A stretch of DNA of 64,000 nucleotides from an uncultured Thermoplasmatales archaeon (GTDB lineage Archaea > Thermoplasmatota > E2 > DHVEG-1): NCBI GenBank assembly GCA_964410735.1, contig CAYPIF010000107.1, positions 6,656 through 70,655 of the forward strand, in the 5' to 3' direction. Position numbers and translations under genes: made by a program. Shown one piece after another: positions 1 through 64,000 of this stretch; position 1 is the first letter of the stretch, and each line of letters begins with the position of its first letter. The notes below the pieces were generated by a model. That model was not told where the DNA came from, did not search any database, and saw only the letters and a list, made by a program, of their open reading frames with translations.

Positions 1-5
1 TGCAC

Positions 6-782
6 TTATCGGTCTTTCCAAACGGGTTTTCTTTTTTCCAGAAACGCTCTCATACCTTCCTGAGCATCCTCTGCAAGGCAATTCTCAGCCATGACCTCTA
101 TCGTATGGGAATATGCGGCCTCTTCATCTTTATTTATCTGATAATAGAAAGATCTTTTACCAAGCTCCAAAGTATAGAGACTGTGTTTTGCTATCTCATG
201 AGCTAGTTCCGCTGTTGCTATTTCAAGCTTCTCAGGTTCCACAACCTTATTGATAAGACCGATCTCTTTTGCCTCATGAGCGGACATGAACCGACCGGTG
301 AACAACATCTCAAGCGCTTTTTTCCTTCCAACGGATCTGCTTAGTGGTACTGCAGGGGTCGAACAGAACAGACCTATCTTTACGCCGGGTGTGGAGAACT
401 TTGCTTTCGTATCAGCTACGGCAAGGTCGCATTCTGCCACAAGCTGGCATCCTGCGGCCATAGCCTCACCATGTACTTGGGCAATAACAGGTTGAGGAAG
501 TTTCTGGATGGTTTGCATTAACAGGGAGCAGGTAGAAAAGATTTTGCGGAAATAATCCATATCATAGTCATCCCCAACCAATTCGCTCATATCATGACCG
601 GATGAAAAATTCTGACCGTTCCCTTTAATGATGACCGCATGAATATCCCGTTCCTTAGCAACCTCATAGAGAGCTTTCTGGAACTGTTCCATGAGCTCAA
701 GCGACAATGCATTCCGTTGTTTTGGACGATTAAGAATGATATATCCAAGATTTCCCTTTCTTTCCAGGAGTACCGATGTCAT
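6..782 (-). CDS. enoyl-CoA hydratase/isomerase (crotonase family)
   Basis: 258 aa. Crotonase-fold motifs: N-terminal 'GYIILNRPKQRNAL', an oxyanion-hole region 'AAGCQLVAECDL', and C-terminal 'AFLEKRKP'. Confidence 0.85.
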   Translation of the reverse strand: MTSVLLERKGNLGYIILNRPKQRNALSLELMEQFQKALYEVAKERDIHAVIIKGNGQNFSSGHDMSELVGDDYDMDYFRKIFSTCSLLMQTIQKLPQPVIAQVHGEAMAAGCQLVAECDLAVADTKAKFSTPGVKIGLFCSTPAVPLSRSVGRKKALEMLFTGRFMSAHEAKEIGLINKVVEPEKLEIATAELAHEIAKHSLYTLELGKRSFYYQINKDEEAAYSHTIEVMAENCLAEDAQEGMRAFLEKRKPVWKDR

Positions 783-836
783 CGACTATTTGTTATCCAT
801 TCAATCTATAAAAAATAATTCAATGTACCATAGTTT

Positions 837-2903
837 TTATTCAATATGCACCACACCGTAATCCTGTATCTTTGGAAGAAAGATTGTTATCATATCTTCC
901 GTAATTTCGTACAATAATGGAACTGATTTTTCTCCAGGGCGGGATAATGATACGGATCTAACCTCAAAAGATGGTTTCAATAGTTGGATCGTTATATCTG
1001 AGGCAGGCCATATAAAATCAAATAGACCAATATGATCATAATTGATAACATGAAGGATTATTCGGTCATCTTCTTCATCGATATATGGTGTTACTACAAG
1101 TTTTTTCCCATCCTTATTAACTGATACCACCGGTGGAACATAAGTGAAAACACAGTCGGCTAATTGCTGCCGATAGGCCTCGGTATATTCCTCAAAGTAC
1201 AACGTCCCATAATCTTTATCAAAAACATAAAAGAGACCATTACCATACGGTATTTCTCCTGAAACATTGTTGTATCCTAATTCTTCAGCATCAAACAACA
1301 AAGCAACACCCCCATTTTCAACAAATTGCTTTACCACCTGTTTCTGATCAGCTGTAACATCAACAAAGGAGGGAACTAGTATCAAAGAAAAATCTTCAAT
1401 GTCCGTTAGCGTGAGAGTTGAGTTGATATAATGATCATCTCCATCAAAAATCACTTCGAAAGGTATGTTAGATTCCGCTAAAGCTTGAGCGCAACCAAGA
1501 TAGGTATTCATATGATACCTCATGCCCTCACCATACAGATATAGTATACCTACCTCACCATACGATTTCATATCAAATGTGTATACTTCTTGGTTATTCA
1601 TCACAAATTCATGGATTTCCTCCACTTGATTCCAGTTTCGTTCGCGAGTAAACAACGGGAAATAATAATTTACAAAAGATCCCTTATTTGCACATGCCTC
1701 AGCACAGAGAACCCCCAATGAATTTGAGAAACCAAAAAGAGGAAAGAACCTCTCATTGATTTCACCAAAAAGAGCAGTATCAATAAGTGTAACTGCAGGA
1801 GCATCTGTTGCAGCAGCAGCAAGACGTTCCCACGCAAGCCATTTTGAACGGGGGAACCGTGGGATTGGTTGATCAAAAAAAGCAGTATATGTATTCTCAT
1901 AAGTGAATAGGTCTAAGAGGTCTGCAAATAAGAGACCTTTCGGCCAAAAACCAAATTGTTGATTGGTGCCAAGGGTATATGAATTTGCACTTATCACAAT
2001 ATCTTTGCCACATGATTCAGCGTATTCTCTTAAAGAGAGGATAAGATGTTTTTTCGCTTCAAAATTTGATTCTTCTAAAAACCGATCATATTCAATGAAT
2101 AATGAATCTGTTTGGGCTCGCTCATCATACGTTAGATTCATAGTAGATGCAATTCGAGATTTCAAATCGTAGGATAAAATGTCATGAATATCAAAAGATA
2201 TGCTAAGGTTCTTATCTGAAAAATGATCTATGAGATATGTTCTGAACCCTTCAATGGTTAGATTACTAAAACCTGGAGCTGGTTGACCAGTGTATTGAGA
2301 TGACCATTGATATAACGGTATAAGGCTGTTACCCTGTATCTCATCAAGAACGATGATATCTGCTCCCGCATCAATCGCTTTTTTACCATGATTAATGCAC
2401 CAGTCTATGAAATCAGGGTTAAGAGCATTCATCCAATATGAATCAGCATCAATATCCCAAGGACATAGCTCCCCATTCACACTTCGGCTTGCAAATACTT
2501 CAAAATCATCCAGTTGCAAGGTTCTATGCCCTTGAATTGTGAGAATAGTTGCAGGTACATAAACTCCTTTAGCATGTTGTGCATCAACAAAATCCTTATC
2601 CGAATCATAGTCTTCTCCATTTAATGCACTGGACAACAAACGTCCAAAAGCAAATGGGGATGAAATATTACCAATAAATCCATTCCAAAGTCCATTTACG
2701 GTAATGTGATACTTCTCAATGTTCTGGTTAGATAATGCACCCATGTCATAGATTTGTACCTGTTGATACCATTTCTCGTTTGTTTTGGTGAGAGGTTCAC
2801 AGGTTATCGTACCGATACCCAATGGAAAACAGGAGGATATAAAAATTGATAGAAACATAAAAAGGGAAAGGAGAAGGACATTATGTTTTTTCATAGAGAT
2901 CAT
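837..2903 (-). CDS. secreted/lipoprotein-like protein, possible glycoside-hydrolase-like TIM-barrel domain; function uncertain
   Basis: 688 aa. Hydrophobic N-terminal signal followed by Cys ('LSIFISSCFPLG') suggests a lipobox. The central 'DAGADIIVLDEIQG' region resembles the catalytic core of a glycosidase or hydrolase TIM barrel. No firm family assignment. Confidence 0.5.
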   Translation of the reverse strand: MISMKKHNVLLLSLFMFLSIFISSCFPLGIGTITCEPLTKTNEKWYQQVQIYDMGALSNQNIEKYHITVNGLWNGFIGNISSPFAFGRLLSSALNGEDYDSDKDFVDAQHAKGVYVPATILTIQGHRTLQLDDFEVFASRSVNGELCPWDIDADSYWMNALNPDFIDWCINHGKKAIDAGADIIVLDEIQGNSLIPLYQWSSQYTGQPAPGFSNLTIEGFRTYLIDHFSDKNLSISFDIHDILSYDLKSRIASTMNLTYDERAQTDSLFIEYDRFLEESNFEAKKHLILSLREYAESCGKDIVISANSYTLGTNQQFGFWPKGLLFADLLDLFTYENTYTAFFDQPIPRFPRSKWLAWERLAAAATDAPAVTLIDTALFGEINERFFPLFGFSNSLGVLCAEACANKGSFVNYYFPLFTRERNWNQVEEIHEFVMNNQEVYTFDMKSYGEVGILYLYGEGMRYHMNTYLGCAQALAESNIPFEVIFDGDDHYINSTLTLTDIEDFSLILVPSFVDVTADQKQVVKQFVENGGVALLFDAEELGYNNVSGEIPYGNGLFYVFDKDYGTLYFEEYTEAYRQQLADCVFTYVPPVVSVNKDGKKLVVTPYIDEEDDRIILHVINYDHIGLFDFIWPASDITIQLLKPSFEVRSVSLSRPGEKSVPLLYEITEDMITIFLPKIQDYGVVHIE

Positions 2904-2949
2904 TAAAATAAAACATTGATTATTATATAATATTTTTTAGTATTGATCG

Positions 2950-4878
2950 TTAATGAACAGTGAACAACCTATCAATCTCATTGATGATGTCATCATGGCT
3001 ATGACCCTGGTGTTTCATATAAGACCCTACTTGTTGGTTACTACCAGTTGTCTCCACAGGTTTTTGTTCAGTTGATTGTGTATGTTGAATGGGCAAGGTA
3101 AAGTAAAATGTGCTTCCTTTTCCAATACCATTACTTTCCGCCCAGATGCAACCACCATGTTTTTCTACGATCCTTTTAGATATAGGCATTCCTAGACCGC
3201 TGCTATCAAAATCATGTCTACTCTCATCTGCCTTATAAAATTCATCGAAAACATGGTTCAACTGCTCCTCATTCATACCAATGCCCTGATCGGCGATTGA
3301 GATGGTTATTTGAAAGAAATCAAGTTTTGTATCGATCCTAATAATACCATTTGGAGGACTGAACTTTATTGAGTTATTCAATAGATTCACAAAGAGCTCC
3401 TGCAGCCTTAAACGGTCACCTGTTACCATAAAATCAGTTGGTATCTTTGTTTCTACTTGAAGATTCTTTGTTTGAAGATTGTACCTGTTATCCCTTAGGA
3501 CCGTTTCTACCAAAGGGCCAAGTTGTATCTGTTCAAGATTGAACATTGTATTTGGTGAGCTTAATTGTGCAAGCTCGATAGTCTTAATAACAAGGTTCTT
3601 CATGTAATCTACATTTCGAATCAATGTATCAACGATTTCTTTATCCTTCCCCTCAGTAATATGTTTCTTAATGACTGGAAGAAGGTTGATAAGAGGCCCA
3701 AGAGGATTCTTAAGGTCATGACCAAGTTGGTTGATGAAATCATCTTTATGTTTTAATAAGGCTTTTACTTCAGCTGTTCGATGTTGAACCCGCATCTCAA
3801 GTGTCTTATTAAGCTCAGCTAGATTCTCTCGATTAATTTCAAGTTCGTTCAGAGCATTATTGATACCTTGGGCAAGCATGCTTACTTCATCGGTACCATT
3901 CAATTTTACCCGCTGCGAAAATGAATTATCTTTTCCAATTTCTTTTACCTGTTTGTTAAGATTAGTTACCCGATTAATAACTGTGCTATAAACGATAAAA
4001 AGAAAAAGACTACCAAATATCAACCCAAGTAGTCCAATAATGATTTGAATAGTGAGAATTGTATGTTTCCCTTGCTGGTAAAGAGCTCTGGATGATATCA
4101 ATTCAATGAGCAACCCTTTCGTACCTTCAGTAGATTCAACAATGGAATATCCTACAATAGTATCCTCAGATACTGGTTTTGTAACAATAGAACCCTCTTC
4201 TAAAGCAATGGAAATCTCACTATCCAAACCTTTTATGAAACTTCCACTGTCCAAAAGGCATAGTGTTACATTCAGATTTGTTAATTCCCTAAGATACTCA
4301 ATCTCATTTGAATCAAGATATCTACCCATAAATAAGGTTCCATGGCTAGGTCCTTCGTATCCACTGGTTATAATCGGCATTGTTGCATAAAACAGCGGGT
4401 CTTCTGATAGAATGAGTATACCTTTTTTGATTTCATCTAATGATTGATGATTGAAAATCGTATCACTGTATGAGATATAATCAATGAGACCTTCAGAAAG
4501 ATTGGTTGTTTCACCATTTAGATAATCTACAGATTTAGCATAATACAAAGAGCCTGTTGAATTTATAAAGACCATGATATTCATCCGGAGGTTCTGGAAT
4601 GTTTCGATCATAAGATTATCATTGATATACTCTGGATGCTCATCAACAACGAAATAATATGTGTCATCCCATGGCGCCCAATCACCAACTTTTGATGCAA
4701 CATCATTCATCTCGCTTTCAATTGCTTGTTGGAATTGAATGACCTGAGCTGAGATCATTTCATCTTCCAAATTTCTATAATTCTCATCGAGAATGATGTT
4801 TGATGCAAAAGACATAATTAAGACTGCGATACAACAGAAAATGGTGATAACTAGAATTATCTTCGCAATAATTTTCAT
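2950..4878 (-). CDS. sensor histidine kinase (N-terminal TM, extracytoplasmic domain, HAMP, HisKA, HATPase_c)
   Basis: 642 aa. N-terminal TM helix, a second TM near residue 280, then HAMP-like 'AQGINNALNELE'. HisKA H-box 'QLGHDLKNPL'. ATPase G-boxes 'DQGIGM' and 'GLGMPISKRIVEKHGG'. No response regulator adjacent. Confidence 0.85.
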   Translation of the reverse strand: MKIIAKIILVITIFCCIAVLIMSFASNIILDENYRNLEDEMISAQVIQFQQAIESEMNDVASKVGDWAPWDDTYYFVVDEHPEYINDNLMIETFQNLRMNIMVFINSTGSLYYAKSVDYLNGETTNLSEGLIDYISYSDTIFNHQSLDEIKKGILILSEDPLFYATMPIITSGYEGPSHGTLFMGRYLDSNEIEYLRELTNLNVTLCLLDSGSFIKGLDSEISIALEEGSIVTKPVSEDTIVGYSIVESTEGTKGLLIELISSRALYQQGKHTILTIQIIIGLLGLIFGSLFLFIVYSTVINRVTNLNKQVKEIGKDNSFSQRVKLNGTDEVSMLAQGINNALNELEINRENLAELNKTLEMRVQHRTAEVKALLKHKDDFINQLGHDLKNPLGPLINLLPVIKKHITEGKDKEIVDTLIRNVDYMKNLVIKTIELAQLSSPNTMFNLEQIQLGPLVETVLRDNRYNLQTKNLQVETKIPTDFMVTGDRLRLQELFVNLLNNSIKFSPPNGIIRIDTKLDFFQITISIADQGIGMNEEQLNHVFDEFYKADESRHDFDSSGLGMPISKRIVEKHGGCIWAESNGIGKGSTFYFTLPIQHTQSTEQKPVETTGSNQQVGSYMKHQGHSHDDIINEIDRLFTVH

Positions 4879-5085
4879 CTTGTTGTCATCCCATCCATGA
4901 AATTATGTTTCTCCTCTATCCTTTGAAATGGTATTGCCTGGGAATTACAATGAACATTTACATTGAATATGATACCGTTTTTCAGATTGATATGAACTAG
5001 AAGAACCTTTCGAAAAAATTAGAAGTTCGATACCCTCTTATCCAATGATCCATGAAGTCTGCATGTATAAAAAAGAACCATGAAG

Positions 5086-5093
5086 TATAAATA
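5086..5093 (+). promoter_or_regulatory. candidate archaeal TATA box (TATAAATA) upstream of the surface-protein/ABC operon
   Basis: TATAAATA lies about 49 nt upstream of ATG 5142. A GAGGAG Shine-Dalgarno sits at 5125-5130. A second TATA-like 'TATAAAAAAG' is at 5066-5075. Confidence 0.25.
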
Positions 5094-5141
5094 GCAAGCA
5101 CGTATAAGCATCATCACGGTGTATGAGGAGACGATTTAATT

Positions 5142-6362
5142 ATGAGATTCAGTCTAAAATTATTCATAGTCATTAGTGTACTGCTCGGTGTAACTTCAGT
5201 TAGTTTAGCAGACCCAACGATCATGGTTACATCATATGTTTTGACACCAAGTGTTCTCATGCCAGGGGATAGCGCTGAGCTGAAGGTAACTATTATGAAC
5301 ACAGAATTGACCTCTACCACAACCACCACCGCATATTATGAAAGTCTTCCAACAATAGTCTCAGTAGAAACAAACGCTGCACGCATTGAAAATATGTGGA
5401 TCGTCCCCGATGGCAATGGAGGCAACAGGATCCAGGTCAACGATAATATCCCAAATATCGGAGATCTCTCACCAGGTTCAAGTGTGACCGTGAGTTTTCT
5501 ACTGACCGCACATGAAAACCTCACAGCAGGATTATATTATCCTGTCTTTCATGCAGACGTTAAAAGCTATCAGGATGTTCAATACCCCATACCCATTCGT
5601 GTAAGCAATCTATCTGCATCACTTTTATCTAAAAACATCCCAAGTAAGATTTCAACAAGTGGATCTACCCCAATCACAGTAACAGCAGTCAATAAAAAAG
5701 AGATAAACGTCGAAGATGTAACGATAACTGCTGAGATCAACGGAACACTACGTATATCACCTCAGACCATCTACATTGGAACAATTGAACCAGAAACATC
5801 AGAGGACATCATGTTCTCCCTTCAACCAAAAACCACTGGATTTTTCAACACAACATTTACAATGACATATCGAATCGGAGAGAACATTCATACAGATACT
5901 CTTCAAGTTCCTATCGAGGTAATTGAAAATAGTGATGTGTCACCAATTATAAACTTCGTACCGAAAACAATGGCACGGAATTCAACGGAAAGAGTGTCTT
6001 TAGAAGTATATAATGCAAAAACCGAAGACATCACTGGCGCAATCGTGATCCCTGAGACCGATCTTTCCGTCTCACCTTCACAGTATTTTATCGGGGCAAT
6101 GGGCCCTGATGATGTATTCTCAGCATCATTTGATGTCACATCAGACGATGTAGAACTCGGCAATCATACGATCAGTTTCAAGGTCATTTTCAAGCAGGAT
6201 AATGAATACTTCGAATCACCCGTTATCACTCGATCTATACAGATTCTAAACCCACCACCGGTGGAAACTGAGTATACAACAGGTATCCTTGCAGCTTCAA
6301 TAATCATTCTCTTAGCAGTCATCGGTTTGTTTTACATGAAAAGGAAACGATCCCGTCGGTGA
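5142..6362 (+). CDS. cell-surface protein, COG1361/CARDB-like, with signal peptide and C-terminal TM anchor ending in a basic tail
   Basis: 406 aa. N-terminal signal 'VLLGVTSVSLA'. Thr/Ser-rich beta-rich body. C-terminal 'ILAASIIILLAVIGLFYMKRKRSRR'. The stop overlaps the downstream ABC ATPase start (ATGA). Confidence 0.7.
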   Translation: MRFSLKLFIVISVLLGVTSVSLADPTIMVTSYVLTPSVLMPGDSAELKVTIMNTELTSTTTTTAYYESLPTIVSVETNAARIENMWIVPDGNGGNRIQVNDNIPNIGDLSPGSSVTVSFLLTAHENLTAGLYYPVFHADVKSYQDVQYPIPIRVSNLSASLLSKNIPSKISTSGSTPITVTAVNKKEINVEDVTITAEINGTLRISPQTIYIGTIEPETSEDIMFSLQPKTTGFFNTTFTMTYRIGENIHTDTLQVPIEVIENSDVSPIINFVPKTMARNSTERVSLEVYNAKTEDITGAIVIPETDLSVSPSQYFIGAMGPDDVFSASFDVTSDDVELGNHTISFKVIFKQDNEYFESPVITRSIQILNPPPVETEYTTGILAASIIILLAVIGLFYMKRKRSRR

Positions 6363-7054
6363 TAGATATAAATCCTGTAATTGTTACAAAAAGCATCAAC
6401 AAGGTCTATGGCACCGGCACTATAACGGTCGAAGCGTTAAAAGACGTCAATCTTGTGATAAACAAAGGAGATTATATTTCCATCATTGGGCCGTCAGGTT
6501 CTGGAAAATCCACGTTGATGAATCTCATCGGTTGCCTCGATAAACCAACATCTGGGCAGCTATTCATCGATGATATCGATGTATCCACTTTAAAAGAGAA
6601 CCAATTGGCAAAGATACGAAGGGAAAAAATTGGATTTATCTTCCAAAAATATAACTTGATACCAACATTGAATGCGATTGAGAACGTTGCACTGGTCATG
6701 GGTTTTGCCGGGGTTGAAACCAAAAAAAGGATGTCACGTGCTCAGGATTTGCTCACAAAGGTTGGACTTTCCCAGCGGATTGATCATAAACCATCTGAGA
6801 TGAGCGGAGGCGAACAACAACGAGTTGCAATAGCCCGTGCATTGGCAAACAACCCATCGATATTACTAGGTGATGAACCAACAGGAAATGTTGACACCGC
6901 ATCAGGCAACACCATCATGGAGATACTTGAGACCATTAATAAAAATGGTGACACAGTTATCATCGTCACTCATGATCCAATGATCGCGAAACGTGCTAAA
7001 AGAATGATACGGATTCAAGATGGAATCGTACGTGAGGAACATGTTCAAGGATAA
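6359..7054 (+). CDS. ABC transporter ATP-binding protein (MacB/LolD-like)
   Basis: 231 aa. Walker A 'GPSGSGKST', ABC signature 'LSGGEQQRVAIARAL', Walker B 'ILLGDEPT', H-loop 'IIVTHD'. Confidence 0.9.
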   Translation: MIDINPVIVTKSINKVYGTGTITVEALKDVNLVINKGDYISIIGPSGSGKSTLMNLIGCLDKPTSGQLFIDDIDVSTLKENQLAKIRREKIGFIFQKYNLIPTLNAIENVALVMGFAGVETKKRMSRAQDLLTKVGLSQRIDHKPSEMSGGEQQRVAIARALANNPSILLGDEPTGNVDTASGNTIMEILETINKNGDTVIIVTHDPMIAKRAKRMIRIQDGIVREEHVQG

Positions 7055-8255
7055 TTTTAATCTTGCATTTAAGAACATCAAAGAGCGATTATCCCGTTCG
7101 ATATTAACACTTCTGGGTATAGCAATTGGAATCATGGCAATTATCTCCCTCATGGGGATCGGCGAAGGGATGAATGTCGCAGTAACCGGTGAACTTTCCT
7201 CATTATCTGATACCGTTCTTGTGAATGTTGGAGAAGGATTTTCAATCTTTTCAATGGGCTCACAGGATAACAACGGAGAATTTCTCACTCAACGAGATAT
7301 CTCAGATATTGAAAGGATCACAGGTGTAAAAGAAGTGACTACACAGTTAACTGGTGGAGGCATACTTACATACAATGGCCAGGATACTGCTGTCACCCTC
7401 ACAGGGATTGAAAGTGAGATGATGCAGGTTCAATATTCAATGGAGGGACTCGAATCAGGAAGATTACTTGAGGAAGCCGATCAAAACATGGTCATCATCG
7501 GATCAAAGGTCGCCCATGATTATTTTGATAATGAGATATATGTAGGCGGAAGGGTACATATAAACGGTCAGAAATTCTTTATCGCCGGAGTTTTCGGAGA
7601 AGAAGGTGCGGGTTTGACCTCCACTGATGATATCGTTCTCTTAAGCCCCAGGGATTTCAAAAAGGTGACTGGTGAGAGTAATATCCACTCAGCAACTGTT
7701 ACGGTGTACGATGTAAACACTGTTGAAGCTATTGCTTCTGAGATAGAACAAGCTATCAATGAAAATCATGGAGACGATGATTTTGCCAGTGCTACAACCA
7801 TGTCCTCCATACTTGAAAGCATTCAAATGGTTCTAGGCATCATCCAAACAGTCCTTGTGGCTATCGCCTCAATCGCATTGGTTGTTGCATCCATTGGTAT
7901 CATGAACACAATGTTGACCTCAGTCATGGAACGGACACGGGAAATCGGTATCATGAAGGCAATTGGCGCAACCAATAAGGACATCATGGTTATTTTCATC
8001 CTTGAAGGAATGCTTCTCAGCATCGCAGGTGGATCAATCGGAATCCTCTTAGGCGTGCTTGGGTCAAGAGGGGTCACAGCAGTTCTAGGCAACATAGGAG
8101 GCCCTCCAGGGAGTGGTTCTCTGCAGCCAGTGATTTCTCTAACCGCTGTCGTCCTTGCTGTGGGTGTTTCAATGATTGTTGGTATCTTCTCTAGTTTGTA
8201 TCCTGCTAGAAAAGCAGCAAAAATGAGCCCGATCGAGGCTGTTCGATACGAATAA
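7020..8255 (+). CDS. ABC transporter permease, FtsX/MacB-like
   Basis: 411 aa. N-terminal TM, a large extracytoplasmic loop, then three C-terminal TM helices; the FtsX-domain pattern 'GIMKAIGATNKDIMVIFILEG' is present. It overlaps the ATPase 3' end. The start is ambiguous (7020 or 7041). Confidence 0.85.
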   Translation: MESYVRNMFKDNFNLAFKNIKERLSRSILTLLGIAIGIMAIISLMGIGEGMNVAVTGELSSLSDTVLVNVGEGFSIFSMGSQDNNGEFLTQRDISDIERITGVKEVTTQLTGGGILTYNGQDTAVTLTGIESEMMQVQYSMEGLESGRLLEEADQNMVIIGSKVAHDYFDNEIYVGGRVHINGQKFFIAGVFGEEGAGLTSTDDIVLLSPRDFKKVTGESNIHSATVTVYDVNTVEAIASEIEQAINENHGDDDFASATTMSSILESIQMVLGIIQTVLVAIASIALVVASIGIMNTMLTSVMERTREIGIMKAIGATNKDIMVIFILEGMLLSIAGGSIGILLGVLGSRGVTAVLGNIGGPPGSGSLQPVISLTAVVLAVGVSMIVGIFSSLYPARKAAKMSPIEAVRYE

Positions 8256-8374
8256 CTGTTTAATTGAATATACTGATTTAAACTTGTTTTTTGTTTTTTT
8301 CTTCAGGAAAACCCATTTATGCTATGAAAATTTCATTACATTTATATATCCCATCCCATAACATACTAAACTTA

Positions 8375-8593
8375 ATGGCATCATTATGGACCTGCCCCAA
8401 CTGTGGAGCAGACATGAAACGTATCGATGATATTGAGCCACCATGCTATGTGTGTTCATCATGTGGTTGTTCAATGGAAGCAGAAGAGCAAAACTTTCAT
8501 AATGGCGAAGTTTGCCCGAACTGCCACAGGCTTTTGAATGGATCCTCTGAATGCCCTCATTGTGGATATGACCTTGGATCAGACTTTGACTGA
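8375..8593 (+). CDS. small double zinc-ribbon protein
   Basis: The protein has four CxxC pairs ('CPNC...CYVCSSCGC...CPNC...CPHC'). The ORF track starts it at 8291, but the likely start is the internal Met of 'MASLWTCPNCG'. No clear SD, so it may be leaderless. Confidence 0.4.
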   Translation: MASLWTCPNCGADMKRIDDIEPPCYVCSSCGCSMEAEEQNFHNGEVCPNCHRLLNGSSECPHCGYDLGSDFD

Positions 8594-8612
8594 CTGTTAT
8601 CACCCCGATACG

Positions 8613-8631
8613 AAAATATGCGATATTTTTT
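8613..8631 (+). terminator. weak AT-only hairpin plus T-run downstream of the zinc-ribbon gene
   Basis: AAAATAT-GCG-ATATTTT followed by TT, in a convergent intergenic region. Confidence 0.2.
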
Positions 8632-8671
8632 GTAGAGTAATCAACGGAACACATAAACCTGTTTTTGGTAA

Positions 8672-10843
8672 CTAGTTTCTCAGATGAAAACAAATATACA
8701 GCACTGGTACCTCTAGGAATGCTTTGTTACCCGACATATCAACTGCGGTGATATTCATGGTAAATCTGTTCAAGCCAAATCCATTCCATTGAATCTCATA
8801 GAGTCCCTTAAATCTGTTGAACTCAAGACGGGTATCCACCTTGTTCTCAACTATTACTGTAACTGCGATGTCCTCCATCTCATCAACATTATCAGCAACC
8901 TCCACCTGTATCGGTTTCCATGAAAATCCTCCAAGAACAACGATCTGGTTTGATGGTAATACTGGTATACCTCTCAGATGAACCCTGTCTGGTTTGGGAT
9001 TGATAAGCTGAAGTGTTGGTGGTTCAACATCATCAGAGTACCCGCCCACATGCAAGCTTGGATCTCCAAGAAGTACAAATTCCTCGATGGTGAACTCATC
9101 AGTGGGTATCTGATATCGATATCTTGTTTGAGCAGCTGCAAACATTTCTCCAAGTTGTATCCCTCGCTCATATGCATCGAAGAACTCCAATGATAGTTTT
9201 TCACATCCGAAATCCTCATCCCCAAAAGCGGTTCGAGTTGCGCCAATGGTCGCTATCGCTCCACCAGGGGGATGCTTGAGAAAACTATATGCAAAACAGG
9301 GTAGTTTTATCGAGGTGTTATAATCCATTATACGTGCGATAATATCAAAGAGCCGATATTGTTTATAATCAAGGACATCCTGAAGCGTAAAATCTAGTTT
9401 TGCAGTAAGACATGCATCAAAGAAGATAATAGGAAGTTCATATCCATTCCTCAAACCATTAACATAAGGTGTAAGGTATGTTTTAAGATGACGGCCATGT
9501 GGTTTGTACGTCCCTAGACCATGTTCGAATCCGTGACCTGAGTAATCTATGAATCCAGCTCCGTTGTTTATCGCCCTGTTTATCGTCCAAGGATGAAAGT
9601 TTCCTTCAGAGGTCCAAATGACCGCGGATGGTGAAAAATCATCCATCATGTCCATAACCAAAAGATTGTGTTTTTCTCCTTCATTACCTGGTTGGAAAAT
9701 GTTAGGGAATGTGTTACCCCCAATGAATATCATCTGATGGAACCAGTCTTGACCAAACGTGTTTTGCTCATATACGATGATCTTATCAACGATGATCGAT
9801 ACTTCTTCAACAGTACTGCAGGGCAATCTTCCTAGATAGACATCGGGGTAAAGATCAACAGTATCTTCACCGGTTTCTCCAAAGACATCATCGTTATCTG
9901 TATCCCAGCTGGAAAAACTTCCATTTCCATCATAGATATCCGCATAATACAGATCTGATAAAACAGGGTGGACCCAATTTCCAAAAATGGAGACGTTCGT
10001 GGTTCGTATCGGTACTTTGTAGATATCTCCAACAAGAAGAACATATGAGACCCCGTGTTGTTCTATCATATCTTTGATATAGTATTTGATTTTCTCAGAT
10101 TGATCTCTTCCAGGATATGTTGATGTTATCTCATCTAGGGGTTGAAATACTGTGTGGGTCCCAATACTTTTTTTATGGTATATCAATGGTGAAAGAGCAT
10201 CCTTATAACTTTCTGGCGCTATGATCACAAGATCAGTATCTGCTGTGCTCGAGCAGAGCATTGGTTCCGTCGGCGCCTCATACTCTACCGTTATATGTAC
10301 CGAGGGAACTGAGGAAATGGTTTGATTTGAGGCGTGATAGGTAACTGGGTATATATGAACGACCACATATTGAACATGTTCTTTGTTCTTGATCCCTGAA
10401 CCTAGATGATATTCATACTGTTGTAGAGGATAGCAGGCATCAGTATCAGAAACACTTTCTATTAATGAGATATTTGCTCTTTGCTGTTCTGAAAGGGTGT
10501 TTTGTATCATAGGCTGTGCAACATATGAAGGTTTATTTTCAAGGGAGAGCCATTTGGCAGCTTGGAACTTACAATCAACAGAGATGACTTTCGTACCAAA
10601 GGGCATGGTGAAAACTTCAACATAAGAGGGAAGATGAGGTTGGTCCGGTTCCGTTGTATGATACAATGTTTCTTCTAATGAGATATTGGTTACATTCTCA
10701 GAGACCTCGATGATTGGGTCTGAGAACGTTATTTCTTTTGAAAATGATTGGGTTGTGACGTCTAAAGTGCTTGTTGCTTGTGAGAAAAAACCTGAATTGA
10801 GTAGAAGGATAAAGAAAAGACCAATGGTAGCGATTTTGTACAT
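8672..10843 (-). CDS. secreted clan-CD cysteine peptidase, gingipain (C25)-like
   Basis: 723 aa. Signal peptide 'GLFFILLLNSGFFSQA'. Candidate catalytic His in 'DYSGHGFEHG' and Cys in 'IIFFDACLT', which parallels the gingipain/clostripain His-Gly ... Ala-Cys dyad. The N-terminal region resembles a C25 propeptide/catalytic domain ('VLLVGD...IP', 'DLYYADIYDG'). The C-terminus is beta-rich. Confidence 0.6.
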   Translation of the reverse strand: MYKIATIGLFFILLLNSGFFSQATSTLDVTTQSFSKEITFSDPIIEVSENVTNISLEETLYHTTEPDQPHLPSYVEVFTMPFGTKVISVDCKFQAAKWLSLENKPSYVAQPMIQNTLSEQQRANISLIESVSDTDACYPLQQYEYHLGSGIKNKEHVQYVVVHIYPVTYHASNQTISSVPSVHITVEYEAPTEPMLCSSTADTDLVIIAPESYKDALSPLIYHKKSIGTHTVFQPLDEITSTYPGRDQSEKIKYYIKDMIEQHGVSYVLLVGDIYKVPIRTTNVSIFGNWVHPVLSDLYYADIYDGNGSFSSWDTDNDDVFGETGEDTVDLYPDVYLGRLPCSTVEEVSIIVDKIIVYEQNTFGQDWFHQMIFIGGNTFPNIFQPGNEGEKHNLLVMDMMDDFSPSAVIWTSEGNFHPWTINRAINNGAGFIDYSGHGFEHGLGTYKPHGRHLKTYLTPYVNGLRNGYELPIIFFDACLTAKLDFTLQDVLDYKQYRLFDIIARIMDYNTSIKLPCFAYSFLKHPPGGAIATIGATRTAFGDEDFGCEKLSLEFFDAYERGIQLGEMFAAAQTRYRYQIPTDEFTIEEFVLLGDPSLHVGGYSDDVEPPTLQLINPKPDRVHLRGIPVLPSNQIVVLGGFSWKPIQVEVADNVDEMEDIAVTVIVENKVDTRLEFNRFKGLYEIQWNGFGLNRFTMNITAVDMSGNKAFLEVPVLYICFHLRN

Positions 10844-10957
10844 ATTTTATAACCCCCTTATACCAATAAGGTAAAGTAGCAACTCTAATATAAAAATATC
10901 TTCCCTTTAGGTATGAAAATCACATTGATTGACCACCCTCTTTTATGTGGTCAACGG

Positions 10958-11083
10958 TTATTCTTCGATCTCATCTTCATCAAGAAAAATCCCAAGTCCC
11001 TCTAATTCTTCAAGTTCAGATGTATCGAGATGAGACCTAAAAGGTTTCTGAAGTTTCTTCTTTTTCTCATCTTTTTCAATCAT
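10958..11083 (-). CDS. hypothetical small acidic protein (41 aa), not in the ORF track
   Basis: ATG at 11083, TAA at 10958-10960. Translation: MIEKDEKKKKLQKPFRSHLDTSELEELEGLGIFLDEDEIEE. No convincing SD. Confidence 0.2.
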   Translation of the reverse strand: MIEKDEKKKKLQKPFRSHLDTSELEELEGLGIFLDEDEIEE

Positions 11084-11241
11084 GACAAATAACCATCATG
11101 GATGTTGTTAGTGATGAATAGAATGCTGATGTTTTTAAGATTTGAGTTGTGTTTCCTCAAGAAACCGTAGATTTTATCAAAGTAAAAAAGGCCAAGTATT
11201 AAATAGAAAACTGTTTTCACTTCTTTGAACCTTACAAAATA

Positions 11242-11866
11242 GTGTACGATACTGTTGATCATATAGACATAGATATTCTTTCAAGCATGAATCTATATCA
11301 GTTTGTCATCCTTCCATTGCTCATCTTTTTCGCCAGGATCTGTGACGTAAGTCTTGGTACCATTCGTATCAGCTTTACCTCTAAAGGCATCAAATATCTT
11401 GCACCACTCATTGGATTCTTTGAGATCTTTATTTGGTTGTTGGCAATAGGACAAATCATGCAGAATCTTACAAATGTGTACTATTATTTCTTCTATGCCA
11501 GAGGGTTTACAACAGGGAATTTCGTCGGAATCCTTCTTGATGAGAAACTTTCCATTGGCACCGTTGGGATTCGTATCATCACAAAACATGATGCAAAGAA
11601 GCTCGTTGAAACATTGAAACAACGGAACTAAGGTATCTCTTTTGTTGATGGTGAAGGCATGAATGGAAAGATAAAGATCATTTACACAGTAATAGCACGT
11701 CAGAACATTTTCCGATGTCCTTAAAATCGTTAAACAGTATACTCCTAGTGTTTTTTATTCAATTGAGGATACCCGATTTGTCAATGAGGTTTTATCCCCG
11801 TCCGTTTCACCTCCCTGGAAAAAACCTTATGATATCCTGTTCAGACATTACCGGAAAGGAAAATGA
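11242..11866 (+). pseudogene. disrupted UPF0316/DUF2179-family membrane protein gene (in-frame TAA plus a later frame change)
   Basis: ORF 11242-11631 encodes the TM N-terminus and the start of the DUF2179 domain, ending at TAA 11629-11631. The same frame continues immediately with the conserved 'GISFVDGEGMNGKIKIIYTVIARQ', then stops at 11728-11730. The conserved C-terminal stretch 'KIVKQYTPSVFYSIEDTRFV' (compare 'IDEIDPNAFISVSDVRSV' in UPF0316 proteins) is found in a shifted frame, ending at TGA 11864-11866. Confidence 0.55.
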
Positions 11867-11877
11867 TACCAGCTTCA

Positions 11878-12330
11878 TTACGTTTCATGACCATTAGTTT
11901 GATGACGTAGATGGTTCACCATTGTTCGGGTACCGTAATACTTTTTTGTTGCACCCATATCTGAAAGTAAGGAGAAGAACAATGTTTTCACCTCTGCGAG
12001 CTCAGAATCATCCATACCATTCGATGTGTTATACGGACATTCAAGGCCCTCTGCAACACCTTGTAACCGACAAACAAGTGGCCTAACCGGGTAGATACGA
12101 CAACCGTCATCTGAAAGATAGGGGCATTGCATATGATGTTTTTTGAATTCCTCATTATCCCATTGGATATAAGGCATATCATGCTGTTCTAGGTATGATC
12201 GAATACGCATTTCCTCTGGCTCAAACCATATGATAGGTCCACAGCATACATGGCAATGATGACAGTCCATCGTTGGAATACGTGAATAAATATGGTCGAG
12301 TCGATTGAAAATCTCATCTTTAGTGATCAT
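11878..12330 (-). CDS. YkgJ-family (UPF0153) Fe-S/zinc-chelating CxxCxxCC domain protein
   Basis: 150 aa. 'CHHCHVCCGP' (CxxCxxCC) plus downstream Cys 'CPYLSDDGCRIYPVRPLVCR'. Confidence 0.7.
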   Translation of the reverse strand: MITKDEIFNRLDHIYSRIPTMDCHHCHVCCGPIIWFEPEEMRIRSYLEQHDMPYIQWDNEEFKKHHMQCPYLSDDGCRIYPVRPLVCRLQGVAEGLECPYNTSNGMDDSELAEVKTLFFSLLSDMGATKKYYGTRTMVNHLRHQTNGHET

Positions 12331-12344
12331 ATGTTATCGCTCTT

Positions 12345-12355
12345 AAAAAAAAAAA
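12345..12355 (-). terminator. oligo-T tract (11 T on the minus strand) downstream of the thermosome gene
   Basis: A11 run on the plus strand, 72 nt past the thermosome stop. This is the archaeal oligo-T terminator type. Confidence 0.35.
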
Positions 12356-12426
12356 TCAATTGTCACCGTTGTCTTACCAAGCTCTCAAGTTTAACTGATT
12401 AAATGAAGAGGGAAAAAAGAATTGGA

Positions 12427-14055
12427 TCATTCGAATCCCTCATCGTCACCCCCATAACCGCCTGATGTTGCTGAATGAGATCCCTTAGCGCTGATAACAT
12501 CATCAATCCGTAGGATCATACGTGCTGCCTCTGAAGCAGATGATATCTGTTGACGGCTGACCCGTAATGGTTCGACAATGTGAAGTTTTACCATGTCATC
12601 GACGGTCCCCGTCTCGACATTTATTCCTGCGTATTTGTTCCCTTTTTTATGCGCAGTTCTCATCTCAAGTATCATGTTGATTGGATCCAAGCCCGCATTT
12701 TCAGCAAGTGTCCGCGGAATAATCTCAAGTGCATTGGCAAAGGATTCGATAGCCATCTGCTCACGTCCTCCAACGGTCATTGAATAATTCCTTAGAGCTA
12801 ACGCAAGTTCAGCAGCGGTTGCACCGCCACCTGCAGCGATCTTTTGATCCTCCACTGCTATTTTTACAACTGACAAAGCATCATGAACAGCTCGTTCTAT
12901 ATCATCAACAACATGTTCGGTACTCCCACGAAGCAAAATGGATACCGCCTTAGGGTTTTTACAATCAGTTGCAAGGATCATTTTTTCATCCCCTATGAAT
13001 CGCTCCTCGACAGTTCCTGCGTATCCAAGGTCCTTTGATGTTAGGCCATCAAGGTTCGCTACGATCTTTGCACTAGTTGCCTTTGCCAGTTTTTTCATAT
13101 CGGTTTCTTTTACACTTGCTATAGATAAGATGCCTTTTTTTACAAGAAAATGTTGAGCGATATCGTCAATGGATTTCTCACAGAAAACCACATTTGCCCC
13201 ACTTTCACCCACCTTTTCAACCATATATGTTATCATCTTTTCCTCTTCGTCAAGGAATGCCTGTAACTGTGATGGATCTTGTATCTGTATACGTGCATCG
13301 ACCTCGGTTTTCTTTATTTCAAATGCTGTATTAATTAATGCGATCTTTGCATCAACTACTTTTGATGGCATAGCATGATGAGGCTTTTGTTTATCAAGGA
13401 TTATCCCCTTGATCATCTCTGTTTTTTCGATACCCGCACCTTGTTTCTTCTCTATTTTAATATTTCCAAGGTCCACATGGATATGGTCGTTCTGTTTTTC
13501 AGATATAGCGATAACTGATGAAACGGCAATATGAGCAAGAAGGTCTTTAGCGGAACGGGCACTTTTACTCGCCATTGACGTCCTTGCAATATGCTCCAAT
13601 GTCTTTGTATCATCGAATTTCAAGGGGATAGCAATTGAGTCTAGTGCTTCTATCGCCTTTTTCGCTGCAAGTTTATAGCCTGCATTTATGACCGTTGGAT
13701 GGATATGTTGATCTAAAAGATTTTGCGATTGTTTTAGGAGTTCACCAGCAAGAATGACTGCAGTGGTGGTTCCATCGCCGCATTCCTCATCCTGGGTCTT
13801 AGCGACTTCAACAATCATCCGTGCTGATGGATGTTCTATTTCGATCTCTTTTAAGATAGTGGCACCATCATTTGTGATGATAACGTCACCGCTTGAGTCA
13901 ACAAGCATTTTATCCATACCTTTTGGTCCAAGTGTTGATTTTATGGTGTCTGCTATTGCTACAGCTGCAGCGATATTGTTTGACTGTGCGTTTTTTCCTT
14001 TTTCTCTTGTTGTTCCTTCTTTTAGGATGATTATGGGTTGATTACCAAGCATCAT
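12427..14055 (-). CDS. ths: thermosome subunit (group II chaperonin)
   Basis: The region contains canonical '[10 protein letters not shown]', '[11 protein letters not shown]', '[15 protein letters not shown]' and a C-terminal GGY/GGDD tail. The ORF track extends to 14157, but GGAGGTGA lies 9 nt upstream of the ATG ATG at 14055/14052, so the shorter start is preferred. Confidence 0.95.
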
Positions 14056-14286
14056 ATACTCGCTCACCTCCAAAGATGATAGCTTATCAAAAAGCGAGAG
14101 GATCTCAGCCAGCCATCTTTTGGTTCTTTGGTTCGATACATCACACGAGCCGATCAAAATAACATCAAACGGAGCGTCTTCTTAAAAATAACCAGAAGAA
14201 TCCTTTGTAAAAATACAAAAAAAACTCGCAATATGAGATTTTTTCATTAAAAAGCAAGGAAAGAGCAAAGAGTATATCTTATATGG

Positions 14287-14742
14287 TTAAGGGATTTCCA
14301 GCGGTGAAATGAACTCTTGATCGGCTTGTAAAACCGTTATGATCTCCTCATTTATCATCCCTAACGGAAGGAGTTGGTTCTTGATGATCTCTTTAAGATG
14401 CGTATAGGATGGTGCAACGATGAAGATTGCGAGACGTTGTTCCCCTGAAATCTGATAGACGCGTAAGACATTCTTTACCTTTTTGATCTTCTCGGTTAAA
14501 TTATCAAGATCTCCAGATTTATCGGGATTTCCAAGAATAATAGCAAAAAAGTTCAATCCCAATGCAGTTTTATTAATGAGTGCAGTATAACCCTGGATGA
14601 TACCCACTCGTTCCATTGCTTTGATTCTGTCACGTATGGTTGTTTCTGATCGATGTAGTTCCTCTGCAATCTCCTTATAGGTCATTCTCGCATCTTTTTG
14701 CAAGAGAAATAATATTTTTTTGTTGATAGTATCTATCTTCAT
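14287..14742 (-). CDS. Lrp/AsnC-family transcriptional regulator
   Basis: 151 aa. HTH 'MTYKEIAEELHRSETTIRDRIKAMERVGII' and a C-terminal RAM domain. Confidence 0.85.
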   Translation of the reverse strand: MKIDTINKKILFLLQKDARMTYKEIAEELHRSETTIRDRIKAMERVGIIQGYTALINKTALGLNFFAIILGNPDKSGDLDNLTEKIKKVKNVLRVYQISGEQRLAIFIVAPSYTHLKEIIKNQLLPLGMINEEIITVLQADQEFISPLEIP

Positions 14743-14820
14743 AGTCTCTACATTGATAAGTGAAATCTACTTATTTATAAATACGTATAGAAAAAAAAAG
14801 GAAGAAGAAGAAGAAGATGG

Positions 14821-14907
14821 CTATCGATATTCTTCCTCGTCTTCATCCTCATACCATTTTTCTTTTTGTGGTTCCTCATCCTCATCCAATTTACGTCGAT
14901 GTTTCAT
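14821..14907 (-). CDS. candidate 28-aa highly charged peptide (MKHRRKLDEDEEPQKEKWYEDEDEEEYR), not in the ORF track
   Basis: ATG at 14907 is preceded by GGAGG 7 nt upstream; stop TAG at 14821-14823. It lies 79 nt upstream of, and co-oriented with, the Lrp gene. The plus-strand low-complexity ORF 14720-14968 is its antisense artefact. Confidence 0.3.
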   Translation of the reverse strand: MKHRRKLDEDEEPQKEKWYEDEDEEEYR

Positions 14908-15123
14908 TTTCGTACCTCCAACATATAGGTATGTATTGTTGACGTTCGATGACCGCATCATTAAATAAATTGATAAATATTAACCGCATGTTTCAAGGTA
15001 AAAAAGGGTAAAAATACTCTAAAAACAACCTATTTTTACGGGATTTTACAATTTTACATTTATTTCGTAGAAAAACATATAAAAAATAAGGTGATGTAAT
15101 TCATATAAACGGGAAGTGAGCAC

Positions 15124-15564
15124 ATGGGTGAAAACAAAAGTATACTTTCATTAATGATAGAGGAACATAAGAAAATTGAATCACTTGTTGACACACTTGA
15201 TGAACGTGTCGATGGCGAATATGATAAGATGAAAGAAGCATTTTCTCTGATGGAATGGCAACTTGAAAAACATCTTTTTCTGGAGGAAAAAGCAATTTTT
15301 ACCATGTACGAACCGGAAGACATCAACCAAGGCTATAATATGCTTCCAACTGTAACAACCCATCATAACGAGATTCTGGACAAACTCGGTTTGATGAGAC
15401 GGTCGATTCAGAATGGACAAACCCCTCAAGACCTCTACAAATTCAAGAAATTCCTTATCGTACATCGAACATTTGAAGAAAAGGACCTCTATCCAAAATT
15501 AGAAGATGTTCTCACTGATGCCCAAAAAGAAATAATAATCGAAAGGATTAATGAAATAATATAG
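15124..15564 (+). CDS. hemerythrin-like (HHE cation-binding) domain protein
   Basis: 146 aa. Four-helix-bundle pattern with His/Glu ligands ('EEHKKIE', 'HHNEILDKL', 'HRTFEEKDLYP'). Confidence 0.7.
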   Translation: MGENKSILSLMIEEHKKIESLVDTLDERVDGEYDKMKEAFSLMEWQLEKHLFLEEKAIFTMYEPEDINQGYNMLPTVTTHHNEILDKLGLMRRSIQNGQTPQDLYKFKKFLIVHRTFEEKDLYPKLEDVLTDAQKEIIIERINEII

Positions 15565-15579
15565 GATGGTTTATACCAT

Positions 15580-15771
15580 ATGAGTGAAAAAAAAGGATAT
15601 CAATGTAACACCTGTAAGAAAACAAAGATCGTGGATGATGATACGATTCCAACCTGCTGTGGCCAACAGATGAAACAAGTGCCACTAGATATCTGCATGC
15701 AACCATCACATGCAGAACATGCTCGGCCGATGGACGATGAAGAGCCCTGTGACGACTTTCGAGCAGGGTAA
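15580..15771 (+). CDS. desulforedoxin-like small metal-binding protein
   Basis: 63 aa. 'YQCNTCKK...TCCGQQMKQV' matches the desulforedoxin CxxC...CCG.xM signature. It is tandem with the hemerythrin gene. Confidence 0.5.
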   Translation: MSEKKGYQCNTCKKTKIVDDDTIPTCCGQQMKQVPLDICMQPSHAEHARPMDDEEPCDDFRAG

Positions 15772-15795
15772 TGCCACACAATAAACTAGGGAACA

Positions 15796-16323
15796 TTATT
15801 TTGAAAAGATCTCAAATCGATCCTTTGTCGCCCTACAGATAGGGCATCGTTCTGGAGGCTGTTCACGAGCACAGAGATACCCGCAGACCCTGCAACGCCA
15901 TACAACGATAGCATCATCGGTCTTCAAAGATAATTTTTGAGCGCTTTTTGCTTGTTTTCTTTTCAATCGAACTTCTTTTGAGGGGCGACGTTCAGGGATT
16001 GGTTCAACCTGTTTTTTTCCATTTACAATATCTTCTGAGACATACAGACCACAGTAACAGGAACCATATTCATCAATATCCTTGTCACGATAATCACAGG
16101 GACAGATGATATCCAGATCGTCTTGTTTCATACCCATCGAAAGACGACAGGGACATGCTTGATACCCATAGCGGTGTTGATTAACTATAAGGCTTCGTAC
16201 AAGGTCCTTGGTGAACTCTACATCAGGGTTCAAATGATACCCCGCTGCCTCCGTCTCTTTTTTAAGCCGATCATAGAATTTAGTAATATCCGATTCAGGG
16301 ATATCAATTGTTTTTTCATTCAT
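15796..16323 (-). CDS. ferredoxin:thioredoxin-reductase catalytic-subunit-like protein fused to a C-terminal rubredoxin domain (FDR-type)
   Basis: 175 aa. FTR-like 'CPCRL...CPCDY...CYCGLY' cysteine set. C-terminal rubredoxin 'WRCRVCGY...CPICRA'. Confidence 0.7.
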   Translation of the reverse strand: MNEKTIDIPESDITKFYDRLKKETEAAGYHLNPDVEFTKDLVRSLIVNQHRYGYQACPCRLSMGMKQDDLDIICPCDYRDKDIDEYGSCYCGLYVSEDIVNGKKQVEPIPERRPSKEVRLKRKQAKSAQKLSLKTDDAIVVWRCRVCGYLCAREQPPERCPICRATKDRFEIFSK

Positions 16324-16601
16324 GCAAACAACTCCCGGATCTTATCTTCCTTAAAACCAATGATGGACTCCTTTTCATTGATGACTATGGTTGGAAATGA
16401 TCCATAGGGATTCCATTTCTCGATCTCATCCATCACCGCATCTCTCGCATTACCCTCTAAAAGATCTACATATATATATTCATATGAAACTCCAAGTTTT
16501 TCAAGGAGTTTTCGTGTTTTTTTACACCAGACACAAGTGCTCAATGCATACAGTCGTATCTGACCTTTCTCCGTTCCTGTAACATACGTATATTCAATCA
16601 T
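16320..16601 (-). CDS. glutaredoxin-like (NrdH/YruB-type) thiol-disulfide oxidoreductase
   Basis: 93 aa. 'CVWC' active site in a thioredoxin fold. It overlaps the FTR-like gene by 4 nt. Confidence 0.75.
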   Translation of the reverse strand: MIEYTYVTGTEKGQIRLYALSTCVWCKKTRKLLEKLGVSYEYIYVDLLEGNARDAVMDEIEKWNPYGSFPTIVINEKESIIGFKEDKIRELFA

Positions 16602-17167
16602 TCTCTATCCACCTTAGTAAATCTATTATTATGCACGAACGCTGAAAATGGTTTTCTCAATGGCCTTTGAATTTCCTGTTCCTTTTGGTTATCAGATAAT
16701 ACCGGTTTTATCCTATCCGCATGTTTTCCCACAATGATCAATGCAATCACCTGCAAATCATCAGGAATAGAAAGTATCTGTCTTGTTTTCTTTGGACTGT
16801 ATCCTGCGATAGGATGAGCGACAAGGCCTAACTCTGTTGCTTGAAGGATCAAAAAACCAGTTGCGATACCCGTGTCAAAAAGATAGTATTCACGATCATA
16901 GATCACACAATCATCAGGTTTTTTTGCACAGACCGCTATATACATCGATGCATCATATGCCCATTCATTTCCCTTTGATAATGCAGCATGCATCTCATCA
17001 AGCTTTTCTTTCGAATGGACAAAGACATAATGCCATGGTTGATTATTGAAACAGGATGGTGCAAGTTGCGCAGCAGCCGCAAGTTGTTCGATGAGTTCTT
17101 TATCTATTTTAACAGAGTCTAATGAGCGGTACGCCCGTCTTTTTTCAATGATCTCTGTTACACTCAT
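16598..17167 (-). CDS. nitroreductase-family flavoprotein
   Basis: 189 aa. 'SCFNNQPWHYVFV' and 'DTGIATGFLILQATELG'. Confidence 0.8.
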   Translation of the reverse strand: MSVTEIIEKRRAYRSLDSVKIDKELIEQLAAAAQLAPSCFNNQPWHYVFVHSKEKLDEMHAALSKGNEWAYDASMYIAVCAKKPDDCVIYDREYYLFDTGIATGFLILQATELGLVAHPIAGYSPKKTRQILSIPDDLQVIALIIVGKHADRIKPVLSDNQKEQEIQRPLRKPFSAFVHNNRFTKVDRE

Positions 17168-17193
17168 TCGTTTTCACAACTAAGATATCTCTC

Positions 17194-18132
17194 TCATCGT
17201 AACAAACCCTGGATAATGATATCAGTTGCCTTCTCTTCATCAAGTCCACGGGCCATAAGGGTCTGTAATTGTTTAGTGTCCACACTGCCCAGGGATGCCT
17301 CATGGGTGATATGTGCCTTAGAATGATTCACTTTCACAATTGGGATCGCACTTACAATTCCATTATCCTGAACTATCTCCTTACAATCAACATGGCCTCG
17401 TGCATACGGTGCGGAGGCTGTAAGTTCACTATATACCTCAGCATTTGCAGAGTCTCGTACTGCAACTCTTGAAAGTAATACTCCATGAGCATGTTCGCCT
17501 TTCAGATGTCCTTTCTCTTTGATACGGACTTCATCAGTATGGGTCGCATTGACACGTGCATTCATTTCAAGGACACTATATGATTCAGCGATTGTCTCAT
17601 AATCAATGTCTATCTTTCCAACACGGCCTTTTAGGAGTTCAAAATCTGTCTTGTACCGCGCATGATCAAGAAGATGGATCTTTGATTTTGGTACAACAGT
17701 GATACCACCTGTGTTGCCATGAACATGTCGTTCTATATAAGAATATGATGCATGTTTACCTATGGTAATGGATGCATCCATAAGATGTTGGATATCAACC
17801 GCGTTAGGGAATGTACAATGTGCAAGGACCTGCATCGATGCATTATCCTCAATTTGTATATCCATGTTAATTCGTTGTATGCCTTGTTTATGCATTACTC
17901 CAAAACACATATGGACCGGCTGAGCAACAACTGTTCCTTTTTGTAATATAACCTTTAAAGATACTCCATCTTCAAGTTCTTCAGGTTCTATGATCAAACC
18001 TGGGACTGCATGGAGTCCGACAACCTTGTTATGATGTATAAAAAGATGAGCAATATCCTTTCTTTTGAAGATATCATGTTCGATACCAGATGCATCAGAT
18101 AACATTGTCTTTAATTTGTTCTCCTCGCTCAT
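17194..18132 (-). CDS. sufD: Fe-S cluster assembly protein SufB/SufD family
   Basis: 312 aa. It has a SufBD C-terminal beta-helix region and overlaps the sufC stop. Confidence 0.75.
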   Translation of the reverse strand: MSEENKLKTMLSDASGIEHDIFKRKDIAHLFIHHNKVVGLHAVPGLIIEPEELEDGVSLKVILQKGTVVAQPVHMCFGVMHKQGIQRINMDIQIEDNASMQVLAHCTFPNAVDIQHLMDASITIGKHASYSYIERHVHGNTGGITVVPKSKIHLLDHARYKTDFELLKGRVGKIDIDYETIAESYSVLEMNARVNATHTDEVRIKEKGHLKGEHAHGVLLSRVAVRDSANAEVYSELTASAPYARGHVDCKEIVQDNGIVSAIPIVKVNHSKAHITHEASLGSVDTKQLQTLMARGLDEEKATDIIIQGLLR

Positions 18133-18875
18133 GCAACTGCCCCCTTATCTGGCATATTCTTATGATTGCAAGGAATACAGTTGTTTTCAAAATAGGGGAT
18201 GATCTTCTTTGCCTCTGCTTTCTCTATGATCTGACCACCACACATTAAAAAAGCGTGATCTGCCTGTCTTAAGACCGCTAAGCTATGGGTAATAAGAAGT
18301 ATCGTTGTACCTTTTTTCTTTAGTTTTTTGATGACCTCGGCCATTTTATCAAGTGTTCCAACATCGATACCTGAATCTGGTTCATCAAGCATGATAAACG
18401 GTGGGTCCATCGCAAGTATCGAAGCAAGTTCAACCTTTTTTCGTTCACCACCACTTAATGTTTGATCTACGGATCTGTTAAGATATTCCTCCGGGTTCAG
18501 CCCCATCTGGATTAATGAATCGTTTATGATACCTTCAGCATCTTTCTTTCTTGAAGCTGGTATCCCTGCCGCAATGAAATCATGGATACTGATACCTTCA
18601 TATCGTGCTGGTTCTTGCCATCCAAAAGTGATGCCTTTTCGCGCTCGTTCATCAATCGAGAGGTCATTGATCTTTTCACCATTGAAGAAGATATCACCGG
18701 TCACATCACGGTATCCTTCGAGACCCATGATCGATGATGCAAGGGTTGATTTCCCTGCTCCATTCGTGCCAACTAATGCATGGATATGTCCGTTCCATAT
18801 GTCCAAGTTCACCTTCTTTAATATGTGATTTCCATTGATTTTTAAACTGAGGTCTTTTATCTCAACGATTCCCAT
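18129..18875 (-). CDS. sufC: Fe-S cluster assembly ATPase SufC
   Basis: Walker A 'GTNGAGKST', signature 'LSGGERKKVELAS', Walker B 'IMLDEPDSG'. The ORF track start (19031) adds an implausible 52-aa extension; 'MGIVEIKDLSL' is the expected SufC N-terminus. Confidence 0.85.
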   Translation of the reverse strand: MGIVEIKDLSLKINGNHILKKVNLDIWNGHIHALVGTNGAGKSTLASSIMGLEGYRDVTGDIFFNGEKINDLSIDERARKGITFGWQEPARYEGISIHDFIAAGIPASRKKDAEGIINDSLIQMGLNPEEYLNRSVDQTLSGGERKKVELASILAMDPPFIMLDEPDSGIDVGTLDKMAEVIKKLKKKGTTILLITHSLAVLRQADHAFLMCGGQIIEKAEAKKIIPYFENNCIPCNHKNMPDKGAVA

Positions 18876-18936
18876 GGTCTGTACCTTCATTTGATATATG
18901 CTATTTTTGAAACTGAAAAAAATGAAAGATGTGGTT

Positions 18937-19320
18937 TTAGGTTTTGTTTTTCCATAATCCATGCACGTTACAGTATTCCCGTGCTTCCACATCATCTGCG
19001 TGTAGTTCGAACAATGCCTCTGGTTTATCACCCGGTTTCAGGAATTTTCTCATACTTGTTCCATCTGCCAGGACCTGTATCCATTCGATGTAATGTTTTT
19101 CTTCCATTGGATGGGACTGATTCTGACCGACCTTCACAAGGATACCTTGCTCAGTTTTTTCAATATATGGTACATGTTTCTCTGTTGAGGCGTCCTGGGT
19201 TTTTTCGTCTTGTTTCTCCATTGGTTTGCCGCAGCATACAAGTTGTCCAGCACCAGCATGTAATACTTCCACAATATTTCCACAAATCATACATTTATAT
19301 ATTTCTCGGACCTTCGTCAT
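18937..19320 (-). CDS. dfx: desulfoferrodoxin (2Fe superoxide reductase) with N-terminal desulforedoxin domain
   Basis: 127 aa. '[12 protein letters not shown]...LVCCGKPM' is the Dx domain. The SOR domain has His ligands and C-terminal 'CNVHGLW'. Confidence 0.85.
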
Positions 19321-19341
19321 TTGTTACATTCCTCCTTATTT

Positions 19342-19917
19342 TCAATATGCTTCTACAAAGAGCTCGTAATAGCTCTGAGGATGTTGACAGGCAGGACAGA
19401 TCTTTGGTGGTTCAGGACCCTCATAGATATAGCCACAGTTCCGACATTTCCATTGGACCTTTTTCTCTCTTTTGAACACGAGACCGTTCTCCACGTTATG
19501 TAAAAGTGTTCTGTATCGTTTCTCATGAGCGGCTTCTACTTTTGCTATAGATGCAAAGCTTCGTGCGACCTCTGGGAATCCTTCTTGCTCCGCGGTTGTT
19601 GCAAAATCCGGGTAGAGTGTCCCCCATTCCATTTTTTCTCCTTCCGCAGCTGCAAGAAGGTTTTCTTTTGTCGTTCCGATCTTACCAGCTGGATAGGTTA
19701 CAGTGATCTCAACATCCCCACCTTGTAGATGTTTGAAGAAGACCTTTGCATGTTCCTTTTCGTTTTCAGCTGTTTCCTCAAATAAGGCAGCGATTTGTTC
19801 ATATCCTTCTTTTCGTGCTTGTGACGCAAAGTAGGTATATCTATTTCGTGCTTGGGATTCTCCTGCGAATGCTTTTAAGAGGTTTTGTTCTGTTTTTGTT
19901 CCTTTTAATGTTGCCAT
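19342..19917 (-). CDS. rbr: rubrerythrin
   Basis: 191 aa. Diiron ferritin-like domain with two E..H motifs. C-terminal rubredoxin 'WKCRNCGY...CPACQHP'. Confidence 0.9.
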
Positions 19918-19943
19918 GTTCCTTTCACCTTAATCTGCATTTT

Positions 19944-20438
19944 TTATGGTCCTGCATGGACCATTTCCCAGTAGACATCTGCCTGTTCGAACCGTTCAAT
20001 GCTCTCTTTTTCGGTTTGTAATATGCGGTAATGACCCATTTCCATATCAGCGAAATATCGTAACATCTGTGAGGTCTTGGTATCTGTGAATCTCTTTGAG
20101 AGCAGCTCATAGAAATCATGCGCTGCTTGTTCGGCCTCCATGGCTTGTGAGAGAATGGTGCTTAATGGGATATCCTCATCTGATGGTATCTGTATCTCAG
20201 GGAGCGGTACAGGCGATGTTTTTGGTATTGTTATCTCTTCCTTTGGAAAGGTTTTTTTAAAGAGTTTTTCGAGGTATTGTTTGTGTTTTGTTTCCTCGGA
20301 AGCAAGAAAATGGAATTTATCTTTCATAAGACCATTTTCCACTTTTTTCTCAAGTGTTGTATAGACCTTGTAACTTTCCATTTCGCTTTTAAGAGCAGTG
20401 AGTATAAGGTCTTTGATGTCATATTCTTCATAGTTCAT
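19944..20438 (-). CDS. ferritin-like/rubrerythrin-family diiron protein (no rubredoxin domain)
   Basis: 164 aa. Two helical halves with 'ASEETKH' and 'ADMEMGH' E...H-type motifs. Confidence 0.55.
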   Translation of the reverse strand: MNYEEYDIKDLILTALKSEMESYKVYTTLEKKVENGLMKDKFHFLASEETKHKQYLEKLFKKTFPKEEITIPKTSPVPLPEIQIPSDEDIPLSTILSQAMEAEQAAHDFYELLSKRFTDTKTSQMLRYFADMEMGHYRILQTEKESIERFEQADVYWEMVHAGP

Positions 20439-20448
20439 GGGTATTCAC

Positions 20449-20853
20449 CTAATCCAATAATCGTTGTTGACCTGTGAGTTTTTGGAGATCTGTTATATCC
20501 TGTGATGCCTCAAGACATCCTAGATATCCTCCGTTTTTATCACGTAAAGCATAGTATTCGATCATCACCTTATGAGGCGGAGTATTCTCATCAAATGTAA
20601 GGTCTATCCAGAATCGTGCTTTCTCTCTTTTTCCTGCTTTCATCTCTTCTAGGATCTGTTCAACCTTTCCGAGGCTCTTTTTGGGATGGCAGTTTCGAAC
20701 GTTCCTGCCAACAACGGCCTCAGGACGTTTGAATATCCTTGTGGCATGTTTGTTCCATGCCACAACGTTATCATCTTTGTCAACGATTGAAATCTCCACA
20801 GGTATTGTTTCTAACACCACGTCGATAAAATCTTCAGGTAGTTCTCCTATCAT
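20449..20853 (-). CDS. PAS-domain protein (putative sensor)
   Basis: 134 aa. PAS-fold pattern 'ISIVDKDDNVVAWNKHATRIF' with a conserved Cys/His 'RNCHP'. Family assignment is uncertain. Confidence 0.5.
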   Translation of the reverse strand: MIGELPEDFIDVVLETIPVEISIVDKDDNVVAWNKHATRIFKRPEAVVGRNVRNCHPKKSLGKVEQILEEMKAGKREKARFWIDLTFDENTPPHKVMIEYYALRDKNGGYLGCLEASQDITDLQKLTGQQRLLD

Positions 20854-20880
20854 TTTTCGTTCCTCTTGGTTCAGATTCCT

Positions 20881-21393
20881 CTATTCCTTTGCGATCTCCG
20901 AAACAAATGTCCTCTGCCCAAGTTCTTTATCGATCATGAAGAGTCCGTTTCCTTTTTCTCCAACGAGTTTAAGTTTGGCAATGATCTCATTGTCATTTGC
21001 CTCCTCTTCGATTTGTTCTGTGACGAACCATTGGAGAAATATCTGCGTCGCATGATCTTTTTCTTTGATAGCAAGGTCCATGAGGTCGTTGATGGATTTG
21101 GTTATGAATTGTTCATGTTCCAGTGTTTTCTCAAACATGTCCATCGGGTTTTCGAACGTAGATGGGGGTTCATCGATCTTTTTAAGATGGATCTTACTTC
21201 CTTGATCATTGAGGTAGTTGTAGATACGCATTGCGTGTTCCATCTCTTCATTGTATTGCACCATGAACCAGTTGGCAAACCCATCCAGACCAATGTTGGT
21301 TGTGTGACCTGACATTGAGAGATAAAGATACGCGGAATACATTTCTTTGTTCATTTGCTCGTTCAGTGCTTTTTCCATTGTTTTGCTTATCAT
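20881..21393 (-). CDS. ferritin (non-heme, FtnA-like)
   Basis: 170 aa. Ferroxidase-centre residues 'EMYSAYLY', 'EEMEHA', 'EHEQF', 'QWFVTEQIEEE'. Confidence 0.85.
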   Translation of the reverse strand: MISKTMEKALNEQMNKEMYSAYLYLSMSGHTTNIGLDGFANWFMVQYNEEMEHAMRIYNYLNDQGSKIHLKKIDEPPSTFENPMDMFEKTLEHEQFITKSINDLMDLAIKEKDHATQIFLQWFVTEQIEEEANDNEIIAKLKLVGEKGNGLFMIDKELGQRTFVSEIAKE

Positions 21394-21413
21394 TTTTCGT
21401 CACCACATTTAAT

Positions 21414-22055
21414 TTAGATCTTTTTATGACAGAACCACCAATCATAACAGTTGTATTCCTTTGTTCGTTTCTCAGCTGTTTTCACATCAGATGCAGGCGG
21501 GACGATGACCTCATCCTTGATCAGTTCATTATTTGGCCAGTTCGCGGGTATTGCAACACCATTACTATCTGCAACTTGGAATCCTTTGATCATGCGGAGG
21601 AATTCATCCATGTTCCGGCCTAATTCTTGAGGATAATACAAGATTGCTCTAATGGTCCCTTTTGGATCCACCATGAATATTGCCCTGACCGTATTTGTTC
21701 CCTTACCAGGGTGGATCAATCCAAGAGTGTTGGCGACTTTTCCGGTATCCGCTATGATAGGGAATTCTATTTTAACATCAAGTTTTTCTTTGATCCATTC
21801 TTCCCATTTGATATGAGCAAATACCTGATCAACGCTCAGTCCAATTAACTCGGTGTTCAATTCCTTGAACTGCTTCCAGCGTTTCTGAAAAGCAACGAAT
21901 TCAGTGGTACAGACCGGTGTGAAATCAGCAGGGTGGCTAAATAATATGAACCATTTACCTTTGTAATCACCGGGTAGTTTTTTCATTCCGTGAGTTGTTT
22001 GTACCTGCATTTCGGGGAATGCATCCCCAATTAATGGCATTTTCATTTCATCCAT
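21414..22055 (-). CDS. peroxiredoxin (AhpC/TSA, 1-Cys/Prx6-type archaeal)
   Basis: 213 aa. Peroxidatic 'FTPVCTTE'. C-terminal 'CYDWWFCHK'. Confidence 0.9.
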
Positions 22056-22126
22056 ATTCCTTTCACCTTCTTTTCAATCATTTTCTCTTTTTATTTTAAT
22101 ATCTTTTAATTCTCGTTCTTTTTCTG

Positions 22127-22288
22127 TTTTTATTTTATTCGTTTCATAGGAACACCACAGCAGTAGGGAATACTGTTGGGTGCTGAGTCAAATTCTATGA
22201 TGGAGTCACAGTTGCAATCCTCGTCCTTACAATTGCATTTGTATTGCACCGGTTTACCTGCCCCTTCACATCCACAACTATTACACAT
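22127..22288 (-). CDS. 52-aa Cys-rich metal-binding protein (9 Cys; C-terminal desulforedoxin-like CCG.PM), not in the ORF track
   Basis: Translation: MCNSCGCEGAGKPVQYKCNCKDEDCNCDSIIEFDSAPNSIPYCCGVPMKRIK. ATG at 22288 with GGGAGGTG 8 nt upstream; TAA at 22127-22129. It sits between fprA and the peroxiredoxin gene. Confidence 0.55.
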
Positions 22289-22324
22289 TTTTTAAACACC
22301 TCCCGGTTTATTACCACTTATAGT

Positions 22325-23509
22325 TCATTTTTTTATATATTTTACTATTTTTGAACCGATATCTCTCATTTTATCTAAATCATTTTCGCCGGGTATATAA
22401 TTGACATTCATACTTTTGATGGGGCGATCCCACCCAAGTCCATCAATGATCTTTTCAATCTCTCCTACCGCCTGACCACCCCACCCATAGGAACCAAAAA
22501 CAAATCCAACTCGGTTAGATGGTCGAAGTCCTTTCAGATAGGTCAGAAAACCACCCATTGTTGGAAGCATCCCATTGTTGAGTGTAGGTGAACCTAGTAG
22601 AACCAATCGTGACTCAAGGATATCAGTTATGATATCTGACATGTGATTTTTTTGAAGATGCCTCATACGCACATCCATTCCTTTGTCCCTGAGGCCGTCA
22701 AGCAATGCATATGCTAATTTTTCAGTTGACCCCCACATAGTGTCATAGATGATTACCGCTTTTTCTTCAGTTGTATCAGTTGACCATTTCTTGTAATATT
22801 CGATCATTTGTTTGTAGTGTTTCCGCCATATGATACCATGACTTGGAGCGATCATATCAAAGTCTAAGGAACCGATTGTTTCGAGGGCTTTTTGGACTTG
22901 CCCCCCATACGGTAAAACGATATTGGCATAGTATTTTGCAGCCTCATCCCTGAGTATATCAAAGGGAAGCTGATCATCAAAGCGTTCTGAAGTTGCTATA
23001 TGCTGACCAAACGCATCATTGGGTATGAGCAGCTTATCAAACGCACTGTATGTGACCATGGAATCAGGCCAATGGACCATCGGTATGTGGACGAACTGTA
23101 GTGTTCTTTTTCCAATAGATAGTGATTCGCCAGAAGTAACAACTTGGGTTTTCCAGTTGTGGTTGTAATGACGTAATAATCCTTTCTCTCCCCGTGTTGA
23201 GGTGATCAGTGTTGCATCAGGGATCATTGGCAGTATCTTTGGAAGGCTTCCTGAATGATCCATTTCCACATGGTTCGAGATGACATAGGCGATATCTTTT
23301 GGGTCTACAACTGATTTGATCCGTTCAAGCATCTCTTCAAAAAGATAATGTTTTACCGTGTCTATCAAAGTAACCTTCTCATCGATTATAAGATATGCAT
23401 TATATGTTGAGCCTTTCGGCGTCTTATATCCATGGAAATCACGGAGATCCCAATCGATGCCTCCAACCCAATAGACATTGGGTTTAATCTTGATTGCTTT
23501 CATCTCCAT
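22325..23509 (-). CDS. fprA: flavodiiron protein (rubredoxin:oxygen/NO oxidoreductase, FprA)
   Basis: Metallo-beta-lactamase-like diiron domain 'HVEMDHSG', plus a C-terminal flavodoxin domain. The ORF track start at 23512 is a GTG; ATG at 23509 overlaps the rubredoxin stop (TGATG). Confidence 0.9.
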   Translation of the reverse strand: MEMKAIKIKPNVYWVGGIDWDLRDFHGYKTPKGSTYNAYLIIDEKVTLIDTVKHYLFEEMLERIKSVVDPKDIAYVISNHVEMDHSGSLPKILPMIPDATLITSTRGEKGLLRHYNHNWKTQVVTSGESLSIGKRTLQFVHIPMVHWPDSMVTYSAFDKLLIPNDAFGQHIATSERFDDQLPFDILRDEAAKYYANIVLPYGGQVQKALETIGSLDFDMIAPSHGIIWRKHYKQMIEYYKKWSTDTTEEKAVIIYDTMWGSTEKLAYALLDGLRDKGMDVRMRHLQKNHMSDIITDILESRLVLLGSPTLNNGMLPTMGGFLTYLKGLRPSNRVGFVFGSYGWGGQAVGEIEKIIDGLGWDRPIKSMNVNYIPGENDLDKMRDIGSKIVKYIKK

Positions 23510-23667
23510 CACTGTACTTCAAATGCTTCTTTTCCTGCACCACAGACAGGACATACCCAATCATCTGGTAGTTCCTCAAAGGATGTTCCCGGGGCTATAC
23601 CCCCATCTGGATCTCCATTTGCAGGGTCATAGATATACCCACAGACGGTACATACATATTTTTCCAT
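23509..23667 (-). CDS. rub: rubredoxin, not in the ORF track
   Basis: Translation: [52 protein letters not shown] (52 aa). It has both CxxCG knuckles; GGAGG lies 6-7 nt upstream of the ATG. Confidence 0.85.
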
Positions 23668-24212
23668 ATTTTTTCCTCCAAATCCGTTTTTAACTGTTTT
23701 TTACTTTCTTTACCCACATAGGTCGGTGCTGTCTTAGGAGAATATCCACCTTTGACAGTATGATAGTACGCATAGGTCATTGGTTCTGCATCGTTCAGAA
23801 CCTCTGCGTTGATGATGTCACCAACAAAAATCGTATGTGTGCCAACATCTATTGATTGATTGACCTTAACTTCCATGAAAGCAATGGCGTGATCCGTGAC
23901 AATAGGCATGTTTGTTCTTTCAAAAATGCAACTTACCCCATTCATCTTGTCAATGTCACGACCGCATTTGAACCCAAATGTGCCAATAAAGGTCATCGGT
24001 GTATCCTTATCAAGGATAGAAAGTGTAAAAGATCTGCTCTTTTGGATAAGTTCATGGGTGAGGTTCTGTCTATTGATGCTGATTGCAAGTGTTGGTGGCT
24101 CCGAGGTAACTTGGAATGCCGCGTTAGCTATCTGACCATTCTCTTTTCCATCAAACTTAGAACATACAACGTAAAGGCCATAGGTGATCTTTTGTAATGC
24201 TTTTTTATCCAT
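23595..24212 (-). CDS. flavin reductase-like (FMN-binding split-barrel) protein
   Basis: 205 aa. 'ITYGLYVV...[11 protein letters not shown]' flavin-reductase domain. Its last ~24 codons overlap the rubredoxin gene in another frame. Confidence 0.75.
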
Positions 24213-24639
24213 TTTTATGCTCCCTTTTTTTTAGGCAGTTCTTGCAAATGCCTCTGAAATATCCGTGGACCTCATCGATCTGATGGCCATGTTTCTTGAT
24301 GTCCTTTTTGATGGTTTCAATATTTGGGCAGTGGAAATGAACATCGTATATCTGTCCACATTCCTTACAGATGAAATGGTGATGCATCTCCTGATGAAAA
24401 TCATATCTATGTTCTGTGGGACATATGGTCAATCGTTGGATGATACCGGAGTTTGTAAGTATTTCAAGGGTGTTATAGACCGTTGTTTTTGAAAGGGAAG
24501 GATATTTTGAGACCAAGGCCTGGTATATCTCGTCAGCAGTGGGGTGCGTGAGATGTGATTCCAGATAACGGAGTATCACAAGTCGTTGCTGTGTGACCTT
24601 CAGATCATGACCCCGGAGAAGCTCAACATAGGTTTTCAC
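24205..24639 (-). CDS. Fur-family metalloregulator (PerR-like, inferred from context)
   Basis: DNA-binding 'LKVTQQRLVILRYL' and a metal site 'HHHFICKECG...CKNC'. The ORF track start (24762) adds a hydrophobic extension of about 41 aa. GTG at 24639 with GGGGT about 8 nt upstream gives a typical ~144-aa Fur protein. Confidence 0.75.
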   Translation of the reverse strand: MKTYVELLRGHDLKVTQQRLVILRYLESHLTHPTADEIYQALVSKYPSLSKTTVYNTLEILTNSGIIQRLTICPTEHRYDFHQEMHHHFICKECGQIYDVHFHCPNIETIKKDIKKHGHQIDEVHGYFRGICKNCLKKREHKNG

Positions 24640-24755
24640 ATGAATTACCCCAATAGATGAAATGATTATTAATTTGAAATAATTACAATTTAAAACCAAA
24701 TACATTCTTTGGTATTTAAGCTTAATGGAAAAGATATAAAAAAGAGGGAAAAAAG

Positions 24756-24968
24756 TTAGCAAGAACTATGTTCAATTGCATCGTTAGGACAGGCACTGAC
24801 ACATGCACAGCATTCAATGCATTCTGCAACATTATTTGCTACAGCCTTCCCATCAACAAGTTCAAAAACATCCACGGGACAAACAGTAACACATTCGCCG
24901 GTACCAGTACATTTCTCATAATCGATAATGATTTTAATATCTCCCTCTTCAAACTCTTTTTTTACCAT
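24756..24968 (-). CDS. small Fe-S ferredoxin
   Basis: 70 aa. Two Cys clusters, 'CTGTGECVTVCP' and 'CIECCACVSACP'. GGAGG SD upstream of the ATG. Confidence 0.7.
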   Translation of the reverse strand: MVKKEFEEGDIKIIIDYEKCTGTGECVTVCPVDVFELVDGKAVANNVAECIECCACVSACPNDAIEHSSC

Positions 24969-25383
24969 ATAATCATAGCCTCCGTTTTTTGGAAGGGTGA
25001 AATAAATCAGGTCTTAAATTAGTTTCTATCACTCTATTTACATTCGATTCATCATATGCTAACCTACTTTGACAATATATTACCTTCGTTTGTATAACCG
25101 TACAACTAGGAGAACTATACGTTTCATAAACCCAAAAAGACCATTGGCACAGAAAATATTCAATTTGAAGCGAACTTGCACCACGCGCATATAATTCGCA
25201 ACATTTATGTAAAATGAACCCCATTGTAAATACAAAAATGCAATAATATCGAAAGATAAAATTCATATTTGCCGTCTTTTCAGCATTAAATGTTGTTATA
25301 TAATGTTTAAAGTTGGAATATTAGTTGTATAAAGTGTTGAGACACATAACTCATTACTTTTCAGCTCATCTTAAGGTGACCAT

Positions 25384-25833
25384 ATGATAGAAATTAAAAA
25401 AATCGAGAAAACAAATGAATTCCCAATGAACTTAGAAGAATCAGATATCATCGACTTTCTCTATACACATCTTGATAAATATGGAGATAGTAGAAGAGCA
25501 ATCAAGAAAGCAATAAATTACGCATTCTCTGAAGAATCTGGAAAAGGTGGTTTCCTACTGACAGCAACAGAGCATGACTCTCTTGTAGGCACTGTTGTCA
25601 TCAACCACACAGGTATGGCGGAGTACATCCCTCATCATATATTGGTATATATCGCAGTTGATAAGAGTAAACGAGGCAATGGAATAGGTAAAAAACTCAT
25701 GGAAAAAGCTGTTGACCTCTGCCCAGGGGATATCGCACTTCATGTTGAATACGATAACCCCGCAAAACGACTGTATGAACGATGTGGTTTTACTTCAAAA
25801 TATGCAGAGATGAGATATGAACAGCCAGCATAA
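25384..25833 (+). CDS. GNAT-family N-acetyltransferase
   Basis: 149 aa. Acetyl-CoA-binding motif 'RGNGIGKKLMEKAV'. Confidence 0.8.
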   Translation: MIEIKKIEKTNEFPMNLEESDIIDFLYTHLDKYGDSRRAIKKAINYAFSEESGKGGFLLTATEHDSLVGTVVINHTGMAEYIPHHILVYIAVDKSKRGNGIGKKLMEKAVDLCPGDIALHVEYDNPAKRLYERCGFTSKYAEMRYEQPA

Positions 25834-25842
25834 GGAGATACC

Positions 25843-26925
25843 ATGGCGACTTTAAAGATCCATCCAGACAGAATAATCAAAAACATCGAGAAAATGAACC
25901 GTTTTCTCTCAGAACAGGGCAAGGAATGGTCTCTTGTCACAAAGGTTCTCAATGGCCATAAACATACGCTCGAAAAGATTCTAGATTCGGATGTTATCAA
26001 AGGTACCCACTCCATCGCCGACTCAAGGATATCCAGTATAAGGACGATAAAAAAAATCAATAATGACATTGTGACGATGTATCTCAAACCACCCGCTAAA
26101 TCAACAATCAAGAACATCATTCGATATGCAGATATCTCTTTAAATACAGATTTTCAGACGATCAAACTTCTCAATGATGAAGCAAAAAATCAGGATATCA
26201 TCCATAGGATCATCATAATGATTGAGATGGGGGAATTAAGAGAAGGAGTGGTCCGTGATAGATTCCTTGAATTTTATGAGAAGGTTTTCGATCTATCCAA
26301 CATAAACGTCATAGGTCTCGGAACAAACCTAGGATGCATGTATGGTATAGAACCAACCTTCGATAAGTTGATACAGCTCTGTCTGTACGAACAACTCATT
26401 GAAACAAGATTCAACCAAAATCTCGAGCTCGTCTCCGGCGGCAGCAGCATTACATTACCACTGCTTAAACAAAAAAAAGTACCAAAAGGGGTAAATCATC
26501 TCAGAATAGGAGAAGCGGTCTTTTTAGGCACCTCACCCCTCCAACAGAGAAAGTTCATGAGGATGTCGACCAATGCATTCGAATTCATTGGAAATATTGT
26601 CGAGTTGCAAAAGAAGGAAAATATGCCTGACGGGATCATGGGATCCGGTAACGTTGGTCATGCTGAAACAATAGATACCGAGGAAAAACTACAGGAGGAG
26701 TACAAAGCATTGCTTGATTTCGGTGTTATCGATGTGGATAGCCCCAATCTCACCCCAAAGAACAGAGACGCTCAGTTTTTAGGAACAACATCCGATCTGA
26801 CCGTGTATAGTGTTGGATTGGATATCAGCAGATATCAGAAACAAAAACTTATGCACTTCGACCCAAATTATATGGCAGTCGCACGGTTAATGAACTCGAA
26901 ATTCATTACAAAGCAAGTTACATAA
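25843..26925 (+). CDS. PLP-dependent alanine-racemase-fold protein (YhfX-like putative amino-acid racemase)
   Basis: 360 aa. N-terminal TIM-barrel with 'LVTKVL' around a putative PLP-Lys. The C-terminal beta domain is similar in length and organisation to Alr/ornithine-racemase-like proteins. Family assignment is moderate. Confidence 0.5.
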   Translation: MATLKIHPDRIIKNIEKMNRFLSEQGKEWSLVTKVLNGHKHTLEKILDSDVIKGTHSIADSRISSIRTIKKINNDIVTMYLKPPAKSTIKNIIRYADISLNTDFQTIKLLNDEAKNQDIIHRIIIMIEMGELREGVVRDRFLEFYEKVFDLSNINVIGLGTNLGCMYGIEPTFDKLIQLCLYEQLIETRFNQNLELVSGGSSITLPLLKQKKVPKGVNHLRIGEAVFLGTSPLQQRKFMRMSTNAFEFIGNIVELQKKENMPDGIMGSGNVGHAETIDTEEKLQEEYKALLDFGVIDVDSPNLTPKNRDAQFLGTTSDLTVYSVGLDISRYQKQKLMHFDPNYMAVARLMNSKFITKQVT

Positions 26926-26994
26926 CAGGAGGCAGTTTAGTAGAGAATGGGATGGAATTAAGGAGTTATAAACGTAGAAAATCAGTGAGGAAAT

Positions 26995-28158
26995 GTGATG
27001 AGAGAGGATGGATTAATTAAACTAAGACATATGCTCCATAAATATGCGGAAATATCAGGCAATGAAAAGAAAACATCCACTATCATCATCTCACATCTCA
27101 AAGAATTCCACCCTACAAAAATTGTAACAAATCTCGGAAAAGGATTTGGTGTTGCCGCGGTCTTTGAATCAGGAAACCCAGGCCCAACAATCATGATTCG
27201 TGCAGAGTTGGATGCATTACCGATCAACGAAGAAATAAACCAACCATATCGTAGTTTAACAAAAGGAGTTAGCCACAAGTGTGGCCATGATGGCCATATG
27301 ACAATTCTCTGTGGCGTAGCTAAAAAACTAGATTCTTTAAAGGAAAAATATAATGGAATAGTAGTGTTATTATTCCAACCCTCGGAGGAAACAGCAACCG
27401 GTGCTAGAGATCTGATGGATGATGAGCATTTTCATAAACTAAACCCTGATCTAATCATAGGGTTCCATAACATCCCAAGTTTTCCAATGGGAACGGTTTT
27501 AGTTCGAAAAGACGTATTTTCTATTGCATCTCAAGGGCTCATTGTAAGACTTTATGGCCAAACGTCCCACGCCGGTAACCCTGAGCTTGGAAAAAATCCA
27601 ATGGATGCACTTTTAGACATTGTTGAATCAACAAAAGAAATTTCCAAATCATTCCAAACAACGGATCCTTTCTCATTCATTACTATCATACATTTTAACC
27701 TTGGTGAAATCGCCTTTGGAACAAGTCCTGGAGAAGCTACGTTTATGGCCACATTCCGTAGTTCGAGCGACAAAACGATGGACGAGATGAGTAAAAGGGT
27801 ATTAGAGTCCATTTCAAAGGTGATACCTAAGTATGGCATCAAATGGGATCATAAGTGGGTGGAGATATTCCCCGCTTTGACAAACAGAGGCCCAGGAATC
27901 TCTGAAATTATCAGTAGTGCAAAAAATTTAATGATGCCATTTGAAGAGTTGCCTAGCCCATTCAGCTGGTCGGAAGATTTCTCATATTACCAACAGAGAT
28001 ATACTACTGTTTTCTTTGGTATAGGCTCAGGGAAGCAACAACCATCACTTCATTACAAATCATATGATTTTCCGGATGAACTACTCAACCAAGGCGTGGA
28101 TCTATGCTTTGAGATACTTTGCACTTGTTCAAAACAAATTTGGAGGGCAGATAGATGA
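26995..28158 (+). CDS. M20-family amidohydrolase (aminoacylase/hippurate-hydrolase-type)
   Basis: 387 aa. 'IRAELDALPI', 'HKCGHDGH', 'GQTSHAG' metal and catalytic motifs. Confidence 0.8.
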   Translation: MMREDGLIKLRHMLHKYAEISGNEKKTSTIIISHLKEFHPTKIVTNLGKGFGVAAVFESGNPGPTIMIRAELDALPINEEINQPYRSLTKGVSHKCGHDGHMTILCGVAKKLDSLKEKYNGIVVLLFQPSEETATGARDLMDDEHFHKLNPDLIIGFHNIPSFPMGTVLVRKDVFSIASQGLIVRLYGQTSHAGNPELGKNPMDALLDIVESTKEISKSFQTTDPFSFITIIHFNLGEIAFGTSPGEATFMATFRSSSDKTMDEMSKRVLESISKVIPKYGIKWDHKWVEIFPALTNRGPGISEIISSAKNLMMPFEELPSPFSWSEDFSYYQQRYTTVFFGIGSGKQQPSLHYKSYDFPDELLNQGVDLCFEILCTCSKQIWRADR

Positions 28159-29315
28159 AGTATACTTCGTATATTGAACTAAACCAGAAAGCATTGTCTA
28201 AAAATATACATTATCTACAGATTGTCATCGGCCCCAATGTCAAATTCGTTTCAGTCATCAAAGGTAACGCATATGGCCATGGTATCAAAGCATTTGTTCC
28301 AATGGCTGAAAAATGTGGTATCGACTACTTTGCGGTTTTTGATGTTTTTGAGGCTCAACAAGCATACTGTGTCAAAGAGGAAGATACAAAGGTTATAATC
28401 ATGGGCATGATAGATGAAGAAGATCTCCCATGGGTAATATCAAATAAGTGTTCTTTCTTCGTAAGTAGTCTGAGAACGCTGGAGAAAGCACTCTCTGTTG
28501 CTGAGGTTCTTGACAAGAGAGCAGTGATTCATCTTGAGATTGAAACAGGTCTCCACCGGACAGGATTTGAGGAAAATGAATTGAATCGTGTCGTTAAACT
28601 TCTAAAAATGAAAAGTGATTCGGTCATTATTGAGGGTATATGTACACATCTCGCAGGAGCAGAGAGCATCTCAAATTATGTTCGCATCCATAAACAAATG
28701 GGAATATTCAGAAGGATAAAGGATTGGCTGATAGAACAAGATATCTCAGCGACATATTATCATGTTGCATGTTCCGCTGCAGCTTTGATGTATCCTGAAT
28801 CTCGGATGAACATGGTACGGATGGGAATTGCTCAGTATGGTTTTTGGCCAAGTAATGAAACAAAGATACATAAATTATTATCAGACAACTCTTTGTACAA
28901 GAGAAACCACTTGCACCGAATCTTAACTTGGAAAAGTAAGGTGGGTGGAATCAAGATCGTATCCCCCGGAGAATTTGTAGGCTACGGAAATGAGTATCAG
29001 ACCATGAAAACAACTCGTATTGCAACCATCCCCGTAGGCTATTACCATGGATACAGACGAAGTTTAAGCAACGTTGGACATGTTCTCATTCAAGGAAAAA
29101 AGGCCCCGATCATAGGTATGGTAAACATGAGTATCATGATAACCGATGTTACAAATATTCCTAATGCTTCAAAGGGTGATGAAGTTGTTCTCATTGGAAA
29201 CCAGGGGAATCAAAAAATCAGTGTTGGGTCCTTTTCTGAACGTTTAAACCTCGTGAACTACGAATTACTCTCAAGATTACCAATGCATATTCCTCGATTT
29301 GTTAAACAAGTATGA
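28155..29315 (+). CDS. alr: alanine racemase
   Basis: 386 aa. PLP-Lys motif 'VIKGNAYGHGI'. C-terminal 'GYYHGYRRSLSN' with the catalytic Tyr region. Confidence 0.85.
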   Translation: MKYTSYIELNQKALSKNIHYLQIVIGPNVKFVSVIKGNAYGHGIKAFVPMAEKCGIDYFAVFDVFEAQQAYCVKEEDTKVIIMGMIDEEDLPWVISNKCSFFVSSLRTLEKALSVAEVLDKRAVIHLEIETGLHRTGFEENELNRVVKLLKMKSDSVIIEGICTHLAGAESISNYVRIHKQMGIFRRIKDWLIEQDISATYYHVACSAAALMYPESRMNMVRMGIAQYGFWPSNETKIHKLLSDNSLYKRNHLHRILTWKSKVGGIKIVSPGEFVGYGNEYQTMKTTRIATIPVGYYHGYRRSLSNVGHVLIQGKKAPIIGMVNMSIMITDVTNIPNASKGDEVVLIGNQGNQKISVGSFSERLNLVNYELLSRLPMHIPRFVKQV

Positions 29316-29510
29316 CGCAAAACCTGTAATAAACGATATTTGTTGTCAGAGCCTTTGTCCAGTCAATAAATTACGTGGTTTTTTCCTACTCGGAAAAAAG
29401 ACTGTATTTTGTTTATTAACGACTCTATGCAATTCATCTCATAAGCCAATTTTTTTGATGGTTTGCTCGATTGATCCCTCATTAAAAAAAAATGATATAG
29501 AAATGAGAGA

Positions 29511-29930
29511 TTAGTAGAGTTTAAGACCCATACTGATTCTATCCTCAACCTTAAAACCGTTTTTCTCATAAAACGGGACTATTTCAGAGTTATCTCCTTC
29601 GACCTGCAAGTTCACCTTGAGACATCCGCGCTTTTTTAGCTCTTCAAGAGCTTTTTTTAAAAGAAGTGACCCAACTCCTTTATTCCGGTATTGTTTTTTC
29701 ACCGCCAATGAGTAGATCCATCCTCGGTGTCCATCGAATCCAGCAATGATAGTACCAATGAGTTGTTGTTCATCCGTTGCAATAAAGATAAGACCATCAT
29801 TATGTTTCGTTTTCATATCAATTGAGATACCGGGATCATTGTGAAAATCAGGAAGGTGAAAACTCTCCTCCCAAAGGGAGATAACAGATGCCCGATCCTT
29901 ATCATCATACTCTCTAATGCCCACAATCAT
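29511..29930 (-). CDS. GNAT-family N-acetyltransferase
   Basis: 139 aa. 'YRNKGVGSLLLKKALEEL'. Confidence 0.8.
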   Translation of the reverse strand: MIVGIREYDDKDRASVISLWEESFHLPDFHNDPGISIDMKTKHNDGLIFIATDEQQLIGTIIAGFDGHRGWIYSLAVKKQYRNKGVGSLLLKKALEELKKRGCLKVNLQVEGDNSEIVPFYEKNGFKVEDRISMGLKLY

Positions 29931-30031
29931 CTCAGTGAGTTATATGGTAAAAGATGATTAAAACATTGCCTATTGATATATACGACTAAAAATTTAAAAA
30001 AGATAAGGTTTGATAAACTGATCACGGATTT

Positions 30032-30448
30032 TTACAAATCCGCTTTTATCGGGTTTGGCCCTAACTTTCTGATATCCTCTGTCATATCATTAATAAGGTC
30101 TGCATACTTTTTCCCCTCGGATGCTGAGACATATTCAAATCGTACCCGTTCAGGTTCCAATCCGAACTCGGCTAACATCTTCTTCAAGAGTTTCATCCGC
30201 CTATTTGCCTTATAATTTCCTGATTGATAATGACAATCACCTGGATGGCAACCAGCTACAAGCACACCATCAGCCCCTTTTTTCAAAGCCTCAAGAATGT
30301 AAACAGGGTCAACCCTCCCTGAACACATGACACGGATGGTCTTGATATTCGCAGGGTATTTCATCCTACTGGTACCGGCAAGGTCCGCTCCAGCATAGGA
30401 ACACCAGTTGCATAAAAACCCAATAATATTTGGTTCGAATTCACTCAT
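30032..30448 (-). CDS. mvhD: methyl-viologen-reducing hydrogenase delta subunit (MvhD)
   Basis: 138 aa. 'FLCNWCSYAGADLAG...CSGRVDP...AGCHPGDCHY' is the MvhD/FlpD fold. Confidence 0.85.
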   Translation of the reverse strand: MSEFEPNIIGFLCNWCSYAGADLAGTSRMKYPANIKTIRVMCSGRVDPVYILEALKKGADGVLVAGCHPGDCHYQSGNYKANRRMKLLKKMLAEFGLEPERVRFEYVSASEGKKYADLINDMTEDIRKLGPNPIKADL

Positions 30449-30969
30449 ATCTGTTTCACCTCATTTTTTATACGAAATTTTTCCATGGACACGTTTTCAA
30501 TCTTTTTATTTAAAGAGAGCTCAGAGAGGATCATCTGTACAGCTTTTGGAACTACCTTTTGAATCTCAGAACTTAGCGATTCATTGAACTCTGTTGGTAT
30601 CGTTTTAAGATTAACTCCAATGATGATGATGTTCTCCGGTATCTGATCATCACCGATCTTTTTTGAAAGATCAATTGCTTCCATAAGCGTAACATCATGA
30701 GGATTACATGAATGAACCGTTTCGATCTCTTTTATATTAAACCGTCTGATAGATCCCGGAGGTACCCCATTCATACAGACCGCATCGACTAGTATTGCAC
30801 GGTCATAACCTCGCATGAAATCTAAGAGATTCATCCCACCTGTTTGCGCTTCCTCAATGATTACGTTTGATGTTTCATTGACCCTTTGTTTGAGTTCCCT
30901 AACAATGTGGATACCTGCTCCATCATCACCAAGGATAGGATTTCCAATTCCAAGGATAATTGTTTTCAT
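30445..30969 (-). CDS. [NiFe]-hydrogenase maturation endopeptidase (HycI/HoxM family)
   Basis: 'ILGIGNPILGDDGAG' and 'DAV' motifs. The ORF track start (31113) lies inside mvhA, so 'MKTIILGIGN' at 30969 is preferred. Confidence 0.8.
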   Translation of the reverse strand: MKTIILGIGNPILGDDGAGIHIVRELKQRVNETSNVIIEEAQTGGMNLLDFMRGYDRAILVDAVCMNGVPPGSIRRFNIKEIETVHSCNPHDVTLMEAIDLSKKIGDDQIPENIIIIGVNLKTIPTEFNESLSSEIQKVVPKAVQMILSELSLNKKIENVSMEKFRIKNEVKQI

Positions 30970-30985
30970 GACTATAATATCACTC

Positions 30986-32440
30986 TTATTGTGTAAATGT
31001 CTTATACGGTTGTTTGTTGCTATTATAGATGTCAATTTGCATGGGCATCCCACCAGGTATCGAATGAGTCGCACACGCAAAACATGGATCATATGCACGG
31101 AACGCCATCTCAACCTTGTTCAGGATTCCATCATCGACCTTACCCTCTGAAATGATACCTTTTGCTGCATCTCGTACGCTCATTGTTATGGCACCAGCAT
31201 TGTTTGTTGTCGCAACGATAAGATTTGCTTTTTCAATGAGTCCTTTCTTATCAAGTTTATAATGATGTATCAAGGTTCCTCGTGCTGCCTCAGTGACCCC
31301 AAACCCTTCGCCTGGTTCTCCAACAGGATTTCTGATATCTTGAGAGGTTATTTCGGGATCTTTGATAAGTTCCATGCTCCGCTCAGTAGCATAAAGTAGT
31401 TCGATCAATCGTGCCCAATGATAAGCAAGGGTTGAGTTCACTGGTTTGCCACCAAGTGTCTTGAACATCGCCTTGTATTCTTTATCTGCTAAGGGGGTTG
31501 CCATGCCATCCGATGCGTTCAAACGGCCGAGTGGCCCAACCCGATAGATACCGCTTTTCTCACCATCGGTCAACCCATTCCAGCCGATATCCTTGAGATA
31601 AGGATATTTCATATAACTCCATTCCTCGACCCGTTCAGCAACAATTTTGTGATAATCCTGAACATCAAATTTCACATGCTCCTTACCTTTTTGATCGGTA
31701 ACACGTATCAGCCCATCATAGAAATTCACTTTATTGTTCCCATCAACCAGACCCATGTTGTACGTATTGAGTTGATACGGGTCACTTTTGATGAGGTCAA
31801 CATACTCATTATTTCCAAGGACAAGGTCATGGAAGAGTTTCAGAGAGAACTGCGCAAAACCAACACATGATTTTGCCATTTCCTCAATATTTATGACCTC
31901 TTCATCATTCAATCCTTTAGAAACACCCCCTGGAAGCCCACAGACTGGATGAGTTGCTTTGCCTCCAAGGATACCGGTGATCCGTTGGCCATATGCTCGA
32001 TGTTTAATGACCTCTTTTCCAATATCAACTCCTGCTTTCTCGATGACACCAAGAACATTTCGTTTTGCTGGTGGCGCATCAGGCCCTACAACAAAATCAG
32101 GACCTCCAAGATAGTAAAAATGAAGGATGTGATCATAGATGAAATATCCACAGTACATGAGTTCCCGTAGTTTCTTTGCCGCATTGGTCGGTTCGACATT
32201 GAATGCATCATCCAATGCTTTGGTACTGGCAAAATGATGAGCAACAGGACATACACCGCAGATACGACTGGTTATCTGAGGCATGTCCTCAGCTCTTCTT
32301 CCCTGCGCGAATCGTTCAAACCCTCGAAGTTCAGGGATCTGTAGATATGCATTCTCAACGTTTCCTGCATCATTTAAAAAAATATTGATCTTTCCATGAC
32401 CTTCAAGCCGGGTGATCGGATCTATTGTTATAGTCTTCAT
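30986..32440 (-). CDS. mvhA: [NiFe]-hydrogenase large subunit, F420-non-reducing (MvhA-type)
   Basis: 484 aa. N-terminal 'RLEGHG' and 'CGVCPVAHH'. C-terminal 'DPCFACATH' Ni-binding motifs, all Cys with no in-frame TGA. Confidence 0.9.
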   Translation of the reverse strand: MKTITIDPITRLEGHGKINIFLNDAGNVENAYLQIPELRGFERFAQGRRAEDMPQITSRICGVCPVAHHFASTKALDDAFNVEPTNAAKKLRELMYCGYFIYDHILHFYYLGGPDFVVGPDAPPAKRNVLGVIEKAGVDIGKEVIKHRAYGQRITGILGGKATHPVCGLPGGVSKGLNDEEVINIEEMAKSCVGFAQFSLKLFHDLVLGNNEYVDLIKSDPYQLNTYNMGLVDGNNKVNFYDGLIRVTDQKGKEHVKFDVQDYHKIVAERVEEWSYMKYPYLKDIGWNGLTDGEKSGIYRVGPLGRLNASDGMATPLADKEYKAMFKTLGGKPVNSTLAYHWARLIELLYATERSMELIKDPEITSQDIRNPVGEPGEGFGVTEAARGTLIHHYKLDKKGLIEKANLIVATTNNAGAITMSVRDAAKGIISEGKVDDGILNKVEMAFRAYDPCFACATHSIPGGMPMQIDIYNSNKQPYKTFTQ

Positions 32441-33438
32441 TCCCGTATCACCTTCCGGTTTATGATTGAGGTAGGTAACGTATATTTGTAAAATGTTCCA
32501 AGTGGGTCTACGATATCCTCAATGAGCTTATCAACATCCTCATCGCTCATCCCTTCCTCACCCTCAACACCAAGGATCGCTGCAAGACTTGATATCATCT
32601 TTCCGCCTTGCTCAAGACTATTTGGTGTGGGCCCACCACAACCGGTACAAGGCATATTCGCATCAAGACATCGTGCATCACAGCCCCCACGTGTTGCAGG
32701 TCCCATACAGATGATCCCTTGTTCCAGGAGACATTTTTCCTCGATATGATCAACCTCGTAAACACGTCGAATCTTGGTAATTTTCTTTTCAGTTTTTTCA
32801 AATCGACATTCATCACAGACAGATTTCAAGGGACCGATGACGGATCCTTTTGGTGGAAGTCTATTCTCAACGATTGCGTTGACCGCGGTCATGATCTGAT
32901 CGGGTGTCGGTGGACATCCATGAAGATAATAGTCGACCTCAACAGTTTGATCAAGACTTTTTACAGTATCAAAAAAATCCGGAAGGCTCAATTCTCCTTC
33001 TTTGACCTTACTTTTTGTCTTCGGTGTGACTTTCTCGGCATTCTCCGTCGATGGGTTATCAAGATATGCCACATCGAATATCTCTTTTTTATTGGCAATA
33101 TTCGCAAGGCCAGGGATGCCACCATGTACTGCACATGCACCGAATGCGACAAGGATCTTTGATTTTTTCCGTAAGAGGAATGCCATGTTTTCCTGTTCCT
33201 CTGTTCGGATAGCCCCATTGAAAAAACAGACATCGATATGATGATCATCCATTTCTTCAACATCTTTGTACTTTGTATCAAGTGCCACTGGCCAGAAAAG
33301 GATTTCCGCTATCGCTGCAACATCAAGGATTTTTTCGTCGATATCGAGTACGGCAATCTCGCAACCACCGCAACTAGCTGCCCAATAAAAAGCAATATTC
33401 ATTTTTTTATTCTGAGAAGACAGGTTTTTTTTAACCAT
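32437..33438 (-). CDS. mvhG: [NiFe]-hydrogenase small subunit (MvhG-type)
   Basis: 333 aa. Proximal-cluster 'SCGGCE' with further Cys clusters. Overlaps the mvhA start. Confidence 0.8.
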   Translation of the reverse strand: MVKKNLSSQNKKMNIAFYWAASCGGCEIAVLDIDEKILDVAAIAEILFWPVALDTKYKDVEEMDDHHIDVCFFNGAIRTEEQENMAFLLRKKSKILVAFGACAVHGGIPGLANIANKKEIFDVAYLDNPSTENAEKVTPKTKSKVKEGELSLPDFFDTVKSLDQTVEVDYYLHGCPPTPDQIMTAVNAIVENRLPPKGSVIGPLKSVCDECRFEKTEKKITKIRRVYEVDHIEEKCLLEQGIICMGPATRGGCDARCLDANMPCTGCGGPTPNSLEQGGKMISSLAAILGVEGEEGMSDEDVDKLIEDIVDPLGTFYKYTLPTSIINRKVIRE

Positions 33439-33612
33439 ACGTACTCTCCAGTATCAATTGGAAATGCAGCACGTTTTATAATATCTTCCCTAAGATTATC
33501 GACAATATCTGATATATTCTCCCAAAAGGCCAAATCTCTTTAAATAATAATCAAAGAACAGTCATAGAATAGGTACACATATGTTTAAAAATCATAATCA
33601 TTTTCATCTCAT

Positions 33613-34404
33613 TTGATATATATGAACTATGAGACAGTTACAACGGAAACAAAGGATCATTGCATGTACATTACCCTCTGCAGACCAGAGAGGTTAAATG
33701 CTTTTGACATTAAACTAGGGATGGAACTTGGTGAGGTTCTTGAACATGCTTCAAAGGATCAAACGGTAAAAGCCGTTGTAATGAAGGGAACAGGAAAAGG
33801 GTTCTGCGGTGGTGGAGATGTCAAAGAGATGCATACTGCAAAGGATAAACCAGCATTCCTTCGAGAATTAACCAAAGTCATCCATCGATGCGTCATTGCT
33901 ATGAGAACAATGGAAAAACCGGTCATCGCAGCGGTCAATGGAGCCTCATTTGGAGCTGGATTTTCGCTTGCATTAGCCGCTGATATCATCATTGCCTCGG
34001 AAAATGCTACGTTTGGAACAGCATTCATAGGAATCGGTCTTGCCCCTGGTTGCGGTACGCAATTGTTCACACAGCTTGTCGGGTATCAAAAAGCATGCGA
34101 ATACATCTTAACCTCAAAATCATTCTCTGCAAAAGAAGCAGAAAAATTAGGAGTCATAAACAAGATCGTTGAAGAGGCAGAGTTAGATTCAACTGTCGAA
34201 TCATTTGTAGATATCTTTCGAAGATCACCCACCATTGCAGTAGGCAAGGCAAAAGTTCTGATCAATAAAAGCCTTGACAATAATTTTATCAATCATTTGG
34301 AACTTGAAAGTATCACCGCAGCATATACCGCTGGAACAAATGATTTCTCAGAAGGCGTGCAAGCATTTACTGAAAAACGTAAACCAACCTTTTCAGGAAC
34401 CTAA
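33613..34404 (+). CDS. enoyl-CoA hydratase/isomerase (crotonase)
   Basis: 263 aa. 'LNAFD', 'GGGDV', 'GASFGAGFSLALAADI'. Confidence 0.85.
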   Translation: MIYMNYETVTTETKDHCMYITLCRPERLNAFDIKLGMELGEVLEHASKDQTVKAVVMKGTGKGFCGGGDVKEMHTAKDKPAFLRELTKVIHRCVIAMRTMEKPVIAAVNGASFGAGFSLALAADIIIASENATFGTAFIGIGLAPGCGTQLFTQLVGYQKACEYILTSKSFSAKEAEKLGVINKIVEEAELDSTVESFVDIFRRSPTIAVGKAKVLINKSLDNNFINHLELESITAAYTAGTNDFSEGVQAFTEKRKPTFSGT

Positions 34405-34514
34405 TTTTTATCGGCAATTCATGTAAATTTTTTGAGAAAACTTTATGTATTTTACCTAATATGGAAGGGCAACTACGAAAGAAAAGATGGACAAATACAC
34501 CCTGGTGAATAGAT

Positions 34515-35300
34515 ATGGACTACACAACAATTCAAATCGAAAAGGATCAGGATGTTGCAACAATCTATCTCAATAGACCTGATGTACATAACGCGATGGA
34601 TGAAACGTTAATGAGAGAGCTTACCGATTGTTTTACAAAATTGGATAACGATATTGATATCAGGATAATTATTTTAACAGGGAACGGGAAATCATTCTGC
34701 GCTGGTGCAGATCTTAAATGGATGAAAAGCATGGTACACTATTCAAAGGAAGAAAACATCAGAGACAGTCGGTTGCTCCTAGACCTTTATGAGTCGATTT
34801 ACCATTGTGATAAACCAACGATTGCACGAGTAAATGGACATGCATTCGGAGGAGGAATTGGGTTATTTGCCGCATGCGATATTGTTGTTGCTGTTCCTGA
34901 ATGTAAATTTGCATTCAGCGAGGCAAAACTTGGTATCATCCCTTCCGTTATATCTACCTATATCCTTCGTAGAGCCCATTCGTTATCACAGGTCAGACGC
35001 CTGTTCATAACTGGTGAGCGGTTTTCCTCAGAATATGGTGAAAAAATAGGTTTGATTGATTATGTTGTTAACTTTGAGGAGATCGATACCTTTATTCAAA
35101 AATACATTACAATCATTCAATCATCAGGACCAAAGGCGATAACTGAAGTGAAAGGATTATTATATGCGTATGAGACCCATCCAAAAGAGAAATATAAAGA
35201 ATATACTGTTAACAAGATATCTGAATTACGAGTATCAGAGGAAGGGCAAGAAGGAATCAACGCATTTTTGGAAAAACGAAAAGCAAGGTGGTGTGAATAA
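34515..35300 (+). CDS. enoyl-CoA hydratase (crotonase; methylglutaconyl-CoA-hydratase-like)
   Basis: 261 aa. 'FCAGADLKWM', 'GHAFGGGIGLFAACDI'. Confidence 0.85.
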   Translation: MDYTTIQIEKDQDVATIYLNRPDVHNAMDETLMRELTDCFTKLDNDIDIRIIILTGNGKSFCAGADLKWMKSMVHYSKEENIRDSRLLLDLYESIYHCDKPTIARVNGHAFGGGIGLFAACDIVVAVPECKFAFSEAKLGIIPSVISTYILRRAHSLSQVRRLFITGERFSSEYGEKIGLIDYVVNFEEIDTFIQKYITIIQSSGPKAITEVKGLLYAYETHPKEKYKEYTVNKISELRVSEEGQEGINAFLEKRKARWCE

Positions 35301-35303
35301 ACG

Positions 35304-36806
35304 ATGTTTCAGAAAATATTGATCGCAAATCGTGGTGAGATCGCCGTTAGGATCATCAAAGCCTGCCAGGAACTTGGCATAAAAACCGTTACCATCTATT
35401 CAGACGTTGACATGAAATCTCCTCATGTCCTTCTTGCTGATGAGGCAGTGAACCTCGGAGACCCAACACCAGTGGAAAGCTATCTAAATATACCAAAGAT
35501 CATCAAGGTGGCCCAGGCAAAAAAATGTGAAGCTATCCATCCTGGATATGGTTTCCTTGCTGAAAACCCGGATTTTGCTGAAACCTGTAACAAAGCAGGA
35601 ATAAAATTTATTGGACCCTCCCCCAAGGTCATCGGTCTTATGGGGGATAAGATCGCTGCGAAGATAACAATGGAAAAGGCTGGTGTCCCAGTCATTCCAG
35701 GATATCATGGCCCCAGTCAAGATAATGACACATTAGTGAAAGAAGGAAAGAAGATTGGTTTTCCCCTTCTTGTCAAAGCTGCAGCTGGTGGCGGCGGAAA
35801 GGGCATGCGGATTGTTAAATCCGAAAATACACTCCTTGAATCAATTGAAAGTGCAAAACGTGAATCAAAATCCTCTTTTGGAAATGACACCGTTTTTCTT
35901 GAACGATATCTTGAAAAACCTCGTCATATCGAATTTCAGATCCTTGGTGATGAACATGGGAACATTATCCATCTTTTTGAAAGGGAATGTTCCATTCAAC
36001 GCAGACATCAGAAGATCATTGAAGAATCACCTTCGCCAGTAATGACTCCTGAACTCAGAGAGAAAATGGGTAAAGCCGCAGTTACTGCAGCAAAAGCCGT
36101 CGGGTATACGAATGCGGGAACAGTAGAGTTCATGGTCGATGGTTCTCTAAATTATTATTTCATGGAGATGAATACTCGATTACAAGTTGAACATCCTATA
36201 ACAGAGTTAACAACGGGTATCGACCTTGCAAAATGGCAACTTCGTATCGCAAGCGGGGAAAAACTCACCCTAAAACAAAAGGATGTGTTTCAACGGGGTC
36301 ATGCTATTGAATGCCGTATCTATGCAGAGGATCCAAAGAATGGTTTCCTCCCCAGTGTTGGCACCTTATTAAAACTTGAGGAACCGACTGGTCCAAACAT
36401 CAGGGTTGACTCAGGCATCCTCGCAAACAATCAGATCTCACCCTATTATGATCCCATGTTATCAAAATTGATCACCTATGCGGAGAACAGGGAGGATTGC
36501 ATACATAAGATGACCTGGGCATTATCACATTATGTGGTCCTCGGGGTCACATCTAATATCTCATTTTCAAATGAGGTCCTTAAACATAAAGAATTCCAAA
36601 AAGGGAATACCACAACACATTTCATTGATAATTATTTCAAAGAATGGACTGTTTCAAAGAAAACATTGCCAGTTGATGCACTGATAGCTCTAGCAGTGTA
36701 TGATTCAATGCATTCGAAAAAAGAGGAAATCGTTAGATACAAAGAAGCTGACCCACATTCCCCTTGGAAACATGTGGGAAGATGGCGTGTGAGCGGAGGT
36801 GAATGA
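35304..36806 (+). CDS. biotin carboxylase subunit of an acyl-CoA carboxylase
   Basis: 500 aa. ATP-grasp 'GGGGKGMRIV', 'EMNTRLQVEHPITE'. No BCCP domain. Confidence 0.9.
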   Translation: MFQKILIANRGEIAVRIIKACQELGIKTVTIYSDVDMKSPHVLLADEAVNLGDPTPVESYLNIPKIIKVAQAKKCEAIHPGYGFLAENPDFAETCNKAGIKFIGPSPKVIGLMGDKIAAKITMEKAGVPVIPGYHGPSQDNDTLVKEGKKIGFPLLVKAAAGGGGKGMRIVKSENTLLESIESAKRESKSSFGNDTVFLERYLEKPRHIEFQILGDEHGNIIHLFERECSIQRRHQKIIEESPSPVMTPELREKMGKAAVTAAKAVGYTNAGTVEFMVDGSLNYYFMEMNTRLQVEHPITELTTGIDLAKWQLRIASGEKLTLKQKDVFQRGHAIECRIYAEDPKNGFLPSVGTLLKLEEPTGPNIRVDSGILANNQISPYYDPMLSKLITYAENREDCIHKMTWALSHYVVLGVTSNISFSNEVLKHKEFQKGNTTTHFIDNYFKEWTVSKKTLPVDALIALAVYDSMHSKKEEIVRYKEADPHSPWKHVGRWRVSGGE

Positions 36807-36810
36807 TCCT

Positions 36811-37305
36811 ATGTTTATTAATTATGAGCACGAAAATCATGTCTATAAAGTGACCATTGAGCGAAGAAATGACAATTTTTTTGTCACCTATGATAACACA
36901 GAGTACAAGGTTACCGCTGAGGAAATCGAACAGGGACATTTGAAGATAAAGGTTGGAGACCGGGTCATTAAATCTGTTGTCACCGAAGGGGAAAAGGAGA
37001 AATTCGTTTTCATTGACGGCAGTGTGTTTAAGGTCAAACCTGTGGAGCTCACCGGTCGAACGAAAAAAAGGAAGAAAGAGGCTGGAGAGAGCGACCTTGA
37101 CTCACCAATCTCAGGTAAAATCGTTCAGGTCAAAGTAAAGAAAGGTGATACCGTAAAGAAAGGCGATGTCCTCATCGTCATCGAAGCTATGAAGATGGAA
37201 TATCTGATACGTTCACCATTCAATGGTAATGTAGCAAAAATTCATTTCAAAGAAAATGATCAGATAGAAATCGGTCAAAAAACCGTGGATATCACAAAAA
37301 AATAA
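36811..37305 (+). CDS. biotin carboxyl carrier protein (biotinyl domain)
   Basis: Biotinylation motif 'IEAMKMEY'. GGAGG at 36795-36799 favours ATG 36811 over the track's GTG at 36799. Confidence 0.8.
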   Translation: MFINYEHENHVYKVTIERRNDNFFVTYDNTEYKVTAEEIEQGHLKIKVGDRVIKSVVTEGEKEKFVFIDGSVFKVKPVELTGRTKKRKKEAGESDLDSPISGKIVQVKVKKGDTVKKGDVLIVIEAMKMEYLIRSPFNGNVAKIHFKENDQIEIGQKTVDITKK

Positions 37306-37317
37306 GGAGATGGAATC

Positions 37318-38925
37318 ATGGATGTTATTGAAAGTTCAATAGATACATCAAGTAAGGAATTCAAGGAGAACTTTGTTCATTATCAGAAATTGGTCAAACA
37401 TCTAAAAGATGATATAACTAAAGCTCAACAAGGTGGAGGAGAAGAAAAGATAAAACTTCATAAGAGCAGAAACAAGATGCTCGCCCGCGAAAGAATCGAT
37501 GCTCTCATCGATCCTGACACCCCATTCATGGAATTCAATCCTCTTGCTGCATACGGTATGTATGATGATAAGGCACCTAGCGCTGGTATCGTTACAGGCA
37601 TTGGCATTGTGCACGGTCGAGAGGTTGTTATCGTCGCTAATGATGCAACGGTCACAGGTGGAACATATTATCCAATGACTGTGAAGAAGCATCTAAGGGC
37701 TCAAGAGATAGCACTTGAGAATAACATACCATGTATCTATCTTGTTGATTCTGGTGGAGCATTCCTCCCTATGCAGGATGAAGTGTTTCCAGATCGGGAG
37801 CATTTTGGAAGGATATTTTATAACCAAGCGGTCATGTCCTCAAAGAACATCCCTCAGATCTCATCTGTGATGGGTTCTTGTACAGCTGGTGGTGCATATG
37901 TTCCTGCTATGAGCGATGAGACCATTATTGTTAAAGGAACTGGGACTATTTTTTTAGGAGGACCACCTCTTGTAAAAGCTGCAACCGGTGAGGAGGTTTC
38001 TGCTGAAGATCTTGGTGGTGCTGATGTTCATTGTAAGGAAAGTGGCGTCTCAGATCATTATGCTCATGATGATCCTGAAGCTATTTCCATGGTTCGTAAC
38101 ATTGTTGAGAACCTGAACAGGCCAACGAAGACATATCTTGATGTTCAAAAACCTGAGGAACCCGCCTATGATGTTAAAGAGATCTATGGTATCATTTCCA
38201 AGGATGCTCGGAAGCCATTTGAGGTACGGGAGATCATTGCCCGCATCGTTGATGGGTCTAAATTCCATGAGTTCAAGGCATTGTATGGGACAACAATCGT
38301 GTGTGGATTTGGCCGTATCATGGGTTACCCAGTTGGGATTCTTGCTAATAATGGTGTGCTTTTCTCAGAGTCCGCATTGAAAGGTACTCATTTCATTGAG
38401 ATGTGTTGCCAACGAAAGATACCACTTGTATTCCTTCAGAACATCACTGGTTTCATGGTTGGAAGGAAATATGAGGCAGGTGGTATCGCAAAGGATGGAG
38501 CAAAGATGGTGAGTGCTGTTGCAACAGCAAATGTTCCAAAGTTCACGGTCATCATCGGTGGTTCCTTTGGCGCAGGAAATTACGGTATGTGCGGTCGAGC
38601 GTATCAACCAAGGCAACTATGGATGTGGCCAAATTCAAGGATATCAGTGATGGGTGGTGAACAGGCAGCGAATGTACTTTTGACCGTGAAACGTGACCAA
38701 CTTTGGAGAAAAGGTATTGAATTGACAAAGGAAGAAGAAAAGAAGATCACCGACCCTATCTATAAGAAATATGAACTTGAAGGTAACCCGTATTACAGTA
38801 CTGCTCGTATCTGGGATGATGGTATTATCGATCCGGCTGATACAAGGCTTGTTTTAGGCCTGAGCATCTCAGCTGCGTTAAATGCACCAATTCCAGATTG
38901 GAGACCGGGTGTGTTCAGAATGTAG
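37318..38925 (+). CDS. acyl-CoA carboxylase carboxyltransferase subunit (MccB/PccB-like)
   Basis: 535 aa. '[11 protein letters not shown]...FMEF' and two crotonase-like CT domains, most like methylcrotonyl-CoA carboxylase beta. Confidence 0.85.
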
Positions 38926-39068
38926 ATTGTGCTCTCATCATGCCTTCTTCTAATGGGCATGTTTTATAAAGAGACCCCCGATAATAAATAAATGTGCACT
39001 GTGTTAACTCGCTTCGTGGGACAGGCAAGGAACAGTGGATAGAGAAGAGTGGGTAAATGTGATGACGT

Positions 39069-39596
39069 ATGGGTATCGTAGATCTAACCTCGATGGGAAA
39101 ACCTCAGACTGAGATTAAGGATGAGATAAACAGACGCCTTGTGACACTGAAAGATGAATTCTCCGAATACTGCTATCAATGTGGGAAATGTACCTCCGGT
39201 TGTGAGGCACATAAGCTCTTAGAATTGGAACCGCATAAGATCGTAGCATTGCTAAAACGTGGTCTGATAGATGAGATGGTGAACTCGGATATCATTTGGA
39301 CGTGTATGAGTTGTTTCAAATGCAGGGAACGCTGCCCTCAAAAGGTCGCCCCGGTGGAGATCCTTTTTGCATTGAAGAACATGGTTGTTGCAAGTGGGAA
39401 ACAGATCCCAGGCAATTATTCAATGTACCTTCAATCAGTCCTTTCAAAAGGTTTATTACAGGATGAAAAAGAGATCTCAACCCGGGATAATAGAACAATG
39501 AAACGAGGTGAATTAGGGTTACCGGAGATTTCAAAACCTGTTGATATGATTAAGTTCATGGGAGTGCTTTCAAAACTTGCCATGGAGAAGGTATGA
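39069..39596 (+). CDS. hdrC: heterodisulfide reductase subunit C-like
   Basis: 175 aa. Two 4Fe-4S motifs, 'CYQCGKCTSGC' and 'CMSCFKCRERCP'. Confidence 0.85.
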   Translation: MGIVDLTSMGKPQTEIKDEINRRLVTLKDEFSEYCYQCGKCTSGCEAHKLLELEPHKIVALLKRGLIDEMVNSDIIWTCMSCFKCRERCPQKVAPVEILFALKNMVVASGKQIPGNYSMYLQSVLSKGLLQDEKEISTRDNRTMKRGELGLPEISKPVDMIKFMGVLSKLAMEKV

Positions 39597-40483
39597 TGGA
39601 GGAGTTGAATATGAAGAAATTAGTTTTTTATCCGGGTTGCATGATGCAAACAGAGCAATATGCCTATGAACTCTCCCTTCGCGAGGTCCTCCCAAAGCTT
39701 GACGTTGAACTTGTGGATGTTCAGGGGTTTTCTTGTTGTGGTGAACCATTGAAAAGTGTGAATCAGATGCTCTCTATATCCCTTGCCGCTCGTAATATCG
39801 CCCTTGCGGAGAAACAGGGTCTTGACATATTTGTTCCCTGCCCTCTGTGTCATCTTGCCATGAGTGAATGTAAACGGATCCTTGATGCTGATGGTAAAAT
39901 GAAAGAACGGGTGAATTCATTTCTTAAAGATGATAATCTCACCTATACAGGCAAAGCAGGACTCGTAAGCATCCTTGACCTGTTCCATGACGTCGTTGGC
40001 CTGGAGAAAGTAAAAAAACTTGTCAAGCAACCATTATCCTCTATGAAAGCTGCTACTCATTATGGCTGCCATCTTATCAGACCATCAGAGATCGGTCGTC
40101 CTGATGATGCGGAGAATCCTCAAAAAATGGAACAGATCCTGAAAACAATTGGTGCAAAACCGGAGGATTACCCTGAAAAACTTGATTGTTGTGGTGGCTT
40201 ATTGAATGCGAATCTGCCAGAGACCGCACTCACAAAGACCGGGCAGAAACTGCAAAAGGTCCAAGAGTATGGTTTCAATGTATTCGTCGATGTGTGCCCA
40301 TGGTGTCATCGTCAGTTCGATGCCCGGCAGAAAAAAGCAGGTGAGACCGTTGCGGCAAAGCTCAATATTCCTGTGATGTATCTCACACAATTGATCGGTC
40401 TTTCATTTGGTATCAGTGAGGAGAAACTTGGTCTAGACCTAAACCTGAGCCCTGTTGAGGCAATTATACCAGGAGGGAACTAA
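39593..40483 (+). CDS. hdrB: heterodisulfide reductase subunit B-like (CCG domains)
   Basis: 296 aa. CCG motifs 'FSCCGEP' and 'LDCCGG'. Confidence 0.85.
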   Translation: MMEELNMKKLVFYPGCMMQTEQYAYELSLREVLPKLDVELVDVQGFSCCGEPLKSVNQMLSISLAARNIALAEKQGLDIFVPCPLCHLAMSECKRILDADGKMKERVNSFLKDDNLTYTGKAGLVSILDLFHDVVGLEKVKKLVKQPLSSMKAATHYGCHLIRPSEIGRPDDAENPQKMEQILKTIGAKPEDYPEKLDCCGGLLNANLPETALTKTGQKLQKVQEYGFNVFVDVCPWCHRQFDARQKKAGETVAAKLNIPVMYLTQLIGLSFGISEEKLGLDLNLSPVEAIIPGGN

Positions 40484-40484
40484 G

Positions 40485-42452
40485 ATGACCAATAAGATCG
40501 GTGTGTTCGTCTGTCATTGTGGTATCAACATTTCTCAAAACGTTGATGTAAAGGCACTTACAAAGTATGCAAAAGATTTGAAGGATGTGGTGGTGAGCGA
40601 GTCGTACAAATATATGTGTTCGGACTCTGGTGCTAATCTTATTAAGGATTCAATCAAAAAGCATAAGCTTGATAGTGTTGTCATCGCTTGTTGTTCTCCT
40701 CGTATGCATGAGCACACCTTCCGTGGCGTCGTTGAGACCGGTAGTGTGAACGCATTTAATCTTGAGATCGCTAACATCCGCGAACAATGTTCCTGGGTCC
40801 ATGATGATAAGGAAAAGGCTACAGAGAAGGCAAAAGCGTTGGTTCGTGGTGCGGTTGCAAAGGCCCGTTTTCTTGAACCCTTGGAACCTACGAAGGTTAC
40901 TGTTACCCCAAAGGCATTGGTCATCGGTGGTGGTATCGCAGGGATCCAAACAGCACTAGATATCGCTGATAAAGGGTACAAGGTACATCTTGTCGAAAAG
41001 ACACCGAGTATCGGTGGCCGGATGGCTCAGCTTGATAAAACATTTCCAACCCTTGATTGTTCAGGTTGTATCTTGACCCCTAAGATGAGTGAGGTAGCTA
41101 ATCACCCTAATATTGACCTTCTAACATATTCTGAGGTGAAGAATGTTGAGGGAAGCATCGGTAATTTCACGGTAACGGTAACAAAAAAGGCCCGGTATGT
41201 AGACCTTGATACCTGTACAGGGTGTGGGGATTGTGTACAAGCCTGCAGGTTAAAGGGACGTATCAGCAGTGAATTCGATGAGCATATCGGAAAGCGAAGC
41301 GCTATCTATATGCCGTTCCCACAAGCGGTTCCATTGAAATGTACCATTGATGAATCAACATGTTTGATGCTTACGAAGGGAAAATGTGGGACAGGTCCTC
41401 TCTGTGTGGAGGCGTGTGAACCTGGTGCGATCGATTTTGATCAAAAGGATGAAGATATCAGTTTATCTGTTGGAGCAATCGTTGCAGCAACAGGGTTTGA
41501 CCTCATCGATGAGGATCTTGTGTATGAATATGGATATTCTCGATCTAAGGATGTTATCACAAGTTTAGAGATGGAACGGCTTATCAATTCCTCTGGTCCA
41601 ACTGGGGGAGAGATACGTCTCCCAGGTAATGGTGAAAAACCGGAGAGTATCACCTATCTTCTTTGTGTTGGTTCTCGGGATCAAAACAGTTGTAGTTGGT
41701 GCTGCAGGATCGGTTGTATGAGTGCATTGAAACAAATGTATCTTCTCCGCGAGAAACTTCCTGATGTCGAACTGAATCTGTGTTATATGGATATCAGGAG
41801 TTATGGGAAGAAATATGAGGAGTTCTATCGAACCGTCCGTGGTATCAACAGTAATGTCTTCCGGGGGCGCCCTTCAGAGGTGAGGCAGAATGGTGATCAA
41901 CTCATCGTTGATGTCTTCGACACAACAACTGGTAAACTCTTTGAGATATCTTCAGATCTGGTCGTATTAGTCCCAGCCATTGTTCCTCGGAATGATGCAG
42001 GGGATGTCGCTCGTACATTACGTATCTCTCAGAGCGATGATGGTTTCTTTTTAGAGGCGCATCCAAAACTAAGGCCAATGGATACCGCAACCGGTGGTAT
42101 TTTCTTATCTGGTACCTGTCAAGGGCCAAAGGATATTCAGGATACGGTAGCTCAGGCAAGTGGTGCAGCATCTCGAGTGGTAAATATTCTATCAAAAAAC
42201 ACCCTTGAGGTTGAACCATTGATCGCTTGTGTTGATGAGGATCTATGCTCCGGGTGTGGTACCTGTGTGAGTGTATGTCCGTATCAGGCGATCGATCTCA
42301 TAAAAATGGAGGATGGTAAATCCCATGCAAAGGTCAATGAGGCATTATGTATGGGCTGTGGCGCCTGTGCTGCTTCATGTCCTTCTGGTGCAATGCAACA
42401 AAAAGGTTTCAAGGATAAACAACTCATTCCAATGATCGATGCGACAGTATAA
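40485..42452 (+). CDS. hdrA: heterodisulfide reductase subunit A-like FAD/Fe-S flavoprotein
   Basis: N-terminal 'CHCG', FAD 'GGGIAGIQTALDIA'. Multiple ferredoxin CxxCxxCxxxCP motifs. GGAGGGAA lies upstream of ATG 40485; the track start at 40455 is inside hdrB. Confidence 0.9.
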   Translation: MTNKIGVFVCHCGINISQNVDVKALTKYAKDLKDVVVSESYKYMCSDSGANLIKDSIKKHKLDSVVIACCSPRMHEHTFRGVVETGSVNAFNLEIANIREQCSWVHDDKEKATEKAKALVRGAVAKARFLEPLEPTKVTVTPKALVIGGGIAGIQTALDIADKGYKVHLVEKTPSIGGRMAQLDKTFPTLDCSGCILTPKMSEVANHPNIDLLTYSEVKNVEGSIGNFTVTVTKKARYVDLDTCTGCGDCVQACRLKGRISSEFDEHIGKRSAIYMPFPQAVPLKCTIDESTCLMLTKGKCGTGPLCVEACEPGAIDFDQKDEDISLSVGAIVAATGFDLIDEDLVYEYGYSRSKDVITSLEMERLINSSGPTGGEIRLPGNGEKPESITYLLCVGSRDQNSCSWCCRIGCMSALKQMYLLREKLPDVELNLCYMDIRSYGKKYEEFYRTVRGINSNVFRGRPSEVRQNGDQLIVDVFDTTTGKLFEISSDLVVLVPAIVPRNDAGDVARTLRISQSDDGFFLEAHPKLRPMDTATGGIFLSGTCQGPKDIQDTVAQASGAASRVVNILSKNTLEVEPLIACVDEDLCSGCGTCVSVCPYQAIDLIKMEDGKSHAKVNEALCMGCGACAASCPSGAMQQKGFKDKQLIPMIDATV

Positions 42453-42480
42453 CAATAAAAAAATAAAATAAAAAAGGGAA

Positions 42481-42497
42481 GGAGATTGTAAATCTCC
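42481..42497. terminator. stem-loop GGAGATT-GTA-AATCTCC followed by a T-rich tract, between convergent hdrA and the 4-hydroxybutyryl-CoA dehydratase gene
   Basis: Perfect 7-bp inverted repeat directly between the two stop codons, flanked by A-rich (upstream) and T-rich (downstream) runs. Confidence 0.4.
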
Positions 42498-42498
42498 A

Positions 42499-43959
42499 TT
42501 ATTTCTTCTTTTTCGATTCGACAACGATATCTTCATCAATATTGCCTATTCTTTTTGCTAGGTCAATGTAATGATTGATATCTGATTTTGCATTGATCAA
42601 AAGCTTTGCACCATCTGGTGATCCACCACCATGCATACATCCTGGTACTCCGGCTCCAAGGGTCAACCATTCAATGAGACGAGCGATCTTTGCCCGTGCT
42701 TCACCAGATGAGTTTGCTTTCAGGTATTTTTTAAGAAGATCACCATACCGTGGATCATCAAGGTCCTTATATGATGGCAAACACCCTGTTTCTCCGATAC
42801 CACCAGAGATATCCTGCACGATGCGTTTTGTCTCATACGGAAGTGTTCCAACATGGACCTTATTCACGTTTGAAAGAAGGGTATCAGGTACCCACACCCC
42901 ACTGGGATGTTTCTTCCCTAGAGCACTTGCAGCAACACCCATACCAAAGGTTGTCTCATTGTTGATCATCATCTGGATCAATTTCTCTCTGAACACTTTC
43001 TCAGAGAGCCCATTTGCTCGAGCCATAAGCGCTGCAGCACCGATCATCACATCACCTTGACCTGCGACACAACCACCGATAGCTGCTCGGTATGGTGCAA
43101 CAAAGTTCATCACTGCTTTAATCGCATATGGATACTCACGACACATGAACACCCTTTCATTTGGGATGAACACATCATCGAAGAGCAGGTACGCTTGAGT
43201 AATACCCCCATGTTCCACAGGGTTATCAAAACCTTCTTCACTTTCTCGGCTATCCGATGGATGTCTTGTTTCAATGATGGTAAGATCCTTGTTGTCCCGT
43301 GGGATAGTAAAGGAGACCGCATAATCCTTATCTTCCTCACGATAACTTGTCCCAGGCATAACAAATATCTCATTTGAAGCTGCTACACCACAGATCATGA
43401 CCTTTGCTCCTCGGACCGTTATACCTTTGTTATCAGTATCAACGATATGAAGACTCATATCAGGATCAACTTGTTGAGATGGTGATTTCGTCCTATCGCC
43501 CTTTGGATCGGTCAATGCTCCTGCAAGGGCGATATCCTGTTCCTGCGCCTGTTTCAACCATTTTTTCAGACGAGTATGATACTCCGTTCCATATTCATTG
43601 TCCATATCAAAGGTTGCAGCATACATAGCATTTAACGCATTGAACCCTGCACACCGTCCTCCGGTACAGGTCCCTGTGAGATTGAACATCAATCGTTTCA
43701 TGCGGACATTTGCGATCATATCCTCAGCATTTTGAAGGATAGAAAGATACCGGACAACAGGTTTTTTAGTAAGACAGGAGGTGGTTGTAAGGATATCAGC
43801 GTATTCATCTTTTAAGGCAGCAGCATAAATCTGAGCATGCCCCTCAACGGTTCGTTTTGTCGCTGGATGTGTGGTCACATCCTTGATCAGCTCACCAAAT
43901 TTGTAGATATTTGGTTTTAGTTTTTGAAGTGATTTCTTATATTCTTCAGGTGTTTTCAT
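42499..43959 (-). CDS. 4-hydroxybutyryl-CoA dehydratase / vinylacetyl-CoA isomerase family (AbfD-like)
   Basis: N-terminus 'MKTPEEYKKSLQKLKPNIY' and overall length are typical of the 4-HBD/HpaB flavoprotein family. GAGGA SD lies upstream of ATG 43959; the track start at 43989 overlaps the upstream gene. Confidence 0.8.
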   Translation of the reverse strand: MKTPEEYKKSLQKLKPNIYKFGELIKDVTTHPATKRTVEGHAQIYAAALKDEYADILTTTSCLTKKPVVRYLSILQNAEDMIANVRMKRLMFNLTGTCTGGRCAGFNALNAMYAATFDMDNEYGTEYHTRLKKWLKQAQEQDIALAGALTDPKGDRTKSPSQQVDPDMSLHIVDTDNKGITVRGAKVMICGVAASNEIFVMPGTSYREEDKDYAVSFTIPRDNKDLTIIETRHPSDSRESEEGFDNPVEHGGITQAYLLFDDVFIPNERVFMCREYPYAIKAVMNFVAPYRAAIGGCVAGQGDVMIGAAALMARANGLSEKVFREKLIQMMINNETTFGMGVAASALGKKHPSGVWVPDTLLSNVNKVHVGTLPYETKRIVQDISGGIGETGCLPSYKDLDDPRYGDLLKKYLKANSSGEARAKIARLIEWLTLGAGVPGCMHGGGSPDGAKLLINAKSDINHYIDLAKRIGNIDEDIVVESKKKK

Positions 43960-43961
43960 AT

Positions 43962-44492
43962 TTATTCCTCTTTGAGAATAAATTCCCATTCACACCAGAG
44001 ATCATCTGGATGTTCATCTGGTGGGCAAATGTTACAGTTCACAACAATGTTCTCATTTATCTCCTTTGCAAAGGCTTTGAGAAAACCCCAGCGAACTGGT
44101 TTACATGCAAATTCTCCAAGACCTTTCTGTATGCGTGTGTTCTGTACACGGCATTTTACATTTCGAAGGATGGCTTTATCCTTTTCTATCTCGATCTCCT
44201 TGTCTTCAAGGTCCAATGACCAGCCAGAATACCCTAATGCAGTCATCAGGCTATCAATATCTGATCCCTTTATATCAAAGAGAGCTTTGATACGTCGGGC
44301 TTCGATCTTTCCCATGACCTCCCAGACGAACCTATCGATCTCTGTGGCTTCCTTTGTGCCAAATTTCTTTTCAATCCCCATGTAATACAGCCCATCAACA
44401 GCCCACATATCTCTAAGATGCATGAACACGAAATCCGCTAGTTTTTCCCTTGGGATCGACTCGATTATCTTTCTATCTCTTTCTCGGTCCAT
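43962..44492 (-). CDS. uncharacterised Cys-containing protein (possibly ATC-hydrolase-like)
   Basis: 176 aa. C-terminal 'VNCNICPPDEHPDDLWCEWE'. Its stop abuts the 4-HBD start, so it is likely in the same operon. Family uncertain. Confidence 0.4.
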   Translation of the reverse strand: MDRERDRKIIESIPREKLADFVFMHLRDMWAVDGLYYMGIEKKFGTKEATEIDRFVWEVMGKIEARRIKALFDIKGSDIDSLMTALGYSGWSLDLEDKEIEIEKDKAILRNVKCRVQNTRIQKGLGEFACKPVRWGFLKAFAKEINENIVVNCNICPPDEHPDDLWCEWEFILKEE

Positions 44493-44550
44493 AGTGTATC
44501 ACCCTAAAAAAAAAGAAAAAGGTTGAGAGCGTTGTCAAAGCAGACATGGG

Positions 44551-45507
44551 TTATCCCATCTTTGCTTTGATCGCCTCTGTGAGTCTTGGTAGGACCTTGT
44601 AAAGGTCACCAACGATTCCATAATCTGCAGATTTGAAGATCAACGCATCTGCATCCTTGTTAATAGCGACAACGATACCTGAATCACGCATACCAGCGAT
44701 ATGTTGGATCTGCCCAGAGATACCTGCAGCAATGTAGAGCTTTGGTTTGACCTTATGCCCTGAAAGCCCGATCCAATGTTCCTCCGGGAGCCATTTAAGG
44801 TCAGCAGCGATCGGACGGCTGCAACCAATGGTTTTTCCCTTTAGCACATCAGCAAGTTCGTTGACAAGTTTCAGATCCTCTTTGTTCTTAAGGCCTCGCC
44901 CGCAGGAGACAATGATCTCCGCATCCTCAACATTTACTCCGCCGCTCTGTAATTCAGCAACCGTCGCAATGGTCGAAGGTGATGTTTCAAAGACTGCCTT
45001 TGTTTTCTCGATGTCACCTTTCCGTTTATCATCCTTTGGCAAGGGATCGAACACCTTTGAAGGAACAGTGACAACCGACGGGGTTGTATTGAATTGTTCA
45101 ACCGCTATTGCATTGCCACTGTAAACAACACGTTCCGCGGTTACCTTACCATCTTTCATGCACACATTGGTTGCATCAATGATACATCCTGCATCAAGCG
45201 TACCTGCAATACGGGATGCAAGTTCCTTTCCGTTCTTATCTGATCCAATGAGAACAACCTGAGCTTTTGTATCATTTATGATATGTTTAAGGATATCAGT
45301 GTATTCCTCTGCCTTATAATGTTCAAGGTCCGATTCAACGTGAACGACCTTATCTGCACCATATGCAATATATTCCTTTGCGAGAGCCTCATCATAGGTT
45401 CCAATGCTGACCGCTATTGTCTTTGTCTTAAGTTCTTTTGCAAGATCTGCTGCTTTGTGTAAGAGTTCAAGAGTTAGATTTTTTGAATCTGAGTAAACAA
45501 GTATCAT
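44551..45507 (-). CDS. etfA: electron transfer flavoprotein alpha subunit
   Basis: 318 aa. FAD-binding C-terminal domain 'IAAGISGQIQHIAGM'. Confidence 0.9.
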   Translation of the reverse strand: MILVYSDSKNLTLELLHKAADLAKELKTKTIAVSIGTYDEALAKEYIAYGADKVVHVESDLEHYKAEEYTDILKHIINDTKAQVVLIGSDKNGKELASRIAGTLDAGCIIDATNVCMKDGKVTAERVVYSGNAIAVEQFNTTPSVVTVPSKVFDPLPKDDKRKGDIEKTKAVFETSPSTIATVAELQSGGVNVEDAEIIVSCGRGLKNKEDLKLVNELADVLKGKTIGCSRPIAADLKWLPEEHWIGLSGHKVKPKLYIAAGISGQIQHIAGMRDSGIVVAINKDADALIFKSADYGIVGDLYKVLPRLTEAIKAKMG

Positions 45508-45511
45508 GATA

Positions 45512-46273
45512 TCACCTCAACACTCCATCCTTTGCAAGATTATCCACTAATTTCTTAATAGTATCATCACTGTCGTCATCATAGATAACGTTTTTACGAT
45601 CACTTGAAACACCTTGTAAATCTATTGTCTGAACCTTTGGTTCAAGTGTTATATCAAGTGATTCAACGGTCCAGTCCTGTATTGGTTTACTTGCTGATGC
45701 AAGGATCTGCATAAGACTTGGAAGCCGTGGTTCATTGATCTCTTTTGTCACTGAAACGAGCACGGGATATGGTGATTCCATGGTAACGACCATATCACCA
45801 AGATTTCGTTCTGCATTGACCTTGTCCTTTTCAGCAGTGACCTTTTGTGCATAGGTTATTTGAGGAACATTGAGCATACCTGCAAGTCGTGGACCAACCT
45901 GACCAGAGAACATATCAATTGATGCCTCTCCACAGAGAATAACATCATACTCCCCGATCTTTTTAATGGCACCTGCTAGAATCTTTGTCAGCATAGCGTA
46001 ATCCATGTTCTCAGGAGGCGGAATTAGGATCCCTTCATCGGCACCCATAGCAAGTAGTTCTTTGATACGTTCCTTTGCATCAGCTTCTCCAACGGTGAGA
46101 ACGGTTATCTTCCCACCATTTGCATCCTTTATCTTTATCGCTTCTTCAACTGCGTTTTTATCGATCTCATTTACTTTTTTGCTAAGACCTGTAAGAATTG
46201 GTTTATTTGTTTTGCTATCGATCTTCATCTCTGAAATATCAACTACTTGTTTTGCACATACGATTATGTTCAT
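45512..46273 (-). CDS. etfB: electron transfer flavoprotein beta subunit
   Basis: 253 aa. 'MNIIVCAKQVVD' N-terminus. 'VLCGEASIDMFSGQVG'. Confidence 0.9.
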   Translation of the reverse strand: MNIIVCAKQVVDISEMKIDSKTNKPILTGLSKKVNEIDKNAVEEAIKIKDANGGKITVLTVGEADAKERIKELLAMGADEGILIPPPENMDYAMLTKILAGAIKKIGEYDVILCGEASIDMFSGQVGPRLAGMLNVPQITYAQKVTAEKDKVNAERNLGDMVVTMESPYPVLVSVTKEINEPRLPSLMQILASASKPIQDWTVESLDITLEPKVQTIDLQGVSSDRKNVIYDDDSDDTIKKLVDNLAKDGVLR

Positions 46274-47913
46274 AGGTTTCTATCTCCCAATTTCTTCTCT
46301 TTCTCTTGTTCCCGTAGAACCTTTCTTTTGATTTTACCACTTTGAGTCTTTGGAAGCTCTTCTACAAACTCGATCTCACGAGGATATTTGTAGGGAGCTG
46401 AGACATTTCTAGTATGATCCTGTAATATCCTGACCATCTCGTCACTTGCTTTCTTTTTATCATGTAAAATAACAAATGCTTTGACAATGACCCCTCGTAT
46501 CTCATCTGGACTCGCTACCACCGCAGCCTCTAGTACATCAGGATGTGATACCAGAGCTGATTCCACCTCAAACGGTGATATACGGTATCCTGCAGCCATG
46601 ATAAGGTCATCATCTCGTCCGCTGAACCAGAAATAGCCATCTTCATCTTTGTATAAGACATCACCAGTGAGGAACCAGTCTCCTTTGAAACTTGCCTTTG
46701 TCTTATCAGGTTTGTTCCAATATTCTTTAAGAAGCCCAGGATCAGTTTTATGAACCGCAAGCATCCCTGGTTTTCCAGGAGGAAGTGGTTTTCCTTCATT
46801 ATCAATGACATCACATTGTTTCCCTGGCTGTGGACGACCGCAGGACCCTGGTTTTATCGGCATGCCTTTCATATTGGACAGATAGACCATGACCTCGGTC
46901 ATACCTATACCATCGTATATATCAAGGTTGAACCGTTGTTTCCATTCCTTGATAACCTCAGGGTTCAATGGCTCACCAGCGGATATACAATGTCTCAGAC
47001 TTGAAAGATCATATGTTTTTTCAGCATCCTTAATCGTCACAAACATTCGATAACACGTTGGAACACTTGCAAGATTCGTAATCTTATATTTCTCGATGAA
47101 ATGATACCATTTCTCAGGGTTGAACCGTCCATCATACACAAAGGTGGTTATCCCTTGTCTCCAAACATAGAGGAAGCCGTTTCCCAGCGGGAATATCCAT
47201 GAGAGATCCCCTGTATGCCCAATGATATCATCTTGTTTACCATCCTGCCAATAGAGTACACTTGGATCGTTTCCTATCACCCATCGATGAAGATGCACCG
47301 CACCTTTAGGATTCCCCGTTGTACCTGAGGTGTAACAGAAGAAAGCCATATCATCCTTCTTTGTTTTTTCCAGTACGAGCTTGTCAGATGCGTCTTCCAT
47401 CCGTTCCTTGTAAGAGATCTCGTTTTTTCCAGGTTCATCAACAATAATGACATATTGTAGACTTGGACAGTTCCCTCGAATCTTTCGTAGCTCATCTGCA
47501 AACTTAGCAGTGGTGATAACTGCTTTGGATTCACTATCCTTTATCCGGTATTCTATCTCATGACTACGGAACATCACACTTGATGGGATAGGTACCGCAC
47601 CGATCTTCACACCACCAATAAAACTAATCTGAAAAGCGGGTATATTCGGAAGTCTAATAAGGAAACGGTCGCCTTTTTTGAAACCAAGGTCACGCAGGAT
47701 GTTTCCAAACTTGTTTGAAAGTTTTTTCATTTCCAAAAACGTATATGTCTCAGTCTCACCCTTTTCATTCTCCCAGAGAAGAGCGATCTTGTCCTTGTTT
47801 TCTCCCTCCGCATGTTTATCTACACAGTCATATCCAACGTTATATTGGTCAGGGATATCCCATTTCCAATTACCTGCCTCTTTCCCATAATTAAAAGCAC
47901 CCATACGCCTCAC
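46270..47913 (-). CDS. AMP-forming acyl-CoA synthetase (medium-chain/ACS-like)
   Basis: 547 aa. 'YTSGTTGNPKG' AMP motif, 'GYRISPFEVES', 'PKTQSGKIKRK'. Confidence 0.85.
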   Translation of the reverse strand: MRRMGAFNYGKEAGNWKWDIPDQYNVGYDCVDKHAEGENKDKIALLWENEKGETETYTFLEMKKLSNKFGNILRDLGFKKGDRFLIRLPNIPAFQISFIGGVKIGAVPIPSSVMFRSHEIEYRIKDSESKAVITTAKFADELRKIRGNCPSLQYVIIVDEPGKNEISYKERMEDASDKLVLEKTKKDDMAFFCYTSGTTGNPKGAVHLHRWVIGNDPSVLYWQDGKQDDIIGHTGDLSWIFPLGNGFLYVWRQGITTFVYDGRFNPEKWYHFIEKYKITNLASVPTCYRMFVTIKDAEKTYDLSSLRHCISAGEPLNPEVIKEWKQRFNLDIYDGIGMTEVMVYLSNMKGMPIKPGSCGRPQPGKQCDVIDNEGKPLPPGKPGMLAVHKTDPGLLKEYWNKPDKTKASFKGDWFLTGDVLYKDEDGYFWFSGRDDDLIMAAGYRISPFEVESALVSHPDVLEAAVVASPDEIRGVIVKAFVILHDKKKASDEMVRILQDHTRNVSAPYKYPREIEFVEELPKTQSGKIKRKVLREQEKEKKLGDRNL

Positions 47914-47944
47914 CTAAATAAATGAAAGAGAGATGAAGGTGTTA

Positions 47945-49111
47945 TTACCTTAAAAGATTGCCAGCGATGACCATCTTTTGTACTTCAGAGGTACCTTCAT
48001 AGATCTCCGTTATCTTTGCATCTCGGAACAACCTTTCAATGGTATATTCCTTGGTGTACCCATATCCACCATGGATCTGTACTCCTTTAATGACACAATC
48101 CATAGCGGTCTCTGATGCAAAGAGTTTTGCCATAGCAGCTTCCTTACTATATCGTTCTCCGGAATCTTTTTTGTATGCCGCATTATATGCAAGGAATCGA
48201 GCTGCTTCGATACGTGTTGCCATTTCTGCTATCATCCATTGGATAGCTTGGAATTTAGCTATCGGTCTTCCAAATTGCTGTCGCTGTTTTGAATACTCGA
48301 TACATTCATCAAGCGCTGCTTGAGCGATTCCAACCGCTTGACATGCGATACCAATTCGACCACCGTCAAGTGCACTTAATGCTATTTTGAAGCCGTCGCC
48401 TTCTTTCCCAAGAAGGTTTTCCTGTGGAACTTCAAGATTATCAAAGATAATTTCCGATACAAGGTTTGCGTTGATCCCCATTTTATCAAAAACACTTCCA
48501 ACCTTGAAACCTTTCATGGTGTTTTCGACAATGAACGCGCTGATACCATGAGAACCAGCTGATTTATCTGTTACTGCAAAGGCAATGAAAATACCTGCTT
48601 TTGGACCACTTGTGATAAAGGTCTTATCACCATTTATAATGTATTTATTACCCTTTAACACCGCCGTGGTCTGCATTGCACCAAGATCTGATCCTGCGTT
48701 TGGTTCAGTCCCAGCAAATGCACCTATCTGTTCACCTTTTGCAAGTATCGGTAGGTATTTCTTCTTTTGTTCCTCATTACCATATTTCATGATGGGCCAT
48801 GCAGTCAATGAATTATGAACCGATGTGATGACGCCTGTTGAAGCACATTTTCTGGATATCTCCTCTATAACAGTTGCATAACTGACGATATCAAGACCAG
48901 CCCCACCATATTCAGTTGGTATAATAATCCCAAGAAGCCCAAGTTTTGCCATTTTTTTAAGTGTCTCTGTTGGATACTCTGATTTCTCATCGAGTTTAGC
49001 AGCAATTGGTGCAATCTCCTTTTCTGCGAATTCCCGGACCATTTTCTGTATCATTTTTTGTTGATCATTAAGTTCCAATTTCATGGGGTTTCGAATATAG
49101 TTTTGAAACAT
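47945..49111 (-). CDS. acyl-CoA dehydrogenase (short/branched-chain type)
   Basis: 388 aa. 'GSDLGAMQTTA', C-terminal 'IYEGTSEVQKMVIA'. Possible later start at 49084. Confidence 0.9.
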   Translation of the reverse strand: MFQNYIRNPMKLELNDQQKMIQKMVREFAEKEIAPIAAKLDEKSEYPTETLKKMAKLGLLGIIIPTEYGGAGLDIVSYATVIEEISRKCASTGVITSVHNSLTAWPIMKYGNEEQKKKYLPILAKGEQIGAFAGTEPNAGSDLGAMQTTAVLKGNKYIINGDKTFITSGPKAGIFIAFAVTDKSAGSHGISAFIVENTMKGFKVGSVFDKMGINANLVSEIIFDNLEVPQENLLGKEGDGFKIALSALDGGRIGIACQAVGIAQAALDECIEYSKQRQQFGRPIAKFQAIQWMIAEMATRIEAARFLAYNAAYKKDSGERYSKEAAMAKLFASETAMDCVIKGVQIHGGYGYTKEYTIERLFRDAKITEIYEGTSEVQKMVIAGNLLR

Positions 49112-49190
49112 AAAGCTTTCTATATTATATTCGACAATTTAAGGAAAGAAATATAACAAACAAGTCGTTTCACATGCTGGGGAGATCACA

Positions 49191-49709
49191 GTGAAAAAAG
49201 GGTATGTCCATGTGTATACCGGCAATGGCAAAGGCAAAACAACCGCGGCTCTTGGACTTGGTCTGCGGGCTGCAGGGGCAGGGTTTAAAGTTCACATGAT
49301 TCAATTCATGAAAGGAAGAAGGTATAGCGAGATCGATAGTCTTGAGCATATTGCAAATTTTTCTGTTTCTCAGCATGGCCGAGATGAATTTGTAAACAAG
49401 GAAGATCCTGAGCCCATTGACATTCAGTTAGCACAAGAAGGTTTTTCCAAAGCTAAAAAATTGATAGCTGATAACAAATATGATATGATTATTCTTGATG
49501 AGATCAATGTTGCTGTCGATTTTAAACTGATAGATTTGGAGGATGTTTTAAATCTTGTAAGGGAAAAGCCTGAAAAACTTGAACTTGTTCTCACTGGTCG
49601 TTATGCTACACCAGAAATTGTGAAAAATGCGGATTATGTTTCAGAGGTTCTAGAGATTAAACATCCATACCAAAACGGATTACTGGGCAGAAAAGGAGTT
49701 GAGTTCTAG
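49191..49709 (+). CDS. cob(I)alamin adenosyltransferase (CobA/BtuR family)
   Basis: 172 aa. P-loop 'GNGKGKTTAALGLGLRA'. GTG start with GGGGAGA SD. Confidence 0.8.
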   Translation: MKKGYVHVYTGNGKGKTTAALGLGLRAAGAGFKVHMIQFMKGRRYSEIDSLEHIANFSVSQHGRDEFVNKEDPEPIDIQLAQEGFSKAKKLIADNKYDMIILDEINVAVDFKLIDLEDVLNLVREKPEKLELVLTGRYATPEIVKNADYVSEVLEIKHPYQNGLLGRKGVEF

Positions 49710-49726
49710 ATCAAGAGGCGGATCAT

Positions 49727-51403
49727 ATGTTTGACAAAAAAAAACTGGAACAGATAAAGAAACAAAGGGAAGAGTGGGAAAAAAATCACTATGAACCTTT
49801 GATAAAAAAGCATCCTGAACGTCGGGAACGATTTGAGAATCTGTCTAACAATGAGATCAAAAAAATATACACACCTGAGGATATAGGTGATTTAGATTAC
49901 ATTAAGGACATTGGTTTCCCAAGCCAACCTCCGTTTCTACGAGGCATCCATGCAACAATGCACCGTGGACGACTCTGGACCATGCGTCAATTCGCAGGTT
50001 TCGGATCTGCTGAAGAGACCAATGAACGATACAAATACCTCCTTGATCATGGTGAGACAGGTCTGAGCGTTGCTTTTGATTATCCTACCTTGTATGGGTA
50101 TGATACTGATCATCCAATGTCTCGAGGTGAGTTTGGAAAATGTGGCGTGGCAATAAGCAGTCTTAAGGATATGGAGATACTCTTTGATGGCATCCCTATT
50201 GATAAGATCACAACATCTATGACGATTAATGGGCCCGCTGCCATCGTCTGGGCATTCTATATCGCTAATGCTGAGAACCGGGGGATATCTAAAGATATCA
50301 TAGGGGGAACTATTCAAAATGATATTTTAAAAGAATATATCGCTCAGAAAAGCTATATTTTCCCACCAGAACCATCCATGCGTCTCATTGTGGATACCTT
50401 TGAATATGGTTCGAAATATGTTCCCCGCTGGAACACCATTAGTATCTCTGGGTATCATATTAGAGAGGCTGGTTCCACCGCTGTTCAGGAACTCGCGTTC
50501 ACTGTGGGTGATGGAGTTGAATATGTGAAATGGGCGATGGAACGTGGGTTGAACATCGATGATTTCGCGCCACGGTTAAGTTTCTTTTTCAATGCGCATA
50601 ATGATCTTTTCGAAGAGATAGCAAAGTATCGTGCTGCTCGGAGGATCTGGGCAAAGGAACTAAAAAAGCTTGGTGCGAAGAAACCTCGAAGTATGCTCAT
50701 GCGTTTTCATACTCAAACCGCTGGTTGTTCCTTGACAGCTCAACAACCAGAGATCAACATCGTTCGTGTTACCTTACAGGCATTAGCTGCGGTCCTGGGT
50801 GGAACTCAGTCATTACATACAAACTCTATGGATGAAGCTCTTGCGCTCCCCTCTGAAAAAGCGGTGCGTATCGCATTGAGGACCCAACAGATCATTGCAG
50901 AGGAAAGTGGTATAACTGATACCATTGATCCTTTAGGTGGTAGTTATTATATTGAATGGCTCACCAATGAGATGGAGGAGCAGACATACAAATACTGGGA
51001 TAGGGTTGAGAAACTTGGCGGTGTGCTCGCTGCCATTGAAAAAGGATTCTATCAACGGGAGATAGCTGCTGCGGCGTACAAATATCAAAAAGAGATCGAT
51101 AACAAAAAACGTGTTATCGTTGGTGTCAATGAGTATAAGGCCGATGAAGCAGTGGATATACCGATCCTTAAGATGGATGAAAAAGGTGAAGAACGTCAGA
51201 TAAAACGTCTGAACAAACTCAAGAAAGAGAGAAATAATCAGAAGGTACAACATAATCTTGATGAGTTACGAAAGATCGCTGAAACTAAGGGTAATATGAT
51301 GCCTGCCATCTTGGATTGTGTTCATAGTTATGCGACACTCGGTGAAACCTGTCAGGTGTTACGTGATGTGTTCGGCGAATATGAGGAACCTGCGATTTAT
51401 TGA
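49727..51403 (+). CDS. methylmalonyl-CoA mutase, catalytic (large) subunit
   Basis: 558 aa. TIM-barrel substrate domain 'FAGFGSAEETNERYKYLL', 'TISISGYHIREAGS'. Confidence 0.9.
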   Translation: MFDKKKLEQIKKQREEWEKNHYEPLIKKHPERRERFENLSNNEIKKIYTPEDIGDLDYIKDIGFPSQPPFLRGIHATMHRGRLWTMRQFAGFGSAEETNERYKYLLDHGETGLSVAFDYPTLYGYDTDHPMSRGEFGKCGVAISSLKDMEILFDGIPIDKITTSMTINGPAAIVWAFYIANAENRGISKDIIGGTIQNDILKEYIAQKSYIFPPEPSMRLIVDTFEYGSKYVPRWNTISISGYHIREAGSTAVQELAFTVGDGVEYVKWAMERGLNIDDFAPRLSFFFNAHNDLFEEIAKYRAARRIWAKELKKLGAKKPRSMLMRFHTQTAGCSLTAQQPEINIVRVTLQALAAVLGGTQSLHTNSMDEALALPSEKAVRIALRTQQIIAEESGITDTIDPLGGSYYIEWLTNEMEEQTYKYWDRVEKLGGVLAAIEKGFYQREIAAAAYKYQKEIDNKKRVIVGVNEYKADEAVDIPILKMDEKGEERQIKRLNKLKKERNNQKVQHNLDELRKIAETKGNMMPAILDCVHSYATLGETCQVLRDVFGEYEEPAIY

Positions 51404-51415
51404 GGTGAAAGAAAT

Positions 51416-51814
51416 ATGGTTGAAAGAAAGATACGAGTTCTTGTAGCAAAACCAGGTCTTGATGGACATGACCGTGGCGCAAAGATCGTTGCCCGTGCCC
51501 TTCGTGATGCTGGTATGGAGGTCATCTATACTGGGCTTCATCAAACAGCAGATATGATCGTTGAAGCAGCGATACAGGAGGATGTGGATGTGGTTGGTCT
51601 AAGTTTACTCTCAGGTGCACATATGACCCTTTTTGTTGATGTTGCTAAGCTTTTGAAGAAAAAAGGACTCGCTGACGTATTGATCGTTGGTGGTGGGATC
51701 ATCCCTGACGAGGATATTCCAAGGTTGCAAAATGAGGGCATCTCTACAGTTTTCGGACCAGGCACCCCAACTGAGAAAATCGTTGAATATATCCAGAAGA
51801 ATGTGAAACGATGA
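51416..51814 (+). CDS. methylmalonyl-CoA mutase B12-binding subunit
   Basis: 132 aa. 'GLDGHDRG' DxHxxG cobalamin motif. Split archaeal-type arrangement. Confidence 0.9.
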
Positions 51815-52752
51815 ATGATATTGTCCAAAAGGTCCTCGAGGGAGATCAACGAAGTATCGCCAGGTTGATCACATTAGCTGAGAACAATGATGAGATCGCT
51901 ACAAAAGCGATGAAACAGATCCACCCACATACTGGTCATGCACAGGTCATAGGGATAACTGGTGTGATGGGTTCTGGGAAGAGCACTCTTATTTGTGAAC
52001 TGACGCGGTTATATAGAAAACAAGGCAAGACCGTTGGTATCATCGCTATTGATCCAACGAGCCCATTCAGTGGAGGCGCACTTCTTGGAGACAGGGTCCG
52101 GATGATGGAACTTGCCATGGATAATGGCGTGTTCATTCGAAGTATGGGCACTCGGGGGATGCTTGGTGGGCTCACTAGTGCCGTGTATGATGTCGTGGAG
52201 ATACTAGATGCATCAGGCAAGGATGTTGTCATTGTTGAAACGGTTGGTGTTGGTCAGGCAGAAGTAGATATCATCAAAATCGCTGATACCACTCTTGTTG
52301 TTGTAGTACCCGGTCTTGGTGATAGTATACAAACATTGAAAGCTGGTGTAATGGAGATCGCTGATATCTATGTGGTAAACAAAGCGGATAGACCAGGGGT
52401 TGACAATACAGTTGCGGAAGTAGAAAGCCTTGTGGATATCACCTGTTCAGGAAAGGACAGGCAGATACCGGTTCTTTCAACGATCGCGAAACAAAGCAAG
52501 GGTATTGATACACTTTTAAACGAGATCGATAATCATAGAACGTATCTAGAAAAGACCAATGTTTTTGAAAAACAAAGAAGACTTCGTTATGAGGCTGAGC
52601 TTATTGAGATCATCCGGAAACGTTTGATGAGCTTTATCTTTGATGAGAGTTCAGTGAAGGAACGAATCGATGTACTTCTTGATAATATCAAGGAGAAAAA
52701 AACAGATCCGTATACTGCTGCTGATGAGATCCTTGGAAAGATATTAAAATAA
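51811..52752 (+). CDS. meaB: methylmalonyl-CoA mutase-associated GTPase MeaB/ArgK
   Basis: 313 aa. P-loop 'GVMGSGKST', 'VETVGVGQ', 'NKAD'. Confidence 0.9.
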
Positions 52753-52762
52753 AAAAATGGGG

Positions 52763-52782
52763 AAAGATGATTACTCATCTTT
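52763..52782. terminator. stem-loop AAAGATGA-TTAC-TCATCTTT between convergent meaB and a crotonase gene
   Basis: 8-bp perfect inverted repeat. The loop contains the crotonase stop codon. An A-rich run lies on the meaB side. Confidence 0.3.
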
Positions 52783-53550
52783 GAAGTTTGGTTTACGTTT
52801 CTCAAGGAATGCACCCATTCCTTCTTTTTGATCATGGGTGGAGAAACTTGTCGAGAAGTATAATATTTCTAGACTACAGGCACTGGTAAGATCAACATGT
52901 GATCCTTTATTGACCAATGCTTTGATAAACGATATCTGCACCGCGGATTTACTTGCGATGTTCTTTGCAAGTGTCTCTACTTCATCCATAAGTGATCCAT
53001 CATCGACGATCTTATTGACAAGACCAATGTCCAATGCTTCTTGCGCATCGATGTTTCGCCCAGTGAGGAGAAGTTCTTTTGCTTTCATCAGACCGACGAT
53101 ACGGGGCAGACGTTGTGTTCCACCAAACCCTGGGTTGATACCAAGGTTGATCTCTGGTTGGCCGATCTTTGCGTTTGTTGATGCGATACAGATATCACAG
53201 GACATCATCACCTCACAGCCACCACCAAGAGCATACCCATTGACCGCTGCGATGAAGGGAAGGCGTGACTCCTCGATCTTCACCGGCAGACTATGACCAA
53301 GTTCAGCAAATTCCTTTGCTTCTAGCGGCGTCATATCCTTCATCTGTTTGATATCCGCTCCTGCGATGAACGCTTTACCTTCACCAGTGAGTATCGCTGC
53401 TTTGATCTTTTTATCATCCTCAAGTTCAGAGACCGCGTTGAGAAGTTCACGTATTGTCTCTTTATTCAAAGCGTTAAGGACATTTGGCCGGTTGATTTTG
53501 ATGATACCAACAGTATCTTTTTTTTCAACGATGATGTTCTTGTATGTCAT
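52771..53550 (-). CDS. enoyl-CoA hydratase (crotonase; 3-hydroxybutyryl-CoA dehydratase-like)
   Basis: 259 aa. 'FIAGADIKQM', 'GYALGGGCEVMMSCDI'. Confidence 0.85.
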   Translation of the reverse strand: MTYKNIIVEKKDTVGIIKINRPNVLNALNKETIRELLNAVSELEDDKKIKAAILTGEGKAFIAGADIKQMKDMTPLEAKEFAELGHSLPVKIEESRLPFIAAVNGYALGGGCEVMMSCDICIASTNAKIGQPEINLGINPGFGGTQRLPRIVGLMKAKELLLTGRNIDAQEALDIGLVNKIVDDGSLMDEVETLAKNIASKSAVQISFIKALVNKGSHVDLTSACSLEILYFSTSFSTHDQKEGMGAFLEKRKPNFKDE

Positions 53551-53561
53551 ACTCCTTTCAC

Positions 53562-54425
53562 CTATTTAGAATAATCATAGAATCCTTTTCCTGTTTTCCT
53601 ACCGAGGTAGCCTGCTTGTACCATTTTTTTCAGCAGCGGATTAGGACGGTATTTCGAATCATTGAATCCTTCATAGAGAACGGTCATAATGTTCAACACG
53701 ACATCAAGTCCAATAAGATCAGCAAGGGCAAGGGGGCCCATAGGATGGTTCATCCCTAGTTTCATGACCTGATCAATGTTCTCCGCAGCCCCAATTCCTT
53801 CATTGAGACAGGTGATGGCTTCATTGATCATTGGCATGAGCAGTCGGTTGCTAACAAAACCGGGTCCATCATTGACCTCAACAGGTATCTTTCCCATGTT
53901 CTCTGAGAGCTCATGGATGAGTTTGGCGGTCTTATCATCTGTCCGTAGTCCACGGATGACCTCTACTAGTTTCATCAAAGGTACCGGGTTCATGAAATGC
54001 ATACCGATGAATTGCTCAGGCCGTTGTGTAACTGAAGCTAGATCGGTTATTGGTATCGTGCTTGTGTTGCTAGCAAGGATGCAGTCTTTTTTACAGATAC
54101 CATCGAGCTCTTTGAACAGATCCTTTTTTACTTGAACGTTTTCAAAGATGGCTTCGATGATAAGGTCCACATCTTTCATATCTGACAACTTGGTCGTTGT
54201 TTTGATATGACCTAGTATCTTTGTTTTTTCATCCACGCTCATTTTTCCTTTTTCAATGCTTTTATCAAGGAATTTTTCGATCTTTGAAAGGCCTTTTTTC
54301 ACGTATTCCTCTTTTATATCACGTAGGATGACATCAAATCCTGCTTGTGCAGAGACAAGAGCGATACCATGGCCCATTTGTCCTGCACCAATTACTCCAA
54401 TTTTTTTAACAGCCATTTTTTCCAC
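53562..54425 (-). CDS. 3-hydroxyacyl-CoA (3-hydroxybutyryl-CoA) dehydrogenase
   Basis: 287 aa. Rossmann '[14 protein letters not shown]', C-terminal dimerisation domain. Confidence 0.9.
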
Positions 54426-55604
54426 CTACCGTTCAACGACCATGGATACAGCGTTTCCGCCTCCAAGGCATATTGTTGCGAGTCCCCGTTTCTTATTCAT
54501 TCTGTTCATAGCATGCATAAGGGTCACAAGGATCCTTGATCCACTGCAACCAATAGGATGACCAAGAGCAACTGCGCCACCATGGACATTGAATTTTTCT
54601 TTTGGTATCTTGAAATACTTCATCACCGCAAGTGATGCACTGGAAAACGCTTCGTTATGTTCAACAAGATCAATATCTTTGATCGTAAGTTTCATCTTTT
54701 TCAGAAGAGCATCCACACCAGGTAAGGGTGCTTCCATCACTAGCTCCGGTTTAACCCCTGAGGTGTTGTAGCCTTTGATGGTCACCATTGGCTTGATCCC
54801 CATCTCTTTAGCTTTTTCTTTGCTCATGAGAATTGTTGCACTGGCACCATCTGTTATCTGTGATGCATTCCCCGCAGTGACCACGCCATCCTTTTTGAAG
54901 AATGGTTTGAGTTTTGCTAGACTTTCAGCGGTTGTACCATAGCGGATACCTTCATCCTTATCAAAGAGTATCGGGTCCTTTTTCTTCTGTGGTATCTCAA
55001 CCGGAAGAATCTCATCTTTAAACCATCCGTTCTCTGTTGCCTTCTCTGCCTTCTGATGACTTGACGCTGCGAACTCATCACAATCCTGTCGAGTGATATC
55101 GTTTCGCTCAGCAACGATCTCCCCCGTGTTGCCCATATGGAAATCATTGTAGATGTCCCATAATCCATCATTGACCATAAGATCTACTATCTTAGCATCA
55201 AACATCCTTGCCCCATACCGTGCCTTTGGAATGCTATACGGTACATTGCTCATGCTTTCCATACCACCAGCTACAACGATATCTGCATCATCACATTTGA
55301 TAGCCTGTGCAGCAAGCACCACGGCCTTTAATGAGGATCCACAGACCTTATCCACATGCAAGGCTCCTGCCTCATAGGGTATTCCCGCTCCGATCGCTGC
55401 TTGCCGGGCAACATTTTGACCGAGGCCCGCGGGGACAACACAGCCCATGATGACCTCATCAACATCTTTTGCTGTTATCCCTGCTTTCTCAACGGCTCCT
55501 TTGATAGCTATGCTTCCCAGCTGTGGCGCAGAAAAATCCTTTAATGCTCCTGAAAATTTCCCTTGTGCTATTCTCACACCGGATACTATTACGACATCTT
55601 TCAT
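54426..55604 (-). CDS. acetyl-CoA C-acetyltransferase (thiolase II)
   Basis: 392 aa. Active-site Cys in 'KVCGSSLKA'. C-terminal 'GHPIGCSG', 'CLGGGNAV'. Confidence 0.9.
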
Positions 55605-55725
55605 GTATTCAAGCCTCCTCCTATTAGAAAAGTAAGTGTGCTAATGAGTAAACTATTTAAAATCTTTTTCAAAAAAATGTGAACAAGGTTTCAAAAAGAA
55701 AAAAAGGAAAAGAGCTTTGATACAT

Positions 55726-57369
55726 TCAGCTCTTACGGAGTTCTCTACGGAGTATCTTTCCCGAGATTGTTTTTGGAAGTTCATCAGCGTATTCAATGAT
55801 ACGAGGATATTTGTAAGGTGCAGTGGTTGTTTTTACATGTTCCTGCAGTTCCTTTGTAAGTGCATCTGATGGTTTGTATCCTTTTGCAAGGACGACAAAT
55901 GCTTTTACGACGATTCCCCGAACACCCTTAGGATCTGTTGCACCGACCACGGCGCATTCTGCCACCGCATCATGCTCGATGAGAGCGGATTCTACTTCAA
56001 ATGGTCCAATACGATATCCAGATGATTTGATGACATCATCATCACGACCCACGAACCAGAAATATCCATCTTGATCCTTGTAACCCCTGTCACCGGTATA
56101 GTAATACTCTCCACGGAACGCTCGTTTCATGATATCCTCATCTTTCCAGTATTCCTTGAAAAGCCCTGGAGGTCGTGTCTTCCCGATATATAAGGCGATG
56201 TTACCTTCTTCCTCAGGTGAAAGTTCTTTACCATCATCATCAACGATACGGACATCATGACCCGGTGTTGGTTTACCAACAGATCCATATTTAATCTTCA
56301 TGAAAGGATAGTTAGAGAGGACACAAACGGTCTCCGTTTGACCATAGAAATCATATATCTCAAGTCCAAACGCCTTTTTCCATACACGGATGACCTCAGG
56401 GTTCAATGGTTCACCTGCACTCATAGAATGTCGGAGTTTCAGATCATATTTTGAAAGATCCATCTGTATCAATAATCGATACACGGTTGGTGGTGCACAG
56501 AAGGAGGTGACACCATATCTTTCCATTGCTCGCAGTAATCCATCAGGGTCAAATCGTCCAGGGGTCTCCCATTGGATGACTGCTGCACCAGCGATCATTT
56601 GACCAAAAAGTTTGCCCCATGCAGCTTTTGCCCAGCCGGTCTCTGACACAGTCCAATGAAGATCTTTATCACTGAGTGCTTGTGCAAATCGTGCAGTGAC
56701 CTCATGTCCAAGTGGATAGCTATGGGTATGAAGAACCATTTTTGGATGACCTGTTGTTCCCGATGTGAAATAGATAAGCATGGGATCTGATGATTTGGTC
56801 TTCTCAATTTTATCTTTATCTAATGAAGATGTTACCTCGACCATCTCTTCATCGTAATTATACCATCCTGATCGTTTTCCATCCACAAGCATCAGGTGTT
56901 TAAGTGTTGGACACTTGGCTTTTACCGAGTCAACACTATCCGCATGGTCCATATCAGTTAGTATCATCGTTGCCTCAGCACGATTTATTCGAAACTCGAT
57001 ATCTTTACCTGTGAGAAGCACGGTCCCTGGCATTGGTATGACACCTAATTTGAACATACCAATAAGAGCGATATACCATTCAGGGATGCTCTGAAGGATA
57101 ACAAGTACTCGATCTCCTTTTTTGAGACCTATTTTCTGAAGCATTGCCGCAAAACGATCTGATGACCGGCTGAGATCATAAAAGGTATGATATCGATCAT
57201 GCTTACCCGTTCGATCTATTGATATAAGGGCTAGCTTTGTTCGATCCTCTGCCCATTTATCAACGACATCGAACCCAAAATTGTAGTATTTTGGGACTTC
57301 CCATTTGAAGTTCTTGTAAAGTTCATCGTAATTCTTTATCTGTTCTATTGTTTTGGCTTTCTCAGTCAT
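55726..57369 (-). CDS. AMP-forming acyl-CoA synthetase (paralog of 46270-47913)
   Basis: 547 aa. 'FTSGTTGHPKM', 'GYRIGPFEVES', 'PKTISGKILRR'. Confidence 0.85.
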   Translation of the reverse strand: MTEKAKTIEQIKNYDELYKNFKWEVPKYYNFGFDVVDKWAEDRTKLALISIDRTGKHDRYHTFYDLSRSSDRFAAMLQKIGLKKGDRVLVILQSIPEWYIALIGMFKLGVIPMPGTVLLTGKDIEFRINRAEATMILTDMDHADSVDSVKAKCPTLKHLMLVDGKRSGWYNYDEEMVEVTSSLDKDKIEKTKSSDPMLIYFTSGTTGHPKMVLHTHSYPLGHEVTARFAQALSDKDLHWTVSETGWAKAAWGKLFGQMIAGAAVIQWETPGRFDPDGLLRAMERYGVTSFCAPPTVYRLLIQMDLSKYDLKLRHSMSAGEPLNPEVIRVWKKAFGLEIYDFYGQTETVCVLSNYPFMKIKYGSVGKPTPGHDVRIVDDDGKELSPEEEGNIALYIGKTRPPGLFKEYWKDEDIMKRAFRGEYYYTGDRGYKDQDGYFWFVGRDDDVIKSSGYRIGPFEVESALIEHDAVAECAVVGATDPKGVRGIVVKAFVVLAKGYKPSDALTKELQEHVKTTTAPYKYPRIIEYADELPKTISGKILRRELRKS

Positions 57370-57393
57370 ACATTTTTCCTCTTCATTCTTGTT

Positions 57394-58554
57394 TTATAAA
57401 CCTAATTGACGAGCGATGACCATCTTTTGTACTTCAGATGTTCCCTCGCCTATCTGACATAATTTAACATCACGGTAAAATCGTTCCAAGGGGTATTCAC
57501 GCATGTACCCATTGCCCCCAAAGATCTGCATCGCTTTGACTGTTGCATTCATTGCTATCTCTGATGCATAGTATTTTGCCATCGCTGCTTCTTTTGTGAA
57601 GCGGATGTTTTGATCCTCCATGTGCGCCGCTCTATGGACAAGGAGCCGAGCTGCATCGATCTGTGTGGCCATGTCAGCGATCATCCATTGGATAGCTTGG
57701 TTCTTCCCGATAGGTTTTCCAAACTGTTGACGTTGTTTTGCATATTCCAAACTTTCTTCCAAAGCACCACGAGCGATACCTACGCTCATCGCACCGATAG
57801 CGGTTCGCCCTCGATCCAGGATATTCATCGCACCAATGAAACCGTTTCCCACTGTATCAAGAAGATTTTCTTTAGGTATCCGACAATCCTCTAAAATGAT
57901 CTCAGCGGTATGACTCCCTCGAAGACCAAGTTTATCTTCTAATTGCCCTACATTGTATCCAGGTGTTCCTTGTTCCACGATAAATGCACTGATCCCTTTT
58001 GCACCCTGTGTCTTATCTGTTTTTGCCATGACCGTTGTGACCAATGCGATATCCCCACTTGTAATGAATTGTTTTGTTCCATTGAGCACCCATTCATCCC
58101 CATCAAGAACCGCTGTTGTCTGTAATGATGCTGCATCTGACCCTGCATTTGGTTCGCTTAATGCCCAGGCAGCTATCCCATCACCATTGAGCAGTTTGGG
58201 AAGATATTTCTTTCGTTGTTCTTCGGTTCCTTTCTCATAGATGTGTCCTACGCCAAGGCTGTTATGCGCTTCGAGCGTTAATCCGGTTGATCCGCAATAT
58301 CGGGATATCTCCTCTAGGGCTATCATGTAACTGATCCTATCAATACCGGAACCACCATATGCTTGTGGCACGGTCATTCCCATAAGTCCCATGGCACCCA
58401 TTTTCTTGTAGAGTTTTTTTGGGAAATACTCTTCTTTATCGATCTTTGATGCTAATGGTTTGAGTTCTTTCTCACAAAATTCATGTACCGTTTTTTGGAA
58501 CAATTTTTGTTCGGAGGTAAGGTTAAAATCCACTGAAATCACCATCCCCGTCAT
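57394..58554 (-). CDS. acyl-CoA dehydrogenase (paralog of 47945-49111)
   Basis: 386 aa. 'GSDAASLQTTA', 'IGEGTSEVQKMVIA'. Confidence 0.9.
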   Translation of the reverse strand: MTGMVISVDFNLTSEQKLFQKTVHEFCEKELKPLASKIDKEEYFPKKLYKKMGAMGLMGMTVPQAYGGSGIDRISYMIALEEISRYCGSTGLTLEAHNSLGVGHIYEKGTEEQRKKYLPKLLNGDGIAAWALSEPNAGSDAASLQTTAVLDGDEWVLNGTKQFITSGDIALVTTVMAKTDKTQGAKGISAFIVEQGTPGYNVGQLEDKLGLRGSHTAEIILEDCRIPKENLLDTVGNGFIGAMNILDRGRTAIGAMSVGIARGALEESLEYAKQRQQFGKPIGKNQAIQWMIADMATQIDAARLLVHRAAHMEDQNIRFTKEAAMAKYYASEIAMNATVKAMQIFGGNGYMREYPLERFYRDVKLCQIGEGTSEVQKMVIARQLGL

Positions 58555-58654
58555 ATTGTAATCCTAAAAAAAGCTTTAGGTAAACGTATACGGCAGAAGC
58601 CGATAAGATATAGTTGCAACAGATATCATACGGTACATTTATTGAATGCAAGGA

Positions 58655-60280
58655 TTATAGTTTAAGTCGATCTTTTGCGATTCCCCTAAGATCTATCTTT
58701 CGTATTTTGCCACTTGCGGTCATCGGAAAATCATCGGTGAACAGGATATATTTTGGTATCTTGAAACGAGAGATACCCTCTTTACAATACTTCTTGACAT
58801 CCTCCTCAGTCACATTCATACCTTCACGGACCTTTATAAAAGCACAGACCTCCTCACCATATTTTTTATTAGGCACACCTACAACAGCAACATCCTGGAT
58901 CTTATCATAGGTATAAAGGAACTCTTCTATCTCACGGGGATATACATTCTCTCCACCGCGTATGATCATATCATCGATACGGCCGTGGATGCTAAAGTAT
59001 CCATCTTCATCCTTCACCGCAAGATCCTTTGTATGCAACCAACCATCTCTAATGACCTCTTGTGTCTTTTCAGGCATTTTATAATAACCTTTCATAACAC
59101 CAAATCCTCTTGCAACCAGTTCACCTGATTTACCCGGGAGTAATTCCTTACCGGTATCAGGATCAATGATCTTTACTTCCACATTTGGTATCGGTTTACC
59201 AACGGTCTCCACACGTTTTTGTACTGGGTCATCACGTCGGGTCTGAGTGAGAACAGGTGACGTCTCTGTAAGCCCATAAGCAATGGTTATCTCTTGAAGG
59301 TTCATCTTGCTCATCGCATCGACCATTACCTCTATTGGGCAGGACGCACCAGCCATGATACCAGTTCGAAGGGAGGACATATCATAGTTAGTGAAATTCG
59401 GATGGTATAGCTCTGCAGTGAACATCGTGGGAACTCCTTGGAGCGCAGTACATTTCTCAGCTTCAACAGCCTGTAAAACCTCCTCAGCATCGAATATCTC
59501 TATAGGAACCATTGCTGATCCATGTATGACACAGTTAAGGGTTGACATGACACAGCCAAAACAATGGAAGAATGGCACGGGTATGCACAGACGATCATAT
59601 TCGGTCATGCCCATGATCTCTCCAACATAGTATGCATTATTAACAATATTATTATGGGTTAACTCGACTCCTTTTGGAAACCCTGTGGTACCTGATGTAT
59701 ATTGCATATTGATAGTATCATGGATATCGCAGGTTTCCTGACGAGCGAGAAGCTCTTCATCAGATATCTTTTTGTGAAGTTTCAGGAGATCTTCGAAGAG
59801 AAGCATGCCCTTTTGTTTTGTATCACCAATGAAAACAATGTTTTCCAAAAAAGGGAGTTTCTCAAGGTTAAGTTTACCTGGTTCGGTCGTTTTAATCTCA
59901 GGAGCGACCTTGTAGACCACATCGATATAGTTTACATCCTTGAATTCTTCAACAAGGAACAATGTCGTGGTATCAGATTGCTTAAGTAGATATTCTAATT
60001 CTTTTGCTTTGTAATACGTGTTGACCGTGACAAGGACCGCACCTATTTTAGCTGATGCGAATTGAAGGAGCACCCATTCTGGTACATTGTATGCCCATAT
60101 AGCAATATGATCTCCTTTCTTGATGCCTAGAGCCATCAGCGATTTTGCAAGTTTGTCCACTTCTTCTTTGAATTCCTTATACGTTAATCGTATTCCCCGT
60201 TTTATATAGACCATGGCATCATGGTCTGGATATTTCTTCGCTGTTTCATCAACAATTTCACCGATGGTCTTTGATAGCAT
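58655..60280 (-). CDS. AMP-dependent fatty-acid--CoA ligase
   Basis: 541 aa. 'YTSGTTGFPKG', 'GYGLTETS', 'PMTASGKIRK'. Confidence 0.85.
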   Translation of the reverse strand: MLSKTIGEIVDETAKKYPDHDAMVYIKRGIRLTYKEFKEEVDKLAKSLMALGIKKGDHIAIWAYNVPEWVLLQFASAKIGAVLVTVNTYYKAKELEYLLKQSDTTTLFLVEEFKDVNYIDVVYKVAPEIKTTEPGKLNLEKLPFLENIVFIGDTKQKGMLLFEDLLKLHKKISDEELLARQETCDIHDTINMQYTSGTTGFPKGVELTHNNIVNNAYYVGEIMGMTEYDRLCIPVPFFHCFGCVMSTLNCVIHGSAMVPIEIFDAEEVLQAVEAEKCTALQGVPTMFTAELYHPNFTNYDMSSLRTGIMAGASCPIEVMVDAMSKMNLQEITIAYGLTETSPVLTQTRRDDPVQKRVETVGKPIPNVEVKIIDPDTGKELLPGKSGELVARGFGVMKGYYKMPEKTQEVIRDGWLHTKDLAVKDEDGYFSIHGRIDDMIIRGGENVYPREIEEFLYTYDKIQDVAVVGVPNKKYGEEVCAFIKVREGMNVTEEDVKKYCKEGISRFKIPKYILFTDDFPMTASGKIRKIDLRGIAKDRLKL

Positions 60281-60483
60281 ACATAAGTACCCCCATATCT
60301 TTGAGTTAGCTAGGTTCAGGCATCATCATAACGAAATGAAGAGGCATCTGATTTTTAAAACCCATATTGATGTTTTTTTAATAAACATTACCCTTTTTCG
60401 CTACTTTAACACTTGATAAAAATTCTGTGTAGTATGATCGATTTGTTGAGGAAAACCTTTAATCGAAAATTGGATACCTTGTT

Positions 60484-61080
60484 TTGAGATATATGAAAGT
60501 TGTCGCATTTAATGCTAGCCCGCGCAAGAACGGTAACACTTGTGCCCTCATTTCAATGGTGTTTGATGTACTGAAGAAAGAGGGAATCGACTGTGAATCG
60601 ATCCATATCGGTGGAAAACCAATACATGGTTGTCGCGCATGTGATCAGTGTTACAAACTAAAGAACAACAGCTGTTCATATGAGGATGATCCACTTAATG
60701 ACTATGTTCAAAAGATGATCGAGGCAGATGGGATTATCTTAGGTTCACCAACTTATTTTTCCAACGTTACCGCGGAGATGAAATCATTGATCGATAGAGC
60801 AGGTCGAGTAGGGAGAGCAAATGGATATTTGTTCAAACATAAGGTTGGGGTAGCAGTTGTCGCGGTGAGACGAGCGGGGTCATTGATAGCATTTGATGCG
60901 ATTAATCATTTCTTCCTTATTGAACAGATGATTATCCCGGGTTCAACCTACTGGAATCTTGGTATCGGTGGGGATATGGGTGAGGTCCAATACGATGATG
61001 AAGCAAAAAAGAACATGGAGAATCTCGGTAAGAACATGGCATGGTTACTTCAAAAGGTACATGCATCATCAACTGATTAG
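60484..61080 (+). CDS. iron-sulfur flavoprotein (Isf; NADPH-dependent FMN reductase fold)
   Basis: 198 aa. 'MKVVAFNASPRKNGNT' flavodoxin-like N-terminus. Compact 'CRACDQCYKLKNNSC' CxxCxxCx5C motif. Confidence 0.75.
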   Translation: MRYMKVVAFNASPRKNGNTCALISMVFDVLKKEGIDCESIHIGGKPIHGCRACDQCYKLKNNSCSYEDDPLNDYVQKMIEADGIILGSPTYFSNVTAEMKSLIDRAGRVGRANGYLFKHKVGVAVVAVRRAGSLIAFDAINHFFLIEQMIIPGSTYWNLGIGGDMGEVQYDDEAKKNMENLGKNMAWLLQKVHASSTD

Positions 61081-61126
61081 CACGGTTTTTTATCTAAAGA
61101 TTTAAGAGTCTAAGACGTTACCTTCT

Positions 61127-62158
61127 GTGACGATCATGGAGTATGTAAGTGGTCATATTTTATCAGAAGATGGGTTCCATAAAGGGTATATTTGCATCAA
61201 GGATGGCCATGTTATCAATCAAAAAAAGGGTGTACCACCAAAGACTCCTTTTAAGAGCGGGTTGATCGTTCCTACATTCATCAATATGCACACCCATGTA
61301 GGTGACGCGTTCATACGTAACAGGAACATTTCTTTACCCAACGATATTATGCAGCTGGTGGCTCCACCAGATGGACTGAAACATAGACTTTTAAAGGACG
61401 CAAGTGAAAAAGAGATTGCTGAGGGTATCAAAAAAAATCTGAAACAAATGAACGATAATGGTACCTGCCATTTTGTGGATTTTAGGGAGAACGGGGTACA
61501 GGGAATTACTCTTTTGAGAAAAGCATTGGAAATAGTTCCAATGACCGCAACTATTTTAGCAAGACCCACATCGATGAGCGTTGATAAAAACGAGATCAAT
61601 GATCTTCTCAGGAATGCTGAGGGGGTAGGTCTAAGCAGTATATCAGATTGGGACACGAATGAGATACAGGAAATTGCTGCTCTGACACATAAAGCTGATA
61701 AATTGTTCGCACTTCATGCAAGTGAAAGGGTCCGTGAGGATATTGAATCTATTTTGAATTTAGAACCATCCTTTCTTGTTCATATGAGCAATGCAAAGGA
61801 ATCCGATTTAATGAAAACAAAAAAAGCAGATATACCAATCGTGATCTGTCCACGCTCAAATCATTTTTTCAATGTGCCTATAAACATATCACTGTTGAAA
61901 AAGACAGAAAATACCATTCTCATAGGAACAGACAATGCAATGTTACACGAGCCATCAATTATCATGGAGATACAATTTATTTTGAAACGTTTTCCAGATA
62001 TGTTCACTATTGCTGAATTACTTTCTATGATAACATATGCTCCAAGGAAAGCTTTAAATTTAAAAGATGGTATTCCACAACTCACATTCCCAGCATCTTT
62101 CCTGGTATTACACCAAGAAACTTTGGAGCCATTATACCGGTTTCAATCGGATGAATAA
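61127..62158 (+). CDS. metal-dependent amidohydrolase-superfamily protein
   Basis: 343 aa. Metal-binding 'NMHTHVGDA' near the N-terminus and 'HASE' later in the sequence. Confidence 0.65.
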   Translation: MTIMEYVSGHILSEDGFHKGYICIKDGHVINQKKGVPPKTPFKSGLIVPTFINMHTHVGDAFIRNRNISLPNDIMQLVAPPDGLKHRLLKDASEKEIAEGIKKNLKQMNDNGTCHFVDFRENGVQGITLLRKALEIVPMTATILARPTSMSVDKNEINDLLRNAEGVGLSSISDWDTNEIQEIAALTHKADKLFALHASERVREDIESILNLEPSFLVHMSNAKESDLMKTKKADIPIVICPRSNHFFNVPINISLLKKTENTILIGTDNAMLHEPSIIMEIQFILKRFPDMFTIAELLSMITYAPRKALNLKDGIPQLTFPASFLVLHQETLEPLYRFQSDE

Positions 62159-62167
62159 AAGGTTGAG

Positions 62168-63019
62168 ATGGATGAAATGAACGTTGAAGAAGTTATGTCA
62201 AAGGATTTAATTGTAGGATATGTCCCTGGAACAGTCCAAAGTGCATTACAGATATTAAGTGAGCATAATGTCTCAGGCATACCGGTCATAAAAAAGGGAA
62301 CCGATAAGCTTGTTGGCGTTGTCACTCGTTCTGATATTTTCAAGAACGCGGAAGAGGATCAGCTTGCTATGATCATCAAAAATGAATATTATTATTTGAA
62401 ACAAGGTCAGGACATAAAGGAAGCAGCCGAGGTATTCTACCATAAACGTATTCATGGTCTCCCTGTTGTCAACAAACAGCAGAAACTCATTGGTGTTCTC
62501 AGTCCAACTGAGCTGCTAAAAGAACTTGTAAAAGAGGAACGATCGGATAATGCGGGGGATCATATCAGTAATCTTGTTGTCCCCGTTCATGTGGGCACCC
62601 CTATTAATATAATCATGGAGATCATAAATATCACTAATGAGAATGCATTGCCAGTCCTTGATGATAACTTAAAAGTGGTTGGTATCGTCACTGATGGTGA
62701 TCTTTTCAAGCTCAGTGAATTAAAAGAGGATATCGAGCAGTCCCATATGGGCATTGGTAATGATGAGGATCAATGGACTTGGGAAGGTATACGTGATACA
62801 GTTCGAATGTACCATGCAACCTCGGAGGTCTTATTGCCAAATATCCCAGTGAAAGAGGTAATGATAACCGATGTGAAGACTGCGACGAAGAACACACCGG
62901 TCTGTGAGATCGCGAAATTGATGATTAAGAACAATATCAGCCATATCCCTATCGTTTCTTCCGATAACCGACTTGTTGGAATGGTCACTGATATGGATCT
63001 AATGAGCTGCATGATTTAA
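62168..63019 (+). CDS. CBS-domain protein (two CBS pairs)
   Basis: 283 aa. Four repeats of the CBS pattern ('GIPVI', 'GLPVV', 'ALPVL', 'HIPIV'). Confidence 0.8.
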   Translation: MDEMNVEEVMSKDLIVGYVPGTVQSALQILSEHNVSGIPVIKKGTDKLVGVVTRSDIFKNAEEDQLAMIIKNEYYYLKQGQDIKEAAEVFYHKRIHGLPVVNKQQKLIGVLSPTELLKELVKEERSDNAGDHISNLVVPVHVGTPINIIMEIINITNENALPVLDDNLKVVGIVTDGDLFKLSELKEDIEQSHMGIGNDEDQWTWEGIRDTVRMYHATSEVLLPNIPVKEVMITDVKTATKNTPVCEIAKLMIKNNISHIPIVSSDNRLVGMVTDMDLMSCMI

Positions 63020-63086
63020 ATCTCATGAGCTTATTTCCTTTTTTTAATTTCATTTGTAAAAAACATGGTAGGAGGATGATTGTGAA

Positions 63087-64000
63087 ATGCCGCAGGATAT
63101 ATATGATAAAATAATGGTGCTTGCGAAACGCAGGGGTTTTTTGTATCCCTCTTTTGAGATCTATGGTGGTGTCGCAGGGTTCTTTGATTATGGACCACTT
63201 GGTGCCCAACTGAAACAAAATGTTGAGGATCTGTGGAGATCATATTTCCTCTTGCAGGATTCCTGTTTTGAGATCAATACACCGACGATTACGTTGTTTG
63301 AAGTTCTGAAGGCATCAGGTCATGTTGATGAGTTCACCGATCTTACCGTGGATTGTCCTCAATGTGAGACATCGTTTAAGGTCGAAGACATCATCGATGA
63401 TACAATGACTGTAGAAGATGCAGTTGAAAAGGATGACATGCATTGCCCTACCTGTGGAACCAAACTTGTTAACCCTCATCCAGTGAATCTGATGTTTGCC
63501 ACACAGATAGGTATCGGTAAAACTCGAGATGCGTTCCTTAGGCCAGAGACCGCTCAAGGCATATTCACTGGTTTTCATCTGTTGTACCGGTATGCTCGGG
63601 AGAAACTCCCGTTTGGTGTGTGTCAACTTGGGAAGGGTTACCGTAATGAGGTCTCGCCGCGTCAGGGTCCATTGCGAATGCGTGAGTTCTCCATGGCAGA
63701 AGCAGAGGTCTTCTTTGATCCATTGAACAAGAAACATGAACGATTTGGCTTTGTAAAGGAGAATGAGTTATTCCTTTTTGATAATGTGAAGGAGATGAAG
63801 TTGAGCCTAAAAGATGCCGTTGGGACGGGTGTTATCAACAACCAGGCGCTGGCGTATTATATGTATCTTACTCAGTCATTCCTTCTGGATGCAGGTATTG
63901 ATCCTAAAAAATGTAGGTTCCGGAAGCATGCAGATGATGAAATGGCCCATTATGCTCAGGAATGCTGGGATGTTGAGCTTTTTAGTGAACGATTCGGTTG
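63087..64000 (+). CDS. glyS: glycine--tRNA ligase, archaeal/eukaryotic-type class II (5' partial, runs off the window)
   Basis: 'KRRGFLYPSFEIYGGVAGFFDYGPLG' and motif-2 'YRNEVSPRQGPLRMREF'. GGAGG lies 11 nt upstream of ATG 63087. No stop before the window end, which is why it is absent from the ORF track. Confidence 0.85.
   Translation, partial: MPQDIYDKIMVLAKRRGFLYPSFEIYGGVAGFFDYGPLGAQLKQNVEDLWRSYFLLQDSCFEINTPTITLFEVLKASGHVDEFTDLTVDCPQCETSFKVEDIIDDTMTVEDAVEKDDMHCPTCGTKLVNPHPVNLMFATQIGIGKTRDAFLRPETAQGIFTGFHLLYRYAREKLPFGVCQLGKGYRNEVSPRQGPLRMREFSMAEAEVFFDPLNKKHERFGFVKENELFLFDNVKEMKLSLKDAVGTGVINNQALAYYMYLTQSFLLDAGIDPKKCRFRKHADDEMAHYAQECWDVELFSERFG

Follow-up and report, generated by a model that had tools for sequence, protein, structure and literature searches.

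Gene content and layout of the cluster

The 64-kb stretch of DNA that was analysed (the window) carries 17 co-directional ORFs on its minus strand, from 24968 to 15796, and two convergent ORFs (15124-15564 and 15580-15771) on the plus strand beyond their far end. The ORF coordinates confirm both the 17-gene co-directional cluster and the gene order given in the initial annotation. Families were assigned by Pfam and NCBIfam profile searches, NCBIfam scores being judged against the cut-offs of the models. The features are:

24756..24968, minus: 2x[4Fe-4S] ferredoxin (fdx), 70 aa; Pfam Fer4 families
24711..24720, minus: predicted TATA box of the perR promoter, cTTAAATAcc; element conserved in nine loci
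24658..24705, minus: predicted PerR operator (half-site, box 1 and box 2)
24205..24639, minus: PerR-like Fur-family regulator, 144 aa; GTG start; Pfam FUR
23595..24212, minus: flavin reductase; Pfam Flavin_Reduct; N-terminal half of a split Hrb
23509..23667, minus: rubredoxin, 52 aa; own GGAGG and ATG; NCBIfam rubredoxin
22325..23512, minus: class-A flavodiiron protein (FDP; O2/NO reductase); Pfam ODP and Flavodoxin_1
22130..22288, minus: Cys-rich peptide, 52 aa, 10 Cys, C-terminal CCGVPM motif
21414..22055, minus: peroxiredoxin (prx) with 1-Cys-Prx C-terminal domain; Pfam AhpC-TSA and 1-cysPrx_C
20881..21393, minus: non-haem ferritin; Pfam Ferritin, 155 bits
20449..20853, minus: stand-alone PAS_10 domain protein, 134 aa; Pfam PAS_10
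19944..20438, minus: rubrerythrin-fold diiron protein without rubredoxin domain, 164 aa; Pfam Rubrerythrin
19342..19917, minus: rubrerythrin (peroxidase); NCBIfam RuberyRbr
18937..19320, minus: desulfoferrodoxin (dfx; 2Fe superoxide reductase); TIGR00320; last gene of the predicted perR unit
18913..18924, minus: oligo-T tract (T7) after dfx; predicted archaeal terminator, possibly leaky
18129..18875, minus: SmsC/SufC-type Fe-S assembly ATPase; NCBIfam TIGR01978 sufC
17194..18132, minus: SmsB, SufB/D-family scaffold, MJ0034 type; PDB match
16598..17167, minus: nitroreductase-family flavoprotein (ntr); Pfam Nitroreductase
16320..16601, minus: glutaredoxin-like (YruB/NrdH-like) small thiol protein (grx); Pfam Glutaredoxin
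15796..16323, minus: ferredoxin:disulfide reductase (FDR); Pfam FeThRed_B and RUBY_RBDX
15580..15771, plus: convergent 63-aa Cys-rich protein, CxxC…CCG motif
15124..15564, plus: convergent hemerythrin-domain protein; Pfam Hemerythrin

The family names first proposed agree with the profile searches, apart from "SufD", the flavin reductase/rubredoxin pair and "desulforedoxin-like", which are corrected below. The junctions are mostly short or overlapping, as initially described: overlaps of 1-8 nt join perR to the flavin reductase gene, rubredoxin to FDP, smsC to smsB, ntr to grx and grx to FDR, and most of the remaining junctions are gaps of 10-36 nt, the wider ones being fdx to perR (116 nt), the Cys-rich peptide gene to prx (74 nt) and dfx to smsC (61 nt).

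The synteny expected in related genomes was found, the same order recurring in at least eight further loci, so the arrangement is not due to chance. Gene order is conserved, with 51-89% amino-acid identity, in L003, L004, L010 and L011, and is conserved with module swaps in L068-L072. A MIS-like Fe-S module or a 2-oxoacid:ferredoxin oxidoreductase (OFOR) is swapped in at some loci: L070-L072 have a TusA-DsrE-cysteine desulfurase-NifU Fe-S module inside the perR-to-dfx stretch, and L004, L010 and L011 have a 2.66-kb OFOR insertion after dfx. L072 has a peptidase gene in the latter position, and L069 has no ntr-grx-fdr after dfx. Judged from gene order, the cluster has been kept in related Thermoplasmatota but is modular; its parts are already well known, and it is their layout that is conserved among relatives.

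Products of the clustered genes

The flavin reductase and rubredoxin ORFs overlap by 73 nt because they represent a frameshifted fusion. The window lacks 1 nt of the A-run at 23655-23679, the final ~24 codons of the flavin reductase ORF are an out-of-frame tail, and the two proteins are fused in six relatives (L003, L010, L011, L070, L071 and L072). The rubredoxin scores 110 bits with its NCBIfam model (cut-off 90). By sequence, the pair is a split high-molecular-weight rubredoxin (Hrb).

The FDP is PRK11921-like (NCBIfam, 395 bits, below the cut-off). Scores above the cut-offs were obtained for the peroxiredoxin (PRK13189, 359 bits against 211), the rubrerythrin (RuberyRbr, 305 against 200) and the desulfoferrodoxin (TIGR00320, 195 against 147). 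The rubrerythrin-fold protein matches PDB 2FZF (E 1e-21). The PAS_10 protein has 60-75% identity to proteins across many anaerobic phyla, bacteria included, and its PDB relatives 3CAX and 2QKP are both uncharacterised. The 52-aa Cys-rich peptide has no Pfam or NCBIfam family match; L003 and L070 have close counterparts after fdp, and L072 has in that place a 52-aa ORF, also without a family, that corresponds in position and length.

Downstream of dfx, the SufC-like gene (start at about 18875) has TIGR01978 sufC as its best NCBIfam match (183 bits, below the cut-off of 213), and its partner matches the MJ0034 structures 9H7Y/9H78 (E 1.4e-69). Since the supposed "SufD" is an SmsB/MJ0034-type scaffold, SufC and "SufD" constitute a minimal SMS Fe-S assembly system, and the "SufCD repair module" of the initial annotation is really the SmsCB assembly scaffold. 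The order ntr-grx-fdr is repeated in L003, L010, L011 and L071. FDR, in which an FTR catalytic domain is fused to a rubredoxin-like domain, matches the Methanosarcina acetivorans enzyme (PDB 4TPU, E 7e-63, 164 residues aligned). This homology and the adjacency of grx and fdr even in bacteria (loci L037, L042 and L045) make plausible the chain first suggested, from ferredoxin through the FTR-like reductase to glutaredoxin; the ferredoxin is likely to be the electron donor to FDR and the glutaredoxin-like protein its probable substrate.

The PerR-like regulator and its predicted operator

GTG 24639, and not the long ORF's TTG, is the start codon of the regulator gene. Its product belongs to the Pfam FUR family (106 bits), and its top NCBIfam matches are two PerR models, with Fur, Irr and Zur behind, the best being clostridial PerR at 111 bits, under the cut-off of 180. 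The top PDB match is Bacillus subtilis PerR (BsPerR; 2FE3, E 1.9e-28, 102.6 bits; next match 73.6 bits). Equivalents of all nine BsPerR metal ligands listed in PMC11724291 (H37, D85, H91, H93, D104, C96, C99, C136 and C139) are kept. Eight of these nine positions do not vary among 120 homologues, and four of the 120 have Glu in place of D85. An Asp at the D104 position tells PerR apart from Fur, and Zur proteins have Cys in place of D85; the window protein has Asp at both positions. The match to 2FE3 and the nine ligands support the view that the gene is PerR-like, not Zur- or Fur-like.

The predicted operator consists of an upstream half-site, aTGTATT (24696-24705), a 7-1-7 box 1, TTGTAATtATTTCAA (24674-24688; palindrome TTGTAAT-N-ATTACAA), and a degenerate box 2, TTAATAATCATTTCA (24658-24672). 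Box 1 lies between the TATA box and the perR start, and in the 64-kb window it is the sole site with at most one mismatch to TTGTAATNATTACAA. A search for a Fur/PerR box at 24969-25100 and the internal junctions had been suggested; the palindrome exists, and lies between fdx and perR, not at 24969-25100. It recurs, perfect or with one mismatch and at the same position, in L003, L004/L068, L010, L011, L069, L070, L071 and L072. In all nine loci the distance from it to the perR start downstream is 40-49 bp, the intergenic sequence around it has diverged, and a TTTAWATA-like element is found ~31 bp upstream of it; L070 and L071 have two full operator boxes each.

Predicted transcription units

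A conserved promoter-like ATAGAAAC with an AT-rich element (25012-25029) precedes fdx, and an oligo-T tract (24738-24755) follows it. The gene lies upstream of perR in the window, L003, L010, L011, L070 and L071, and is absent from that place in L004/L068, L069 and L072. It is predicted to be a separate monocistronic unit. By the criterion of intergenic T>=5 on the transcribed strand, the T7 tract after dfx is the sole run between perR and FDR in the window, and intergenic oligo-T tracts occur after fdx and dfx only, a pattern repeated in L068-L072, L010 and L011. The tract after dfx measures T5-T8 in L010, L011, L068, L069, L070, L071 and L072, and L003 has a T-rich stretch there with longest T runs of just 4 nt. 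The operon junctions have SD motifs, are rich in A and are either short or overlapping. From the restriction of oligo-T to these two sites we predict three transcription units, namely fdx, perR to dfx (11 genes) and smsCB-nitroreductase-grx-FDR (5 genes), with possible read-through. In L068, L010 and L011 the T-tract abuts the SD of the next gene and so cannot end transcription completely in these loci. The tract after dfx speaks against a single transcript of 16 genes. The single regulon proposed initially is thus unproven: one operator, the promoter-like element and oligo-T tract of fdx and the T-tract after dfx favour three units.

The dense oxygen/ROS-defence cluster that was initially recognised is supported and is conserved in relatives. 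We read the region, with a probability of roughly 0.6, as a chromosomal oxygen/ROS-defence cluster that is built around a PerR repressor of bacterial type and belongs to an uncultured, anaerobic archaeon of the Thermoplasmatota. We propose that PerR, carrying Fe(II) or Mn(II) at a His3Asp2 site and structural zinc at a Cys4 site, would bind TTGTAAT-N-ATTACAA just downstream of its own TATA box, over the expected transcription start, and so block the perR-to-dfx unit. On oxidation of its metal site by peroxide PerR would leave the DNA, which would derepress the unit, that is perR, the split Hrb, FDP, the Cys-rich peptide, peroxiredoxin, ferritin, PAS_10, the rubrerythrin-like protein, rubrerythrin and desulfoferrodoxin. 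The five downstream genes would form a second unit or be reached by read-through of the oligo-T tract. Electrons from NAD(P)H would pass through the flavin reductase and rubredoxin to FDP (O2 to H2O), rubrerythrin (H2O2 to H2O) and superoxide reductase; ferritin would sequester iron, SmsCB would rebuild Fe-S clusters, and the chain from ferredoxin through FDR to the glutaredoxin-like protein could recycle peroxiredoxin.

Alternative readings

A possible but rather unlikely alternative is a co-located neighbourhood and not a regulon: functional selection would have brought the genes together, but they would be transcribed in several separate units, PerR controlling no more than itself and perhaps the adjoining Hrb/FDP genes, with SmsCB and the thiol module as constitutive housekeeping genes. 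The single operator and the oligo-T tracts after fdx and dfx would fit this, as would the variable content after dfx (OFOR, a peptidase gene, or no ntr-grx-fdr) and the status of SMS as the general archaeal Fe-S assembly system (PMC12192291). Internal promoters could lie in the AT-rich gaps of 61-74 nt, and with a single operator any such promoter (e.g. in the 74-nt gap before prx) would escape control. However, the perR-to-dfx junctions in the nine loci are nearly all 0-40 nt or overlapping, A-rich, with an SD motif and without a T-run, the Fe-S module of L070-L072 sits within that stretch, and L068, L010 and L011 leave no promoter room between the T-tract and the next gene.

It is doubtful that the regulator senses metals in the manner of Fur or Zur, repressing the ferritin, Fe-S and iron-protein genes by iron or zinc supply and not by peroxide. 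The Gram-positive Zur box is TCGTAAT-N-ATTACGA, the PerR box TTATAAT-N-ATTATAA and the Desulfovibrio vulgaris PerR box CAGTAAT-N-GTTACTG (PMC545781). The core GTAAT-N-ATTAC is common to Gram-positive Zur boxes as much as to PerR boxes, and the effector therefore cannot be read from the DNA motif; the operon is rich in iron proteins, ferritin and Fe-S assembly genes, and the protein scores under the PerR equivalog cut-offs (111 versus 180). The PerR-type ligand set, with Asp at both diagnostic positions, and the top NCBIfam and PDB matches nevertheless point to PerR. In L072 a second, separate Fur paralogue adjoins a Zip transporter, which suggests that another regulator deals with metals. The usual targets of Fur and Zur repression are genes for uptake and not those for ferritin or antioxidant functions, which also counts against a metal sensor.

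Recent acquisition of the cluster in one block, as a laterally mobile defence island, is highly improbable and is contradicted by what was found: single components are highly similar across distant phyla (the PAS_10 protein being 60-75% identical in bacteria) and flanking genes vary between sub-clades, but GC (0.405 vs 0.416) and GC3 (0.378 vs 0.377) equal those of the flanks, the codon-usage distance (0.349) is mid-range among contiguous control blocks (0.22-0.51), the 64-kb window has no tRNA genes, no flanking repeats were found around the cluster, neither an integrase nor a transposase was seen, the complete block turned up only in related Thermoplasmatota, PAS homologues of other phyla occupy other gene contexts, and the neighbours (Mvh/Hdr, enoyl-CoA hydratases, AMP-ligase, CBS protein and amidohydrolase) are housekeeping genes shared with relatives, only rearranged.

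Comparison with known systems

Anaerobic bacteria have PerR-autoregulated rbr/sor/FDP operons, of which the PerR-centred cluster is an enlarged version in an archaeon. In Clostridioides difficile PerR represses an rbr-perR-sor-CD0828 operon, and in Clostridium acetobutylicum it controls O2-detoxification systems (PMC11980386); Geobacter perR-rbr-roo and D. vulgaris perR-rbr-rdl each have a local PerR box (PMC545781). As in these, perR heads or is embedded with genes for rubrerythrin, superoxide reductase, rubredoxin and flavodiiron protein and has a local palindromic operator in its own promoter, presumably with the same repressor logic. The window differs in size (11 genes in the predicted unit and 17 in the cluster, at least 20 in L071), in its archaeal, TATA-type promoter with the operator over the expected start site, in the box variant TTGTAAT-N-ATTACAA, and in the addition of ferritin, peroxiredoxin, PAS_10, Fe-S assembly and a ferredoxin-dependent thiol-reducing module.

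Moorella thermoacetica has a rubrerythrin-FprA-Hrb cluster in which Hrb is the FDP reductase (Silaghi-Dumitrescu et al. 2003, as cited in PMC9364112). The window likewise has the flavin reductase and rubredoxin genes directly upstream of the class-A FDP gene, with rubrerythrin and superoxide reductase. The Moorella order is the same, an Hrb-type gene directly preceding the class-A flavodiiron gene. In contrast, the window Hrb occupies two ORFs through the 1-nt A-run difference, and we know of no PerR reported inside the Moorella cluster.

SisPerR of Saccharolobus islandicus, so far the one archaeal PerR to have been characterised, is a Fur-family repressor that responds to peroxide (PMC11724291), as is predicted for the window protein. 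In SisPerR, E79, N87 and D98 replace D85, H93 and D104 of BsPerR, there are just two Cys, and metal homeostasis, not antioxidant enzymes, is regulated (PMC11724291). By analogy, that role would count against a peroxide-sensing PerR in the window; the window protein, unlike SisPerR, keeps all nine bacterial ligands and heads antioxidant genes.

FDR shares with its M. acetivorans homolog the FTR catalytic and C-terminal rubredoxin-like domains and the CPC/CPC/CYC motifs, and differs in its setting, an oxidative-stress cluster in which its gene is translationally coupled to those for a glutaredoxin-like protein and a nitroreductase. Like the SMS of Methanocaldococcus jannaschii (MJ0034/MJ0035) and Thermococcus kodakarensis, the window has adjacent, overlapping genes for a SufC-like ATPase and a ~312-aa SufB/D-family scaffold, without SufD, SufS or SufE (PMC12192291, PMC12442378). 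Here, however, SmsCB lies directly downstream of the ROS-defence operon, and in sister lineages it is replaced by the intra-operon TusA-DsrE-cysteine desulfurase-NifU module.

Convergent genes

Both genes beyond FDR are convergent, as initially noted, and the hemerythrin assignment stands on its Pfam match. The 63-aa Cys-rich protein, which has no significant Pfam match, was described as desulforedoxin-like; the resemblance is at motif level only and is not significant (BLASTP against the Dfx N-terminus, E = 11). Its gene is kept beside that for hemerythrin in L003, L010 and L011. The hemerythrin gene has its own TATA-like promoter, and the AT-rich element upstream of it is conserved with L003.

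Gene content and organization of the cluster

Seventeen ORFs follow one another on the minus strand from 24968 to 15796, and two plus-strand ORFs converge on them beyond the cluster end. The ORF listing of the window, together with Pfam and NCBIfam, bears out the gene list and order proposed in the initial annotation.

Genes of the cluster, in gene order, and the convergent pair
Gene 1, minus strand: 2x[4Fe-4S] ferredoxin (fdx); Pfam/NCBIfam
Gene 2, minus strand: Fur-family regulator (perR), 144 aa; Pfam/NCBIfam
Gene 3, 23595-24212, minus strand: flavin reductase; Pfam/NCBIfam
Gene 4, 23509-23667, minus strand: rubredoxin; NCBIfam, above curated cut-off
Gene 5, minus strand: class-A flavodiiron protein (FDP), 395 aa; Pfam
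Gene 6, 22130-22288, minus strand: 52-aa Cys-rich peptide; no Pfam/NCBIfam family
Gene 7, minus strand: peroxiredoxin with 1-Cys-Prx C-terminal domain (prx); NCBIfam, above curated cut-off
Gene 8, minus strand: ferritin; Pfam/NCBIfam
Gene 9, 20449-20853, minus strand: stand-alone PAS_10 protein; Pfam/NCBIfam
Gene 10, minus strand: rubrerythrin-fold protein without rubredoxin domain; Pfam/NCBIfam
Gene 11, minus strand: rubrerythrin; NCBIfam, above curated cut-off
Gene 12, minus strand: desulfoferrodoxin (dfx); NCBIfam, above curated cut-off
Gene 13, minus strand, start ~18875: SufC-like ATPase (smsC); NCBIfam sufC is the best model
Gene 14, minus strand: SufB/D-core protein (smsB); Pfam/NCBIfam
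Gene 15, minus strand: nitroreductase (ntr); Pfam/NCBIfam
Gene 16, minus strand: glutaredoxin-like protein (grx); Pfam/NCBIfam
Gene 17, minus strand: FTR-catalytic/rubredoxin-like fusion (fdr); Pfam/NCBIfam
Convergent, 15124-15564, plus strand: hemerythrin
Convergent, 15580-15771, plus strand: 63-aa ORF

Two starts were re-set, that of the regulator to a GTG at 24639 preceded by GGGG, and that of the SufC-like ATPase to ~18875. The majority of the junctions overlap or span 10-36 nt, the larger ones lying between fdx and perR (116 nt), between the Cys-rich peptide gene and prx (74 nt) and between dfx and smsC (61 nt). Cluster loci in related genomes (L003, L010, L011, and L004 and L068, which are one locus) were found by scanning a genome collection with the PAS protein, followed by tblastn with all cluster proteins; L069-L072 come from the contexts of more distant PerR homologues.

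The FDP combines a Pfam ODP domain (residues 37-226) with Flavodoxin_1 (254-380), as expected of class A. The fdr product joins FeThRed_B and RUBY_RBDX domains, the architecture of ferredoxin:disulfide reductase (FDR), and aligns with the FDR of M. acetivorans (PDB code: 4TPU) over 164 residues (E 7e-63) with the CPC…CPC…CYC and CxxC…CxxC motifs retained. The grx and fdr genes overlap by 4 nt, and grx-fdr pairs are found in bacterial loci too; from gene adjacency alone we propose the glutaredoxin-like protein as the disulfide substrate of FDR.

The product first called SufD is closely homologous to M. jannaschii MJ0034 (9H7Y/9H78, E 1.4e-69), which identifies it as the SmsB scaffold of the minimal SUF-like system, SMS (PMC12192291, PMC12442378). 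Its gene overlaps smsC by 4 nt, so that a SufC-like ATPase adjoins a short MJ0034-type scaffold without SufD, SufS or SufE; the smsB product reaches 58.8 of the 650 required by the NCBIfam SmsB 'exception' model. What had been read as a SufCD repair module does contain an Fe-S pair, but this pair constitutes a complete SMS assembly machine and not an accessory repair pair.

The convergent 63-aa ORF, previously labelled desulforedoxin-like, and the 52-aa peptide resemble desulforedoxin at the motif level only (CxxC…CCG-x-x-M), and profile and BLAST comparisons lend this identity no support for either. The 63-aa ORF has no Pfam match even at E ≤ 10, and BLASTP against the N-terminus of the cluster's own desulfoferrodoxin gives E = 11.

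The regulator is PerR-like

The regulator has the Fur-family fold (Pfam PF01475, 105.7 bits, 113 of 121 profile positions covered). It aligns along its full length with PerR of Bacillus subtilis (BsPerR, PDB code: 2FE3), its top match among solved structures (E 1.9e-28, 102.6 bits; runner-up 73.6 bits). Two PerR models head the NCBIfam ranking (111 and 79 bits), followed by Fur (74), Irr and Zur (34); the protein lies below the equivalog cut-offs of the PerR, Fur, Irr and Zur models alike (for PerR, 111.4 bits against 180 for NF052545 and 79.4 against 200 for NF047406).

All five residues of the BsPerR regulatory metal site (H37, D85, H91, H93, D104) are present, with Asp and not Glu at position 104, where Asp separates PerR from Fur; the position of Asp85 is occupied by Cys in Zur proteins. 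Among 120 homologues, four of these five residues are invariant, the D85 position being Glu in four sequences. Two CxxC motifs (equivalents of C96, C99, C136 and C139) supply the structural Zn(Cys)4 site and are kept in all 121 sequences. The window protein possesses all nine BsPerR ligands (residue list from PMC11724291), eight of which are invariant across the 120 homologues. The 2FE3 match, the ranking of the NCBIfam models and the full ligand set agree with the initial description of a Fur/PerR-like regulator and specify it as PerR-like, and at the sequence level PerR-like control of the cluster is well supported.

In L072 (6438-7681), the contig that holds the perR cluster also carries a second, shorter Fur-family gene (124 aa), which diverges from the gene of a Zip-family metal transporter. 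It probably represents the Zur/Fur of this genome, and its position beside the transporter suggests that metal regulation is handled by another protein than the cluster regulator.

A conserved palindrome precedes perR

The 116-nt fdx-perR spacer holds a 7-1-7 inverted repeat, TTGTAATtATTTCAA, at 24674-24688. Nowhere else does the 64-kb window match TTGTAAT-N-ATTACAA with at most one mismatch; at ≤3 mismatches the window contains 11 box-like sites against 8.2 expected, which is no more than chance. The palindrome is perfect in L004/L068, L010, L011, L069, L070 and L072 and has one mismatch in L003 and L071; a second full box lies 17 bp downstream in L070 and L071. At nine loci the box sits 40-49 bp 5' of the perR start and ~31 bp 3' of a TTTAWATA element, a TTGTAWT half-site intervenes between this element and the box, and the remaining spacer sequence has diverged. 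The conserved palindrome is a strong phylogenetic footprint, and perR carries a predicted 7-1-7 operator in its own promoter at all nine loci. The order of a TATA element, ~25 bp to the expected start and then the box would correspond to the geometry of archaeal repressors that block polymerase recruitment.

No other copy of the box was found in the 14-20 kb of each locus, nor any at ≤2 mismatches before prx, smsC, hemerythrin or fdx in any of them; the exception at ≤2 mismatches is a non-conserved box-like site inside the perR coding region (24453-24467). A half-site-like TGTAAT follows the hemerythrin TATA on its 3' side, with no full box. The region upstream of fdx (24969-25383) has no box match at ≤3 mismatches; the initial annotation had proposed to look for a Fur/PerR box at 24969-25100, and the box lies between fdx and perR instead.

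Each half-site of the window box is a single substitution away from the B. subtilis PerR box (TTATAAT-N-ATTATAA) and equally from the Gram-positive Zur box (TCGTAAT-N-ATTACGA), and the window box resembles that of Desulfovibrio vulgaris perR-rbr-rdl (CAGTAAT-t-GTTACTG) (PMC545781). Because of this equal distance, the motif indicates Fur-family control and does not by itself identify the effector.

Predicted transcription units

Intergenic T-runs of ≥5 on the transcribed strand are confined to the stretches that follow fdx (24738-24755) and dfx (18913-18924). A T5-T8 tract is found 3' of dfx in L010, L011 and L068-L072, and the corresponding region of L003 is T-rich with no run of five. Between perR and dfx, L068-L072 have no T-run whatever their gene content, save one T5 beside a Shine-Dalgarno sequence (SD) in L071. 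The fdx gene, missing from three related loci, is preceded by its own conserved ATAGAAAC and AT-rich element (25012-29). The T-run pattern and this element lead us to predict three units: fdx (one gene), perR to dfx (11 genes) and smsC-smsB-ntr-grx-fdr (five genes). A separate TATA-like element belongs to the convergent hemerythrin/63-aa pair. In L068, L010 and L011 a gap of 33 nt separates dfx from the following gene, and the T-tract leads directly into that gene's SD. Read-through must occur there, so the tract may act as an attenuator and not as a full terminator. Of the single regulon envisaged initially, PerR-like control is supported, but there are probably three units rather than one of 17 genes.

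Across the end of the Cys-rich peptide gene and the 74-nt gap before prx (22071-22137) lie two A/T-rich direct repeats of 28 nt, 39 nt apart. A possible internal promoter is the TTAAAATA element in this gap, ~40 nt before the prx ATG, which is not clearly conserved in the relatives. A 29-nt block that lies between fdx and the GNAT gene (25190-25218; minus-strand sequence TTCATTTTACATAAATGTTGCGAATTATA) is 100% identical in L003 (from 5744), where the surrounding intergenic DNA has diverged; it lies inside an uncalled 97-aa ORF and is absent from L010, L011, L070 and L071. The block is a candidate regulatory site of either fdx or the divergent GNAT gene.

A split high-molecular-weight rubredoxin

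In the window the flavin reductase and rubredoxin are encoded by two ORFs that share 73 nt in different reading frames and adjoin the FDP gene. In six relatives (L003, L010, L011, L070, L071, L072) they form one ORF of 230-234 aa, with the architecture of the Moorella high-molecular-weight rubredoxin (Hrb), which according to a reference listed in PMC9364112 reduces FprA. At the window junction (23655-23679), the A-run leading from GGAGG to the rubredoxin ATG falls 1 nt short of its length in the relatives; L004/L068 has a stop codon at this junction and L069 another frameshift. The two window ORFs are a broken Hrb-type fusion, with a frameshift identical in two independent assemblies. SD and ATG are kept in every version, therefore rubredoxin can be made either way, and the A-rich linker looks like a fusion/fission hotspot.

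Programmed -1 frameshifting at this junction is unlikely: there is no canonical in-frame X XXY YYZ heptamer, the rubredoxin retains its SD and ATG, and the relatives have a simple fusion, a stop-codon split or a frameshift split.

Synteny and exchange of Fe-S modules

The complete 17 + 2 gene order recurs in L003 at 60-89% identity. L010 and L011 keep the window order without the Cys-rich peptide and with 2.66 kb inserted between dfx and smsC, coding for a 2-oxoacid:ferredoxin oxidoreductase (OFOR) of two subunits. L004 follows the window from perR to smsB, without fdx and the Cys-rich peptide and with the insertion, and its contig ends after smsB. The OFOR (L010 11948-14553) is present likewise in L004, L011 and L068, a sister clade, its SD directly following the oligo-T tract after dfx. 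It is a plausible local source of reduced ferredoxin and could feed the FDR branch.

The contexts of more distant PerR homologues (56-64% identity) reveal a modular family. The L069 cluster stops after smsCB. L070, L071 and L072 have the fused Hrb, HSP20 and extra Rbr-like genes, and within perR to dfx they carry a TusA-DsrE-cysteine desulfurase-NifU (IscU-like) module (L070 15309-17501; L071 16151-18316; L072 15816-18004) that replaces the downstream SmsCB. L071 has at least 20 co-directional genes, with trx-ntr-grx-fdr at the end. Two different minimal Fe-S systems take equivalent places in the cluster, and the recurrence of one or the other across the related loci supports the functional coupling with Fe-S biogenesis that had been suggested at first.

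Host and mobility

The cluster DNA is 100% identical in a JGI metagenome contig and an SRA assembly, and its closest relatives are MAGs labelled Thermoplasmatota or Thermoplasmatales. The window also encodes an Mvh-type [NiFe] hydrogenase with FlpD and HycI, HdrCBA, ETF, a C25 (gingipain-like) peptidase and β-oxidation genes (acyl-CoA dehydrogenases, thiolase, enoyl-CoA hydratases); the C25 peptidase, hydrogenase/Hdr and ETF/β-oxidation genes lie at 8672-10843, 30032-33438, 39069-42452 and 42499-58554. Judged by this gene set, the host is an anaerobic heterotroph, a protein- and fatty-acid-degrading sediment archaeon, and we infer that it is oxygen-sensitive.

The suggestion of a laterally mobile defence island is rejected. 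GC content is 0.405 in the cluster and 0.416 in the remaining window, GC3 0.378 and 0.377, and the codon-usage distance of the cluster (0.349) is mid-range among contiguous sliding control blocks (0.22-0.51). The scans found no tRNA gene in the window, no repeats bounding the cluster that could represent att sites and, with Rfam at E ≤ 0.1, nothing in 14-26 kb; no mobility genes were seen. The housekeeping genes that adjoin the cluster in the relatives, either AMP-dependent ligase, FMN reductase, amidohydrolase and CBS protein or Hdr/Mvh, enoyl-CoA hydratases and biotin carboxylase, are all found elsewhere in the window. Composition, scans and shared neighbours together argue for local rearrangement within the lineage, not block transfer.

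Comparison with known PerR systems

The cluster is an enlarged archaeal variant of a known PerR-type system, built from known protein families. Its logic matches that of PerR-autoregulated operons of anaerobic bacteria: rbr-perR-sor-CD0828 of Clostridioides difficile and the broader C. acetobutylicum PerR regulon of O2-detoxifying enzymes (PMC11980386), and Geobacter perR-rbr-roo and D. vulgaris perR-rbr-rdl, each with a local box (PMC545781). It differs from these in its archaeal host and promoter type, its box variant, its larger size and its Fe-S assembly and ferredoxin/FDR/Grx modules. Clostridia and sulfate or metal reducers already offer this logic; the advance lies in extent and host, not in principle.

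PerR homologues are reported to be rare outside Crenarchaeota and some methanogens, and the only characterised archaeal PerR, that of Saccharolobus islandicus, lacks part of the ligand set and governs metal homeostasis rather than antioxidant enzymes (PMC11724291). For Thermoplasmatota, MAG papers report dfx, prx and trx genes as inventories only (PMC12220078), and our literature search for an earlier description of the cluster in Thermoplasmatota/MBG-D returned none.

We tentatively propose, with a probability of roughly 0.3, that in benthic anaerobic Thermoplasmatota a fully liganded bacterial-type PerR, acting through a TATA-proximal 7-1-7 operator, switches on one peroxide-inducible programme. 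This would unite ROS/O2 scavenging, de novo Fe-S rebuilding (by SMS or, interchangeably, a MIS-like module inside the operon) and a ferredoxin-driven thiol-reduction chain. If so, it would be the first archaeal PerR regulon controlling antioxidant enzymes and the first wiring of ancestral minimal Fe-S machineries directly to a peroxide sensor.

Archaeal oxidative-stress regulation is poorly understood, and the cluster is a testable candidate for a bacterial-style PerR regulon, with a defined operator sequence and a predicted 11-gene unit. Related genomes supply natural variants, differing in Hrb (split or fused), in the Fe-S module (SMS or MIS) and in the OFOR insertion, which serve as evolutionary experiments. 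The cluster points to partners for enzymes lacking known physiological substrates, the glutaredoxin-like protein for FDR, and FDP, rubrerythrin and superoxide reductase for Hrb/rubredoxin. For the abundant, uncultured Thermoplasmatota of sediments it suggests a way of surviving exposure to oxygen, and it is of moderate interest as a testable model of archaeal peroxide sensing and of this oxygen tolerance.

Possible new redox components are the Cys-rich peptides and the PAS_10 protein, which is highly conserved. A PAS_10 gene at 60-75% identity occurs in 59 other bacterial and archaeal loci, where the cluster does not accompany it; weak, lineage-limited links, each in ≤6 loci, connect it there to HSP20, TusA, grx-fdr and a 139-aa protein that we take to be DsrE-like. 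Identities of 60-75% are found in MAGs of Anaerolineae, Spirochaetota, Atribacterota, Caldiserica, Asgard and Methanomassiliicoccales, and homologues at E ≤ 1e-5 number 2314. The protein has a conserved CHP motif, and its solved relatives, 3CAX (C-terminal domain) and 2QKP, are uncharacterised. The Cys-rich peptide, which matches no Pfam or NCBIfam family, has 51-52 aa with 10 Cys (MCxxCGC…YxCxC…CxC…YCCGVPMK) and directly follows the FDP gene in the window (22130-22288), L003 (8557-8715) and L070 (12381-12536). In L072 a family-less 52-aa ORF (12321-12479) occupies the same place and is matched by its position.

What the first reader, a model, noticed from the sequence alone, without database searches (positions are those of the whole stretch)
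22127..22288. Unannotated 52-aa protein with nine cysteines and a desulforedoxin-like CCG.PM tail inside the ROS cluster
The ORF (MCNSCGCEGAGKPVQYKCNCKDEDCNCDSIIEFDSAPNSIPYCCGVPMKRIK) is below the 60-aa cut-off of the ORF track. It has a near-consensus GGGAGGTG ribosome-binding site 8 nt upstream of its ATG and sits precisely between fprA and the peroxiredoxin gene.

The Cys spacing is CxxCxC...CxC...CxC...CC. This looks like a metallothionein-like or miniature Fe(Cys)4 protein. The last residues resemble the C-terminal half of the desulforedoxin motif seen in dfx and in ORF 15580-15771. It could be an undescribed small redox or metal-buffering partner of the Rd/FprA/Prx system.
Basis: seen in the sequence. 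Interest (0 to 1): 0.6.

Follow-up and report, generated by a model that had tools for sequence, protein, structure and literature searches.

The report
Nine-cysteine desulforedoxin-like protein beside FprA
A real, strongly conserved 52-residue gene in the oxygen-defence operon of uncultured Thermoplasmatota archaea encodes a nine-cysteine protein with a desulforedoxin-like core, probably an undescribed small metal-binding redox partner of the flavodiiron oxygen reductase.

Summary
The ORF is real. It lies on the minus strand at 22130-22288 (52 codons plus stop). A GGGAGGTG Shine-Dalgarno sits 8 nt before the ATG, 36 nt after fprA and 74 nt before a peroxiredoxin gene.

It is a gene under purifying selection: median dN/dS is 0.16, and 208 protein clusters of about 50-52 aa match it. 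Public annotations call them only "hypothetical protein", and they have no Pfam or NCBIfam family. In species-representative genomes it occurs almost only in Thermoplasmatota MAGs. In 28 of 43 loci it directly follows fprA, within clusters headed by a PerR-like gene and carrying Hrb or rubredoxin, rubrerythrin, Dfx and ferritin.

145 of 182 unique sequences keep all nine Cys. C18, C43 and C44 are essentially universal; C2 is dispensable.

Residues 14-52 resemble desulforedoxin:
- hhalign against Dfx N-domains gives P=1.2e-5.
- Desulfoferrodoxin is the only PDB sequence hit, and it is weak.

It fails the Pfam threshold and the strict CxxC motif. Five further conserved Cys imply a second metal site.

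Best reading (inferred): a two-centre iron-thiolate electron carrier working with Hrb/Rd and FprA. A zinc protein or a metal buffer is not excluded. I classify it as a new variant of a known kind.

The parts
22130..22288 (-). CDS of the 52-aa nine-cysteine protein ('Cys9'), stop codon included
   Evidence: ORF list and translation. An identical protein is called in JGI and Logan contigs. Purifying selection, dN/dS about 0.16.
22133..22249 (-). Desulforedoxin-like core, residues 14-52. Predicted strands are VQYK and IIEF. It carries C18, C20, C25, C27, C43, C44 and the conserved motif PYCCGxPMKR[IV]K.
22250..22288 (-). N-terminal Cys-rich extension, residues 1-13 (M-C2-xx-C5-G-C7...K12). It has no counterpart in desulforedoxin and is the presumed contributor to a second metal site.
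   Evidence: C5 is invariant, C7 at least 90% conserved and C2 about 90% conserved. The model is less confident here (pLDDT 65).
22297..22304 (-). Shine-Dalgarno GGGAGGTG, 8 nt before the ATG
   Evidence: Read directly from the sequence. An SD-like motif is conserved in 39 of 43 orthologous loci.
22325..23512 (-). Class-A flavodiiron protein (FprA), 395 aa. Its stop codon lies 36 nt before the Cys9 ATG.
   Evidence: Pfam ODP, Lactamase_B and Flavodoxin_1; NCBIfam flavorubredoxin-like, below cut-off. It is the immediate upstream neighbour in 28 of 43 loci.
23509..23667 (-). Rubredoxin ORF (52 aa, [10 protein letters not shown]...CPVCG). It corresponds to the C-terminal domain of Hrb but is in another frame here.
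   Evidence: Translations and comparison with the intact 234-aa fusion in L003.
23595..24212 (-). Flavin-reductase part of the high-molecular-weight rubredoxin (Hrb), 205 aa, with its frame broken before the rubredoxin domain
   Evidence: Pfam Flavin_Reduct.
24205..24762 (-). PerR-like Fur-family regulator at the head of the cluster
   Evidence: Pfam FUR; NCBIfam PerR models are the best hits, all below their curated cut-offs. It is present upstream in most related loci.
21414..22055 (-). Peroxiredoxin, 74 nt downstream
   Evidence: Pfam AhpC-TSA plus 1-cysPrx_C; NF009668 above cut-off.
18937..21393 (-). Rest of the co-directional ROS cluster: ferritin 20881-21393, PAS 20449-20853, rubrerythrin-like 19944-20438, rubrerythrin 19342-19917, desulfoferrodoxin 18937-19320
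   Evidence: Pfam/NCBIfam scans and JGI gene calls.

Best explanation
**What it is (shown).** A translated gene, co-directional with fprA and only 36 nt downstream of it, so very probably co-transcribed. It belongs to a conserved family with no Pfam or NCBIfam model, found almost only in uncultured Thermoplasmatota.

**Structure (inferred).** A compact metal-thiolate protein. Residues 14-52 adopt the desulforedoxin fold. They form a distorted tetrahedral M(Cys)4 site from C18, C27 (or C25) and the adjacent pair C43-C44. The insert between C18 and C27 supplies C20 and C25. Together with the N-terminal C5 and C7 (C2 is dispensable), these make a second Cys4 site that desulforedoxin lacks.

**How it most likely works (inferred from fold and synteny).** With iron bound, it acts as a small one-electron carrier in the oxygen/ROS-detoxifying chain of the cluster headed by the PerR-like gene. 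It would take electrons from the rubredoxin module (Hrb or free Rd) and pass them to, or tune delivery to, FprA and possibly Dfx and rubrerythrin.
For: - **Real gene:** the frame is intact in 43 loci. Median dN/dS is 0.16 and third-position variability is 0.43 against 0.18/0.13. An SD-like motif is present in 39 of 43 loci.
- **Family size:** 208 clusters at 90% identity and 36 representatives at 50% identity among 1.84 billion proteins.
- **Cysteines:** 145 of 182 unique sequences keep all nine. C18, C43 and C44 are practically universal. About 12 sequences lack only C2.
- **Desulforedoxin likeness, sequence:** a PDB profile search returns only desulfoferrodoxin 1dfx. It aligns C27 with C12 and the CC pair with C28-C29, with the same x15 spacing. 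hhalign against Dfx N-domains gives P=5.4e-5 and P=1.2e-5; the second spans residues 13-51 with YKC18 aligned to YKC9.
- **Bridging relatives:** P0154 is a 35-aa Y-x-C-xx-C-G...EFD...CCGxxMKRV protein. P0133, P0145 and P0138 keep C18, C27 and the CC pair but lose C20 and C25 together. P0130, P0135 and P0140 have His in place of C27, a typical ligand swap. P0149 hits PF06397 over the full domain at E=0.009.
- **Context:** the gene directly follows fprA in 28 of 43 loci with gaps of 2-48 nt. It follows Hrb in 3 loci that lack fprA. A rubredoxin module (Hrb or free Rd) sits upstream of fprA in most loci that carry fprA.
- **Background:** class-A FDPs receive electrons from small Fe(Cys)4 proteins, namely rubredoxin (PMC9364112, read).
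Against: - **No experiment:** the metal identity, the stoichiometry and any redox activity are unknown.
- **Marginal sequence evidence:** no Pfam hit for the window protein, and only 3 of 121 members touch PF06397, all below threshold. A PDB search with the more diverse profile found nothing. No Dfx appears among the hits of the 1.84-billion-protein search.
- **Fold scores are low in absolute terms**, which is unavoidable for 36 residues. AlphaFold may also lean on the known Dx fold.
- **An extra carrier is not obviously needed:** by my recollection of the cited Moorella study (cited in PMC9364112 but not read here), Hrb plus FprA suffice in vitro.
- **Three CxC motifs plus a CC pair** are also typical of metal-thiolate clusters (metallothionein-like).
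- **The ligand partition is uncertain:** C18/C27 against C25/C27 rests on alignments that disagree, and no coordinates could be inspected.
- **The physiological role of desulforedoxin itself** is, to my knowledge, not established.
Confidence: 0.45

Rival explanations
1. A zinc-binding structural or regulatory micro-protein (zinc-ribbon or zinc-finger type). It would bind one or two Zn ions through its cysteines. It would either dock onto FprA/Hrb as an accessory subunit, or act as a thiol/zinc redox switch that releases Zn when its cysteines are oxidised by peroxide or O2.
For: Weak hits of distant members to zinc-ribbon-like Pfam families: DUF7130, DUF7129 and Zn_ribbon_RPB9. CxxC and CxC knuckles are generic Zn ligands. 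The gene lies in a stress operon next to HSP20 in several loci. A conserved basic C-terminal tail (MKR[IV]K) could be a docking element.
Against: The best fold and profile matches are to an iron protein family (Dx/Dfx), not to zinc ribbons. The adjacent CC ligand pair is the hallmark of desulforedoxin. No DNA- or RNA-binding features were seen.
Confidence: 0.2
2. A folded metallothionein-like metal buffer or metallochaperone. The nine cysteines would hold a small metal-thiolate cluster (for example M3Cys9, or a binuclear site with bridging thiolates). It would sequester Fe, Zn or Cu released from damaged centres during oxidative stress, or re-supply iron to FprA, Rbr, Dfx or the Fe-S assembly machinery.
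For: Three CxC motifs plus CC, with 17% Cys. Two members hit Pfam Metallothio_PEC weakly, E=0.006. The gene sits next to ferritin in several loci. In five loci it directly follows IscU in a TusA-NifS-IscU block. SufC and SufBD lie in the same cluster in the window. Distant members with 6-7 Cys plus one His do not add up to two full Cys4 sites, which would fit bridging ligands.
Against: Invariant or near-invariant aromatic and hydrophobic residues (Y16, I31, F33, Y42) and a confidently predicted beta-sheet core are atypical of classical metallothioneins. The Cys fraction is well below that of metallothioneins. The fold match is to a mononuclear Fe(Cys)4 protein.
Confidence: 0.2
3. A chance ORF, or a non-protein feature such as an intergenic spacer, a leader peptide or a RiPP precursor.
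For: The ORF is short (52 codons). No Pfam family matches it.
Against: Amino-acid conservation is deep while synonymous sites are saturated: mean pS 0.85, dN/dS 0.16. The SD motif is conserved. There are 208 clusters. The structure is predicted with confidence. No RiPP maturation genes appear in any neighbourhood examined.
Confidence: 0.02

Closest known systems
Desulforedoxin (Desulfovibrio gigas Dx; PDB 1dxg/1cfw) and the N-terminal centre-I domain of desulfoferrodoxin / 2Fe-SOR (Pfam PF06397; PDB 1dfx)
   Same: - About 36-residue core with the same predicted strands.
- The Y-K-C start of the first knuckle.
- The C-[GD]-x-I-[IV]-E-[VF] second strand.
- 15 residues between the second ligand and an adjacent Cys-Cys pair, followed by G-x-P-M-K.
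- Found in the same ROS gene clusters.
   Different: - The first knuckle is not CxxC. It is C18-x-C20-x4-C25-x-C27, that is, a 6-residue insert carrying two extra Cys.
- A 13-residue N-terminal extension adds C2, C5 and C7.
- That makes nine conserved Cys instead of four, implying a second site.
- The window protein gives no PF06397 hit at E<=10; the few members that do hit score at most about 16 bits against the gathering score of 23.
- Always stand-alone and never seen fused to a SOR domain.
- Its own signature is EFDxxPxxxPYCCGxPMKR[IV]K.
- Restricted to Thermoplasmatota MAGs.
Rubredoxin, including the rubredoxin domains of Hrb and flavorubredoxin, the usual electron donors of class-A/B flavodiiron proteins
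   Same: A small (about 52 aa) Cys-ligated protein encoded next to fprA. The gene order fprA then Cys9 mirrors the domain order FDP then Rd in flavorubredoxin. The presumed role is one-electron transfer.
   Different: No sequence or fold match to rubredoxin, and no PF00301 hit. It lacks the two CxxCG knuckles. A true rubredoxin module is already present upstream of fprA in the same operons.
Metallothioneins (for example the M3Cys9 beta-domain; bacterial SmtA-type)
   Same: Nine Cys arranged largely as CxC and CC motifs in a small protein. Weak Pfam Metallothio_PEC hits for two members.
   Different: It has invariant aromatic residues and a predicted beta-sheet hydrophobic core. The Cys fraction is 17%. 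No significant family match. The comparison with SmtA and the beta-domain rests on my own knowledge and was not tested here.
Window ORF 15580-15771 (63 aa) and minimal relatives such as P0154 (35 aa)
   Same: They share the Y-x-C...P-x-C-C-G-x-x-M-K-[RQ]-V motif. hhalign P=9.4e-5 over the tail. P0154 is retrieved by the family profile.
   Different: They have a classical CxxC first knuckle and lack both the N-terminal Cys extension and the insert. The 63-aa ORF has a different C-terminal extension and sits next to a hemerythrin gene, not fprA.

Membership tests
Desulforedoxin / Desulfoferrod_N (PF06397) | Score above the Pfam gathering threshold (23 bits) | tested here: not met
   No hit for the window protein at E<=10. 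Only 3 of 121 members hit, best E=0.043. The distant member P0149 scores 16.1 bits.
Desulforedoxin / Desulfoferrod_N (PF06397) | Ligand motif C-x2-C-x15-C-C | tested here: not met
   The second half is met exactly: C27-x15-C43-C44. The first knuckle is C18-x-C20-x4-C25-x-C27, not CxxC. Minimal relatives P0154 and P0149 do have CxxC.
Desulforedoxin / Desulfoferrod_N (PF06397) | Desulforedoxin fold (short antiparallel sheet with two metal-binding knuckles) | tested here: met
Desulforedoxin / Desulfoferrod_N (PF06397) | Profile-level homology to the Dx domain | tested here: inconclusive
   hhalign P=1.2e-5 with probability 81%, and P=5.4e-5 with probability 66%. PDB hmmsearch gives E=0.17 with one profile and nothing with another.
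Desulforedoxin / Desulfoferrod_N (PF06397) | Binds one Fe in a distorted tetrahedral Fe(SCys)4 centre; homodimer | not testable with these tools
   Needs metal analysis, UV-vis/EPR and a structure.
Rubredoxin (PF00301) | Two CxxCG knuckles and a family HMM match | tested here: not met
   No PF00301 or RUBY_RBDX hit. The only CxxC is C2-x2-C5.
Metallothionein | Very high Cys content, few or no aromatic residues, no regular secondary structure without metal | tested here: not met
   17% Cys. Y16, F33 and Y42 are invariant or nearly so. The beta strands are predicted with pLDDT above 90.
Metallothionein | Polynuclear metal-thiolate cluster with bridging Cys | not testable with these tools
   Model coordinates could not be inspected, and no metal data exist.
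FprA-linked electron-transfer partner (functional class, not a sequence family) | Conserved operonic linkage to a class-A flavodiiron protein | tested here: met
   fprA is the immediate upstream same-strand neighbour in 28 of 43 loci, with gaps of 2-48 nt.
FprA-linked electron-transfer partner (functional class, not a sequence family) | Reversible one-electron redox chemistry and electron transfer to FprA | not testable with these tools
   Requires biochemistry.

The most novel reading that the evidence does not exclude
Cys9 is the founding member of a new class of two-centre (or small-cluster) iron-thiolate redox proteins. It would be a desulforedoxin that has acquired a second metal site. 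It would serve as a dedicated partner of archaeal class-A flavodiiron proteins, either as the physiological electron entry point for FprA, Dfx and Rbr, or as an iron-delivery and repair factor for their iron centres.
Probability: 0.3. Interest if true: 0.65.

Novelty: new variant of a known kind. Interest (0 to 1): 0.5.

Why it matters
The natural electron donors of stand-alone flavodiiron proteins are unidentified in many organisms (PMC9364112). To my knowledge, the physiological role of desulforedoxin-type centres is also unresolved.

This family gives a concrete, easily expressed 5.7-kDa candidate that selection keeps next to fprA across a whole archaeal clade. That clade includes sediment Thermoplasmatota, which have no cultured members.

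If it binds iron at two sites, it would be a new small iron-thiolate scaffold of interest to bioinorganic chemistry. It would also be a missing component in models of how strictly anaerobic archaea survive oxygen. If it binds zinc, or buffers metals, it would still define a new conserved member of the archaeal ROS-defence gene cluster headed by a PerR-like regulator. The family also deserves a Pfam or NCBIfam model so that it stops being missed or labelled 'hypothetical'.

Tried and rejected
- **Family scans of the 52-mer:** Pfam and NCBIfam gave no hit at E<0.1.
- **Pfam scan of all 121 members at E<=10:** only scattered sub-threshold hits appeared: Matrilin_ccoil 4, Desulfoferrod_N 3, Metallothio_PEC 2. 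These are too weak for membership. I regard the Matrilin hits as compositional.
- **PDB profile search with the more diverse alignment A4:** nothing at E<=10, so the E=0.17 hit is not robust on its own.
- **AFDB fold search:** the library was not available.
- **Model coordinates:** they are not exposed, so Cys-Cys geometry could not be measured. The ligand partition is therefore inferred only from alignments and from which Cys are lost together.
- **Literature searches** (desulforedoxin-like archaea; MBG-D rubrerythrin/SOR; desulforedoxin, small protein, cysteine-rich, flavodiiron; flavodiiron Thermoplasmat rubredoxin): nothing about this family.
- **Considered and rejected:**
  - HdrB-type CCG domain: no CxxC after the CCG, and the length is wrong.
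  - RiPP precursor: no maturation genes nearby.
  - Thiol reductant for the adjacent peroxiredoxin: Prx is the neighbour in only 4 of 43 loci.
  - NiSOD-like N-terminal hook: no His1, and C2 is dispensable.
  - Chance ORF: refuted by the conservation data.

Full report
**1. The observation.**
- The ORF is present as described, but on the minus strand at 22130-22288, stop included. The finding's left coordinate, 22127, runs one codon past the stop.
- The product is MCNSCGCEGAGKPVQYKCNCKDEDCNCDSIIEFDSAPNSIPYCCGVPMKRIK. It has nine Cys in 52 residues, a mass of about 5.7 kDa and a calculated pI of about 5.0.
- GGGAGGTG lies at 22297-22304, 8 nt before the ATG.
- The stop of the upstream same-strand gene is 36 nt before the ATG. 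That gene is a class-A flavodiiron protein at 22325-23512, with ODP/Lactamase_B plus Flavodoxin_1 domains. The start of a peroxiredoxin (21414-22055) is 74 nt after the stop.
- On the coding strand, the spacer after the gene is A-rich, with no T-run.

**2. The surroundings.** The whole stretch is one co-directional oxidative-stress cluster on the minus strand. In order it contains:
- ferredoxin (24756-24968) and a PerR-like Fur-family regulator (24205-24762);
- a flavin reductase (23595-24212) followed by a rubredoxin ORF in another frame (23509-23667);
- FprA, then Cys9, then Prx;
- ferritin, a single PAS domain protein, a rubrerythrin-like protein, rubrerythrin and desulfoferrodoxin (18937-19320);
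- SufC, SufBD, a nitroreductase, a glutaredoxin and an FTR-like protein with a rubredoxin domain.

The window is identical, as reverse complement, to JGI metagenome contig Ga0643562_0000094. The closest named genome with the same gene order is the MAG 'Thermoplasmatota archaeon M17C-73-05'.

**3. It is a real gene.**
- A single-sequence search found 16 clusters at 63-100% identity, including the identical protein, which JGI already calls 'hypothetical protein'. A profile search found 208 clusters at 90% identity. Nearly all are 50-52 aa, none has a Pfam domain, and the only names given are 'hypothetical protein' from Thermoplasmatota or Thermoplasmatales MAGs.
- An exhaustive HMMER search of 1.84 billion representatives found only 36 clusters at 50% identity with E<=1e-3. 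The family is tight and small.
- A scan of species-representative genomes returned 42 loci, and nearly all are Thermoplasmatota MAGs. Three short contigs from oddly assigned bins and one spurious 11-residue match are the exceptions.
- In 43 non-redundant loci the frame is intact. Mean pS is 0.85 (saturated) against mean pN of 0.21. Median dN/dS is 0.16 over 244 unsaturated pairs. Variability by codon position is 0.18/0.13/0.43.
- An SD-like motif precedes the start in 39 of 43 loci.

**4. Conserved anatomy.**
- Among 121 close members, C5, C18, C20, C27, F33, P37, P41, C43, C44 and M48 are invariant. M1, C2, G6, C7, K12, Y16, C25, I31, E32, Y42, G45, K49, R50 and K52 are at least 90% conserved.
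- Of 182 unique sequences, 145 have all nine Cys. About 12 lack only C2. C18, C43 and C44 are practically universal.
- Distant members are informative:
  - P0154 (35 aa) is a minimal Y-Q-C-xx-C-G...EFD...P-x-CCGxxMKRV protein.
  - P0133, P0145 and P0138 lose C20 and C25 together but keep C18, C27 and the CC pair.
  - P0130, P0135 and P0140 replace C27 by His.
  - The N-terminal Cys vary in number.
- I infer a universal core site made of C18, C27 and C43-C44. An accessory site would be built from C20 and C25 (the insert) plus C5 and C7 (the N-terminal extension), with C2 dispensable.
- This partition is an inference. HMMER aligned C27 to Dfx C12, whereas hhalign aligned C25. I could not inspect model coordinates.

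**5. Relation to desulforedoxin.**
- *Sequence.* The only PDB sequence at E<=10 for the first family profile was desulfoferrodoxin 1dfx (E=0.17). The alignment runs from residue 26 to 50 against Dfx 11-35 and places the CC pair on C28-C29 with identical spacing. A broader profile lost this hit.
- *Profile against profile.* I compared the family with 18 Dfx N-domains taken from the related loci. This gave P=5.4e-5 (probability 66%, residues 29-51) with the close-member alignment. It gave P=1.2e-5 (probability 81%, residues 13-51 against Dfx 4-36, with YKC18 on YKC9) with the diverse alignment.
- *Pfam.* Several distant members give sub-threshold hits to PF06397 across the full domain, the best being P0149 at E=0.009.
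- *Membership.* The protein works like, and probably descends from, a Dx-type domain. It fails two formal criteria: the Pfam gathering score and the CxxC first knuckle. It also carries five extra conserved Cys. I therefore do not file it as a member of PF06397. I treat it as a new variant.

**6. Context across genomes.** Across 43 loci:
- The immediate upstream same-strand gene is fprA in 28 loci, with gaps of 2-48 nt. In one further locus the annotated genes overlap.
- It is Hrb in 3 loci that lack fprA.
- In five loci Cys9 lies at the end of a PerR-FprA-Rbr-TusA-NifS-IscU block.
- In most loci that carry fprA, a rubredoxin module sits upstream of it, either the Hrb fusion or a free Rd, and most loci also have a PerR-like gene further upstream.
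- The downstream neighbour varies: Prx, ferritin, rubrerythrin, reverse rubrerythrin, HSP20 or Dfx.
- The constant association is therefore with the Rd/Hrb-FprA electron-transfer module inside a ROS cluster headed by a PerR-like gene. It is not with the peroxiredoxin.

**7. Mechanism.**
- *Shown:* a conserved gene, co-directional with fprA and closely spaced behind it, encoding a small, Cys-rich protein with a predicted Dx-like fold.
- *Established background:* class-A FDPs take electrons from small Fe(Cys)4 proteins, and the natural donors are often unknown (PMC9364112). By my recollection of the Moorella study cited there (Silaghi-Dumitrescu et al. 2003, not read here), an Hrb-FprA pair is functional.
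- *Inferred:* Cys9 binds iron at a Dx-like Cys4 site and at a second Cys4 site. It would act as a one-electron relay between the rubredoxin module and FprA, and possibly Dfx and Rbr. I put this at about 0.45.
- *Rivals:* a Zn-binding accessory protein or redox switch (about 0.2). A folded metallothionein-like metal buffer or iron chaperone (about 0.2), supported by the CxC/CC motifs and the ferritin, IscU and Suf neighbours. A non-gene (about 0.02).

**8. Novelty and score.**
- No Pfam or NCBIfam model matches, no source gives the protein a name, and none of the searched papers mentions it.
- It is a new variant of a known kind: a desulforedoxin-type small metalloprotein with an added Cys-rich insert and N-terminal extension.
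- It should interest specialists in anaerobe oxygen defence and in iron-thiolate proteins, and it is directly testable. It does not overturn anything. Interest 0.5.

Noticed in passing
window 23509-24212 (minus strand): The high-molecular-weight rubredoxin gene is frame-broken here. The flavin-reductase part ends at 23595 after a nonsense tail (...[27 protein letters not shown]). The rubredoxin domain ([10 protein letters not shown]...) reads in another frame from 23667. Relatives (L003, L005) encode an intact 232-234-aa fusion. The same break is present in a second assembly (L002). It may be a real frameshift or split, or a shared sequencing error.
   Followed up: partly
window 15580-15771 (+), next to hemerythrin gene 15124-15564 (+): A second small desulforedoxin-type ORF of 63 aa (MSEKKGYQCNTCKK...IPTCCGQQMKQV, plus a Cys/His-containing tail). 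It has a classical CxxC...CC motif and no Pfam family. hhalign to the Cys9 family gives P=9.4e-5 over the CCGxxMK tail. It looks like a paralogous, also undescribed, Dx-like protein paired with a hemerythrin.
   Followed up: partly
L014 8376-10572; L041 4091-5973 (related loci): In many relatives a TusA-like, DsrE-like, NifS/IscS cysteine desulfurase and IscU block lies inside the ROS cluster between rubrerythrin and Dfx. In L039-L042 and L049, IscU carries a His/Cys-rich tail (HTCEHNHNHCDTC) and is followed directly by Cys9. This links ROS defence with Fe-S repair. The window has SufC and SufBD instead (17194-19031).
   Followed up: partly
L017 and L022 (both in CP070712.1, Thermoplasmatales archaeon bin50): One genome carries two copies of the Cys9 gene. 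One is in a full PerR-Hrb-FprA cluster. The other stands before a reverse rubrerythrin without a recognisable fprA upstream.
   Followed up: no
window 20449-20853 (minus strand): A stand-alone 134-aa PAS (PAS_10) domain protein with no output domain is embedded between ferritin and the rubrerythrins. It recurs in several related loci (L003, L027, L037, L044, L048). It may be an O2 or redox sensor or a cofactor-binding partner.
   Followed up: no
L023 (Altiarchaeales bin), L045 (Nitrospira bin), L047 ('bacterium' bin): Cys9 homologues occur on short contigs (5-7.5 kb) assigned to non-Thermoplasmatota bins. Two of the three show no recognised ROS genes near Cys9; L045 still has a PerR-like gene upstream. 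These are probably mis-binned contigs, but lateral transfer is not excluded.
   Followed up: no
window 18129-19031 vs 18937-19320 (minus strand): The longest SufC-like ORF (GTG start, 300 aa) overlaps the 3' end of dfx by about 95 nt. JGI calls a shorter 277-aa gene. The true start is probably further downstream.
   Followed up: no

Follow-up and report, generated by a model that had tools for sequence, protein, structure and literature searches.

A four-gene cassette of two racemases, an acetyltransferase and an M20D amidohydrolase in a Thermoplasmatales archaeon and in anaerobic bacteria

Genes and signals at the locus

The window analysed in this study (the whole stretch of 64,000 nucleotides from an uncultured Thermoplasmatales archaeon) contains four plus-strand genes followed by a convergent fifth one (Table 1). 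All five open reading frames named in an initial annotation of this DNA are present at the coordinates given there. Their family matches are strong throughout (Pfam E-values of 1e-12 to 1e-43) and, together with the TIGR01891 and TIGR00492 scores described below, place the five frames far beyond chance.

Table 1. Genes and putative promoter of the racemase-amidohydrolase locus (positions within the window)
Feature	Position	Strand	Description and family
Putative operon promoter, TATA-like box TTATATAA	25296-25303	+	read from the sequence; putative
GNAT1	25384-25833	+	149-aa GCN5-type N-acetyltransferase; Pfam Acetyltransf_1
OrnR/Orr-family racemase (gene 2)	25843-26925	+	Pfam Ala_racemase_N; NF040742 Orr
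M20D amidohydrolase, 386 aa	26998-28158 (alternative GTG start 26995)	+	TIGR01891; Peptidase_M20, M20_dimer
Alr, alanine racemase, Tyr/Lys type	28155-29315	+	TIGR00492; Ala_racemase_N + Ala_racemase_C
GNAT2	29511-29930	-	convergent YpeA/PRK03624-type acetyltransferase; NF002959

GNAT1, the OrnR-type racemase, the M20D enzyme and Alr are encoded by a real four-gene operon, in which a ribosome-binding motif of the GGAG/GGTG type lies 5-10 nt before every gene. Overlapping stop/start junctions had been reported along this unit; such an overlap (4 nt, ATGA) exists between the M20 and Alr genes, which are thereby translationally coupled, but GNAT1 and the racemase gene are separated by a gap of 9 nt, and the racemase and M20 genes by 69-72 nt, depending on the M20 start. 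On identical contigs, gene callers choose the ATG codon, which gives the 386-aa form. The sole promoter-like element upstream of the unit is the TATA-like box TTATATAA, approximately 81 nt 5' of the GNAT1 start, which is a putative promoter of the operon. A sigma-70-type scan returned TATAAT ending at position 25304, with no enrichment of promoter-like sites over shuffled sequences.

The operon had also been described as bracketed by two GNAT acetyltransferases. The upstream one is an integral part of the unit (see below), while GNAT2 (148.5 bits against NF002959; cut-off 124) is limited to the closest Thermoplasmatota relatives and is absent from the bacterial cassettes. A T-rich spacer of 195 nt separates the stop codons of Alr and GNAT2, and in one of the related loci (L003) a gene encoding an FAD-oxidoreductase is placed between the two. 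GNAT2 is therefore probably a mere neighbour, outside the cassette; we know of no function assigned to YpeA, even in E. coli.

Families and catalytic residues of the four enzymes

The product of gene 2 contains a recognisable Ala_racemase_N domain (1.4e-12). It had been called YhfX-like, with an ornithine/lysine racemase as the other candidate, and the analysis favours the latter family. The sole NCBIfam match is Orr (NF040742), aligned over the full length at 249.5 bits, with a cut-off of 480; a bacterial cassette racemase reaches 288 bits, which is also below this threshold. Scores of about half the cut-off indicate that gene 2 encodes a member of the OrnR/Orr family that belongs to a distinct clade. 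Pfam, the AF2 model (pLDDT 85, lower in the Cys-bearing loop) and Foldseek agree on a fold-type III PLP barrel with a C-terminal beta domain. The top Foldseek matches are lysine, serine and alanine racemases (probability 1.00, TM about 0.7), and broad-spectrum racemases also occur among the best 50. These 50 matches include no YhfX entry, a structure of which is presumably deposited in the PDB; what gene 2 appears to have in common with E. coli YhfX, judging from the family, is the general fold-type III PLP barrel. Searches of PDB sequences gave no match at E <= 0.001, and profile searches no racemase match at E <= 0.01.

Six residues of gene 2 (K34, R133, N162, C165, R221 and Y343) are invariant across 32 homologues, and correspond to Lys36, Arg129, Asn161, Cys164, Arg220 and Tyr349 of Salmonella OrnR (STM2358; PMC13397332), as mapped by motif and position, with the five core residues offset by 1-4. 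The Salmonella enzyme uses a Cys/Lys catalytic pair, in which the cysteine of an N-x-x-C loop replaces the tyrosine of Alr and an asparagine the stacking histidine, and two arginines bind PLP (PMC13397332). Gene 2 thus resembles the known OrnR/Orr enzymes (STM2358, Orr of Clostridium/Acetoanaerobium sticklandii and the staphyloferrin OrnR of S. aureus) in its PLP fold-type III, Lys and Cys pair, Asn at the position of the stacking His, two PLP-binding Arg residues and mobile Cys loop; a basic amino acid (ornithine or lysine) is the probable substrate. Gene 2 differs from them in its genetic surroundings: the usual OrnR context (oraSE/ord/ortAB, encoding D-ornithine aminomutase, Ord and OrtAB, or a D-Orn/D-Lys decarboxylase gene) was found neither among the Pfam families within 10 kb nor among the recurrent neighbour families, and gene 2 is nearly always accompanied by a dedicated GNAT, often also by M20D, Alr and a symporter.

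The third gene had been annotated as an aminoacylase-type M20 enzyme, and this assignment is upheld. The protein exceeds the cut-off of TIGR01891 (216.6 bits; 153.75), contains Peptidase_M20 (2.1e-27) and M20_dimer domains, and has YxeP as its best solved relative (1ysj; 131 bits over 360 aligned residues, with a conserved CGHD.H motif), followed by 4ewt, ILL2 and N-acyl-Gln aminoacylase. Over 18 cassette homologues, 71 columns are invariant, including the CGHDGH motif, the EE pair and the downstream histidines. The scores for the specific equivalogs DoeB2, CpsA, DapE and ArgE fall far below every cut-off; for DoeB2 (N-acetyl-diaminobutyrate deacetylase) the value is 177 bits against 550. We therefore assign the protein, from its sequence, to the cytoplasmic M20D metallo-amidohydrolases of the aminoacylase/ILR1/YxeP type. 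Enzymes of this group characteristically target N-alpha-acyl groups.

Alr is, as expected, canonical: it scores 270.1 bits against TIGR00492 (cut-off 168), carries both domains (Ala_racemase_N, 1e-42; Ala_racemase_C, 5e-37), and its VIKGNAYGHG and VGYG motifs, with the catalytic Lys and Tyr, align with those of the best PDB match, alanine racemase 4y2w (186 bits). The score against the VanT-G serine-racemase model (245 bits; cut-off 460) is close to that for TIGR00492, and the specificity for alanine is therefore presumed. GNAT1 matches Acetyltransf_1 (1.7e-14) and no NCBIfam model at or above its cut-off. Its R-x-x-G-x-G CoA motif, E122 and Y131 are invariant, and the fold neighbours of its AF2 model (pLDDT 92.8) are generic small-amine GNATs.

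The presence of a GNAT, a racemase and an M20 enzyme of the aminoacylase type had suggested an N-acyl-amino-acid racemisation/deacylation route, in which the GNAT would acylate a D-amino acid, the racemase would invert the N-acyl form and an L-specific M20 enzyme would deacylate it, making the D-to-L conversion irreversible. This is the composition of a known pathway, encoded in Geobacillus kaustophilus by a clustered GNAT succinyltransferase, NSAR/OSBS and M20 L-desuccinylase (bioRxiv 10.1101/2022.03.03.481873). However, the cassette specifies two racemases instead of one, and both (one Tyr/Lys, the other Cys/Lys) are PLP enzymes of fold-type III, not members of the enolase superfamily. Formation of the external aldimine needs a free alpha-amine (PMC13397332), so that an N-alpha-acyl amino acid should not serve as a substrate, and no NSAR/OSBS of the enolase superfamily was identified in the genes called up to 10 kb from the operon or in the recurrent cassette families. 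Such a route is therefore highly improbable.

Linkage, neighbours and origin of the cassette

The distribution of the genes was analysed in two scans. In the racemase-anchored scan (one genome per species; 47 well-flanked loci) GNAT1 was present at 43 loci, M20 with Alr at 19 and the symporter at 20. In the M20-anchored scan of metagenomes (36 well-flanked loci), Alr was adjacent to M20 at 28 loci and all four genes were found at 17. A neighbourhood comparison had been recommended in the initial annotation; these counts (GNAT1 in 43/47, Alr in 28/36) demonstrate that the genes are not independently distributed, and that GNAT1 represents a highly conserved, uncharacterised family which is a near-obligate partner of the OrnR-type racemase. 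The four genes occur together in at least 10 gene orders, including a divergent arrangement, which favours selection on co-location over inherited synteny, and the four proteins show correlated pairwise divergences (r = 0.84-0.94).

Roughly half of all racemase-GNAT1 pairs lack M20 and Alr, and some M20-Alr pairs occur without the other genes, which indicates that the two halves of the cassette may serve separable functions. The same observation could be taken to mean that the genes lie together by chance and have no functional relationship. We give this almost no credence, considering that four to six families have been re-assembled in so many orders, in several phyla and both domains, that neighbouring genes overlap at their stop and start codons or almost touch there, and that the proteins have diverged in parallel.

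Complete four-gene cassettes were detected in Ignavibacteriota, Bacteroidota, Cloacimonadota and Thermoplasmatota, and the cassette is widespread in anaerobic bacteria of the FCB group (Fibrobacterota-Chlorobiota-Bacteroidota and allies); Melioribacter is one of its cultured carriers. The copies from Thermoplasmatota group in one clade, which is nested within the bacterial sequences; this points to transfer of the cassette as a unit. The placement indicates that a Thermoplasmatota lineage acquired it once from bacteria, and that it is not an archaeal invention. We found no description of the cassette in the searchable literature, and the initial remark that no such pathway had been described in archaea appears to be true.

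The bacterial cassettes often include a gene encoding an Na+:solute symporter (SSF, PutP/PanF-like). In addition, 13 cassettes either contain, or have within about 420 nt, a gene for an M23-like peptidase that lacks a signal peptide; at one further locus this gene is about 3 kb away. The symporter and the peptidase suggest an uptake and catabolic character. In some Bacteroidales, forming one closely related group of loci, the GNAT1-racemase pair is located beside genes for Mpl-like Mur ligases, and beside others which we take, from their sizes and order, to be rodA, pbp2 and mre. The names of many carrier samples (e.g. SL_3KL sediment, Salar de Ascotan), as we read them, suggest saline or soda-lake sites; non-saline soils, mines and digesters have yielded carriers as well.

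Alr/Orr-type racemases feed peptidoglycan and staphyloferrin A synthesis in other organisms (PMC13397332). The cassette might by analogy supply D-Ala and D-Orn or D-Lys for an envelope polymer or a secondary metabolite, and the Mur ligase neighbours would fit this role. Their restriction to a single group of related loci counts against it, as does the absence of a recurrent ligase (ATP-grasp, Mur or NRPS) among the cassette families, and an importer with two hydrolases points instead to catabolism. Moreover, to our knowledge, the phylum of the host archaeon has no peptidoglycan. Taken together, a biosynthetic function is very unlikely.

We consider it similarly doubtful that the cassette serves to turn over a compatible solute of the N-acetylated diamino-acid type (N-delta-acetylornithine or N-epsilon-acetyllysine), which GNAT1 would make, the symporter re-import and M20 degrade. 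The saline sample names, the gene for an MscS channel found within or next to two cassettes and the sub-threshold DoeB2 match of M20 are consistent with this idea. Nevertheless, it leaves both racemases without a role, genes for synthesis and degradation are not usually co-transcribed, MscS is found at these two loci only, and non-saline habitats are represented among the carriers.

Possible roles of the cassette

A lead to the basic amino acid is suggested by transaminase genes. Those for ornithine-oxo-acid transaminase (674 and 666 bits; cut-off 378) and L-lysine 6-transaminase (687 bits; cut-off 521) are divergent beside the cassettes L104 and L115, and an ArgD/LysJ-like transaminase (acetylornithine/acetyl-lysine family) is encoded inside L089; these 3 of about 160 loci represent two independent clades.

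Such neighbours, and the relationship of M20 to YxeP, would be expected if the cassette directed an acyl-protected catabolism of ornithine or lysine, AST-like or yxe-like. In the yxe (scm) operon of Bacillus subtilis, YxeP is the M20D deacetylase and partner of the GNAT YxeL in an acetylate-transform-deacetylate scheme, together with YxeK and the importer YxeMNO (PMC9706529). By analogy, GNAT1 would acetylate one amine of ornithine or lysine, either after D-to-L conversion by the OrnR-type enzyme or with an N-omega-acetyl compound as substrate; the opposite end of the molecule would be transformed (e.g. by omega-transamination), M20D would deacetylate last, and Alr would handle alanine released in parallel. 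The OrnR active site lacks an anionic residue that would bind the distal amine (PMC13397332), which makes a neutral N-omega-acetyl side chain conceivable. Both systems are salvage operons that pair a GNAT with an M20D enzyme and, in the bacterial versions of the cassette, include an importer, but the cassette differs from yxe in having no monooxygenase or lyase, in having racemases as the intervening enzymes and, as far as can be told, in a substrate other than an S-substituted cysteine. Several facts make this possibility unlikely: transaminases at so few loci, no recurrent dehydrogenase or other transforming enzyme among the cassette families, the N-alpha-acyl preference typical of M20D enzymes, and a translationally coupled Alr left without a role of its own.

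The reading that we prefer, with a rough probability of 0.45 (i.e. slightly below even odds), is that the cassette serves the salvage or detoxification of D- and N-acyl-amino acids, with D/L conversions that probably concern alanine and a basic amino acid. A module of this kind had been proposed initially as the second option; it fits better than N-acyl racemisation, and the conserved linkage and the importer now add to it. According to this model, the breakdown of protein and cell-wall debris would yield N-acyl-amino acids or very short peptides, which bacteria would import by the Na+:solute symporter of the cassette. M20D, sometimes after a prior cut by the cytoplasmic M23-like peptidase, would hydrolyse them to free amino acids, Alr would interconvert D- and L-alanine, and the OrnR-type racemase the enantiomers of a second amino acid, probably ornithine or lysine, so that D-forms would be funnelled into L-specific catabolism. 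GNAT1 might acetylate the amino acid of its partner racemase, either trapping or detoxifying the D-enantiomer or masking one amine.

Two observations do not agree well with salvage: SSF transporters are not known as peptide carriers, and neither the sequence of GNAT1 nor its fold, with its generic neighbours, explains its role. Since a racemase alone would be enough for salvage, a near-obligate acetyltransferase hints at chemistry beyond this model. It is possible, although we would not expect it, that GNAT1 and the Cys/Lys racemase constitute a new two-enzyme "acetyl trap", based on stereoselective acetylation of the racemase product. If so, basic D-amino acids (D-Lys, D-Orn, D-Arg) would be removed or converted irreversibly by the trap, which, combined with M20D, might even be a counterpart of the NSAR D-to-L pathway that relies on PLP and protects the side chain. 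It could then be regarded as a response to D-amino acids in the environment that is widespread in bacteria and archaea, carried by a cassette that has spread across domains.

A precedent for a horizontally acquired catabolic Alr in archaea is provided by the alr-ald-agcS genes of Methanococcus maripaludis (PMC4902934). By analogy, the Alr described here may serve D-alanine catabolism rather than cell-wall synthesis, but its operon contains neither alanine dehydrogenase nor AgcS, and ties Alr to M20D and to another racemase, which is paired with a GNAT. The archaeal operon also includes no transporter gene; an OPT transporter is encoded just beyond the window. Together with a gingipain-like C25 peptidase and genes of acyl-CoA catabolism, this identifies the host, an archaeon from sediment, as a peptide degrader.

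Composition and conservation of the cassette

We showed that an acetyltransferase, a hydrolase of the aminoacylase type and two PLP racemases of different mechanism are encoded together, that bacterial versions of this set gain an importer and, in many cases, a cytoplasmic peptidase, and that selection keeps all of these genes together. The analysis delineates a widespread, unstudied gene cassette, comprising an acetyltransferase (GNAT1), a racemase of the ornithine racemase (OrnR) type, a hydrolase (M20) and an alanine racemase (Alr). No description of it was found in the searchable literature on this gene combination. All of its components come from known families; what is new is the way they are combined, the pairing of an OrnR-type enzyme with a GNAT of its own and the spread across domains.

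Genes of the operon region (positions in the window)
Gene	Position	Strand	Basis
GNAT1	25384-25833	+	Pfam/NCBIfam screens; no named NCBIfam model fits
Racemase-fold protein (gene 2)	25843-26925	+	Pfam/NCBIfam matches
M20 hydrolase	26998-28158 (alternative GTG at 26995)	+	Pfam/NCBIfam matches
Alanine racemase (Alr)	28155-29315	+	Pfam/NCBIfam matches
GNAT2 (YpeA-like acetyltransferase)	29511-29930	- (convergent)	Pfam/NCBIfam matches

The Pfam and NCBIfam matches for genes of this region were strong. The initial annotation described overlapping junctions for the three plus-strand genes at 25843-29315, which holds for M20/Alr (ATGA, 4 nt) but not for the racemase gene and M20 (69-72 nt apart); GNAT1 lies 9 nt from the racemase gene. 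A GGAG/GGTG motif lies shortly upstream of every plus-strand gene, and a T-rich spacer of 195 nt separates Alr from the convergent GNAT2. Given this spacing, the motifs and the spacer, the four genes look like a single operon. Judged from the sequence, a TATA-like box ~81 nt upstream of GNAT1 is its putative promoter; sites found by a promoter/terminator consensus scan were no more frequent than in shuffles. Rfam scans of the window and 15 cassette loci at gathering thresholds revealed no ligand-naming riboswitch, only one tRNA and a group II intron; the domain of the latter (RF00029, 44 bits; L099:6660-6738) is situated directly upstream of M20 in a rearranged cassette.

Linkage was examined from two starting points. 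In a scan anchored on the racemase (one genome per species, best 80 loci kept), 47 loci had at least 4 kb on each flank. GNAT1 occurred with the racemase in 43 of these and M20 together with Alr in 19; the four-gene set was complete in 18. Twenty of the loci also had a Na+:solute symporter of the PutP/PanF-like SSF type. The independent scan of metagenome contigs, which started from the M20 family, yielded 36 well-flanked loci: Alr adjoined M20 in 28 of them and the set was complete in 17. The same families occur in at least 10 different gene orders, including GNAT1-ORR-SSS-M20-ALR, SSS-GNAT1-ORR-M23-M20-ALR, GNAT1-M20-ALR-ORR, M20-GNAT1-x-ALR-SSS-ORR and the divergent ORR<GNAT1< >M20>ALR (ORR, OrnR-type racemase; SSS, symporter), and the rearranged sets span Ignavibacteriota, Bacteroidota, Cloacimonadota, Holophagae and Thermoplasmatota. 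This repeated re-assembly of one set across phyla is strong evidence that the genes are functionally coupled, and the linkage on which the initial annotation depended is thus confirmed. That annotation had also bracketed the operon with two GNATs. The upstream one is a true cassette partner, whereas the recurrence of GNAT2 is confined to the closest relatives within Thermoplasmatota, one of which carries an inserted gene in between, and it was rejected as a member since it is not conserved.

A recurrent extra member, a cytoplasmic M23-like metallopeptidase of ~225 aa, lacks a signal peptide and retains its HxxxD and HxH motifs. It was located within the cassette or no more than ~420 nt from it in 13 loci (L012, L068, L075, L087, L088, L092, L104, L112, L113, L115, L136, L143 and L146), and ~3 kb away in one more. 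Its best NCBIfam matches correspond to the central part of the ~1000-aa proteins PRK06148/PRK06149, one of which is named 'aminotransferase'.

Cultured carriers appear to exist: Melioribacter roseus has the full cassette and Perlabentimonas gracilis the GNAT1-racemase pair. In a Thermoplasmatales contig (L008:2150-4901) this pair is followed not by M20-Alr but by genes of a tyrosine recombinase and a P4-family primase, which suggests an integrated element at that site.

Properties of the encoded proteins

The sole NCBIfam match of the gene 2 product was Orr (ornithine racemase), aligned over its full length at 249.5 bits (cut-off 480). A PDB sequence search and a 32-sequence profile search retrieved no homologue, only spurious repeat proteins. 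The folds matched by the AF2 model (pLDDT 85), with identities of 12-16%, were those of lysine, serine, alanine and broad-spectrum racemases. Work from 2025 set ornithine racemases apart from all other fold-III racemases: their acid/base pair is Cys164 with Lys36, the stacking His is replaced by Asn161, and Arg129 and Arg220 are retained (PMC13397332). In our alignment K34, R133, N162, C165, R221 and Y343 are invariant; residues 164-169 form a low-confidence loop in the model, which is presumably mobile. Taken together, the Orr match, the fold matches and the invariant catalytic residues thus identify the protein as a predicted Cys/Lys racemase of the OrnR type, within a clade that is distinct and uncharacterised. 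The earlier YhfX-like label is not supported, in view of the Orr match and the lack of a YhfX entry among the top 50 fold matches.

The other assignments of the initial annotation, an aminoacylase-type M20 and a canonical Alr, were upheld. M20 exceeds the TIGR01891 amidohydrolase cut-off, and its nearest solved relatives include YxeP, to which 360 of its residues align and with which it shares an intact CGHD.H motif; the others are plant ILL2, an M20 peptidase from S. aureus and an N-acyl-glutamine aminoacylase. Its sequence places it in the M20D group (N-acyl-L-amino-acid amidohydrolases), so that the outcome named in the initial annotation as refuting, a place among peptidases with no relation to N-acyl amino acids, was not observed. 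Alr exceeds the alanine racemase equivalog cut-off and contains both domains and both catalytic motifs. GNAT1 belongs to a tight family (mean column identity 62%) in which the CoA motif is intact and the usual Glu and Tyr are both present; a fold search with its model did not discriminate between substrates, as all matches, Hpa2 among them, were generic small-amine acetyltransferases. In a protein collection clustered at 90% identity, ~3,260 clusters match the racemase and ~2,200 match the GNAT.

An NJ tree without support values groups the racemases of Thermoplasmatota in a single clade, which is nested among those of bacteria. Identities between archaeal and bacterial proteins (racemase 57%, GNAT1 51%, M20 42%, Alr 49%) are barely under the lowest bacterial-bacterial values. 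The simplest history is that FCB-group bacteria passed the cassette once, as a unit lacking only the transporter, across the domain boundary to Thermoplasmatota. Across the four proteins, pairwise divergences correlate with one another (r = 0.84-0.94), which is supporting evidence only, because plain vertical co-inheritance would give the same pattern. In the window, the GC content of the operon (0.37-0.40) is like that of its surroundings and its flanks are syntenic in relatives with racemases 80-87% identical; the operon is therefore long resident and not a recent insertion. A mobile-element origin was rejected on account of this synteny and the lack of an integrase. Racemase homologues from two other archaeal bins, L026 (3-kb contig, 'Methanomicrobia', GNAT1 present) and L064 ('Woesearchaeota', without GNAT1), fall outside the Thermoplasmatota clade of the same tree and may represent further transfers or binning errors.

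Predicted role of the cassette

That the cassette families include an importer and hydrolases but no ligase points to a role in catabolism or salvage and not in biosynthesis. Most plausibly, M20 would act first, freeing amino acids, since PLP racemases require free alpha-amines; the two racemases would then equilibrate the D and L forms. In L104 and L115, divergently oriented genes of ornithine-oxo-acid transaminase and L-lysine 6-transaminase, scoring well above the equivalog cut-offs, adjoin the cassette, and in L089 an ArgD/LysJ-like transaminase gene lies within it. Considered with the substrate of characterised OrnR-family enzymes, which is ornithine, these three loci from two clades suggest, without proving, that the second substrate is a basic amino acid and that L-specific transaminases draw off its L-form. 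A catabolic Alr is already known in an archaeon, Methanococcus maripaludis (PMC4902934).

The initial annotation favoured racemisation of N-acyl amino acids followed by deacylation. The combination of GNAT, racemase and M20 is indeed real in nature, as shown by the G. kaustophilus pathway (bioRxiv 10.1101/2022.03.03.481873). However, that pathway needs an enolase-type N-succinylamino-acid racemase, whereas both racemases described here are PLP enzymes, and no enolase-superfamily gene was found among the called genes within 10 kb of the operon or the recurrent cassette families. N-alpha-acyl racemisation is therefore unlikely, and the salvage or detoxification of D-amino acids, which had been offered as the alternative, fits better.

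The near-obligate pairing of GNAT1 with the racemase implies that both act on the same amino acid. GNAT1 may trap or detoxify the D-form, or mask a side-chain amine; this is the weak point of the salvage model. A second precedent, the yxe operon (YxeL GNAT, YxeP M20D and an importer; PMC9706529), leaves room for a competing scheme, in which the substrate would be acetylated, transformed and deacetylated. Pyrrolysine or D-ornithine metabolism, pseudomurein and opine catabolism were each rejected, as no supporting genes were found.

D- and N-acylated amino acids are a sizeable, slowly degraded part of sedimentary organic nitrogen. To our knowledge, their use by anaerobic heterotrophs, including the abundant benthic Thermoplasmatota, is poorly known. 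The cassette joins a racemase with the recently recognised Cys/Lys chemistry to an aminoacylase, an alanine racemase and a dedicated acetyltransferase, and supplies concrete enzymes to study, with apparent cultured carriers for genetics. It would represent a new kind of biology only if the GNAT-racemase coupling proved to be a new stereochemical trick.

Host and genomic setting

The host is an anaerobic archaeon degrading peptides and fatty acids, and its nearest genome record is a Thermoplasmatota MAG with a racemase 81% identical. Besides a thermosome gene, the window contains a large oxidative-stress island (15843-24968, minus strand), syntenic in relatives, whose regulator, of the PerR/Fur type, is encoded at its end and immediately upstream of the operon. 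The island encodes an FTR-like protein, glutaredoxin, nitroreductase, SufBD/SufC, desulfoferrodoxin, two rubrerythrins, a PAS protein, ferritin, peroxiredoxin, an FprA-type flavodiiron protein, flavin reductase and a small ferredoxin. Two regions (30032-33438, minus strand; 39593-42452, plus strand) carry genes of an MvhD-like subunit, HycI protease, the large and small subunits of an Mvh-type NiFe hydrogenase, and HdrB-like (CCG) and HdrA-like proteins, which suggests a heterodisulfide-type electron-bifurcating module in an apparently non-methanogenic member of the Thermoplasmatota.

Genes of acyl-CoA metabolism and beta-oxidation are dense at 33613-38925 (plus strand) and 42499-60280: two enoyl-CoA hydratases, biotin carboxylase with BCCP and carboxyltransferase, an HpaB-like protein, ETF alpha/beta, two acyl-CoA dehydrogenases, three AMP-ligases, methylmalonyl-CoA mutase with MeaB, thiolase and 3-hydroxyacyl-CoA dehydrogenase. 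A gingipain-like Peptidase_C25 (723 aa; 8672-10843, minus strand) and an OPT oligopeptide transporter, encoded just outside the start of the window on the longer contig, are consistent with a protein-degrading lifestyle. At 61127-62158 (plus strand), 32 kb from the operon, a 343-aa Amidohydro_1 family protein, from a superfamily that includes D-aminoacylases, is encoded, followed by a protein with four CBS domains.
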